Shown: positions 1-40,687 of the stretch, piece by piece
Layout of the letters: each line of letters opens with the position of its first letter
How positions within the stretch are numbered: position 1 is the first letter of the stretch
Origin: a virus
Taxonomy: Duplodnaviria; Heunggongvirae; Uroviricota; Caudoviricetes
Reading direction: 5' to 3' (one strand)
Length of the DNA: 40,687 nucleotides
IMG/VR virus record: IMGVR_UViG_2563366891_000016
Program-made: the position numbers and the translations under genes
Notes under the pieces: generated by a model
What the model saw: only the letters and a program-made list of their open reading frames with translations
Told to the model about the DNA's origin: nothing
Database searches by the model: none

Positions 1-957
1 ATGTCAGGTATAATTTCAAGTGCAACAGAATTCTTCAATAATACACTCCATTCAAATCAATACGAAATTAAAGATGCGAGCAAAGAAAAAATAAAGGATA
101 TATATAATAAATCGGTTGATTATGCAACTGCGAATAATCGCGATGTGATTATTGCAAAAATAGATTTATTTATTCAAAAAATCACCCTTAATTTATGGAC
201 AGCAAGTATCAAAAATGTGTCGTTAATCAGCAGAATAAATGAACTCAAACTGTGGGTCGATAAGTGTATTGATGACTGCTCTCAAGAGCAATTAGGCGAT
301 CGTGATTATATCGCTTTATATGTAGACAGGGCGATTTTTCATTATGCGATTAGTTTTGTCTGTAATAAAGTAGAACATCAGACAGTAAGTCTCATAGACA
401 GATGTACTTTTGATGTAGCAAGCCCGAATGGACTCCCATCAACTATTCAACTATTTTATGAAAAATCTATTGATGATGAATCTATAGCTTCGTTACATCT
501 ACAAACTTTAGGTGATGGTTTTATAAATTTAGAAAATGCATATCATCAATATGACGATATTCGCTTAAAACCCTTGGCTTCCCTTTTAATTTCATGTTCA
601 TATGGTAGTGCATTAGCAGATCTGGTAGCTGCAGTGGATATTGATGAGTATTGCGAAAAATACATAACAGATCAGGTGAAAACGTTATCTCAACAAGAGA
701 TGAAAAAAAATCTGAAGGAGATGAAAAATCTGGCAGTCGCAGGGAAACTGGATTTCAATGACATTGTAACTGATATGAAACGTCAGGAAGACGAAGGAAA
801 ACGAGTCCTAAAAGACGTTACAAAAATGCATGGTGCGGCGCAGAAATTAAATGACTTCGTACAATCGTGTGACCCAGATTCAACGGAATTGATTCAAATT
901 CCAAACGATATCTCTAATTCAATTTATGATCTATTTGGTATTGAACTAGTAAAATAA
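1..957 (+). CDS. AT-rich hypothetical protein on the host side of attL (318 aa); may correspond to the yjbL/yjbM region upstream of dusA
   Basis: Uninterrupted ORF from window position 1, strongly AT-rich, followed by an intrinsic terminator. The yjbL/yjbM correspondence rests only on position and recalled lengths (84+235 aa). Confidence 0.4.
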
Positions 958-997
958 TATGTGAAGTTCTTCGATGGTATGGAAGGTATTACATAAA

Positions 998-1027
998 AGA
1001 ACCCAATGCTTATTGGGTTCTTTTTTT
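998..1027 (+). terminator. Rho-independent terminator
   Basis: Perfect 10-bp stem agaacccaat/attgggttct with 4-nt loop followed by a run of 7 T. Confidence 0.7.
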
Positions 1028-1319
1028 CTCTATCAGTGCTATTAGCAGGGAGAGATATCACCGTAGTTTAATGTGTGATTTTTATTTATCGTCGAACCTG
1101 GATTGTTTATCATTGGCCTTAACAAAGCTAACGGCTAATAAGATTATTTCCATCACTTCGTGAGAGCTTCATGCCTTGAGAGGATCTCAATTTTCTTTTG
1201 CAATGAGACAGGCGCTTCCTGTTGTTATGGTATAGTACCCCGCTATTGAGCCTCCTGAACAGTGATGCTGAATAACATAACCCCATGATATATCGATAAA
1301 ATAATCTCTACATTTGAAA

Positions 1320-1445
1320 ATGCACGGTAATTCTGAAATGCAAAAAATCAACCAAACCAGCGCAATGCCTGAAAAAACTGACGTTCACTGGAGTGGTCGG
1401 TTTAGCGTTGCACCAATGCTCGATAGGATGTACCGTTTTTGAAAA
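1320..1445 (+). pseudogene. dusA: Displaced native 5' end of dusA (attL side), truncated to a 41-codon stub
   Basis: ATG at 1320 encodes MHGNSEMQKINQTSAMPEKTDVHWSGRFSVAPMLD then reads into phage DNA and stops; about 85% identical to the 5' end of the intact dusA at 39274. Homology ends abruptly after the shared atgctcga (1416-1423 / 39370-39377). Confidence 0.7.
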
Positions 1446-1567
1446 ACAAGTAGTTATACACTCTGTGGGAGCCTATTGGGAACCCGGCGTTTTCATTTCA
1501 AGGTGTAATCCATACGCGGCTTAAGAATGAGATATAATGCGATTTTTAGTGTTCCGCTTGAGAGGCC

Positions 1568-2104
1568 ATGATGCTTACCCTGGACGAGATAGGTCAATCA
1601 GTACGTAACAATATCCAGTTGATTATTGATCATGTCGGCTTACCTCTTGCTGTTGGTCCGCTCAGTGATGATGATTACAAGATTCTGTGTGGTGGCTATG
1701 GTGAGCTTGAATGGGACTATGCGTTAAGTACCTATGGCAACTCCAGAGAAAAGTATGAGTTCTGCATAAAACTTGTTCAGCAAGGTCGGGTTCAGGGAAT
1801 ACCATCAGGAGCAGCAATTTGTGTTTATGGGGTTGAAGAAAACATCTTTCGTATCCATATGATCGAAAGGTTTTCTAGAGAAGATGAATCTCACCCATTG
1901 AAAGGGCGCATGGTTTTACTCACTCTTATGAGTGCTTTTATATTTTGTAAAGCTGTTGAATGTAAAGTTGTCCACATTGTAGAGCCAGTACCAGAACTGG
2001 TGCAGTATTACGAGTCTTTTGGTTTCCGCATGGAACAGTGCGGTTATGTGATGTCGGCAGTCATTGATGAGCTGCAGGATATCTTTCTTAAATTTGCTCA
2101 GTAG
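1568..2104 (+). CDS. Hypothetical protein, possible GNAT-fold acyltransferase-like (178 aa)
   Basis: ORF with RBS gagagg and an upstream tataat-like -10. The C-terminal stretch AFIFCKAVECKVVHIVEPVPELVQYYESFGF resembles the GNAT motif B region, but no clear acetyl-CoA P-loop was seen. Confidence 0.45.
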   Translation: MMLTLDEIGQSVRNNIQLIIDHVGLPLAVGPLSDDDYKILCGGYGELEWDYALSTYGNSREKYEFCIKLVQQGRVQGIPSGAAICVYGVEENIFRIHMIERFSREDESHPLKGRMVLLTLMSAFIFCKAVECKVVHIVEPVPELVQYYESFGFRMEQCGYVMSAVIDELQDIFLKFAQ

Positions 2105-2300
2105 GTATAGACGAGAAGGGTCTACAAATTGTAGGATACCCGTCCAGATTACCTTAAAGGTACATCTATGGCAGTCGTTTTGTGCTTAAACTACTAAGAA
2201 ACGATGTCACCAATCGACATGATCGATTGGCATAAGTTAGCGAAACAAGCTAGCTTTAAAGAGAGGGTTAGAGACGCCTTTACTGTCTCGGGAGTTTTCT

Positions 2301-2474
2301 ATGAAAGATCAAAAAGCAACCAAGCCACAGGTTAAGTTCGACACAATGAAAGCATTCGCAGGTATGGGTGCTGCTGTTGAAGTTCTGATGAAGGCTGCTC
2401 CTAATGCGTTCACTCACGCTACTGTCTCTGGTAAAGAGCAGCAGGGTAAGCTTCGTCGTCGCAAAGCAGCATGA
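2301..2474 (+). CDS. Small basic-tailed protein (57 aa), below the ORF-track cutoff
   Basis: ATG at 2301 preceded by gggag RBS; translation MKDQKATKPQVKFDTMKAFAGMGAAVEVLMKAAPNAFTHATVSGKEQQGKLRRRKAA; immediately followed by a strong terminator. Confidence 0.4.
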   Translation: MKDQKATKPQVKFDTMKAFAGMGAAVEVLMKAAPNAFTHATVSGKEQQGKLRRRKAA

Positions 2475-2493
2475 TCATAGCTGGTGCTTTTTG

Positions 2494-2520
2494 AAAACCC
2501 GCCTTTAGGCGGGTTTTTTC
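2494..2520. terminator. Bidirectional intrinsic terminator between convergent genes
   Basis: Stem aaaacccgcc/ggcgggtttt with 4-nt loop, flanked by A-run upstream and T-run downstream. Confidence 0.7.
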
Positions 2521-2521
2521 T

Positions 2522-2830
2522 TTAGTGATGTTCTTTGCCCTTCTGTTTGCCTGTTCTGACCTGTTCCCACTCGATACGTCCTTCTTCTCGTCTTTTGTCT
2601 ATGTATTCCGCAAGATCCTGAATATTGATGCAACGTTTTGCTTTTTGTGATGTGCCGATGCGATATGTTGGAACGGGCAACTTACAAGCGTTTGCTTTTG
2701 CTTCTGCCGTGGCTGGACTCATGCCAAAGTACTTTTGGCTAACTGCTGAGAGTTCAATGTTAGGGGTATTGAATTCAGCCATCAGTAAAAACAAGGTGTT
2801 CATAATTTTCTCCATCAAAACCGGCTGCAC
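2522..2830 (-). CDS. Excisionase-like DNA-binding protein (PrtN/AlpA-like)
   Basis: 102-aa protein with KYFGMSPATAEAKANACKLPVPTYRIG and DLAEYIDKRREE, recalled as typical of PrtN-type small HTH proteins; last gene of the leftward early operon, next to attL. Confidence 0.45.
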   Translation of the reverse strand: MQPVLMEKIMNTLFLLMAEFNTPNIELSAVSQKYFGMSPATAEAKANACKLPVPTYRIGTSQKAKRCINIQDLAEYIDKRREEGRIEWEQVRTGKQKGKEHH

Positions 2831-2839
2831 CCGGGAAAA

Positions 2840-3415
2840 TCATAATTCTGTGCTGGTGGCAGGAATTAATTTCTGCCAGATAGCGGAAACATATTTTGCC
2901 TGATGACGGGCATCGGCCAGGGCGTTGTGCCGTTCGCCATCGAAAGGCATGTCCATTTTGGGGTCGAATCCGATGTAACGCCCAAGCGTAACGATCGTGC
3001 GTACATCGTGGTCATTCCAGTATGCCCACGGGCAGATTTGTCCTGCTCGCTCATAAGCTCCACGTAAAATTACGTTGTCGAAGGTGGCCCCGTTACCCCA
3101 GACTTTTAAATATTTCGTATTGGCTGCGTGCCGGTTAATGAAATGATTTAGTTCTGAGAGAGCATCGCTGATCGACAAAGTATCATCAATACAGATTGCA
3201 GCTCGTGCTTCAGTGCTTTGTTTCAACCACCACAGGATGGTATCGCCGTCAGGTGTAGCTCCTTGCCCCATAGCACTTTCCAGGCTAACAACCGTATAGA
3301 ATTCTTGTCCGATGTCTCCGGTTTCTGGAGTGAAGAACACCGCGCCAATGGAAACGATCGGTGCATCCTTATTTTTCCCCATCGTCTCAAGGTCGATCAT
3401 TAAGTTGTTCATCAC
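2840..3415 (-). CDS. DEDDh-family 3'-5' exonuclease (DnaQ-like)
   Basis: N-terminal MIDLETMG...SIGAV acidic motif and a C-terminal H-x4-D motif (ERHNALADA). Confidence 0.6.
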   Translation of the reverse strand: MMNNLMIDLETMGKNKDAPIVSIGAVFFTPETGDIGQEFYTVVSLESAMGQGATPDGDTILWWLKQSTEARAAICIDDTLSISDALSELNHFINRHAANTKYLKVWGNGATFDNVILRGAYERAGQICPWAYWNDHDVRTIVTLGRYIGFDPKMDMPFDGERHNALADARHQAKYVSAIWQKLIPATSTEL

Positions 3416-4035
3416 TTCACCTCCTGCGGCGGTTCCGGTAGCGGCATCCAGTGAGTTGCTTGCTCAATACCATTACCCGGCTTAATCGTTGCATCTCCGC
3501 GCCGAAAGGTGCTTCCGGTATAGCGTGCGGAGCATATTAGCGGTTCAACCAGAGGGCTATCGAAATTCACCGAAATAAGCACGTTCTGGCCCTTTTCAGG
3601 CATTCGATCACTACAGCTTATCCAACCATCCGGAGTTACCGGAGAGTTGCCCGACAGCTCGTTCAACTTGTAAGTCTGGCTTACAGGTTCGGCACCATTA
3701 AGCATGGCGGCGCGGCAGGCGTTCCAGCCTTCATCAAAGCCGACTATGCCATTATTTAAAGACGGACGAGCATCTGGCACCACCGGCACTGGCTTGGCTA
3801 TATATAGCGGCTGAACATACCAGCCCTTTGATAACCAACTGTCAGCAATGTTTTTACTCCTCGTTATTGCCGGAATACCTAAGCCATTTTCTGAATGCAG
3901 CCATGCCACCGGCTCCTCTTCTAGCGATGCCAGAGCAATTTCATAAGCACGGCGCTCAATATCGTCTCGAACCTCTAGGCTGCTGATTCGTTCTTTGATT
4001 TCTTTAATCAGTTCTTTATTGGTAAATGTGGTCAT
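3412..4035 (-). CDS. Phage protein with DUF551-like C-terminal domain (207 aa)
   Basis: C-terminal WISCSDRMPE...HWMPLPEPP; 4-nt start/stop overlap with the downstream gene. Confidence 0.5.
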   Translation of the reverse strand: MTTFTNKELIKEIKERISSLEVRDDIERRAYEIALASLEEEPVAWLHSENGLGIPAITRSKNIADSWLSKGWYVQPLYIAKPVPVVPDARPSLNNGIVGFDEGWNACRAAMLNGAEPVSQTYKLNELSGNSPVTPDGWISCSDRMPEKGQNVLISVNFDSPLVEPLICSARYTGSTFRRGDATIKPGNGIEQATHWMPLPEPPQEVK

Positions 4036-4397
4036 TATGCTCCAGCCTCCGGCGCTTTTGGCATTACTGCCCAGTGAGTGATATTGAAGTTTTCAAGGTC
4101 CCCGACCTGAAATGTCCACTGCCATTCTCCGGTTTCTTTTTGTCCCCAGGTGTACCAGAGAGAACGCCAGCCAATCAGCCAGCCTTCTCCGTTAGCATCA
4201 AATAACAGAACACTTTCATTTGCTGGTGGCAGTTCAGCTGACACTGGTATTATTTTGTTTTCCAGTGCCGCACATTTAGCTTCAAGCGCGTCGAATTTAC
4301 GTACCAGGTACTCAGCATTTGTTTCATTCACTTTCAGATCTCGCGGTACACATTTCCCGCGAAGAAACCCTTCCATTTCGAAAACATTCATGCGCAT
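4035..4397 (-). CDS. yfdS: YfdS-like phage protein with DUF551-like motif (120 aa)
   Basis: 120 aa, matching the recalled length of CPS-53 YfdS; C-terminal HWAVMPKAPE; overlaps flanking genes. Confidence 0.45.
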   Translation of the reverse strand: MRMNVFEMEGFLRGKCVPRDLKVNETNAEYLVRKFDALEAKCAALENKIIPVSAELPPANESVLLFDANGEGWLIGWRSLWYTWGQKETGEWQWTFQVGDLENFNITHWAVMPKAPEAGA

Positions 4398-4924
4398 TTG
4401 CGTAACTCCGATAACTCGTTAAAACGTTCCATAAACATCCCGTAGGCATGACCCGGTGCCAGTGGAATCACGTTGAACATCTCTGTTGCCGGGATGCCTT
4501 CCAGTACAGGCCAGAAAGAGCCATCATCAAGCCCGAGATCGCGGCGTTCGGTTGCCAGCATGATAAGATCGGCATATTTCACGGGCGTACTCATAACTGG
4601 GGGTAACCCGTATTTCTCACGGATTACGGCGTCAATTTTTTCTTCCATCCGTTTATAGTCAGGAAGAAGGCGTTTCAGTGGAGCGGGAATATCCTGGCAA
4701 TACGCTTCTGTTGCATCATGCATTAACGCTTCAAAAGCAAATTCCTGCGGCACCAGCTGGCTGCAAAGCACCGCATGTTGGGCGACACTGTAGAAGTGAG
4801 AAAGATGACCGGCAAAGCGGCAGATATTTGAAAGGGAAACCGCGATATCGTTAATCACGATGTCGTCTTTATTTATCTTGTCATAATAAAAATGCTTCCC
4901 GGAAAAAGTTTTAATAAATGACAT
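4388..4924 (-). CDS. yfdR: HD-domain phosphohydrolase (YfdR-like, 178 aa from MSFIK start)
   Basis: H...HD metal-binding motif (HAVLCSQLV...EALMHDATE); ATG at 4922-4924 with ggag RBS 7 nt upstream gives 178 aa, the recalled length of CPS-53 YfdR. Confidence 0.55.
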   Translation of the reverse strand: MSFIKTFSGKHFYYDKINKDDIVINDIAVSLSNICRFAGHLSHFYSVAQHAVLCSQLVPQEFAFEALMHDATEAYCQDIPAPLKRLLPDYKRMEEKIDAVIREKYGLPPVMSTPVKYADLIMLATERRDLGLDDGSFWPVLEGIPATEMFNVIPLAPGHAYGMFMERFNELSELRKCA

Positions 4925-5051
4925 TTTGTTCTCCACGTATATGCGCTGCACCGCGCTGAGTTTGGGTAAAAGGAAGCCCTCACCATCCGGTGATTATTGA
5001 GTTAATTACGTTTCCATAAATGCCCCCGCAGGGGCATTTGCAGTAATGAAA

Positions 5052-5876
5052 TCAGGCGGTGAAAGTACCAATAAAGGTTTCTACTTTGCTGTCTTTGAAT
5101 TTCTCAACAAGCAGATCACGAAATTCGTTAGCCATATCTTCCTGCACCGCTTCCAGCTGAATAATGCGCAGAACCAGTACAGGACGATCGCCAGTGATAA
5201 TGCTGAGGCGTAATTTAAACGGACGTTCTTTCAGACCTTCAAACGGAACGCATTTAAATTCAAATGCCACTGGCATAATGTCTTTGGTCTTCGCTTCGAC
5301 AGATTCCATCAGGGAGCGTTTGCCGCTGAAGTCATTATCTTCAAAATCAGCGGTCTGGTTTGCTTCAATCGTGATTTTACGGACTGCCGCAGCCGCTTTT
5401 GTTGCCTGAATAGCGTCACCATTAGCATCAAAGCCCACAAGGTAGTCGGCCCAGTCTTCAATCCATTCTGCCAGTGACTTCTGGGAGTTACGCTCGCCGT
5501 TAACAGACAACAGGGCAGAGAACGGTGCTGTCTTTTTCAGTTTGAGAGTGGCGGTGTTATCTGCGTGACCTGGTTCATCAATAGTACCCAGGTTAAGTAC
5601 ACTGACGGCACGCATATTATCAGCATCGATAAAGCAGCGGGTGCCTTCATCTGCAAGATCTTTAGAATAACGGGTAAAGTCATCGATGCTGGCAGTGGAA
5701 AGCGCACCACGGAAACGGAAGCGATTTAAATTAAATTTTTCCAGATCATGAATGCGGAAATTCTCAGGCAATGCCACAGCATCGGCACCAATCTTACTGA
5801 TAATTTCATTAACACCCTGAGCAGAAATAAGGGCATGGATTTGATTAATTGCGGTTGCGTCTAAGTTCTGAGACAT
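5052..5876 (-). CDS. yfdQ: YfdQ-like protein (DUF2303), 274 aa
   Basis: 274 aa, the recalled length of K-12 CPS-53 YfdQ, in the same position within the yfdP-Q-R-S order. Confidence 0.5.
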
Positions 5877-5941
5877 AATAAGTCCTCACTATATAAAGAT
5901 ATTCAGTGATGAGATAAATAATCAGTTAATTAAGAACGATA

Positions 5942-6304
5942 TTAATGACCTGCTGCGCGTAGTTTTCCGTCAGGTTCACCGGCAAGAGTCAGTAATTGTC
6001 CCTGGTCTTCCTGCAGAATAGTCAGGCGACCACCGCGATTGACATACATCGGCGTTTCGGTGGTGTCTTCTTCGGAAATTTTCCCGCGGTTAGTCGGGCG
6101 AACATATGAGAGTTTGTGTTTGATTTTCACACGGTTCTCATCAAATGGTTCGATTTCCAGGTTGAGTGAGACCTTACCTTTGGTTTTCGTGTTCATCACA
6201 CCGGAAGCGACTTCACTGAGAACAGCGCCGATTTTGGTTTCAAATACGCCGCCGTCCAGCTCCCCGATAAATGCCTGCACATCAGTACTGCGTTCGCTAG
6301 CCAT
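5942..6304 (-). CDS. yfdP: YfdP-like protein (120 aa), start at MASERS
   Basis: ATG at 6302-6304 preceded by GAGGAG 7 nt upstream; 120 aa as recalled for YfdP. The longer track ORF to 6532 starts at GTG inside a structured non-coding region. Confidence 0.5.
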   Translation of the reverse strand: MASERSTDVQAFIGELDGGVFETKIGAVLSEVASGVMNTKTKGKVSLNLEIEPFDENRVKIKHKLSYVRPTNRGKISEEDTTETPMYVNRGGRLTILQEDQGQLLTLAGEPDGKLRAAGH

Positions 6305-6440
6305 TTTGCTGCTCCTCATCATATCGACCCTGCAAGGTCGGTTAGTTTCTCCACAAAACAGAGAAGAACACCTGCGGTGGCAGCCGCCCGGATGGATTGG
6401 GTTATGAGCCCGTCGTCCGGTGATGCTCTTCTCTGTTTTG

Positions 6441-6486
6441 TAAAAAGAGCGGTACCAGCCGGAAGCAAGGGTACAAACTGGTACCG
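6441..6486 (-). terminator. Intrinsic terminator on the minus strand
   Basis: 9-bp stem cggtaccag/ctggtaccg (6450-6458 / 6478-6486) with 19-nt loop, followed on the minus strand by ctcttttta. Confidence 0.45.
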
Positions 6487-6547
6487 CCAGGACTACACAC
6501 AGCAATGAAACTATTGCCTGTCTTTTCACCACTTCAGGCTCGGTGGT

Positions 6548-6925
6548 ATGCTGGAGTTCTCACACAGCCAGCAAGGAAACCTAATGAACCAGTTTTATGT
6601 TCACGTTCGTCTGTTTGAAGCAACAGCCGAACAGACCAAAAAATTTGAAGAATTAATGCTTAACTTTCTGTACCAGAAAACAATCAAAGAGTCTGACGAT
6701 AGCTGCTGCAGACTGATTCCAGAGGGATATATCCTCAAAAGCACAATGAACTGCCAACAAATCCTTGATCAAACTTTTTCCATTGCTAACAGTGCTGGTG
6801 TTGACGCAAATATATTTGTCTGCAAATTTGAACAAAGCGTATGCTTACTTCCGTCTGCTTCCTTAGTTGGCAACGATTTTGTTCATCACGATCTTACGCC
6901 TAAGCCCATCAAGCTCGATTCTTAA
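6548..6925 (+). CDS. Opposite-strand hypothetical protein (moron-like); alternative start at 6584 (MNQFYV)
   Basis: AT-rich ORF on the + strand inside a minus-strand operon; 6584 has RBS aagga 7 nt upstream; preceded by long inverted repeats. Confidence 0.4.
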   Translation: MLEFSHSQQGNLMNQFYVHVRLFEATAEQTKKFEELMLNFLYQKTIKESDDSCCRLIPEGYILKSTMNCQQILDQTFSIANSAGVDANIFVCKFEQSVCLLPSASLVGNDFVHHDLTPKPIKLDS

Positions 6926-7171
6926 TGCCTTAACCATTGTGTCGTGATAAACACGGCTCACCCTCTCTCCATTGCATGGCAGTGGGGTGATCGTGTTAGC
7001 CATGAAATTCATGAACTTGGTTCGATCAGGGTCTTGCGCCTCGCAAGTCTTTAATGCCTGTTTTGCTAACAAAATACGGGCCTCAGTGCCTGCATTTGGC
7101 TCTATCTGCTGCAAACGTTTAGCGTCTTCCAGCAACAATGCGATCACATGCTTCAAATCCTGCTCATTCAT
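6863..7171 (-). CDS. First gene of the leftward early (PL) operon, hypothetical (102 aa)
   Basis: ATG at 7169-7171 with ggagag RBS; lies where lambda N sits, but the protein is not arginine-rich, so no N assignment. Confidence 0.5.
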   Translation of the reverse strand: MNEQDLKHVIALLLEDAKRLQQIEPNAGTEARILLAKQALKTCEAQDPDRTKFMNFMANTITPLPCNGERVSRVYHDTMVKALRIELDGLRRKIVMNKIVAN

Positions 7172-7275
7172 CTATTCTCTCCACTGAAATCATCCGCTAA
7201 CGAATCATCCTGGACTTCATATGCCCCAGGCGGCTACTTCGTGGGCGTCCTGCCTGTTCGTTACTGCAACATCTT

Positions 7276-7319
7276 TAAGTTGTAATCTAGTTGTTGTTTT
7301 GGTTGTTGTCAACAACTTT
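7276..7319. promoter_or_regulatory. Left operator/promoter region (OL/PL-like)
   Basis: Repeated AAGTTGTTG / CAACAACTT half-sites; the same motif recurs in the cI-cro intergenic region. Confidence 0.45.
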
Positions 7320-7506
7320 ATGTGGTTTTGACGGATGTGAAATGAGGGCAAGGGTTATCAAAAAAGGAGGTTGTATGGACGATGCGCTTTTAATTACACA
7401 AGGGACACTTTCCTTCCGTGATTGGAAACTCTCAAATCACGGGAGGAAGATTGAAAAGGCGGGTAATAATGGTAACTAAATTTCTGAAGGAAGGTTTTTT
7501 GATGCA

Positions 7507-8193
7507 TTACCAAGTGCGCGATGACCAGAATACTCTACCTATAACGTGAATTCTGGAACGCCTATCTTCGAAGGTGAGTATTTCATCTGGATACTCATCT
7601 TTATTGAAACTTCTTAGAATCAGACCACCGTCAGGTAAATTGATCAATATTTTAACTCTAAGTAATACGCCATCACGTATGGCATAAAGATCCCCATCAC
7701 GAATAGGAACCGTTTGGGAAACATCAACAGCAACAAAATCTCCATTGTTAAGTACAGGTAGTAAACTATTGCCCCAAATTTTTACGATCTTTGCATTGGA
7801 GACACATACACCAGCTTTTCTTAAATCAATCCTTCTTAGCGGGAACCAGTCTACAGTTGATTCAACTATTTCAGCCAAACATCCATTACCCGCTGATAAC
7901 TCGACATCTAGGACTGGAATGTTTGCAAAAATGTCAGGATCTAATGCTGTACTTTCAGCCTCCTTTACAACAAGGTCTGGGAAAGACGCGTTATCCTCAA
8001 TGCCCAATTGCAACCACTTTTGAGAAACCCCTAACACTTTAGCAATCTCTTTAATTTTCCGAGGCTGTTGAGTTTCTCCATTCTCGATTTTCGCTACGGA
8101 TTGTTGTGAAAGCCCAATTTTTTCAGCTAGTTGCGCCTGACTCATTCCTGCTTTTTCTCTTTCGCTTTTTAGTCTTTCTGCCAATGTTTTCAC
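7507..8193 (-). CDS. cI: CI-like prophage repressor (HTH plus LexA-like S24 peptidase domain)
   Basis: N-terminal HTH (MSQAQLAEKIGLSQQSVAKIENG) and C-terminal autocleavage-type domain; GTG start with gaggggga RBS; divergent from the cro-like gene. Confidence 0.8.
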   Translation of the reverse strand: MKTLAERLKSEREKAGMSQAQLAEKIGLSQQSVAKIENGETQQPRKIKEIAKVLGVSQKWLQLGIEDNASFPDLVVKEAESTALDPDIFANIPVLDVELSAGNGCLAEIVESTVDWFPLRRIDLRKAGVCVSNAKIVKIWGNSLLPVLNNGDFVAVDVSQTVPIRDGDLYAIRDGVLLRVKILINLPDGGLILRSFNKDEYPDEILTFEDRRSRIHVIGRVFWSSRTW

Positions 8194-8222
8194 AACATAT
8201 CCCCCTCGTTTTTATTGAGGTT

Positions 8223-8317
8223 ACAACTTTATGTTTTGGCTTTCCAACATCTAAAAGTTGTGATAAAAGTTGTTGTAGTTGTATAATCGAAGTTATCAAC
8301 AACTTTACTACTTACAG
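8223..8317. promoter_or_regulatory. Right operator/promoter region (OR with PR/PRM)
   Basis: Inverted copies of ACAACTTT/AAAGTTGT and AAGTTGTTG/CAACAACTT, a tataat -10 and a ttgtga -35 directed toward cro. Confidence 0.5.
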
Positions 8318-8330
8318 ATAGGAGAAAGCT

Positions 8331-8579
8331 ATGACACCTGAGCAATTAGCCTTATCAGAGGCAATCGCTCTGGCTGGTGGTCAATCAGAATTGGCTCGGA
8401 AGCTCACAGCCAGCAGTGGTCGTTTAGTAAAGCAACAACATGTCTGGAACTGGTTGAACAGAGAAAAGCGTCCCCCTGCAAAGCTTTCGATATTTATTGA
8501 AATGACCACTGGCGTATCAAAAGAAAAATTACGTCCAGATATTTTTCAAAAGATTAAAGACTTATCAGATGGAAAGTAA
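8331..8579 (+). CDS. cro: Cro-like HTH regulator
   Basis: 82-aa protein with HTH (QSELARKLTASSGRLVKQQ), divergent from cI, RBS aggaga. Confidence 0.6.
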   Translation: MTPEQLALSEAIALAGGQSELARKLTASSGRLVKQQHVWNWLNREKRPPAKLSIFIEMTTGVSKEKLRPDIFQKIKDLSDGK

Positions 8580-9159
8580 CCACAGTTTTAAGGAGATAGC
8601 CGTGGGTAAGCATCACTGGAAAGTAGAAAAACAGCCTGAGTGGTACGTGAAAGCTGTCAGAAAAACTATCGCAACATTGCCGGGTGGTTACGCTGAAGCA
8701 GCTGACTGGCTGGATGTAACAGAGAACGCATTATTTAACCGCCTTCGTGCTGATGGCGATCAGATTTTCCCGCTGGGATGGGCAATGATTTTGCAACGTG
8801 CTGGTGGAACTCACTTCATTGCTGACGCTGTGGCGCAGTCTGCAAATGGCGTCTTTGTGTCTCTTCCTGACGTCGAGGATGTGGACAACGCCGATATAAA
8901 CCAGCGCCTGCTGGAAGTCATCGAACAGATCGGGAGTTACTCAAAGCAGATTCGTTCGGCAATCGAAGATGGGGTAGTGGAGCCACACGAGCAGACAGCA
9001 ATTAATGATGAGTTGTATCTGTCAATTTCGAAGCTCCAGGAGCATGCAGCACTGGTCTACAAAATCTTTTGCGCTCCAGAAAAGAGTAACGCCCGCGAGT
9101 GTGCAGCTCCGGGCGTCGTGGCGTCGATTGCTTCTGGTTGTGGAGAAACTAACGCATGA
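8569..9159 (+). CDS. CII-like (CP76-type) regulatory protein
   Basis: Second gene of the rightward early operon, about 190 aa; family assigned from recalled resemblance only. Confidence 0.4.
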
Positions 9160-9494
9160 ACAGTTTAACAACACACTACCGTCGCTCGCAACTGATTGCG
9201 CTTCCTGTACCGGGTGGAAAAGCGAAGGTGGAGTATTGCTATGCAGTGAATGTACCAGGTGACAGGGAAATTGTAACCCACAGATTTGCAGAGTGGGCTG
9301 TGGGTGATTTCAACCGGCAGAAGGAGACAGTCCTTTGCAACAAGTTAACCGCTGGTTCAAAGATCACTACGGAGTGCCCGTCAGAGTCATTCGTTGGGAA
9401 CCGGAAACACAACGGGTTATCTACCTCCGCGAAGGCTATGAGCATGAGTGCTTCAGTCCGCTCGAACAGTTTCGTCGTAAATTCAGGGAAATAG
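9156..9494 (+). CDS. Hypothetical protein; only the N-terminal ~60 codons look protein-like
   Basis: ATG ORF whose distal part is serine-rich low-complexity sequence and overlaps the 9335 ORF out of frame. Confidence 0.3.
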
Positions 9495-9547
9495 AGGTCG
9501 GTCATGAGCCTGTTAATGACATCCCAGCCCATTGTGATAAATCGTGA
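9335..9547 (+). CDS. Hypothetical protein with TTG start (70 aa)
   Basis: TTG at 9335 with AAGGAG 8 nt upstream; well-composed translation ([34 protein letters not shown]). Confidence 0.4.
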
Positions 9548-10496
9548 TCTTGCATGCCGTATTGGTCTGAATGAGGCAATTGTGTTGCAGCAGCTTCATT
9601 ACTGGCTGAATGAAACGAATTCAGGCACTGAGCATGGCGGAATTCGCTGGGTTTATAACACGACAGAACAGTGGCTGGAGCAGTTTCCGTTCTGGTCAGA
9701 GTCCACTCTGAAACGCACATTTGCAAGCCTGAAATCACTTGGGGTTTTGCGTCGCGAGCAACTCAATAAATCGAAGCGTGACATGACCAACTTCTACACG
9801 ATCAACTATGAAAGTGAGCTTTTAGAAGAGGTCAAAGTGAACGAATCCATCAGGTCAAAATGCACTTCTCCATTGGGTCAAAGTGACCTGATGGATGGGC
9901 GCAAAATGACACGATCCATAGGTTCAAAACGACACGCTGTCATCGGGTCAAAATGGCCCAATGATCTTACAGAGAATACAACAGAGATTACTACAGAGAA
10001 TAAAACATCTTCTCGTCCGGACGCTTCGCAACCGGACACGCAAACGGCCGAACAGGAGTTTTTAACTCGCCATCCTGATGCGGTTGTATTCAGTCCTAAA
10101 AAGCGCCAGTGGGGAACGCAGGATGATTTGACCTGTGCACAGTGGCTCTGGAAAAAAATCATCGCCCTGTACGAGCAGGCCGCCGAATGTGACGGCGAAG
10201 TGGTTCGTCCCAAAGAACCGAACTGGACAGCCTGGGCAAACGAAATTCGCCTGATGTGTGTACAGGATGGGCGTACTCACAAACAAATCTGCGAGATGTA
10301 CAGCCGCGTCAGCCGCGATCCGTTCTGGTGCCGTAACGTGCTCAGCCCGTCGAAGCTGCGGGAAAAATGGGATGAGCTTTCCCTGCGCTTATCGCCGTCC
10401 GTCAGCACGTACACCGAAAAACGCGAAGACCCGTACTTCAAAGCCAGTTACGACAACGTGGACTACAGCCAGATCCCGGCAGGATTCAGGGGGTGA
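9504..10496 (+). CDS. Replication initiator (lambda O-like; HTH N-terminus, DnaT-like C-terminus)
   Basis: Sits in the O position after the cII-like gene; N-terminal HTH region; direct iterons and an AT-rich repeat lie inside the coding sequence, as in lambda O/ori. Confidence 0.6.
   Translation: MSLLMTSQPIVINRDLACRIGLNEAIVLQQLHYWLNETNSGTEHGGIRWVYNTTEQWLEQFPFWSESTLKRTFASLKSLGVLRREQLNKSKRDMTNFYTINYESELLEEVKVNESIRSKCTSPLGQSDLMDGRKMTRSIGSKRHAVIGSKWPNDLTENTTEITTENKTSSRPDASQPDTQTAEQEFLTRHPDAVVFSPKKRQWGTQDDLTCAQWLWKKIIALYEQAAECDGEVVRPKEPNWTAWANEIRLMCVQDGRTHKQICEMYSRVSRDPFWCRNVLSPSKLREKWDELSLRLSPSVSTYTEKREDPYFKASYDNVDYSQIPAGFRG
9852..10000. repeat. Putative origin of replication: iterons plus adjacent ACAGAGA-repeat block
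   Basis: Four copies of GGTCAAA(A/G)(T/C)G(A/C)C at about 9852, 9876, 9922 and 9946, then three ACAGAGA(A/T)T repeats at 9969-9997. Confidence 0.55.
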
Positions 10497-10498
10497 TC

Positions 10499-10987
10499 AT
10501 GAGTCTTTTGAATGACGTTCAGAAATTCATTGAAGCCCATCCGGGGTGTACTTCCGGAGACATTGCGGATGCTTTTGCAGGTTACTCACGGCAGCGCGTT
10601 CTGCAGTCAGCAAGCAAGTTACGTCAGAGTGGGCGTGTGGCTCACCGTTGTGAAGGAGATACACGCAGACATTTCCCACGCCTTACTGAGAGAGCGCAGG
10701 AGCCGGAACCACAACCAGTTCGTGAAACCAGACCTGTGCGCAATTTCTATGTCGGCACTAACGATCCCCGGGTGATTTTGTGCCTGACCCGCCAGGCGGA
10801 AGAACTGGAGTCAAGGGGCTTATACCGTCGTGCTGCAACCGTGTGGATGGCGGCATTCCGTGAAAGCCACTCCCAGCCAGAACGAAACAATTTTCTGGCA
10901 CGTCGTGAGCGGTGCTTACGGAAAAGCAGCAAGCGCGCTGCATCGGGTGAAGAGTGGTATCTGTCAGGGAATTACGTGGGGGCTTAA
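10499..10987 (+). CDS. PerC/ANR-family regulator-like protein
   Basis: Motif EELESRGLYRRAATVWMAAF resembles the recalled PerC signature; start coupled to the O stop; stop overlaps the dam start (TAATG). Confidence 0.4.
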   Translation: MSLLNDVQKFIEAHPGCTSGDIADAFAGYSRQRVLQSASKLRQSGRVAHRCEGDTRRHFPRLTERAQEPEPQPVRETRPVRNFYVGTNDPRVILCLTRQAEELESRGLYRRAATVWMAAFRESHSQPERNNFLARRERCLRKSSKRAASGEEWYLSGNYVGA

Positions 10988-11640
10988 TGAGTAATAAATA
11001 TTGCCGGGCGCTGGTGGAACTGCGGAACAAACCAGCCCATGAACTGAAGGAAGTGGGCGATCAGTGGCGCACGCCGGATAACATTTTCTGGGGAATTAAC
11101 ACCCTGTTTGGCCCGTTTGTCCTGGATCTGTTTACTGACGGTGATAACGCCAAATGTACCGCGTATTACACGGCGGAAGACAACGCGCTGGCGCATGACT
11201 GGTCAGAACGTCTTGCGGAGCTTAAAGGTGCTGCCTTTGGTAATCCCCCATACAGCCGCGCCAGTCAGCATGAGGGGCAATACATCACCGGCATGCGTTA
11301 CATCATGAAACATGCCAGTGCCATGCGTGATAAAGGCGGGCGCTATGTTTTCCTGATCAAAGCTGCCACCAGCGAAGTGTGGTGGCCGGAAGATGCAGAT
11401 CATATTGCTTTTATTCGCGGGCGTATTGGTTTTGAACTGCCTGCCTGGTTTATCCCGAAAGATGAGAAGCAGGTGCCGACAGGCGCTTTCTTCGCTGGTG
11501 CTATTGCTGTTTTCGACAAGACCTGGAAGGGACCGGCAATCAGCTACATCGGGCGCGATGAACTTGAGGCATGTGGTGAGGCGTTTCTGGCGCAGGTTCG
11601 CCAGCAGGCGGAAAAACTGGTCAGGGAGATGGCGGCATGA
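10987..11640 (+). CDS. Phage DNA N6-adenine methyltransferase (Dam-like)
   Basis: GNPPY catalytic motif; ATG overlaps the upstream stop. Confidence 0.7.
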   Translation: MSNKYCRALVELRNKPAHELKEVGDQWRTPDNIFWGINTLFGPFVLDLFTDGDNAKCTAYYTAEDNALAHDWSERLAELKGAAFGNPPYSRASQHEGQYITGMRYIMKHASAMRDKGGRYVFLIKAATSEVWWPEDADHIAFIRGRIGFELPAWFIPKDEKQVPTGAFFAGAIAVFDKTWKGPAISYIGRDELEACGEAFLAQVRQQAEKLVREMAA

Positions 11641-11963
11641 CGACGTTAACTCAATGCCAGCAGCAGGTGCTGGATATGCTGATTTCTTACCAGAAAGAAC
11701 GTGGCTTCCCGCCAACCAATCAGGAGGTGGCAACCATGCTGGGATACCGTTCAGTGAATGCAGCGGTGGAGCATCTTCGCGCACTGGAGAAAAAAGGCGT
11801 CATCACGATAAAGCGTGGCGTGGCCCGGGGGATAACGCTTCATACTGCGATGAAGGACGACGACAGCGAGGCGGTCGGGATTATCCGCTCACTGCTTGCC
11901 GGTGAGGAAAACGCCAGGCTGCGTGCAACCCACTGGTTACATGAGAGGGGCCTGAAAGTATGA
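11637..11963 (+). CDS. LexA-like N-terminal DNA-binding-domain protein (no peptidase domain)
   Basis: 108-aa protein; LTQCQQQVLDMLISYQKERGFPPTNQEVATMLGYRSVNAAVEHLRALEKKGVI resembles the LexA winged-helix DNA-binding domain. Confidence 0.55.
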   Translation: MTTLTQCQQQVLDMLISYQKERGFPPTNQEVATMLGYRSVNAAVEHLRALEKKGVITIKRGVARGITLHTAMKDDDSEAVGIIRSLLAGEENARLRATHWLHERGLKV

Positions 11964-12349
11964 AGCTGATCCTTCCTTTCCCGCCCAGTGTGAACACGTA
12001 CTGGCGACACCCCAACAAAGGGGCATTTGCTGGTAAGAGCCTGATAAGCGAGGCGGGGCGAAAATTTCAGAGCGCGGCGTGCGCAGCAATAGTTGAGCAG
12101 TTACGTCGTCTGCCGAAATCAACGTCGGCACCTGCTTCAGTGGAGATCGTGTTGTTTCCTCCGGATAACCGGATCCGCGATCTGGACAACTATAACAAGG
12201 CGCTGTTTGACGCCCTGACCCACGCGGGTGTGTGGGAAGACGACAGACAGGTGAAAAGAATGCTGGTGGAGTGGGGACCGGTTATCCCGAAAGGGAAGGT
12301 CGAGATCACTATCAGTAAGTATGAGAAACCGGCGGGTGCAGCCGCCTGA
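11960..12349 (+). CDS. rusA: RusA Holliday junction resolvase
   Basis: 129-aa protein with PFPPSVNTYW and DLDNYNKALFDAL motifs. Confidence 0.8.
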   Translation: MKLILPFPPSVNTYWRHPNKGAFAGKSLISEAGRKFQSAACAAIVEQLRRLPKSTSAPASVEIVLFPPDNRIRDLDNYNKALFDALTHAGVWEDDRQVKRMLVEWGPVIPKGKVEITISKYEKPAGAAA

Positions 12350-12368
12350 TTAAGAGGAGAAACGAAGT

Positions 12369-13178
12369 ATGAATAATCTGATGGTCATTGATGGTATTGA
12401 AGTTCGTCGTGATGCTTATGGGCGTTACAGCCTGAATGATCTGCATCGCGCAGCAGTAGCATCTGGTGCAAATGCCAGAACCAAGGAGCCAGGAAAGTTT
12501 CTTTCCAGCCAACAAACTGTTGAGCTTGTTCATGAATTGACCAACACCCAGAATTTGGGTGTTGGCCCGGTGAGTGTGATTCATGGGGGAAATGAACGGG
12601 GAACGTATGTCTGCAAGGAACTGGTGTATGCCTATGCAATGTGGATCAGCCCGTCATTCCATCTGAAGGTGATCCGTACTTTCGATATGGTAACCAGCGC
12701 ACCGGAAAAATTATCCGGACAGGCTGCTGACAAGATGCAGGCTGGTGTGATCCTGCTGGACTTTATGCGCCGGGAATTAAACCTGTCTAACTCATCAGTG
12801 CTTGGTGCCTGTCAGAAACTCCAGGAGGCTGTTGGCTTACCGAATCTGGCACCGCGCTATGCCATTGATGCTCCTGCTGATGCACACGATGGCTCAAGCC
12901 GCCCCACGCTGTCACTGAGTGCACTGCTGAAGCAGTATGGTATCCGCCTGACAGCTAATCAGGCATATCACCAGATGGCGAAGCTGGGGATCGTTGAACA
13001 ACGCGAACGATACAGCCGTACCGCGATTAACAACATCAAAAAATTCTGGTCGCTGACCGCGAAAGGCTGCATGTTCGGCAAGAACATCACCAGTCCTGCA
13101 AATCCGCGCGAGACGCAGCCGCATTTCTTCGAATCCCGATTCCCTGAGCTGTTAAAGCTGCTCGATACCGTTCATTGA
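12369..13178 (+). CDS. KilA-N domain protein (putative antirepressor-like)
   Basis: N-terminal IDGIEVRRDAYGRYSLNDLHRAA is a KilA-N-like signature; strong RBS aagaggag. Confidence 0.55.
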   Translation: MNNLMVIDGIEVRRDAYGRYSLNDLHRAAVASGANARTKEPGKFLSSQQTVELVHELTNTQNLGVGPVSVIHGGNERGTYVCKELVYAYAMWISPSFHLKVIRTFDMVTSAPEKLSGQAADKMQAGVILLDFMRRELNLSNSSVLGACQKLQEAVGLPNLAPRYAIDAPADAHDGSSRPTLSLSALLKQYGIRLTANQAYHQMAKLGIVEQRERYSRTAINNIKKFWSLTAKGCMFGKNITSPANPRETQPHFFESRFPELLKLLDTVH

Positions 13179-13179
13179 G

Positions 13180-14175
13180 GTGACCGTGAGAGCACTACTG
13201 ACCCCTGAAATTGCCCCGCGTATGGGGATCGTATTGTTCAGACCAGGTTCAGAGCTGATGCCCTTGTTTATGCAGGGGCGTGTCCTGCTGGAGCCTGAGC
13301 CGGAACGTTATTCATCTTTCGCCAGTGGTGCCGTTCCGGCGGCATCACAACCGCTGGCGGATGATCCTGCCGTTCGGGCCGTGTTCCGCAATGAGGCAGT
13401 GATCCGTCGTGCTGGTGGCGTGGAATGTCTTGAAAGCTGGTTACTTCGTGAAAAAGGCTGCCAGTGGCCTCATTCCGACTGGCACAGCGAGAACATGACA
13501 ACAATGCGACACGCTCCGGGCGCAATCCGTCTGTGCTGGCACTGCGATAACCAGCTGCGCGATCAGTTCACGGAACGGCTGGAATCAATGGCAACGGATA
13601 ACTGTGCCCGCTGGGTGTTGTCTGTTGTGCGTCGGGATCTCGGTTTTGATGACAGTCATGTTGTGACAATGCCGGAACTGTGCTGGTGGCTGATTCGTAA
13701 TGATCTGGCGGATGCCTTACCGGAAAGTGCAGCCCGTAAGGCACTGAGATTACCGAAGCCTGTTGTGCCGTCTGTTACCCGGGAAAGTGACCTTGTGCCT
13801 TCGGTTCCTGCCACCAGCATCATCCAGGATAAGGCGAAAAAGGTGCTGGCGCTGAAAGTGGATCCGGAGTCGCCGGAGTCTTTTATGTTACGCCCAAAAC
13901 GTCGCCGCTGGGTTAATGAAAAGTACACGCGCTGGGTTAAGACACAGCCGTGTGCATGTTGTGGAAAGCCTGCTGATGATCCCCACCACCTGATAGGTCA
14001 CGGTCAGGGGGGAATGGGTACAAAAGCGCATGACCTCTTTGTGTTGCCTTTGTGCAGAAAGCATCACGACGAGCTGCATGCGGATACCGTGGCATTTGAA
14101 GAGAAGTATGGCTCCCAGTTGGAGCTGATATTTCGTTTTATCGATCGTGCGCTGGCAACAGGCGTACTGGCGTAA
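13180..14175 (+). CDS. DUF968-like prophage protein with C-terminal Cys/His-rich motif
   Basis: C-terminal CACCGKPADDPHHLIGHG...LCRKHHDELH; in the nin-region position before Q; start codon uncertain. Confidence 0.4.
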   Translation: MTVRALLTPEIAPRMGIVLFRPGSELMPLFMQGRVLLEPEPERYSSFASGAVPAASQPLADDPAVRAVFRNEAVIRRAGGVECLESWLLREKGCQWPHSDWHSENMTTMRHAPGAIRLCWHCDNQLRDQFTERLESMATDNCARWVLSVVRRDLGFDDSHVVTMPELCWWLIRNDLADALPESAARKALRLPKPVVPSVTRESDLVPSVPATSIIQDKAKKVLALKVDPESPESFMLRPKRRRWVNEKYTRWVKTQPCACCGKPADDPHHLIGHGQGGMGTKAHDLFVLPLCRKHHDELHADTVAFEEKYGSQLELIFRFIDRALATGVLA

Positions 14176-14188
14176 GTGGAGAACGAGC

Positions 14189-14941
14189 ATGAACCTTGAA
14201 GCCTTACCGAAATATTACTCCCCGAAATCTCCAAAACTGAGCGATGATGCACCGGCGACAGGCTCTGGTGGTTTAACAATTACGGATGTGATGGCTGCGC
14301 AGGGGATGGTGCAGTCGAAAGCACCGCTTGGGTTTGCCTTATTCCTGGCAAAAGTTGGTGTTCAGGATCCTCAGTTTGCGATTGAAGGTCTGCTCAATTA
14401 CGCGATGGCACTGGATAACCCGACATTGAATAAATTGAGTGAAGAAACCCGGCTACAGATCATTCCTTACCTTGTGAATTTTGCCTTTGCTGATTATTCC
14501 AGGTCTGCGGCAAGTAAGGCTCGCTGTGAGCATTGTGCAGGTACGGGATTTCATAATGTATTGCGCGAAGTGGTGAAACACTCCAGAAGCGGGGAGTCTG
14601 TTATCAAGGAAGAGTGGGTGAAGGAACTATGTCAGCATTGTCATGGTAAGGGAGAAGTCAGCACAGCGTGCAGAGGGTGTAAGGGTAAAGGTATTGTCCT
14701 GGATGAAAAAAGGACCCGGCTTCATGGCACGCCTGTTTATAAGATTTGTGGGCGTTGCAATGGAAACCGGTTTAGCCGTTTACCAACCACACTGGCGCGG
14801 TGTCATGTCCAGAAGCTGGTACCAGCCCTGACTGATTATCAGTGGTACAAAGGATATGCAGATGTCATTGATAAACTGGTGACAAAGTGCTGGCAGGAAG
14901 AAGCATATGCTGAGGCGCAATTAAGAAAAGTGACGAGATAA
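14189..14941 (+). CDS. Late antitermination protein Q-like (zinc-finger repeats)
   Basis: Last early gene, directly upstream of a promoter-plus-terminator leader and the lysis cassette; repeated CxxCxGxG motifs; ATG at 14189 with ggag RBS. Confidence 0.55.
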   Translation: MNLEALPKYYSPKSPKLSDDAPATGSGGLTITDVMAAQGMVQSKAPLGFALFLAKVGVQDPQFAIEGLLNYAMALDNPTLNKLSEETRLQIIPYLVNFAFADYSRSAASKARCEHCAGTGFHNVLREVVKHSRSGESVIKEEWVKELCQHCHGKGEVSTACRGCKGKGIVLDEKRTRLHGTPVYKICGRCNGNRFSRLPTTLARCHVQKLVPALTDYQWYKGYADVIDKLVTKCWQEEAYAEAQLRKVTR

Positions 14942-14972
14942 ATGATTTTCGCCGAAGATAGCGACATGATTC

Positions 14973-15001
14973 TTGCATTTTTCAAAAAATCTGGTTAGGA
15001 T
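14973..15001 (+). promoter_or_regulatory. Putative late promoter PR' (-35 TTGCAT, 17-bp spacer, -10 TAGGAT)
   Basis: Located just after the Q stop and before the tR'-like terminator. Confidence 0.4.
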
Positions 15002-15047
15002 TCTCCTAACGATGGGCTTTGTGTGTCTACCGTTGATAATCTTCAAG

Positions 15048-15071
15048 AAACCGCCACCGAGCGGTTTTTTA
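15048..15071 (+). terminator. tR'-like intrinsic terminator
   Basis: Stem aaaccgc/gcggttt with 6-nt loop, followed by a T-run. Confidence 0.65.
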
Positions 15072-15229
15072 TTGATGTCAATTGTGTTTTTAAGGCTCTC
15101 CTTCCTTAAAGTGTGTTGTACAAAAAACTGGCAGCCAGCTACGCTCATTTTGAAAAAGTGACACCCTTCAATGTTTCTTTTGAATGGAATTGCTACCCAT
15201 AAATCTCTATCAAAAACAGGAGAGCATAT

Positions 15230-15472
15230 ATGGTGGAGCGTTGTTCTGTTTGTGAGCAGTCATTAAGTTATTCACGAGAAGTTGAACAAGATGGCGTTGA
15301 ATATAAATCTTGCCCAAAATGTTCTGCTGATGCCGGAGTGCACGTTTTTTATAAAACAATAGACTTTGGTTATAGGGATATGGGAGACGGAAGGCATATC
15401 GTTCAGTCATGGTGTCCGGCTTGTCGTTCTGGTGAAAAACCTTCTATACCACCAGCATTTAAATGTTGTTAA
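15230..15472 (+). CDS. Small zinc-ribbon protein (80 aa)
   Basis: ATG with AGGAG 7 nt upstream; Cys pairs CSVCEQ, CPKC, CPAC and a C-terminal CC; flanked by tR' upstream and its own terminator downstream. Confidence 0.5.
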   Translation: MVERCSVCEQSLSYSREVEQDGVEYKSCPKCSADAGVHVFYKTIDFGYRDMGDGRHIVQSWCPACRSGEKPSIPPAFKCC

Positions 15473-15491
15473 CTCAATGAATTATAAAAAG

Positions 15492-15516
15492 AGGCTGCCT
15501 GTGGGCGGCCTTTTTT
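15492..15516 (+). terminator. Intrinsic terminator
   Basis: Stem aggctgcc/ggcggcct (one mismatch) followed by a run of 6 T. Confidence 0.55.
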
Positions 15517-15603
15517 GTGCACTACGCAACTTTTGCGACTCAGCGCTATAACCAGCTTCTTTCCCTTCACTCGTTGCACTTCCGATAACCGGAGGTGGGA
15601 ATT

Positions 15604-15945
15604 ATGAAAATGCATAACGATCCTCATTCCTGGTCTGACTTACTTGAATTATTACAGAGCTGGTGGCGTGGAGACACACCGCTGGGCGCAGTAATTATGT
15701 CGATCGTTATGGCTGGCTTGCGCATTGCCTATTTTGGCGGTGGTGGTGGCTGGAAGCGAAAAACGCTCGAGATTTTGCTCTGCGGCGCTCTGACGCTGAC
15801 TTTTGCATCCGCTCTTGAGTATGTCGGATGGCCTAAATCGCTTTCTGTTGCCATTGGTGGTGGCGTTGGGTTGATCGGTGTCGATGCTATTCGTGGGGCT
15901 GCAATGAGAGTAATCGGTAACAAGTTTGGTGGCTCTAAGGAGTAA
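15604..15945 (+). CDS. S: Holin (lambda S-like, dual-start MKM)
   Basis: GGAGG RBS 8 nt before ATG 15604, second Met two codons later; hydrophobic segments and a charged C-terminus; directly precedes the endolysin. Confidence 0.7.
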   Translation: MKMHNDPHSWSDLLELLQSWWRGDTPLGAVIMSIVMAGLRIAYFGGGGGWKRKTLEILLCGALTLTFASALEYVGWPKSLSVAIGGGVGLIGVDAIRGAAMRVIGNKFGGSKE

Positions 15946-15948
15946 TTT

Positions 15949-16425
15949 ATGCAGGTACTAAATTCCCAGCGTAAAGCTTTCCTTGATATGGTGGCTTGGT
16001 CAGAAGGAACGGATAACGGACGACAACCGACACGTAACCACGGTTATGACGTTATTGTCGGTGGTGAACTCTTCACTGATTACTCCGATCACCCTCGCAA
16101 ACTTGTCACGCTAAACCCCAAACTCAAATCAACAGCCGCCGGACGTTACCAGTTTCTTTCACGCTGGTGGGATGCTTACCGTAAACAGCTTGGCCTGAAA
16201 GATTTTTCTCCAGAAAGCCAGGACGCTGTAGCTCTGCAGCAGATTAAAGAGCGTGGCGCTTTACCGATGATTGATCGCGGTGATATCCGTCAGGCAATCG
16301 ACCGTTGCAGCAATATCTGGGCTTCACTGCCGGGCGCTGGTTACGGTCAGTATGAACATAAAATCGGTGACCTGATTGCCCGGTTTAAAGAGGCTGGTGG
16401 GGTGGTAAATGAAGTTGAGCTATAA
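15949..16425 (+). CDS. R: Endolysin, lambda R-like lytic transglycosylase (158 aa)
   Basis: Near-identical in length and sequence to recalled lambda R (QRKAFLDM.AWSEGTDNGRQ.TRNHGYDVIVGGELFTDYSDHPRKLVTLNPKLKSTGAGRYQ). Confidence 0.85.
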   Translation: MQVLNSQRKAFLDMVAWSEGTDNGRQPTRNHGYDVIVGGELFTDYSDHPRKLVTLNPKLKSTAAGRYQFLSRWWDAYRKQLGLKDFSPESQDAVALQQIKERGALPMIDRGDIRQAIDRCSNIWASLPGAGYGQYEHKIGDLIARFKEAGGVVNEVEL

Positions 16426-16801
16426 GCTGGTTATCGCTGCTTTCTTCGTTACTGTCATTGGTTCTTTCATCTGGTCAGCCAACCACTACTACAACAAATA
16501 TCAGTACGAAAAGAAACGTGCTGATGAGGCTGTACGAAATGCTGAATCAGCAACAGCCATTACCAATAACGTCCTGCAATCACTACAAATCGTCAATACA
16601 GTTCTGGAGGCTAACCAGCATGCAAAACAGCAGATCGCACTGGAGTCACAGAGAACCCAGGAAGATATCAAAGTGGCTGTTGCGGATGATGATTGTGCTT
16701 CACGTACTGTGCCTGCTGCCGCTGCTGACCGGTTGCGGAAGTACGCGGACAGTTTACGTGCAGGTTCCAACGATGCCGTTACCGGCGAACCTGCTCGCTG
16801 A
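16409..16801 (+). CDS. Rz: Rz-like i-spanin
   Basis: N-terminal TM segment followed by a coiled-coil-like periplasmic region; immediately after R. Confidence 0.65.
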   Translation: MKLSYKLVIAAFFVTVIGSFIWSANHYYNKYQYEKKRADEAVRNAESATAITNNVLQSLQIVNTVLEANQHAKQQIALESQRTQEDIKVAVADDDCASRTVPAAAADRLRKYADSLRAGSNDAVTGEPAR

Positions 16802-16961
16802 AACTCCACAGCCAGTTATCCCCAATCCTCTGACTTATGGAGGTAGTCTGGATTTAAATGTCAGTTTATTGTCGGCATTATGGCAGTGCAATTTGGATAA
16901 AGCGGGGATTAGAAAGATAGAGGCGAGCCGGTCAGGTAGAAGTGAATCAGGCTCAAAGTGA
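16686..16961 (+). CDS. Rz1: Rz1-like o-spanin lipoprotein, overlapping Rz in the +1 frame
   Basis: Signal peptide with lipobox LLTGC, proline-rich mature part; begins inside Rz and extends 160 bp beyond its stop. Confidence 0.6.
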   Translation: MMIVLHVLCLLPLLTGCGSTRTVYVQVPTMPLPANLLAETPQPVIPNPLTYGGSLDLNVSLLSALWQCNLDKAGIRKIEASRSGRSESGSK

Positions 16962-17253
16962 AGCGGAAAAGCTCTTCGGCATAAGGTGACATAATAATAA
17001 TTACAGTCAACTGACTTTTGGAACGAAACATGTTTAACCTCCTTAATTGATGTTATTCGAGTGATGAAGGCATTCTGTCCTTCTGTAGTGTCCAGTAAAT
17101 CAAACAGGAAACTTGTCCAACGTGTTGGACAAGCCTCTCCATTAGTGAGTTGTATTGATCACAACTCTACAAAGAATTCATTACTGGGTAGATGAAAATA
17201 GTTTCACGATGAATGGAGGAGGCTATGTCGGTGGCTTCTTCATTGGAGTACAT

Positions 17254-17604
17254 ATGCCATCACGAATCCCAAAAGCCTGCCGTGTTCGTGGCTGCCGCCA
17301 TACCACCACAGACCCGTCAGGCTACTGCGAAAGCCACAAAAGCGAAGGCTGGAAGCAATACAAGCCAGGACAATCCCGTCATCAGCGCGGCTACGGTTCG
17401 AAATGGGATGCTATCCGTGAACGTGTACTGAAGCGTGACAAAGGCCTGTGTCAGTTATGTCTGCGTGTCGGTGTGGTGCGTGAGGCGAAAACCGTTGACC
17501 ACATCATCCCTAAAGCACATGGCGGCACTGATGCCGACAGTAATCTGCAGAGTCTGTGCTGGCCGTGCCACAAGGCGAAGACGGCCCGTGAACGGCTTAA
17601 GTGA
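17254..17604 (+). CDS. HNH endonuclease (terminase-associated)
   Basis: HNH/zinc motifs (CRVRGCRH, DHIIPKAHGG, CWPCH); positioned just upstream of the terminase genes, as in HK97. Confidence 0.75.
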   Translation: MPSRIPKACRVRGCRHTTTDPSGYCESHKSEGWKQYKPGQSRHQRGYGSKWDAIRERVLKRDKGLCQLCLRVGVVREAKTVDHIIPKAHGGTDADSNLQSLCWPCHKAKTARERLK

Positions 17605-17620
17605 TAATAATTCTCAACTT

Positions 17621-17690
17621 CCTGAGGGGAGGGGCGGGTCAAATCTCTGTGACCTGACGTCTTCCGGACTGCCCGCCCCATCGTTTTTTT
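17621..17690. other. Putative cos / packaging-initiation region
   Basis: GC-rich inverted repeat ggggcggg ... cccgcccc followed by a T-run, between the HNH and TerS genes where HK97-type cos lies. Confidence 0.3.
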
Positions 17691-17729
17691 ATACCCGCGA
17701 AAAATGAAATTTAACCAGGAGTGCCGCAT

Positions 17730-18224
17730 ATGGCTGGAACGGCGGGGCGTTCCGGGCGTCGCCCCAAGCCAACGGCGCGCAAGGCGCTGGCCGGAAACCC
17801 CGGCAAGCGAGCCCTGAATAAAGATGAACCTGTTTTTACGCCCATCAAAGGTGTTGAGCCACCGGAGTGGTTCGCTGAAGAAGATCTCCCTCTCGCTACG
17901 ATCATGTGGCAACTGACAACTAAAGAACTCTGCGGTCAGGGCCTGCTGTGCGTGACTGACCTCGCGGTGCTTGAGCGGTGGTGCGTGGCCTACGAGTTCT
18001 GGCGACGTGCCGTGAAAAATATTGCCAGACAGGGCAACACCATCACCGGTGCAATGGGCGGTATGGTCAAAAATCCGGAGCTGACCGCCAAAAAAGAACA
18101 GGAGTCCGAGATGAGCAGCACGGGGGCAATGCTCGGACTCGACCCCAGCAGCCGCCAGCGTCTGATTGGCCTGGCGGGGCAGAAGAAAGCCACTAACCCG
18201 TTTCTGAAAATCATCGAATCATGA
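17730..18224 (+). CDS. Terminase small subunit (P27/HK97 gp1-like)
   Basis: AGGAG RBS 8 nt before ATG 17730; directly upstream of and overlapping the large terminase. Confidence 0.65.
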
Positions 18225-19954
18225 GCCGGAAATCTTACCCCAACGTAAATGCTGCCAATCAGTATGCCCGTGATGTCGTGCGCGGAAAGATTGTGGCCTG
18301 CCAGTTTGTGATTCAGGCCTGCCAGCGCCATCTTGATGACCTGATGGCGGAAAAAAGTAAGTCGTTTCGTTACCGCTTCGACAAGGACCTGGCTGAACGG
18401 GCCGCGAAATTTATTCAGCTGTTGCCGCACACCAAGGGTGAGTGGGCATTCAAACGGATGCCCATCACGCTGGAGCCGTGGCAGCTATTTGTGATCTGCT
18501 GTGCGTTTGGCTGGGTCAATAAAGGCACCCGGTTGCGCCGCTTCCGGGAGGTGTATACCGAAATCCCCCGTAAGAACGGCAAATCAGCAATCTCTGCCGG
18601 TGTTGCCCTGTATTGTTTTGCCTGTGATAACGAGTTTGGCGCGGAAGTGTATTCCGGTGCCACGACAGAGAAACAGGCGTGGGAAGTCTTTCGCCCGGCG
18701 CGACTGATGTGTAAACGCACACCCATGCTGACGGAAGCGTTCGGGATTGAGGTTAACGCTTCAAACATGAACCGTCCGGAGGATGGCGCGCGGTTTGAAC
18801 CGCTGATCGGTAACCCCGGTGATGGTTCATCACCCCACTGTGCGGTGGTGGATGAATATCACGAGCACGCCACCGATGCGCTTTACACCACGATGCTTAC
18901 CGGGATGGGGGCGCGACGTCAGCCACTGATGTGGGCCATCACCACCGCCGGGTACAACATTGAGGGGCCGTGCTACGACAAGCGGCGGGAAGTCATCGAG
19001 ATGCTCAACGGCTCGGTGCCTAACGATGAACTGTTCGGGATCATCTATACCGTTGACGAAGGTGACGACTGGACCGACCCGCAGGTGCTGGAAAAAGCCA
19101 ATCCAAATATTGGCGTGTCGGTTTATCGCGAATTTTTGTTAAGTCAGCAGCAGCGTGCGAAAAATAACGCCCGCCTGGCAAACGTCTTTAAAACAAAACA
19201 CCTCAATATCTGGGTGTCGGCGCGTTCGGCTTATTTCAATCTGGTGAGCTGGCAGAGCTGCGAGGATAAATCACTGACCCTTGAGCAGTTCGAGGGGCAA
19301 CCGTGCATTCTGGCCTTTGACCTGGCGCGTAAGCTGGATATGAACAGCATGGCGCGACTTTATACCCGCGAGATTGACGGTAAAACGCATTACTACAGTG
19401 TGGCCCCGCGCTTCTGGGTACCGTATGACACGGTGTACAGCGTCGAGAAAAATGAAGATCGCCGGACAGCCGAACGCTTTCAGAAATGGGTGGAAATGGG
19501 CGTCCTGATCGTTACCGATGGTGCAGAGGTGGATTATCGCTACATCCTCGAAGAGGCCAAAGCGGCGAACAAAATCAGCCCGGTCAGTGAGTCACCCATC
19601 GACCCTTTCGGGGCGACCGGGCTGTCACATGACCTTGCTGATGAAGACCTGAATCCCGTTACTATCGTCCAGAACTTCGCCAATATGTCCGACCCGATGA
19701 AAGAGCTGGAAGCAGCGATTGAATCGGGGCGCTTTCATCATGACGGCAATCCCATCATGACCTGGTGTATCGGCAATGTGGTCGGCAAAAACATGCCTGG
19801 TAACGATGATTTAGTGAAGCCCGTCAAGGAGCAGGCGGAAAACAAAATCGATGGTGCGGTTGCACTGATTATGACGATCGGTCGGGCAATGCTCAAAGAA
19901 CCTGACGATTTCCTCTCATCTCTTGATCCGGACGATGATCTCTTAATTCTATGA
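18221..19954 (+). CDS. Terminase large subunit
   Basis: 577-aa protein in the conserved position between small terminase and portal; Walker A-like EIPRKNGKS and Walker B-like [10 protein letters not shown]. Confidence 0.85.
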
Positions 19955-20112
19955 AATCACTAATTGCTGATGTTATCGGGCTGGCTGGTTTTGGCCTGCT
20001 TACGTGCGGGGTTTACCTGCAGTTTGGTATGGCTCCGGCTCTGATTTTGTCCGGTGCTTTACTGCTGGTGGGCGCACTGGCTATGGCCAGAAGGGGGACG
20101 CGTGCTGCTTGA
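19951..20112 (+). CDS. Small hydrophobic membrane protein (53 aa), below the ORF-track cutoff
   Basis: ATG overlaps the terminase stop (ATGA); translation [53 protein letters not shown] has two predicted TM segments. Confidence 0.4.
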
Positions 20113-21328
20113 TGCTCTGTTCAGAAGTAAATCACTGGAGAATCCTTCCACCCCGATAACCGGTGATGCCGTTGATACTGATGGGCTGTTCCGGGCAGAC
20201 GTTTATGTCAGTCCTGAGACTGCGATGAAACTGGCTGCGGTGTATTCCTGTATCTATGTCCTGTCTTCCAGCCTTGCCCAGATGCCGTTGCATGTTATGC
20301 GCAGGCACAAGGGGAAGGTTGAACCCGCACGCGATCATCCGGCGTTTTATCTGGTTCATGATGAGCCCAATACCTGGCAAACCAGCTACAAATGGCGCGA
20401 ACTGAAGCAACGTCACATCCTTGGCTGGGGGAATGGGTATACCTGGGTGAAACGTAATCGTCGCGGTGAAGTCATATCCCTGGATTGCTGTATGCCGTGG
20501 GAAACGACGCTGATGAATACTGGTGGCCGATATACCTACGGTTTGTACAACGAATATGGGGCGTTTGCGATCAGTCCGGACGATATGATCCACATCCGTG
20601 CGCTGGGTAATAATCAGAAGATGGGGCTGAGTCCGATTATGCAACATGCCGAAACAATAGGCATGGGGATGAGCGGTCAGAAGTACACAGAAAGCTTCTT
20701 CAGCGGTAATGCCCGTCCGGCGGGGATAGTATCCGTTAAAAGCGGACTCAATAAGGAAAGCTGGGGCTGGCTTAAAGATCAGTGGCAGAAGGCATCGCAG
20801 GCGTTACGCCGCCAGGAAAACAAAACCATGCTGCTGCCAGCCGATCTGGATTACAAGGCACTGACTGTGTCGCCAGTTGACGCTCAGATCATTGACATGA
20901 TGAAGCTGAACCGTTCAATGATCGCCGGTATTTTCAATATTCCTGCGCACATGATTAATGACCTCGAAAAAGCCACCTTCTCCAATATTTCTGCGCAGGC
21001 GATTCAGTTTGTCCGCTACACGATGATGCCGTGGGTGACGAACTGGGAGCAGGAGCTTAACCGTCGCTTGTTTACCCGCGCTGAGTTAGCCGCCGGGTAT
21101 TACGTCAGGTTCAATCTGACGGGGCTTTTACGCGGAACTCCGCAGGAGCGCGCGCAATTCTATCACTTCGCTATTACCGATGGATGGATGAGCCGTAATG
21201 AGGCCCGCGCATTCGAGGATATGAATCCGGTTGAAGGGCTGGATGAGATGCTGGTAAGCGTGAATGCTGCTAACCCGGCAGGAGATTTTAAGCCCCCAAA
21301 AAATGATGAGGGAAAAACCAATGAATGA
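20054..21328 (+). CDS. Portal protein (HK97 family); start may be GTG 20054 or GTG 20102
   Basis: About 410-424 aa in the conserved position after terminase; GTG 20102 has aaggggg RBS. Confidence 0.8.
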   Translation: MLYCWWAHWLWPEGGRVLLDALFRSKSLENPSTPITGDAVDTDGLFRADVYVSPETAMKLAAVYSCIYVLSSSLAQMPLHVMRRHKGKVEPARDHPAFYLVHDEPNTWQTSYKWRELKQRHILGWGNGYTWVKRNRRGEVISLDCCMPWETTLMNTGGRYTYGLYNEYGAFAISPDDMIHIRALGNNQKMGLSPIMQHAETIGMGMSGQKYTESFFSGNARPAGIVSVKSGLNKESWGWLKDQWQKASQALRRQENKTMLLPADLDYKALTVSPVDAQIIDMMKLNRSMIAGIFNIPAHMINDLEKATFSNISAQAIQFVRYTMMPWVTNWEQELNRRLFTRAELAAGYYVRFNLTGLLRGTPQERAQFYHFAITDGWMSRNEARAFEDMNPVEGLDEMLVSVNAANPAGDFKPPKNDEGKTNE

Positions 21329-21923
21329 CCGTGAAATCCGTTGTTACAGCGGTGAGGTGCGTGCTGAGAGGCATGACGATAACCCGGCGCACATTATCGG
21401 TTATGGATCGGTGTTTGACTGTCGTTCTGAGCTGATATTCGGTTCATTCCGCGAAATCATCCGGCCCGGCGCTTTTGACGATGTGCTTGGTGATGATGTA
21501 CGCGCACTGTTTAACCACGATCCTAATTTTATTCTTGGGCGTAGTGCAGCAGGCACGCTGAATCTTTCAGTTGATGAGCGCGGATTACGCTATGACATCC
21601 AGGCTCCGGAGACACAGACCATTCGTGATCTGGTGCTGGCCCCGATGCAACGTGGAGATATTAACCAGTCATCTTTCGCTTTCCGTGTCGCCCGTGACGG
21701 TGAGGAGTGGTATCAGGATGAGGATGGGGTTGTTATTCGCGAGATAACCCGCTTTTCCCGTCTGCTGGATGTCAGTCCTGTGACATATCCTGCCTATCAG
21801 GAGGCTGACTCGGCTGTTCGCTCCATGAAAGCATGGCAGGAGGCGCGCAACAGCGGCGCGCTACAGAAAGCCATTAATCAACGTATGGCGCGTGAACGCG
21901 TCCTGACCCTTCTTAACGCGTAA
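21321..21923 (+). CDS. Prohead maturation protease (HK97 family)
   Basis: ATG at 21321 overlaps the portal stop, RBS gaggga; 200-aa protein between portal and major capsid. Confidence 0.7.
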   Translation: MNDREIRCYSGEVRAERHDDNPAHIIGYGSVFDCRSELIFGSFREIIRPGAFDDVLGDDVRALFNHDPNFILGRSAAGTLNLSVDERGLRYDIQAPETQTIRDLVLAPMQRGDINQSSFAFRVARDGEEWYQDEDGVVIREITRFSRLLDVSPVTYPAYQEADSAVRSMKAWQEARNSGALQKAINQRMARERVLTLLNA

Positions 21924-21933
21924 AGGAAACATC

Positions 21934-23163
21934 ATGAAACTGCATGAACTGAAACAGAAACGTAATACTATCGCAACTGACATGCGCGCCCTGAATGAAA
22001 AAATTGGTGATAACGCATGGACGGAAGAGCAGCGCACTGAGTGGAACAAAGCAAAATCCGAACTGGAAGCGCTTGATGAACGAATTGCACGCGAAGAAGA
22101 ACTGCGTCGTCAGGATCAGGCGTACATTGAAAGCAATGAGGAAGAGCAGCGTCAGAATCTTGATCCGGAAAACAATCCGCAACAGGATGAGAAACGAGCT
22201 CAGGTTTTTGATAAGTGGATGCGTCACGGTGCCAGTGAGCTGACATCAGAAGAACGAAAGGCGTTGCGTGAACTTCGTGCTCAGGGTGTAGCTCAGGATG
22301 AAAAGGGCGGATATACCGTACCAGAAACATTCCTGGCGAAAGTTGTTGAGAAGATGAAATCCTACGGTGGCATCGCCAGTGTGGCGCAGATTCTGACCAC
22401 TTCTGACGGTCGCACTATGGAGTGGGCAACAGCTGATGGTACTTCCGAAGTTGGTGTTCTGCTGGGCGAAAATGAAGAAGCCGGTGAAGAAGACACCGAT
22501 TTCGGTATGGGAAGCCTTGGGGCGCTCAAAATGACATCGAAAATCATTCGTGTGTCTAATGAGTTGTTGCAGGACAGCGCGATCGATATGGAAGCTTATC
22601 TTGCCCGTCGCATTGCTGAACGTATTGGTCGTGGTGAAGCCCGTTATCTGATTCAGGGAACTGGTGCTGGTACGCCTAAACAACCCAAAGGGCTGGCAGC
22701 ATCAGTGACCGGCACAACACAGACTGCCGCGGCAAATGCGGTGAAATGGCAGGAAATTCTGGCTCTGAAACACAGCATTGATCCTGCATATCGTCGCGGA
22801 CCGAAATTCCGCCTGGCGTTTAACGATAATACGCTGAAACTGATCAGTGAGATGGAAGACGGTCAGGGACGCCCTTTATGGTTGCCGGATATTGTTGGTG
22901 TGGCACCTGCTTCAGTGTTGAATGTACCGTATGTCATTGATCAGGAAATTGATGATATCGGGGCGGGTAAAAAATTCATGTTCTGTGGTGACTTTGATCG
23001 CTTCATTATCCGTCGTGTGCGATACATGATTCTTAAACGTCTGGTTGAGCGTTACGCGGAATATGATCAGACCGGTTTTCTGGCCTTCCATCGTTTTGAC
23101 TGTATCCTGGAAGACACCTCTGCCATTAAAGCGCTGGTGGGGAAAGGTAGCGTTGGTGGTTGA
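21934..23163 (+). CDS. Major capsid protein (HK97 fold) with N-terminal delta/scaffold domain
   Basis: 409 aa with a coiled-coil N-terminus (MKLHELKQKRNTIATDMRALNEK...) and no separate scaffold gene. Confidence 0.85.
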   Translation: MKLHELKQKRNTIATDMRALNEKIGDNAWTEEQRTEWNKAKSELEALDERIAREEELRRQDQAYIESNEEEQRQNLDPENNPQQDEKRAQVFDKWMRHGASELTSEERKALRELRAQGVAQDEKGGYTVPETFLAKVVEKMKSYGGIASVAQILTTSDGRTMEWATADGTSEVGVLLGENEEAGEEDTDFGMGSLGALKMTSKIIRVSNELLQDSAIDMEAYLARRIAERIGRGEARYLIQGTGAGTPKQPKGLAASVTGTTQTAAANAVKWQEILALKHSIDPAYRRGPKFRLAFNDNTLKLISEMEDGQGRPLWLPDIVGVAPASVLNVPYVIDQEIDDIGAGKKFMFCGDFDRFIIRRVRYMILKRLVERYAEYDQTGFLAFHRFDCILEDTSAIKALVGKGSVGG

Positions 23164-23209
23164 TTAGTCTTTTTACGTAATACAGCACGCCGCGTAATGC
23201 GGTTTTTTT

Positions 23210-23231
23210 GTGCCCGCGTTCTGGCGGGCAC
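23210..23231 (+). terminator. Hairpin after the capsid gene (possible partial terminator)
   Basis: 8-bp stem gtgcccgc/gcgggcac immediately before the next RBS aggagg. Confidence 0.35.
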
Positions 23232-23241
23232 AGGAGGTTTT

Positions 23242-23565
23242 ATGCTGTTAAAAATGGAAGAGATTAAGCTTCAGCTTCGTCTGGATGATGATTTCTCTGA
23301 TGAAGATGAGTTGCTTGAACTGCTTGGGAAGGCCGCTCAGAGTCGGACGGAAAACTTCCTTAACCGTACGTTGTATGCAACCGCAGATGACAGGCCTGCG
23401 GATGATCCTGATGGGCTTGTGATATCTGATGATGTGAAGCTGGCGCTCCTGCTACTTGTCAGCCATTTCTACGAAAACCGCTCAACGGTTACAGACGTTG
23501 AGAAAATGGAGTTGCCAATGAGTTTTAACTGGTTGGTTGCTCCTTATCGCCTTATACCACTATGA
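23242..23565 (+). CDS. Head-tail connector protein (gp6-like)
   Basis: Acidic about 107-aa protein right after the capsid gene; AGGAGG RBS. Confidence 0.55.
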   Translation: MLLKMEEIKLQLRLDDDFSDEDELLELLGKAAQSRTENFLNRTLYATADDRPADDPDGLVISDDVKLALLLLVSHFYENRSTVTDVEKMELPMSFNWLVAPYRLIPL

Positions 23566-23972
23566 AAATTCGTCAGGCGCAGACCAGCGCAACCTACATT
23601 CTGCCGGACCCCGGCGAACTGAATAAACGTGTCCTGATCCGCCAGCGGGTGGATATGCCCGCGGATAACTTTGGCGTGGAGCCTCAATACCCGGTTGCGT
23701 TCCGGGCATGGGCGAAGGTTATCCAGACCAGTGCCACCACCTGGCAGGAAACCGCGCAGATCGGAGACGCCATCACCCATTACATCACCATTCGCTACCG
23801 CTGGGGGATCACTGCTGATTATGAGGTGGTCTGTGATGACAGTGTGTACCGGGTGAAACGTCAGCGTGATCTGAACGGGGCGCGGCGCTTTCTGCTGCTG
23901 GAGTGTACGGAACTGGGTGCCGAAGAACAAATGGGAGGACGCAGTGGATCAGACAGCATTTTTACACGTTGA
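23562..23972 (+). CDS. Head-tail adaptor / head closure protein
   Basis: ATGA overlap with upstream gene; position and size fit a head-tail joining protein. Confidence 0.5.
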   Translation: MKIRQAQTSATYILPDPGELNKRVLIRQRVDMPADNFGVEPQYPVAFRAWAKVIQTSATTWQETAQIGDAITHYITIRYRWGITADYEVVCDDSVYRVKRQRDLNGARRFLLLECTELGAEEQMGGRSGSDSIFTR

Positions 23973-24468
23973 TTTCAAACAACCGGAGGAGATGGAGTTT
24001 AACCGTGCCAGGCTCCGAAGGGCATTTGTTCAAATCGGGCGTGTCTATATGCGTGATGCCCGGCGGCTGGTGATGCGACGTGGTCGGTCTGCTCCAGGTG
24101 AAAACCCCGGCTATCAGACCGGACGACTTGCGCGTTCTATAGGTTATTACGTCCCCCGTAAAAGCTCCCGTCGTTCTGGCCTGATGGTCAGGATTTCCCC
24201 TAACCAGAAAAACGGGCAGGGTAACCGGCGTTTTCCTGAAGGTTCTGCGTATTATCCGGCGTTTCTGTATTACGGTGTGCGTCATGCCGCATACGGGATG
24301 AGCAAAAAGGATAAGCGCCAGAAAAAGCAGCATTCATCCCGCTGGCGGCTGGCACCACGTAATAACTTTATGGCTGATGTCATCGACCAGCGTCGTTACT
24401 GGACACAAAAGTTACTGTCCCGTGAGTTACAGCGGTCATTACGTCCTGTAAGAAGGAAAAAAACATGA
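23917..24468 (+). CDS. HK97 gp10-like neck/tail component
   Basis: GTG start overlapping the previous gene; basic 183-aa protein. Confidence 0.45.
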   Translation: MPKNKWEDAVDQTAFLHVDFKQPEEMEFNRARLRRAFVQIGRVYMRDARRLVMRRGRSAPGENPGYQTGRLARSIGYYVPRKSSRRSGLMVRISPNQKNGQGNRRFPEGSAYYPAFLYYGVRHAAYGMSKKDKRQKKQHSSRWRLAPRNNFMADVIDQRRYWTQKLLSRELQRSLRPVRRKKT

Positions 24469-25025
24469 AACTGACTCCTGTTATTGCTGCGCTGCGTGCC
24501 CGCTGCCCGTATTTTGAAAACCGGGTGGCAGGCGCGGCCCAGTTCAAAAATCTGCCGGAGGTCGGAAAGCTGAAACTCCCGGCGGCATATGTGGTACCGG
24601 GGGATGATTCTCCGGGAGAAAACAAAAGCCAGACCGACTACTGGCAGGAGCTGAAAGAGGGTTTCTCCGTGGTTGTCATACTGAGTAACGGGCGTGATGA
24701 GCGCGGTCAGTTTGCCTCGTATGATGTGGTGGACGATGTCCGGCAGATGCTCTTTAAGGCCCTGCTGGGCTGGAACCCGGAAGCGTGCGGTAACCCGATT
24801 ACCTATGACGGCGGCACGCTGCTGGATCTGAATCGTCATGAGCTGATTTATCAGTTCGATTTTTCGGTCATCAGCGAGCTGACTGAAGACGATACCCGCC
24901 AGCAGGATGACCTGAACAGTCTGGATGAACTGCAAACGCTGGCGATTGATGTTGATTATCTTGAGCCCGGTAACGGGCCTGACGGCGATATCGAACATCA
25001 CACCGAAATAACCCTTCCTTCCTGA
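24465..25025 (+). CDS. Tail terminator / tail completion protein (Mu gp37-like)
   Basis: 186-aa protein immediately upstream of the sheath/tube pair. Confidence 0.45.
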   Translation: MKLTPVIAALRARCPYFENRVAGAAQFKNLPEVGKLKLPAAYVVPGDDSPGENKSQTDYWQELKEGFSVVVILSNGRDERGQFASYDVVDDVRQMLFKALLGWNPEACGNPITYDGGTLLDLNRHELIYQFDFSVISELTEDDTRQQDDLNSLDELQTLAIDVDYLEPGNGPDGDIEHHTEITLPS

Positions 25026-25033
25026 GGATCCTC

Positions 25034-25204
25034 ATGTTTGTCAAACCTGTTAAAGGGCGGTCAGTTCCTGATCCTGCCCGCGGCGACCTTTTGCCCGCCG
25101 AAGGGCGAAATGTTGATGAGAACAACTACTGGCTGCGCCGTGAAGCAGCGGGTGATATCCGGCGCGTGAATAAAAAGGTGAACACCGATGACGATAAGCT
25201 TTAA
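25034..25204 (+). CDS. Small hypothetical protein (56 aa)
   Basis: ATG with gagga RBS in the gap before the sheath gene; overlaps the sheath start. Confidence 0.3.
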   Translation: MFVKPVKGRSVPDPARGDLLPAEGRNVDENNYWLRREAAGDIRRVNKKVNTDDDKL

Positions 25205-26684
25205 CACCATTCCGTCGAATACGCTGGTTCCGTTGTTTTATGCGGAAATGGATAACCAGGCGGCGAATACTGCACAGGACAGCCGAGCATCGCTGCTGAT
25301 TGGTCATGCCAATAACGGTGCAGAGATTGTTGCCAACAGTCTGGTACTGATGCCGTCGGCAGACTATGCACGCCAGATTTGTGGTGCGGGAAGTCAGCTG
25401 GCGCGTATGGTCGAGGCTTATCGCCAGACTGACCCGTTTGGCGAGCTGTATGTGATTGCCGTTCCGGAAGCCACAGGCGCGGCGGCAACGGTTACGCTGA
25501 CGGTGACCGGGGCAGCAACCGAAACCGGCACGGTGAATGTGTATGTGGGACGTACCCGCGTGCAGGCACCGGTGACCAACGGCGATAACGTCACGACGAT
25601 TGCCAGCAGTATCAAAGATGCCATCAATGCCGTTCCGGCCCTGCCGTTTACGGCCTCATCTTCGGCAGGCGTGGTCACACTGACCGCGCGTCATAAGGGG
25701 CTTTGCGGGAATGAAATTCCTGTCAGCCTCAATTACTACGGCTTTGGTGGGGGCGAAGTGCTGCCAGCGGGCGTACAGATTGCCGTGGCGACGGGTACCG
25801 CCGGAACGGGTGCTCCGGTTCTCACCGGCGCGGTGGCTGCAATGGCGGATGAGCCGTTTGATTATATCGGCCTGCCGTTCAACGACACGGCCTCCGTTAA
25901 CACGCTGGTGACCGAGATGAACGATACCAGCGGTCGCTGGAGCTATGCGCGTCAGCTGTATGGTCATGTGTATACGGCAAAGACCGGCACGCTGTCAGAA
26001 CTGGTGACCGCAGGTGACCAGTTTAACCAGCAGCACATTACCCTGGCGGGGTACGAAAAAGACACCCAGACGCCTGCCGACGAGCTGGCGGCAAGCCGTA
26101 CCGCCCGCGCAGCGGTGTTTATCCGCAACGATCCGGCACGTCCCACGCAGACCGGTGAGCTGGTGGGTATGCTGCCTGCGCCGAAGGGGAAACGGTTCAC
26201 GATGACCGAACAACAGACCCTGCTGTCTCATGGCGTGGCAACGGCGTATGTCGAAAGCGGGGTACTGCGCATTCAGCGTGATGTCACCACGTACAGGAAA
26301 AACGCTTACGGGGTTGCGGATAACAGCTACCTCGACAGCGAGACGCTGCATACCAGCGCGTATGTACTGCGCAAACTGAAATCCGTCATTACCAGTAAGT
26401 ACGGGCGTCACAAGCTTGCCAGTGACGGTACCCGCTTTGGTCCTGGTCAGGCGATTGTCACCCCGGCGGTGATCAAAGGGGAACTGCTGGCAACCTACCG
26501 TCAGCTCGAGCGTGCGGGGATCGTGGAAAACTACGAACTGTTCAAGCAGTACCTGGTTGTGGAGCGTGATGCCAGCGATCCGAACCGCCTGAACACGCTG
26601 TTCCCGCCTGACTATGTTAACCAGTTGCGTGTCTTTGCCGTGGTTAACCAGTTCCGTCTTCAGTATTCAGAGGAGTCTGCATAA
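25188..26684 (+). CDS. Contractile tail sheath protein (Mu L-like)
   Basis: 498-aa protein followed directly by a 118-aa tube protein. Confidence 0.8.
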   Translation: MTISFNTIPSNTLVPLFYAEMDNQAANTAQDSRASLLIGHANNGAEIVANSLVLMPSADYARQICGAGSQLARMVEAYRQTDPFGELYVIAVPEATGAAATVTLTVTGAATETGTVNVYVGRTRVQAPVTNGDNVTTIASSIKDAINAVPALPFTASSSAGVVTLTARHKGLCGNEIPVSLNYYGFGGGEVLPAGVQIAVATGTAGTGAPVLTGAVAAMADEPFDYIGLPFNDTASVNTLVTEMNDTSGRWSYARQLYGHVYTAKTGTLSELVTAGDQFNQQHITLAGYEKDTQTPADELAASRTARAAVFIRNDPARPTQTGELVGMLPAPKGKRFTMTEQQTLLSHGVATAYVESGVLRIQRDVTTYRKNAYGVADNSYLDSETLHTSAYVLRKLKSVITSKYGRHKLASDGTRFGPGQAIVTPAVIKGELLATYRQLERAGIVENYELFKQYLVVERDASDPNRLNTLFPPDYVNQLRVFAVVNQFRLQYSEESA

Positions 26685-27040
26685 TGGCCCGTATCGGGGG
26701 AACCTGTTATTTCAAAATTGACGGTCAGCAGCTATCGCTGACCGGCGGCATTGAGGTGCCCATGAACAGGACGGTCAATGATGACATCATCGGCCTGGAC
26801 GGCTCAGTGGACCGCAAGGAAACTCACCGTGCGCCTTATGTCAAAGGGACCTTCAAGGTGCCGAAGAATTTTCCGGTGAACAAAATCACCTCGTCTGATG
26901 AGATGACAATCACTGCCGAGCTGGCGAACGGTCAGGTCTATGTACTGTCGTCTGCCTGGCTGCACGGCGAAGCGAACCATAATGCCGAAGAAGGCACGGT
27001 TGATCTTGAGTTCCACGGTGAAGAAGGGGATTACCAGTAA
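26684..27040 (+). CDS. Tail tube protein (Mu M-like)
   Basis: 118 aa, ATG overlapping the sheath stop. Confidence 0.75.
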   Translation: MARIGGTCYFKIDGQQLSLTGGIEVPMNRTVNDDIIGLDGSVDRKETHRAPYVKGTFKVPKNFPVNKITSSDEMTITAELANGQVYVLSSAWLHGEANHNAEEGTVDLEFHGEEGDYQ

Positions 27041-27309
27041 TGAAAGAGCTTGAGTTAAAGAAACCGATTACCGCTCATGGCGAGACACTCTCCGTACTGG
27101 AGTTTGATGAGCCCACCGGGAAAGATGTCCGCGAGCTGGGATATCCCTACCAGATGAATCAGGATGAGTCCGTCAGACTTCTGGCGCATGTGGTATCGAA
27201 ATACATCGTGCGGCTGGCGAAAGTGCCGCAAAGCTCTGTCGACCAGATGTCTCCGGCAGACCTGAATGCAGCGGCGTGGCTTGTGGCCGGTTTTTTCCTC
27301 CAGGCCTGA
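27040..27309 (+). CDS. Tail assembly chaperone (short form)
   Basis: Between tube and tape-measure genes; contains a slippery heptamer near its 3' end. Confidence 0.65.
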   Translation: MKELELKKPITAHGETLSVLEFDEPTGKDVRELGYPYQMNQDESVRLLAHVVSKYIVRLAKVPQSSVDQMSPADLNAAAWLVAGFFLQA

Positions 27310-27458
27310 CGGCTGAATACCTCACTGATCGCTTCTTTGACTGCGCCAGCTACTGGCGCATTAATCCCTTCGAATTGCTGAATATGCCGATCAGTGAAAT
27401 TCCCTTGCTGGTCAGTCAGGCAAACAGGATAGAGCAGGAGAAACGCACACATGGCTGA
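27276..27458 (+). CDS. Tail assembly chaperone -1 frameshift extension
   Basis: -1 frame ORF overlapping the chaperone 3' end and ending just inside the tape-measure gene; slippery site T-TTT-TTC at 27291-27297. Confidence 0.55.
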   Translation: MACGRFFPPGLTAEYLTDRFFDCASYWRINPFELLNMPISEIPLLVSQANRIEQEKRTHG

Positions 27459-29286
27459 ATTTGAGCTTAAGGCGTTGATCACCGGTGTCGACAGGCTTTC
27501 TCCCGCGCTGTCGAAAATGCAAAAGAAAATCCGGGGATTTAAACGCCAGGCGGAAGAAGCGTCACAGGGTGGGCTGGCGCTTGGTGGCGGACTGGCAGCG
27601 GGTCTGACGCTTTCCCTGAAATCTTATGCCGATCAGGAAAACGCCGCCACCGGGCTGAAAGTCGCCATGATGGATGCGAACGGCGAGGTTGGAAAGAGCT
27701 TTCAGGACATCAATAAACTGGCTATTGGCCTGGGTAACCAGCTACCCGGTACAACGGCTGATTTCCAGAACATGATGCAGATGCTGGTGCGTCAGGGGAT
27801 CCCGGCAGAAAACATTCTTGGCGGTGTGGGTAAAGCGACAGCTTATCTTGCGGTACAACTGAAAAAAACACCGGAAGCGGCTGCTGAGTTTGCTGCAAAG
27901 ATGCAGGATGCTACCGGAACGGCGTCAGAAGACATGATGGGGCTGTTCGACACTATCCAGAAGGCGTTTTATCTGGGCGTTGACGATACCAACATGTTGT
28001 CCTTCTTCACTAAAACCAGTTCTGTTCTGAAGATGGTGAATAAGGACGGACTTCAGGCTGCACAGAGCCTTGCCCCTATCAGCGTCATGATGGATCAGAT
28101 GGGGATGAACGGGGAGTCGGCAGGTAATGCCCTGCGAAAAGTTATCCAGTCCGGATTAAGCGTTAAGAAAATCAGGGACGTCAATAAAGTCATGGCCCGC
28201 CAGAAACTCGGGGTGCAGCTCGATTTTACTGACGGCAAAGGGAGTTTTGGCGGTCTTGATAACATGTTTAAGCAACTGGCAAAGCTGCGAAAACTGACCG
28301 ACGTTAAGCGAACAGGTGTACTTAAGGCAATATTTGGTGATGATGCCGAAACCCTTCAGGTGGTCAATGCTCTGATCGATAAAGGAAAGGATGGTTACGA
28401 TCAGATCCAGCAGAAGATGAATAAACAGGCCAGCCTGAATAAACGTGTTCAGGCACAGCTTGGTACGCTGTCCAACCTGTGGGAGGCAATGACGGGGACC
28501 GCAACTAACGGTCTTGCAGCTATTGGCGGCGCATTTTCTGGTGACGCTAAAAATATCACGCAATGGCTGGGGGAGTTGGGGGAAAAATTCACGAAGTTTG
28601 CGGATGAAAATCCCCGGGTTATTCGCGGCGTCGTCGGGCTTGCTGCCGGTCTTGCGATTCTGAAACTGGGATTGATGGGCGTGGGCAGTGCCATCAGTAT
28701 TGTCAGCAGGATCATGTCGATGACGCCGATTGGCATGATTGCGACGGCGATTGCTCTGGCTGCGGGATTAATTATCACTAACTGGGATGTTGTCGGACCT
28801 TATTTCAAGAAGCTCTGGGAAACCATTGGTCCTTATTTTGAGGCTGGCTGGGAACTTCTGAAGAAGGTTTTTGCCTGGTCGCCGCTGGGGATGGTAATCA
28901 ATAACTGGGGACCGGTTGTTAAGTGGTTTCAGGATATGTGGGACAAGCTGAAGCCAATTATTGAGTGGTTTACCGACAGTTCCGGTGACACGGTCGATGC
29001 CATTAACTCTGCGCAGTGGGGCGCGGGTGCTTATGATGCTTATGGGACGGGAATACCGGCACGGGGATACACACCTTATCAGGCGGTGGATCCGGCTCAG
29101 TCAAACAACGCCTCCGATGCCACAGGCCCGAATCCCTTCATGATTAACAAAGCTTCTGCGCCAAAAGTTGATGGTGAGATCAAGGTCTCTTTTGTGAATT
29201 CGCCTCCGGGTATGCGGGTTATGGAAACGCGATCCAGCGGTTTTGATGTCAGCCATGATGTTGGCTATACGCGCTTTGGCAGGTAA
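27451..29286 (+). CDS. Tail tape measure protein
   Basis: 611-aa protein with long helical and Gly/Ala-rich membrane-like segments, after the chaperone pair. Confidence 0.85.
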   Translation: MAEFELKALITGVDRLSPALSKMQKKIRGFKRQAEEASQGGLALGGGLAAGLTLSLKSYADQENAATGLKVAMMDANGEVGKSFQDINKLAIGLGNQLPGTTADFQNMMQMLVRQGIPAENILGGVGKATAYLAVQLKKTPEAAAEFAAKMQDATGTASEDMMGLFDTIQKAFYLGVDDTNMLSFFTKTSSVLKMVNKDGLQAAQSLAPISVMMDQMGMNGESAGNALRKVIQSGLSVKKIRDVNKVMARQKLGVQLDFTDGKGSFGGLDNMFKQLAKLRKLTDVKRTGVLKAIFGDDAETLQVVNALIDKGKDGYDQIQQKMNKQASLNKRVQAQLGTLSNLWEAMTGTATNGLAAIGGAFSGDAKNITQWLGELGEKFTKFADENPRVIRGVVGLAAGLAILKLGLMGVGSAISIVSRIMSMTPIGMIATAIALAAGLIITNWDVVGPYFKKLWETIGPYFEAGWELLKKVFAWSPLGMVINNWGPVVKWFQDMWDKLKPIIEWFTDSSGDTVDAINSAQWGAGAYDAYGTGIPARGYTPYQAVDPAQSNNASDATGPNPFMINKASAPKVDGEIKVSFVNSPPGMRVMETRSSGFDVSHDVGYTRFGR

Positions 29287-29309
29287 TGAAAAATTAATCT
29301 GTTAATGAG

Positions 29310-29331
29310 TCCCACTCCGGTGGGATTTTTT
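29310..29331 (+). terminator. Intrinsic terminator after the tape-measure gene
   Basis: Stem tcccac/gtggga with loop tccg followed by a T-run. Confidence 0.5.
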
Positions 29332-29346
29332 ATGTACGGAGTTTAT

Positions 29347-30675
29347 ATGACGTGGAAAGACAGACTTCAGGACGCGTCATTTCGCGGTGTGCCGTTTAAG
29401 GTTGAAGAAGAAAGTGCGGGAACCGGTCGTCGTGTGGAAACGCACGAATACCCGAACCGCGACAAACCCTATACCGAAGACCTGGGGAAAATCACTTTCC
29501 GCCCGTCCATCACAGCTTATGTGGTGGGAGATGACTGCTTTGACCAGCGCGATCGCCTGATTGACGCGCTGAATAAACCCGGTCCCGGCACGCTTGTCCA
29601 TCCGACTTACGGTGAGCTGAAAGTCTGTGTTGACGGAGAGGTTCGGGTCAGCACATCGAAGAGTGAAGGGCGTATTGTCCGCTTTGACCTGAAGTTTGTC
29701 GAAGCGGGAGAACTCTCTTACCCCACTTCAGGTGCGGCGACGGCGCAGACGCTGATGTCATCCTGTTCTGCACTGGATGACTGCATCAGTGACAGCTTCA
29801 GTGGTTTCAGTATCGATGGCGTGGCAGATTTTGTGCAGAACGACGTCGTCGGTAATGCCAGCACAATGCTTGGGTATGTTTCTGATGCGATGAAAGTGGT
29901 GGATTCTGCCGTATCGGATGCCGCCAGGCTGTTGCAGGGGGATATCTCGGTACTTCTGCCGCCGCCATCGTCAGGCAAAAATTTCGTTGAGCAGGTGCAG
30001 AAAATGTGGCGTACCGGGAAACGCCTTTATGGTAACGCCAGCGACCTGGTCACCATGATCAAAACGCTTTCCGGTGTCAGCCTCGGCAGCGATCTGCAAC
30101 CGCGCGGCGTCTGGAAAACGGACAGTAAAACCACCGCCACGGCGACGCAGCAGCGTAACGTGGTTGCCAGCACCCTTCGTACGACCGCAATCAGCGAAGC
30201 GGCGTATGCCGTCACACGATTGCCTGCGCCCACAACTTCCGCGGTGATGCAGAATGCCACAGTGGGGCAGTCAACAACACCCGCGCAGAGCACCGGCTGG
30301 CCTTCTGTCACGCATCCGGCACTGAACAATGCACCGGCGGTGAAAAACACGGTTGACCTGCCAACGTGGGAAGAACTGACCGACATTCGCGACACACTGA
30401 ATACGGCAATTGATAAGGAGTTGTCCCGTACAACCAGTGATGCGCTGTTTCTGGCGCTGCGCCGGGTGAAAGCAGATCTGAATGCGGATATCAACACGCG
30501 CCTTGAACAGTCTGCACGGATCATTCAGCGCACGCCGGATGAGGTTTTACCCGCGCTGGTGCTGGCGGCGACCTGGTTTGATAACGCGGCGCGTGACGCG
30601 GACATTATCCGGCGTAATGCCATTACGCATCCCGGCTTTGTGCCGGTGATCCCTCTGAAGGTGCCAGTGCAATGA
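29347..30675 (+). CDS. DNA circularization protein (Mu N-like)
   Basis: ATG 29347 with ggag RBS; N-terminal MTWKDRLQDASFRGVPF as recalled for Mu N-type proteins. Confidence 0.65.
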   Translation: MTWKDRLQDASFRGVPFKVEEESAGTGRRVETHEYPNRDKPYTEDLGKITFRPSITAYVVGDDCFDQRDRLIDALNKPGPGTLVHPTYGELKVCVDGEVRVSTSKSEGRIVRFDLKFVEAGELSYPTSGAATAQTLMSSCSALDDCISDSFSGFSIDGVADFVQNDVVGNASTMLGYVSDAMKVVDSAVSDAARLLQGDISVLLPPPSSGKNFVEQVQKMWRTGKRLYGNASDLVTMIKTLSGVSLGSDLQPRGVWKTDSKTTATATQQRNVVASTLRTTAISEAAYAVTRLPAPTTSAVMQNATVGQSTTPAQSTGWPSVTHPALNNAPAVKNTVDLPTWEELTDIRDTLNTAIDKELSRTTSDALFLALRRVKADLNADINTRLEQSARIIQRTPDEVLPALVLAATWFDNAARDADIIRRNAITHPGFVPVIPLKVPVQ

Positions 30676-31751
30676 ACGATAACGTCACGCTACGGGTAAA
30701 TGGCCGGGAGTGGAATGGCTGGACATCGGTGCGCATCGGTGCCGGTGTTGAACGACTGGCGCGGGATTTCAGTGTGGAGATCACCCGCCAGTGGCCGGGA
30801 GATGAGGGTATTACCACGCTTCAGCCGCGCATTAAAAACGGTTCAAAAGTGGAAGTGCTGATTGGTGATGAGCTGGTGATCACCGGCTGGGTGGAGGCGA
30901 CGCCCGTTCGTTACGATGCCCGTTCGGTCAGCACCGGTATTGCCGGACGTAGTCTGACCGCTGATCTGATTGACTGTGCAGCCGAACCGACACAGTTTAA
31001 CGGACGATCGCTGGTACAGATTGCGCAGGCGCTTGCTGCGCCTTTCGGCATTGAGGTGGTGAACAGCGGTGCGCCGTCGGGTGTTATTCCTGATGTCCAG
31101 CCTGATCACGGTGAAACGGTGATTGAGGTGATCAACAAAATACTTGGTCAGCAGCAGGCGCTGGCTTACGACGACCCGCACGGCAGGCTGGTGATTGGCG
31201 GTATTGGCTCAACGCGGGCACATACCGCGCTGGTACTCGGGGAAAACATCCTTTCCTGCGATACGGAGAAGAGTATCCGGGAGCGGTTTTCTGTTTACCA
31301 GGTGGCGGGGCAGCGTGCCGGAAACGATGATGATTTCGGTGAGGCCACCACCACCGCGCTGCGGGCCCGCACAGAGGACGCATTTATTGCCCGTTACCGT
31401 CCGATGTATATCAGGCAGACAGGGCAGGCTACGGGGGCAGGCTGTATTGCGCGTGCTGACTTTGAAGCCCGGCAACGGGCGGCGCGGACGGATGAAACCA
31501 CCTATGTGGTGCAGGGCTGGCGACAGGGTAACGGTACGCTGTGGCAGCCCAACCAGCGGGTGATTGTCTTCGATCCGGTCTGTGGTTTCGACAATACCGA
31601 ACTGCTTGTCTCGGAAGTCACGTTTACTCAGGACCAGAACGGCACCCTGACGGAAATCCGTGTCGGCCCGCCTGATGCTTATCTGCCTGAACCCGAAGCC
31701 CCCGGCGCGCGGAAAAAGAAAAAAGCCAGAGTACAGGAGGACCCGTTCTGA
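30672..31751 (+). CDS. Baseplate hub protein (Mu P-like)
   Basis: 359 aa, overlapping start; conserved position in a Mu-type baseplate cluster. Confidence 0.6.
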   Translation: MNDNVTLRVNGREWNGWTSVRIGAGVERLARDFSVEITRQWPGDEGITTLQPRIKNGSKVEVLIGDELVITGWVEATPVRYDARSVSTGIAGRSLTADLIDCAAEPTQFNGRSLVQIAQALAAPFGIEVVNSGAPSGVIPDVQPDHGETVIEVINKILGQQQALAYDDPHGRLVIGGIGSTRAHTALVLGENILSCDTEKSIRERFSVYQVAGQRAGNDDDFGEATTTALRARTEDAFIARYRPMYIRQTGQATGAGCIARADFEARQRAARTDETTYVVQGWRQGNGTLWQPNQRVIVFDPVCGFDNTELLVSEVTFTQDQNGTLTEIRVGPPDAYLPEPEAPGARKKKKARVQEDPF

Positions 31752-32299
31752 TGAGGACGATTGAAGCCATGCAGCGACAACTCCTCGGCCTGATTGGGCG
31801 GGCCGTGGTGAAAAGCATCAGTGCCGCCACGAAATGTCAGACCGTGGATGTGTCCCTGATTGCCGGTGAACCCAAAGCCGGGGTTGAACATCTTGAACCC
31901 TACGGTTTTACCGCAAGGGCAAACAGCGGTGCGGAAGCGGTGGTGTTGTTTCCGGATGGCGACCGTTCTCATGCGGTGGTTGTTACGGTGTCGGACCGTC
32001 GCTACCGCCTGAAAGGGCTGCAGACGGGTGAGGTGGCTGTCTATGACGATCAGGGGCAGTCCGTGACGCTGACCCGGGAGGGGATCGTGGTGGACGGTGC
32101 AGGTAAAACGATCACGTTTCGCAATGCGCCTAAGGCACGTTTTGAAATGGACCTGGAAGTGACCGGACAGGTGAAAGACCTGTGCGACTCCGGCGGCACC
32201 ACCATGTCAGCGATGCGGCTTGCCTATAACGGGCATCGTCACAGAGAGAACGGTCAGGGCAGTAACACCGACAAACCTGATAAAGCGATGGAGGCATGA
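31751..32299 (+). CDS. Baseplate assembly protein V (spike)
   Basis: 182 aa in gpV position. Confidence 0.6.
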   Translation: MRTIEAMQRQLLGLIGRAVVKSISAATKCQTVDVSLIAGEPKAGVEHLEPYGFTARANSGAEAVVLFPDGDRSHAVVVTVSDRRYRLKGLQTGEVAVYDDQGQSVTLTREGIVVDGAGKTITFRNAPKARFEMDLEVTGQVKDLCDSGGTTMSAMRLAYNGHRHRENGQGSNTDKPDKAMEA

Positions 32300-32724
32300 T
32301 GGAAGTGTGGCTGACGGTGAACGGTAAACGCACCTGCGCCAGCGCACCGCTGGATCCGCTGACCCGCGCCGTGGTGATTTCCCTGTTTACCTGGCGGCGG
32401 GCGGAGCCTGATGACAATGCCGACGTCCCGATGGGATGGTGGGGGGATACCTGGCCTGCGGTACAGAATGACCGTTACGGCTCCCGACTGTGGCTGCTTC
32501 AACGCAGCAAACTGACCAATCAACTGGTGCAGACGGTAAGGGGGTATATCCGCGAATGCCTGCAATGGATGATTGATGACGGCGTGGTGTCCCGTATTGA
32601 TCTGGATATCCGCCGCACCGGGATTAATGAACTGGGTAACAGTATCACTCTCTGGCGTCGTGACGGACCGGTAATGATTTCTTTTGATGATCTGTGGAGT
32701 GCGATAACGCATGGCGAACAGTGA
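32296..32724 (+). CDS. Baseplate protein (Mu gp46-like)
   Basis: 142 aa, overlapping genes in the baseplate cluster. Confidence 0.55.
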   Translation: MMEVWLTVNGKRTCASAPLDPLTRAVVISLFTWRRAEPDDNADVPMGWWGDTWPAVQNDRYGSRLWLLQRSKLTNQLVQTVRGYIRECLQWMIDDGVVSRIDLDIRRTGINELGNSITLWRRDGPVMISFDDLWSAITHGEQ

Positions 32725-33769
32725 ATTTCAGCGCCCGACGCTGGCAGAAAATATCAGTATGCTCCGTAACGATTTATTCGCCAGGCTGGACGTCAGCGAC
32801 ACGCTCCGGCGCATGGATGAAGACGTGCGGGCAAAGGTGTATGCGGCGGCGCTGCATACGGTTTACGGTTACATCGATTATCTGGCAATGAACATGCTGC
32901 CTGACCTGTGCGATGAGTCCTGGCTGGCGCGACATGCTGCGATGAAACGGTGTCCGCGCAAGGGGGCCACGGCTGCCAGCGGGTATATGCGCTGGGAAGG
33001 TGTCAGCGATGGCCTGAAGGTGACCGCCGGGAGTGTTATTCAGCGCGATGACCTGGTTCAGTACATGGCAACTGCCGATGCAACCAGCTCCGGTGGTGTC
33101 CTGCGCGTGCCGATCGCATGCTCAAATGCAGGCGCGGTCGGTAACGCTGACGACGGTTCGGCATTAATCCTGGTCACGCCGGTGAATGGTCTGCCGTCTT
33201 CCGGTGTGGCTGACACCCTGACAGGCGGATTTGATACTGAAGAGCTGGAAACGTGGCGCGCCCGCGTCATTGAGCGGTATTACTGGACGCCGCAGGGCGG
33301 GGCTGACGGGGACTATGTCGTCTGGGCTAAAGAAGTGCCCGGCATTACCCGCGCATGGACATACCGTCACTGGATGGGAACGGGAACTGTCGGTGTGATG
33401 ATTGCCAGCAGTGACCTGATTAATCCCATTCCGGAAGAATCAACGGAAACGGCGGCAAGACAACATATCGGGCCACTGGCCCCGGTGGCAGGCTCTGATT
33501 TGTATGTGTTCAGGCCGGTGGCACATACGGTGGATTTTCATATCCGCGTGACGCCGGACACACCGGAAATACGGGCTGCCATCACCGCGGAGTTGCGTTC
33601 GTTCCTGCTGCGTGATGGTTATCCGCAGGGAGAACTGAAGGTATCGCGTATCAGTGAGGCGATTTCCGGTGCGAACGGGGAATACAGCCATCAGTTGCTT
33701 GCACCGGCAGACAATATCTCCATTGCAAAAAATGAACTGGCGGTTCTGGGGACGATTTCATGGACGTGA
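32711..33769 (+). CDS. Baseplate J-like protein (Mu gp47-like)
   Basis: 352 aa in the conserved baseplate position. Confidence 0.65.
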
Positions 33770-34344
33770 CAAACGATGATTACATCCGTCTGTTGTCGGC
33801 ACTGTTGCCCCCCGGTCCGGCGTGGTCAGCCAGCGATCCGGCGATTGCCGGTGCGGCACCGTCATTAACCCGCGTTCATCAGCGTGCGGATGCCCTGATG
33901 CGGGAGCTGGATCCGCGCACCACCACCGAACTGATAAACCGCTGGGAGCGTCTGTGCGGCCTGCCGGATGAATGTATTCCGGCAGGGACACAGACCCTTC
34001 GCCAGCGTCAGCAACGACTGGATGCGAAGGTTAACCTGGCGGGCGGCATCAATGAGGATTTTTACCTTGCACAGCTTGCTGCCCTGGGCAGACCAGACGC
34101 CACCATCACGCGATACGACAAAAGCACGTTCACCTGCTCATCGGCCTGTACTGACGCGGTGAATGCGCCGGAATGGCGGTATTACTGGCAGGTCAACATG
34201 CCAGCCGCCACCAACACCACCTGGATGACATGTGGCGATCCCTGTGATTCCGCACTGCGTATCTGGGGCGACACCGTTGTCGAGTGTGTGCTTAACAAAC
34301 TCTGCCCGTCGCATACCTACGTAATTTTTAAATATCCGGAGTAA
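33760..34344 (+). CDS. Tail protein (Mu gp48-like)
   Basis: 194 aa between baseplate J and the tail fiber. Confidence 0.55.
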
Positions 34345-34347
34345 TTC

Positions 34348-35352
34348 ATGCATCGTATAGACACGAAAACCGCGCAGAAGGATAAGTTCGGCGCGGGTAA
34401 GAACGGTTTTACCCGTGGTAACCCCCAGACCGGCACGCCTGCTACCGATCTGGATGATGACTACTTTGACATGTTGCAGGAAGAGCTTTGTGGCGTGGTG
34501 GAGGCATCCGGTGCCAGCCTGGAGAAGGGGCGAAACGACCAGTTGCTTACCGCGCTTCGTGCGCTGCTGTTAAGCCGCAAGAATCCGTTTGGTGATATCA
34601 AATCGGATGGCACGGTGAAAACGGCTCTCGAAAACCTTGGTTTGGGAGATGGAACAGGAAGACTCATTGCAGTGTACCGGATTGACACATCCCGGCAAAT
34701 TACACTGCCGAAAGATGCCAGGTTTGTTGTGGCAGATATGATTGGTGGCGGAGGCGGCGGTGGCAGTAACTCCACGACCGTACAACCCGGATATGCGTCA
34801 GCAGGGCAGGGCGGGAATTCAGGTAGCCGTGTGGTAGCAAAATTCACAGTTGATGCCAGTCAGAAAATTAATATTACTATTGGCGCAGGTGGTGCGGGGG
34901 GCGTGACAACTCCCGCAACCGGAGCTAATGGAAGTGACGGTGGGGCTACGATTATCGACGGTATTACAGCTACTGGTGGGCGAGGTGGAGCTAAGGGGGC
35001 AGCATTTAATGTTCTGCCAACCGGCGGGCCTACAGCGATTCAGAATGCTAATAACACCATTCCTGGAGGAGCAGAATTGATAGCACAGCATCTCGGGTAT
35101 GGTGGAAGCTCTGGATTTCTGTTCTCGGATAAAAATGCGATTGGCGGGAAAGGGGCTGACTCTGAATTCGGAGTGGGCGGTGTGGCAGTCGGAATTAGCT
35201 CAGGAGTCAATGCATCGACGGGAAAAAATGCCACAGGTAATGGCTCTGGCGGAAGCGGCGCGGTCTCTATTTATGGATCAGGGTCTACCGGGGTGTCTAT
35301 GTCGGGTGGAGCAGGGGCTGACGGTCTGGCGATTTTGTGGGTATACGGCTAA
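34348..35352 (+). CDS. Tail fiber protein with glycine-rich repeat domain
   Basis: Conserved fiber-type N-terminus ([21 protein letters not shown]...) then a long G/S/A/T-rich region; followed by a Tfa gene. Confidence 0.75.
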
Positions 35353-35747
35353 TGAACAGATACGCATTAATTAAAAACAATATTGTTGTTAATATCGTTG
35401 TTTGGGATGGCGCAGGAGATATGTTTGCCGATTTTAAGGCAGTTAATATCTCTGGTGTTGCAGTTGATATTGGATGGATCTATGACGGAAATAATTTCAC
35501 AGCCCCCCCCGAACCTGAGAAAACTAAAGAACAGTTAATCCAGGAAGCAGAACTCGAAAAAGAAGGGCGCATACGTGCTGCAAATGATTTTATTAACAGC
35601 AAGCAGTGGCCCGGTAAAGCGGCTATTGGTCGTCTGAAAGGTGACGAACTGGAGCAATATAATTTGTGGCTGGATTATCTGGACGCACTGGATGCTGTAG
35701 ATACTTCAACTGCACCAGAAATAGACTGGCCTCAGCAATCAGAATAA
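35352..35747 (+). CDS. Tail fiber assembly protein (Tfa-like)
   Basis: TAATG overlap with the fiber stop; [20 protein letters not shown] is a typical Tfa N-terminus. Confidence 0.7.
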   Translation: MNRYALIKNNIVVNIVVWDGAGDMFADFKAVNISGVAVDIGWIYDGNNFTAPPEPEKTKEQLIQEAELEKEGRIRAANDFINSKQWPGKAAIGRLKGDELEQYNLWLDYLDALDAVDTSTAPEIDWPQQSE

Positions 35748-35783
35748 AAATATGGGGCAGCGCCCCATATTTCTCGTTGACTG

Positions 35784-36830
35784 TCATATTAAAGCTTTTC
35801 GTAAAAGTGTCTTGCCGATTAAAACACCTCTTCGCTCTACAAGCTTGTGCGCAAAATAACAAACTATAAATAACAATAATAATATTTGAATGTTACTATT
35901 GATGTATTTAATTCCGATTTTATTAACTACTAATAACAAAGAGTCCCAAATCCAGTTATGAAATAAGTACACAGCATAAGTCATTTCAGATAGCAAATTG
36001 CATGCTTTGGATTCAATGAATCTATCTTTAAATAACCACGAACAAAGAAAAATAACAGTTCCTGTGAATGCGTAGTTGTAGTGCCCCCAGAATGGGTTTA
36101 TTTTTTCAATGAGAGATAAATGAAGATAGAACATAGTTACGATGGATATTAAAGCAACAATCCGATTAACTAACTTATGCTCTGTAAGGTACACTACTAC
36201 ACCTATAAACAAAAATGGCGTATACAAGGTGAAGTAAGCATTATGAAAATCCTTCGCTACAGGGAAAGGATTAATGGTGGATATAAATAATGATATAAAA
36301 AGTAGTAGAACTGTTAAAACGTTTCCTTTATTTATGAGTCCGACTTTTTTAACCAAACCCATAAACACATAGAACAGCATTTCTATTCTTAACGTCCATT
36401 CAACACCAGCCAATGAAAGAGGTGTGTTAAAGAAATCGCCTATAAGCAATAATCTAGGTATTATTATGCTCAGAGGTGGAATGTTTCCACCATTATAGTA
36501 TTGGATCAACATTTCAGCTAAAACAGCAAAAATATAGAGTGGGTATATTCTAAATATTCTTTTTAAATAAAATTCAAAAGTTGCTTCTTTTTGTAGTACG
36601 TGGGTGATGATGTACCCTGAAACAAGAAAGAAGATCACAACCCCCATTGCACCACCGAAACTGGCATCTGCTAGTAATCCGTAAAAAAGCCTCAGTGTAA
36701 AGTGGTTACTTGGATCGTTCGCCAACGAAGATAAATCTTTGTTGAACTTATGACCTAACACCACAAGGGAGAACGCAATTACACGCATGTAATCTAAAAA
36801 AAGAATTCGACGATTGTTCATGATTTTCAT
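35784..36830 (-). CDS. Acyltransferase family 3 integral membrane protein (O-antigen acetyltransferase-like)
   Basis: AT-rich gene; polytopic membrane protein with FLDYMRVIAFSLVVLGH near the N-terminus (OafA/Oac-type conserved R and H); sits between tail genes and the integrase, as O-antigen modification genes do in Sf6/SfV-type phages. Confidence 0.7.
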   Translation of the reverse strand: MKIMNNRRILFLDYMRVIAFSLVVLGHKFNKDLSSLANDPSNHFTLRLFYGLLADASFGGAMGVVIFFLVSGYIITHVLQKEATFEFYLKRIFRIYPLYIFAVLAEMLIQYYNGGNIPPLSIIIPRLLLIGDFFNTPLSLAGVEWTLRIEMLFYVFMGLVKKVGLINKGNVLTVLLLFISLFISTINPFPVAKDFHNAYFTLYTPFLFIGVVVYLTEHKLVNRIVALISIVTMFYLHLSLIEKINPFWGHYNYAFTGTVIFLCSWLFKDRFIESKACNLLSEMTYAVYLFHNWIWDSLLLVVNKIGIKYINSNIQILLLLFIVCYFAHKLVERRGVLIGKTLLRKALI

Positions 36831-36905
36831 TTAATTTATTGAGTTGTGATCATTTTATAGCAACTAACCATTGTTAGCTATGCTGTCACCTTGTAAACAA
36901 GATGG

Positions 36906-37232
36906 TTATGTGACATCACCGTCGATCCAGTCCTCCCACCACTGCATCATTTCTCTGCGCTTATCGAGATACTGAGCATGGTTATAAATCCAACGCACAG
37001 ATCCGCCGTTGGCATGCGCCAGTTGAGCTTTAATGACTTTGCGACGCAACTCAATAATCAAGAGCATGGAGTCAATCATCCAATCATCAATTGATCGAGA
37101 ATTGAAGTGGTTGTTGAGACAAAACTGAGACACACAAAGCCTTGCACTTGATTGCAAGGCTTTGGGCTCTTCTGTGGGGGCTACATGTCTGAAGAGCGTT
37201 GTGCCGTATTTGTGACATGCATATAACAACAT
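36906..37232 (-). CDS. Hypothetical protein; real product may be the C-terminal ~57 aa
   Basis: N-terminal half has poor composition; C-terminal ELRRKVIKAQLAHANGGSVRWIYNHAQYLDKRREMMQWWEDW looks protein-like. Confidence 0.3.
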   Translation of the reverse strand: MLLYACHKYGTTLFRHVAPTEEPKALQSSARLCVSQFCLNNHFNSRSIDDWMIDSMLLIIELRRKVIKAQLAHANGGSVRWIYNHAQYLDKRREMMQWWEDWIDGDVT

Positions 37233-37290
37233 AATGCATCAACTTTCTGTTTGTGCCATCAGCTATGGCTTAGTGAATGCAGTTAATGCT

Positions 37291-37345
37291 TGCTAGAATG
37301 ATTGGTGCTACAGATTCGTAATGCGAAGGTTGTAGGTTCGTCCCC
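37291..37345 (+). other. tRNA-Thr-like fragment (pseudo-tRNA / relic attachment core)
   Basis: ATTCGTAATGCGAAGGTTGTAGGTTCG at 37314-37340 matches the anticodon-arm to T-arm segment of tRNA-Thr(CGU) as recalled, but the flanks cannot form an acceptor stem or T-stem. Confidence 0.4.
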
Positions 37346-37496
37346 CTTTTCAGTACTACCTAAATCAATAAGTTACCTAACTTTCAGTTATGACAGAAAG
37401 ATATATATGCCAAGTAAAGTATAGAGAAACTGTCAAAGCAATAAAGGCTGGTGCTCCGTGTGTGGCGGCTGATGTATAGACATTTATGCAGATGAA

Positions 37497-37523
37497 ACGA
37501 AAAAAAGCCCGCATCTGCGGGCT
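37497..37523 (-). terminator. Intrinsic terminator on the minus strand
   Basis: Stem agcccgca/tgcgggct with 2-nt loop, followed on the minus strand by a run of 7 U. Confidence 0.65.
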
Positions 37524-37777
37524 TTCATGTCATTAGGGCACTGCGGCTCCTTTGCGTATCCTTTTTGTTTCCTCACAGTCTGGTCGGTGCCCTGCTGAGA
37601 CCAATAACTTCCAGTTTTTGTTAGTGTTATCCTTACACCGTCCAATCATGATTGGTGGGCTGGCGGGAGTTGAAACTGCAGGCACGTCGTATGCAAGAAC
37701 ATGCTGTGGCTGGCTGCTTTACTTTCGATAGTGCGAGTATTGAATGATTTCCAGCCGTTACCGATTTTACGTGTTAA

Positions 37778-38026
37778 TTAGTGAACAAACCACTCGTCAG
37801 CAGATTCCCAGGTATCTTTCAGAGTCTCCTGAACAAAAGTTTTTACAGAATCCTTATCTGCGGTGCGTGTAACAGAAAGGCCATCGTTGCTGGTGGCTTT
37901 TACGATCACCTCTACATCATCATAACGTTTACTGATGCGTCGGGTTAATTCTTCCTTTAACGCGTCCACAGCACCGGTTGGCATTTTAGTCATTTTTTCT
38001 TTGGCTATGCAGATTTCAATACGCAT
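37778..38026 (-). CDS. DinI-like protein
   Basis: 82 aa with MRIEICIAK start and [10 protein letters not shown] end, matching the DinI family pattern. Confidence 0.65.
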
Positions 38027-38087
38027 AAAAGTCCCTCTGTACTGTGTTTGTATACAGTGTTATTTTTAACTGTATGGATAAACAGTG

Positions 38088-39185
38088 TCAAGAGGTCTTA
38101 TTTCTGCTCCTTTGGAGCTCTTCAAAACGATTATGTAAAGATTTCGGATACAGTTCGGTATATACCTGCCATAGCACGTTTAATGAACGATGCCCTGTAA
38201 CTTGGGCGACTTCCTCAATACTAAAACCAGCCTCAAATAAGCGACTTGCCCCTTCTCTACGCAAATCATGGTATCGCAGATCTTTAATACCTAATTTGCT
38301 TCTTACCCTCTGAAATCCCGCAGTAACAGAAGTGCTGTTATATGGAAAAATGAATTCCGATTTTTGGGGCTGTCGTTGGACGATATCCCAGGCTTCCCCA
38401 AGCAAGGCTACTTTCATGTGGTTGCCTTCCTTTTTGCGTGGATCTTTCCTGTCTCTTACGAGTATAGATTTTTGTTCTTGGTCGAGATCTTCCCATCGTA
38501 ACCGGCATACTTCTCCGATTCGCATACAGGACCACACAGAAAATTTGAGGATATCAACGAACGGAATTTTTGAGCATTTATGAGTAGATCGTTGTTGAAG
38601 GCCTTCAATGAGCATGTCCAGTTCATCAGATGCTGGTCTACGATTACGACGGTTTGATTTACCAATCAAACCAAGTTTAAGTAGATATGGACGAGCGCTT
38701 TTCGCTGGGTTTGATGTGTAATTAATTCCGTATACAGGTTTGGCTGCATCCAGAACACTGCCAAGATAACTAACATCGTGGCTGACTGTTGCTGGACCTG
38801 CACCAGCGTTGTTTCTTAGCCTGCAATGTTCAATTACGTCATTTTCGGTCAGTTCGGATAGTTTGATCGCGGAGATGTCACTATCCATAAGCAGTTCCAG
38901 CACATATCTTTTAGTACGGCCTGCTTTACCTCCGGCATTTGGGTCATTTAAATATTTGTGTAGTAAGTCACGGACTGTAAGTCCGTCAACTGCATTTGAT
39001 GATGGAATGCCATATAGATCTAATTCCATCACTTTCTGTGTACCCCATGTTTTGGCATGGGCATGTTTAGGGAATGTTTTGCTTTCCCTGTAAGTGATAA
39101 CACCTTTTTCTTTGATAATCACATTACAGCGATAGCGTGGTGTGCCATCGGATTTTAGTCGTTTCTCTATGTTATAGTACGCCAT
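38088..39185 (-). CDS. int: Tyrosine site-specific integrase (dusA-associated type)
   Basis: 365-aa protein with a candidate catalytic R...HxxR...Y arrangement (RIGE, HDLRR, C-terminal Y); encoded directly next to attR and the phage-supplied dusA 5' end. Confidence 0.85.
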   Translation of the reverse strand: MAYYNIEKRLKSDGTPRYRCNVIIKEKGVITYRESKTFPKHAHAKTWGTQKVMELDLYGIPSSNAVDGLTVRDLLHKYLNDPNAGGKAGRTKRYVLELLMDSDISAIKLSELTENDVIEHCRLRNNAGAGPATVSHDVSYLGSVLDAAKPVYGINYTSNPAKSARPYLLKLGLIGKSNRRNRRPASDELDMLIEGLQQRSTHKCSKIPFVDILKFSVWSCMRIGEVCRLRWEDLDQEQKSILVRDRKDPRKKEGNHMKVALLGEAWDIVQRQPQKSEFIFPYNSTSVTAGFQRVRSKLGIKDLRYHDLRREGASRLFEAGFSIEEVAQVTGHRSLNVLWQVYTELYPKSLHNRFEELQRSRNKTS

Positions 39186-39204
39186 TACACGACCTCGTTA
39201 TTTC

Positions 39205-39240
39205 GGGTTCCCATAAAATGTGGGAACCTGTGCGGGAACC
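39205..39240. promoter_or_regulatory. Repeated (T/C)GGGAACC motifs between int and dusA (putative integrase arm sites and/or dusA promoter)
   Basis: gggttccc (inverted) at 39205-39212, tgggaacc at 39221-39228, cgggaacc at 39233-39240; a further copy tgggaacc at 1477-1484 just inside attL. Confidence 0.4.
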
Positions 39241-39273
39241 TAACGCGAGAAAAATAGCCTGAAATGTTCAAAA

Positions 39274-40311
39274 ATGCACGATAATCCTGAAACACAGAAA
39301 ACTAATCAAACCAGCGTGATGCCTGAAAAAACTGGCGCTTACTGGAGTTCCCGGTTTAGCATTGCTCCTATGCTCGACTGGACGGACAGACATTGCCGCT
39401 ATTTCTTGCGTCTGCTTTCCCGCAATACGTTGCTGTATACCGAAATGGTGACTACAGGGGCGATTATTCACGGTAAAGGTGATTACCTGGCGTACAGTGA
39501 AGAAGAACATCCGGTAGCATTGCAACTGGGCGGTAGCGATCCGGCGGCGCTGGCGCAGTGTGCAAAGCTGGCAGAAGCGCGCGGATATGATGAGATCAAC
39601 CTGAATGTCGGCTGCCCGTCTGACCGGGTGCAGAACGGCATGTTTGGGGCGTGTCTGATGGGTAATGCGCAGCTGGTTGCCGACTGCGTGAAAGCGATGC
39701 GCGATGTGGTGTCGATTCCGGTGACGGTGAAAACGCGTATTGGCATCGACGACCAGGACAGCTATGAATTTCTCTGCGATTTCATCAACACCGTTTCCGG
39801 CAAAGGCGAGTGTGAGATGTTCATCATCCACGCACGTAAAGCCTGGCTTTCGGGGTTAAGCCCGAAAGAAAACCGTGAAATCCCGCCGCTCGATTATCCG
39901 CGTGTGTATCAACTGAAGCGTGACTTTCCGCATCTGACAATGTCGATTAACGGTGGCATCAAGTCGCTGGAAGAGGCTAAAGCGCATTTGCAACATATGG
40001 ATGGCGTGATGGTCGGGCGCGAAGCGTATCAGAATCCGGGTATTCTGGCGGCGGTAGACCGAGAGATCTTTGGTTCCTCGGATACCGATGCCGATCCGGT
40101 GGCGGTAGTGCGCGCCATGTATCCGTACATTGAGCGTGAACTCAGCCAGGGGACGTATCTTGGCCATATTACCCGGCATATGCTGGGCTTGTTCCAGGGT
40201 ATTCCTGGCGCGCGGCAGTGGCGGCGTTATTTAAGTGAAAATGCCCATAAAGCGGGTGCAGACATTAATGTGCTGGAACACGCGCTCAAACTGGTGGCGG
40301 ATAAGCGTTAA
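39274..40311 (+). CDS. dusA: tRNA-dihydrouridine synthase A, with phage-supplied 5' end
   Basis: 345-aa ORF with the DusA TIM-barrel sequence as recalled ([13 protein letters not shown] ... NLNVGCPS ... VKTRIG); the first ~35 codons belong to the prophage arm. Confidence 0.9.
39320..39377 (+). other. attR crossover region within the dusA 5' end
   Basis: Identical blocks shared with attL (atgcctgaaaaaactg, atgctcga); homology ends at 39377 on this side and at 1423 on the attL side. Confidence 0.55.
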
Positions 40312-40340
40312 CTTTTCACCAAAAAATAGTCAAATTCACC

Positions 40341-40369
40341 ACGCCCTGCGCACCGTCGCGGGGCGTTTT
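40341..40369 (+). terminator. Intrinsic terminator after dusA
   Basis: Stem acgccctgcg/cgcggggcgt (one mismatch) followed by tttt. Confidence 0.5.
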
Positions 40370-40393
40370 GCTGTTAAATCAATAGATTATTTT

Positions 40394-40408
40394 TGGCATG
40401 ATTCTTGT
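40394..40408 (+). promoter_or_regulatory. Sigma-54-type promoter-like element upstream of pspG
   Basis: TGGCAT-N5-TTGT resembles the -24/-12 consensus TGGCAC-N5-TTGC, about 37 bp before the pspG ATG. Confidence 0.4.
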
Positions 40409-40444
40409 AATGCCAGCAAGAGATTTCATATTTGGGAGAGCATC

Positions 40445-40687
40445 ATGCTGGAACTACTTTTTGTGATTGGCTTTTTTGTCATGTTGATGGTCACCGGCGT
40501 TTCGTTGCTGGGCATTATCGCCGCGCTGGTTGTGGCGACGGCCATTATGTTCCTCGGCGGTATGCTGGCATTGATGATTAAGTTGCTGCCGTGGTTACTC
40601 CTGGCGATTGCGGTGGTGTGGGTTATTAAGGCGATTAAAGCACCAAAAGTGCCGAAATATCAGCGTTATGACCGCTGGCGTTACTAA
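40445..40687 (+). CDS. pspG: Phage shock protein G (80 aa inner-membrane protein)
   Basis: ATG at 40445 with gggagag RBS; 80-aa hydrophobic protein MLELLFVIGFFVML..., immediately downstream of dusA. The 150-aa track ORF is an upstream overextension. Confidence 0.8.
   Translation: MLELLFVIGFFVMLMVTGVSLLGIIAALVVATAIMFLGGMLALMIKLLPWLLLAIAVVWVIKAIKAPKVPKYQRYDRWRY

Follow-up and report, generated by a model that had tools for sequence, protein, structure and literature searches.

A probable vestigial thrW-type attP among relics of integration modules in a dusA-inserted Escherichia coli prophage

Introduction

The phages that integrate at thrW, among them SfI, SfII, SfV, SfX, P22, HK446, HK542, mEpX2 and mEp213, carry an attP whose core derives from this tRNA-Thr gene, beginning one base ahead of the anticodon loop and reaching the 3' terminus of thrW; a 46-bp attP core, ATTCGTAATGCGAAGGTCGTAGGTTCGACTCCTATTATCGGCACCA, is common to SfI, SfII, SfV, SfX and P22 (PMC3636060). 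Displaced pieces of the same gene also occur outside functional phages. In E. coli K-12 the thrW pseudogene ptwF, at the right end of the cryptic prophage CP4-6, is a displaced 3' thrW segment at a prophage border, and in the tandem thrW array of strain 81EVA the core joins arms that come from different phages. Prophages at dusA show a different arrangement, with the integrase beside a replaced dusA 5' end and with imperfect repeats (Farrugia et al. 2015, PMC4482086). Finally, several att sequences are often co-localised in E. coli prophages (Nakamura et al., PMC8112680), as in the case of attB-in-PP_1/2/3, which lie near the end of lambdoid prophages. Displaced tRNA fragments, hybrid tandem att sites and multiple prophage att sequences are all known already.

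Here we analyze a stretch of 40,687 nucleotides (IMG/VR virus record IMGVR_UViG_2563366891_000016; hereafter the window) that holds an E. coli prophage with a short tRNA-Thr-like relic next to its integration module. The relic shares its core origin with the attP of the thrW phages. Like ptwF it is a displaced 3' thrW segment, but ptwF keeps an intact 46-bp core at the thrW locus, whereas the relic is decayed and lies inside a dusA prophage with phage sequence on both sides. As in the 81EVA array, arms of different phages appear to be combined at its core, and as with the attB-in-PP sites, several att sequences lie near one prophage end. Those sites have a proposed chromosomal attB origin and are occupied by phages, whereas the relic has the anatomy of an attP, is decayed and is unoccupied. 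The region is a new, unusually legible instance of a known feature and not a new kind of element; it is an ordinary product of phage mosaicism.

Results

An active dusA module in a mosaic prophage

By homology, this is a mosaic prophage, and it occupies the 5' end of E. coli dusA. Its present integration module comprises:

37778–38026, minus strand: DinI-like gene (Pfam DinI, E=1.6e-19), the first gene of an mEp460-type module
38088–39185, minus strand: functional-looking dusA-type tyrosine integrase (Pfam Phage_integrase; 98% identical to the mEp460 integrase region)
39271–39377, plus strand: attR, the phage-supplied dusA 5' end (dusA coding sequence 39274–40311)
1317–1423: attL, the displaced original dusA 5' end and partner of attR

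The two att sites are imperfect direct repeats, identical at 88 of 107 positions (82%) with a 16-bp exact block. The dusA gene at 39274–40311 is recognized by the Pfam Dus model (E=8e-105), and the dusA-pspG flank is 100% identical to that of E. coli EFF60. An integrase by dusA, replacement of the 5' end and imperfect repeats are thus all present, as in other DusA-associated integrase elements, and the original prediction, which had assigned a dusA-type integrase to this prophage and placed its insertion in dusA, is supported by the paired attL and attR.

Two parts of the window (1317–9000 and 37673–39300) match two abutting segments of the siphovirus mEp460 at 97.6–97.8% identity. These segments overlap by ~30 bp at the att point and hold DinI, int, attP, the early-left genes and the immunity region; the DinI region is 97.8% identical to mEp460 and 97.9% to SKA5. 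The virion genes (17663–34649) are instead 97–98% identical to those of the myoviruses SfV, SfII, SfI and SfIV. SKA5, an isolated phage, likewise combines an mEp460-like early region with an SfV-like virion, and has an invertase/tail-fibre cassette in place of the acyltransferase and relics described below. Neither mEp460 nor SKA5, which carry the same dusA module as the window, has a thrW or ssrA fragment upstream of DinI; the relics are baggage beside the module and not part of it.

A thrW-derived core in an attP context

To the left of the dusA module, separated from it by the sequences treated in the next section, we read the following features:

37104–37313, plus strand: P arm of a thrW-type attP (HK446/mEpX2/81EVA type), ~200 bp
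37314–37358, plus strand: thrW-derived att core relic, 45 nt, with its 3' third decayed
37359–37387, minus strand: 14-nt spacer and cognate integrase stub (stop codon and last 4 codons)

We compared the fragment with two thrW references, the annotated (RefSeq) tRNA-Thr gene beside proA in E. coli 81EVA (L003 525–600) and the published 46-bp attP core (PMC3636060). Positions 37314–37340 (plus strand), ATTCGTAATGCGAAGGTTGTAGGTTCG, match the thrW-derived core at 26 of 27 positions, with one mismatch, and none of 100 dinucleotide-preserving shuffles of the window gave a comparable match. This span opens with the final base of the anticodon stem's 5' strand, crosses the anticodon loop, that stem's 3' strand and the variable loop, and reaches into the T loop, bearing out the claim of a 27-bp match from anticodon arm to T arm. 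The interval first proposed, 37291–37345, takes in the core but begins 23 nt too far to the left, inside the P arm.

Preservation of the core is uneven. Core positions 1–27 carry a single change, whereas positions 28–46 (37341–37358, 18 bases) are identical at only 11 of 19 positions, with 8 changes that include a 1-nt deletion, so that the relic agrees with the functional thrW core at 37 of 46 positions overall. T-stem pairing is broken in the decayed part and, as its sequence stands, the relic core could not rebuild thrW on integration. The contrast between the two parts could reflect residual function or gene conversion instead of simple neutral decay. In 81EVA, thrW at attL (L003 555–600) has a phage-supplied 3' half with a compensatory change in the T stem (GGAGG...CCTCT in place of GTAGG...CCTAT), which indicates that functional attP cores are not strictly identical across thrW phages although pairing is kept; in the window relic that pairing is lost.

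No tRNA gene was found by ARAGORN across the window, and Rfam returned no tRNA in 36800–38100 even at E≤10; neither program called a tmRNA on the relics either. To the left of 37314 the sequence is P arm and the tRNA 5' half is missing; the fragment therefore lacks the complete cloverleaf of acceptor, D, anticodon and T arms that a functional tRNA-Thr has. That it cannot fold into a tRNA, as had been proposed, agrees with all of these results. Weak Rfam matches to STnc350 and Leu_leader correspond only to a terminator hairpin at 37504–37525. A second thrW core, the reciprocal junction of a nested integration, was sought in the window, where the core is present as a single copy.

What surrounds the core is attP-like on both sides. 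Over the 200 nt to its left, the P arm is 89–92% identical to the HK446 attP and the 81EVA attR when a 10-bp deletion near 37297/37298 is excluded, as opposed to about 41–42% identity to the SfV-type arm, and BLASTN of the P-arm region against known attP arms gave E values of 1e-81 to 1e-95. The whole of 37104–37388 is collinear with the annotated attP of HK446, HK542, mEpX2, mEp213 and mEp043 at 83–85% identity (gaps counted); it aligns equally well, with gaps counted, with SfX, and the same 83–85% holds for the attR and hybrid att junctions of 158 complete E. coli genomes. By its arm the site belongs with the thrW-type attP of the P22/SfV/SfX/HK446 integrase family. In functional relatives the integrase gene ends 14 nt past the core, and the window retains both this spacer and the HK446-type integrase stop codon (37373–37375), followed by four codons, L-K-V-R, that correspond to L-N-V-R or L-N-A-R in the translated annotated 3' ends of the 81EVA and HK446 integrases. 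Where the integrase reading frame would go on there is an in-frame stop, and BLASTN homology to HK446 stops at 37388.

Compared with a functional thrW attP, the site thus lacks int and xis except for the stop and four codons, carries the 10-bp P-arm deletion and has an arm that is not SfV's. Its core is not the 3' 46 nt of thrW from which the tRNA is rebuilt on integration, and no cognate int (or xis) directly follows it, the dusA-type gene being the only intact integrase in 33000–40687. We therefore put at roughly 0.7 the probability that the tRNA-Thr-like fragment is the core of a vestigial thrW-type attP, with no tRNA role and no cognate integrase in this prophage. This reading, drawn from sequence comparison, agrees with the proposal that a thrW-type att site gave rise to the fragment, now non-functional, given its alignment to HK446-type attP, to SfX and to the published core. 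The proposed correspondence to the position of attP in SfV is also borne out: SfV has the order gtrV-gtrB-gtrA, core, int, xis, and in the window an acyltransferase gene is followed by the relic.

Two specific sources were considered and rejected. K-12 ptwF has an intact 46-bp core and a different flank. With SfV's own attP only the hairpin portion of the arm, and the core, align, and the arm type differs.

The P arm contains a hairpin at 37135–37164 with a perfect 12-bp stem (CAAAGCCTTGCA/TGCAAGGCTTTG), which is kept in otherwise unrelated P arms (SfV type, HK446 type and the decayed family described below); a hairpin of this type also lies directly downstream of the HK633 integrase gene. It was missed by a simple terminator scan and may be an integrase-transcript terminator or a sib-like element.

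Traces of other integration modules on both sides

Two features lie to the left of the P arm:

35784–36830, minus strand: O-antigen-type acyltransferase, a lysogenic-conversion moron (Pfam Acyl_transf_3, E=3.6e-23)
36906–37034, minus strand: intS', the last 42 codons and stop of an IntS-type (argW) integrase, a truncated pseudogene end

The acyltransferase is 98% identical to the copy in an argW prophage of strain HCP4S3_I4 and to the BEN2908 copy. This HCP4S3_I4 prophage, SfV-like and integrated at argW, has the order tail fibre assembly gene, acyltransferase, intS, tRNA-Arg, and window positions 30300–37025 (late genes and acyltransferase) are collinear with it at 98.05% identity. In BLASTP, intS' is identical at 38 of 42 positions to residues 344–385 of the HCP4S3_I4 IntS. 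The 98% identity to the argW prophage stops inside intS, at 37025–37034. The late/acyltransferase block thus derives from an argW-type phage, and the integration module last displaced on this side was IntS/argW and not thrW. A chimeric 108-aa open reading frame (36906–37232, minus strand), in which no Pfam domain was found, draws its first 66 codons from unrelated P-arm DNA and its last 42 from the IntS C-terminus.

Between the thrW-type integrase stub and DinI lie three further features:

37389–37652, no strand assigned: flank X, joined directly to the integrase stub; a non-coding 260-bp arm from an ssrA-type attP
37653–37679, minus strand: relic of an att core from the 3' end of ssrA (tmRNA), TGGTGG-GCTGGCGGGAGTTGAAACTGC
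37681–37770, no strand assigned: conserved element of about 85–90 bp, 89% identical to the annotated HK633 attP

Flank X is 83% identical to a region of phage LLS whose first 6 matching nt hold the gene 30 stop codon and which continues across a non-coding stretch to the annotated ssrA attP, and 88.7% identical to the end of a prophage in MS21324 that abuts ssrA, where ssrA is annotated and confirmed by Rfam at 295.6 bits. The LLS region homologous to 37377–37731 is annotated as non-coding except for the gene 30 stop codon. The core relic aligns to the MS21324 ssrA 3' end and to the LLS "tmRNA pseudogene/attP", retaining ~25 of 28 nt of the ssrA 3' end (reverse complement) with a 1-nt deletion as in EC9682 and D217-5. 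Its 21-mer matches with 2 mismatches, and 1 of 100 shuffles was as good. Sequence past the annotated crossover region has been replaced, and arm and core relic stand here without the cognate integrase that an LLS-like ssrA-type attP would have. Homology to LLS and MS21324 ends at 37672–37674 and homology to mEp460 and SKA5 begins at 37669–37673, both inside the ssrA core, so this second mosaic boundary, too, coincides with an att core. The DinI/int unit is separated from the relics by a strong bidirectional rho-independent terminator hairpin at 37504–37525 (AAAGCCCGCA/TGCGGGCTTT).

The conserved element together with the 3' part of DinI (37681–37835) is 79–83% identical to the K-12 ykgJ-ecpE region (L021 2722–2939; 82.6% over 155 bp), the reported origin of the prophage-borne attB-in-PP_2 (Nakamura et al. 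2021, PMC8112680). The element at 37681–37770 is thus a candidate counterpart of attB-in-PP_2, a match made through ykgJ-ecpE homology and not through the published 96-bp sequence. The K-12 ykgJ-ecpE region itself looks like an old prophage end with a dinI remnant.

On these alignments, the relic stack is made up of traces of argW, thrW and ssrA modules and an att stretch related to ykgJ-ecpE, all beside the active dusA module.

A family of decayed thrW att relics

Window positions 37314–37770 recur at 88–92% identity in 19 complete E. coli genomes and 2 metagenome contigs. These copies have in common a decayed 3' third of the core, the 1-nt deletion, the integrase stub and the junction to the following DNA. 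Their left arm is of SfV type, and homology to the window breaks at the core. They occur in several chromosomal settings: beside DinI at the yecD end of a lambdoid prophage in EC9682, Combat2C1 and N47, directly abutting ssrA in MS21324, and in the thrW-yagP region in D217-5. Identity of the window to functional attP types and to this decayed family changes along the site:

Left arm: 89–92% to functional attP types (HK446/81EVA type only); about 41% to the decayed family
Core positions 1–27: 96% to functional attP types; 81–85% to the decayed family
Core positions 28–46: 40% to functional attP types; 85–90% to the decayed family
Far right flank (76–175 nt past the core start): 7–30% to functional attP types (no real homology); 88–92% to the decayed family

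The window site therefore looks like a hybrid or else, within an old family of thrW att relics that have lost their integrase, like the one that has decayed least. The core bases do not pin down exactly where a crossover fell: the window has T18 in common with D217-5 yet lacks the A16 and GG24-25 that the decayed family has.

The window-type hybrid was found in none of 5,426 complete E. coli genomes, the 19 with the decayed family all having the SfV-type arm. A scan of IMG/VR yielded one contig with the hybrid (L010), which is the same prophage at 99.67% identity, and a metagenome scan yielded 3 contigs, one of which is again the same prophage (L017, 99.6%) and 2 of which are of the EC9682/MS21324 type; outside the window the hybrid thus occurs only in these two copies of the same prophage. 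In species-representative genomes there were no matches to the decayed core with its integrase stub. With no species-representative genome and only 3 metagenome contigs matched, the collections searched may miss closer relatives; they yielded no intermediate that pairs a window-type P arm with an intact integrase beside flank X.

D217-5 has two thrW-type att junctions 2.2 kb apart behind an SfV-like prophage (L012 5877–6453 and 8072–8261). The first has a decayed core and a window-like flank, and the second an intact core followed by a K-12-type chromosomal flank; between them lies a small remnant island encoding a 380-aa hypothetical protein.

Discussion

How the relics may have accumulated

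The attP of a lambdoid phage would mark the border between the late/moron region and int, and a new integration module would be expected to join at or just beyond the old core, so that what remains of the earlier site, its P arm and core, persists as a layer. With attP at this border, successive module replacements would leave older P arms and cores as a series of layers. The 3' part of a tRNA-derived core would serve only to rebuild the tRNA on integration and would thus be free to decay once the integrase is lost or the site has become internal.

On this model, a thrW-type integrase would first have been deleted and its stub fused to the arm of an ssrA-type attP. This fusion is probably old, because the junction is common to prophages at three other loci. 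Next, a DinI-bearing end would have taken the place of the ssrA module, joining at the ssrA core. The left arm of the thrW site, along with core positions 1–27, would have been exchanged with a functional HK446-type attP, or have stayed closer to one. Finally, the block together with the mEp460-like dusA/early region would have been joined to the argW-type SfV-like late/acyltransferase module, with the breakpoint inside intS. The lineages from which we infer this order of events are few and about 90% identical. An integrase may have mediated the arm exchanges, or they may have arisen as a by-product of tandem integration (as in the 81EVA array) or taken place through short homologies.

Alternative explanations

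One alternative holds that the site is not inert. The 27 well-preserved nucleotides might still act as a secondary attB-in-prophage or pseudo-attP for the thrW-type integrases of co-resident phages, which would open a route to prophage-in-prophage integration or Int-mediated module exchange and account for the homology breaks at att cores. Several observations are in line with such activity: core positions 1–27, the presumed site of crossover, are 96% conserved as against 40% identity to functional attP for positions 28–46; one and the same decayed right half carries an SfV-type P arm in some copies and an HK446-type arm in others, with the join exactly at the core; mEp460 homology starts and LLS/MS21324 homology ends inside the ssrA core relic; an SfV-like prophage lies immediately to the left of such a decayed core in D217-5; and E. 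coli prophages are known to bear attB sites at which other phages integrate (PMC8112680). Yet the site is unoccupied by any phage in the window and in both further copies, exchange of arms at a core would also follow automatically from tandem thrW integration and subsequent deletion, as the 81EVA array illustrates, and 27 nt kept in one lineage could be due to chance or to a short gene-conversion tract. We consider a site that is still live improbable. A broader version of the idea holds that decayed att cores remain recombination substrates and that co-resident integrases shuffle integration and late modules at these fossils, the 27 nt being live. It draws on the coincidence of two mosaic boundaries within a 900-bp stretch with the thrW core and the ssrA core, and we regard it as tentative and rather doubtful.

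A simpler history had also been proposed, in which the relic is the ancestral att site of this prophage itself: an SfV-like phage at thrW, with the order gtr/oac-attP-int-xis, would have undergone a single swap to a DinI-int(dusA)-dusA 5' module, its attP then decaying in place. The position of the relic fits the location of attP in SfV (PMC3636060), the virion module is 97–98% identical to those of the thrW-integrating phages SfV, SfII, SfI and SfIV, and a stub of the cognate integrase is present. The junctions, however, tell against it. The stub is fused to an ssrA-type attP arm and not to DinI, and both this junction and the core decay are common, at about 90% identity, to prophages at yecD, at ssrA and in the thrW region; the loss of the thrW-type integrase accordingly predates the arrival of the dusA module and is unconnected with it. 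That module begins at 37673 and is 98% identical to mEp460, which, like SKA5, is free of relics. The P arm is not of SfV type (about 42% identity, as against 92% to its own type), and the late/acyltransferase block next to it, which matches an argW prophage at 98% identity, runs out in a truncated intS. The single swap thus appears quite improbable: of the original prediction, the origin of the fragment, its lack of function, its position and the insertion in dusA stand, and the history does not.

That the fragment is short and represents only the 3' part of a tRNA might suggest chance similarity, or a piece of host thrW captured by aberrant excision in the manner of specialized transduction, but this is hardly credible given 0 of 100 shuffles matching, ~280 bp of collinear homology to annotated phage attP on both sides, a right flank 93% identical to phage integrase 3' ends as opposed to 71% to the chromosomal flank of K-12 ptwF, and no proA-side or thrW 5'-half sequence.

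Implications

A vestigial attP that arrived with its neighbours, the reading we favour, makes this region a compact and readable record of serial replacement of integration modules in one E. coli prophage. It also illustrates that a relic beside an integrase need not be the ancestral site of that phage, since relics move together with the modules beside them. Annotators should count tRNA- and tmRNA-like fragments in prophages neither as prophage borders nor as host tRNA pseudogenes. If fossil att cores do prove to be recombination-active, they would provide a concrete mechanism for the exchange of modules between phages and for the nesting of prophages within prophages.
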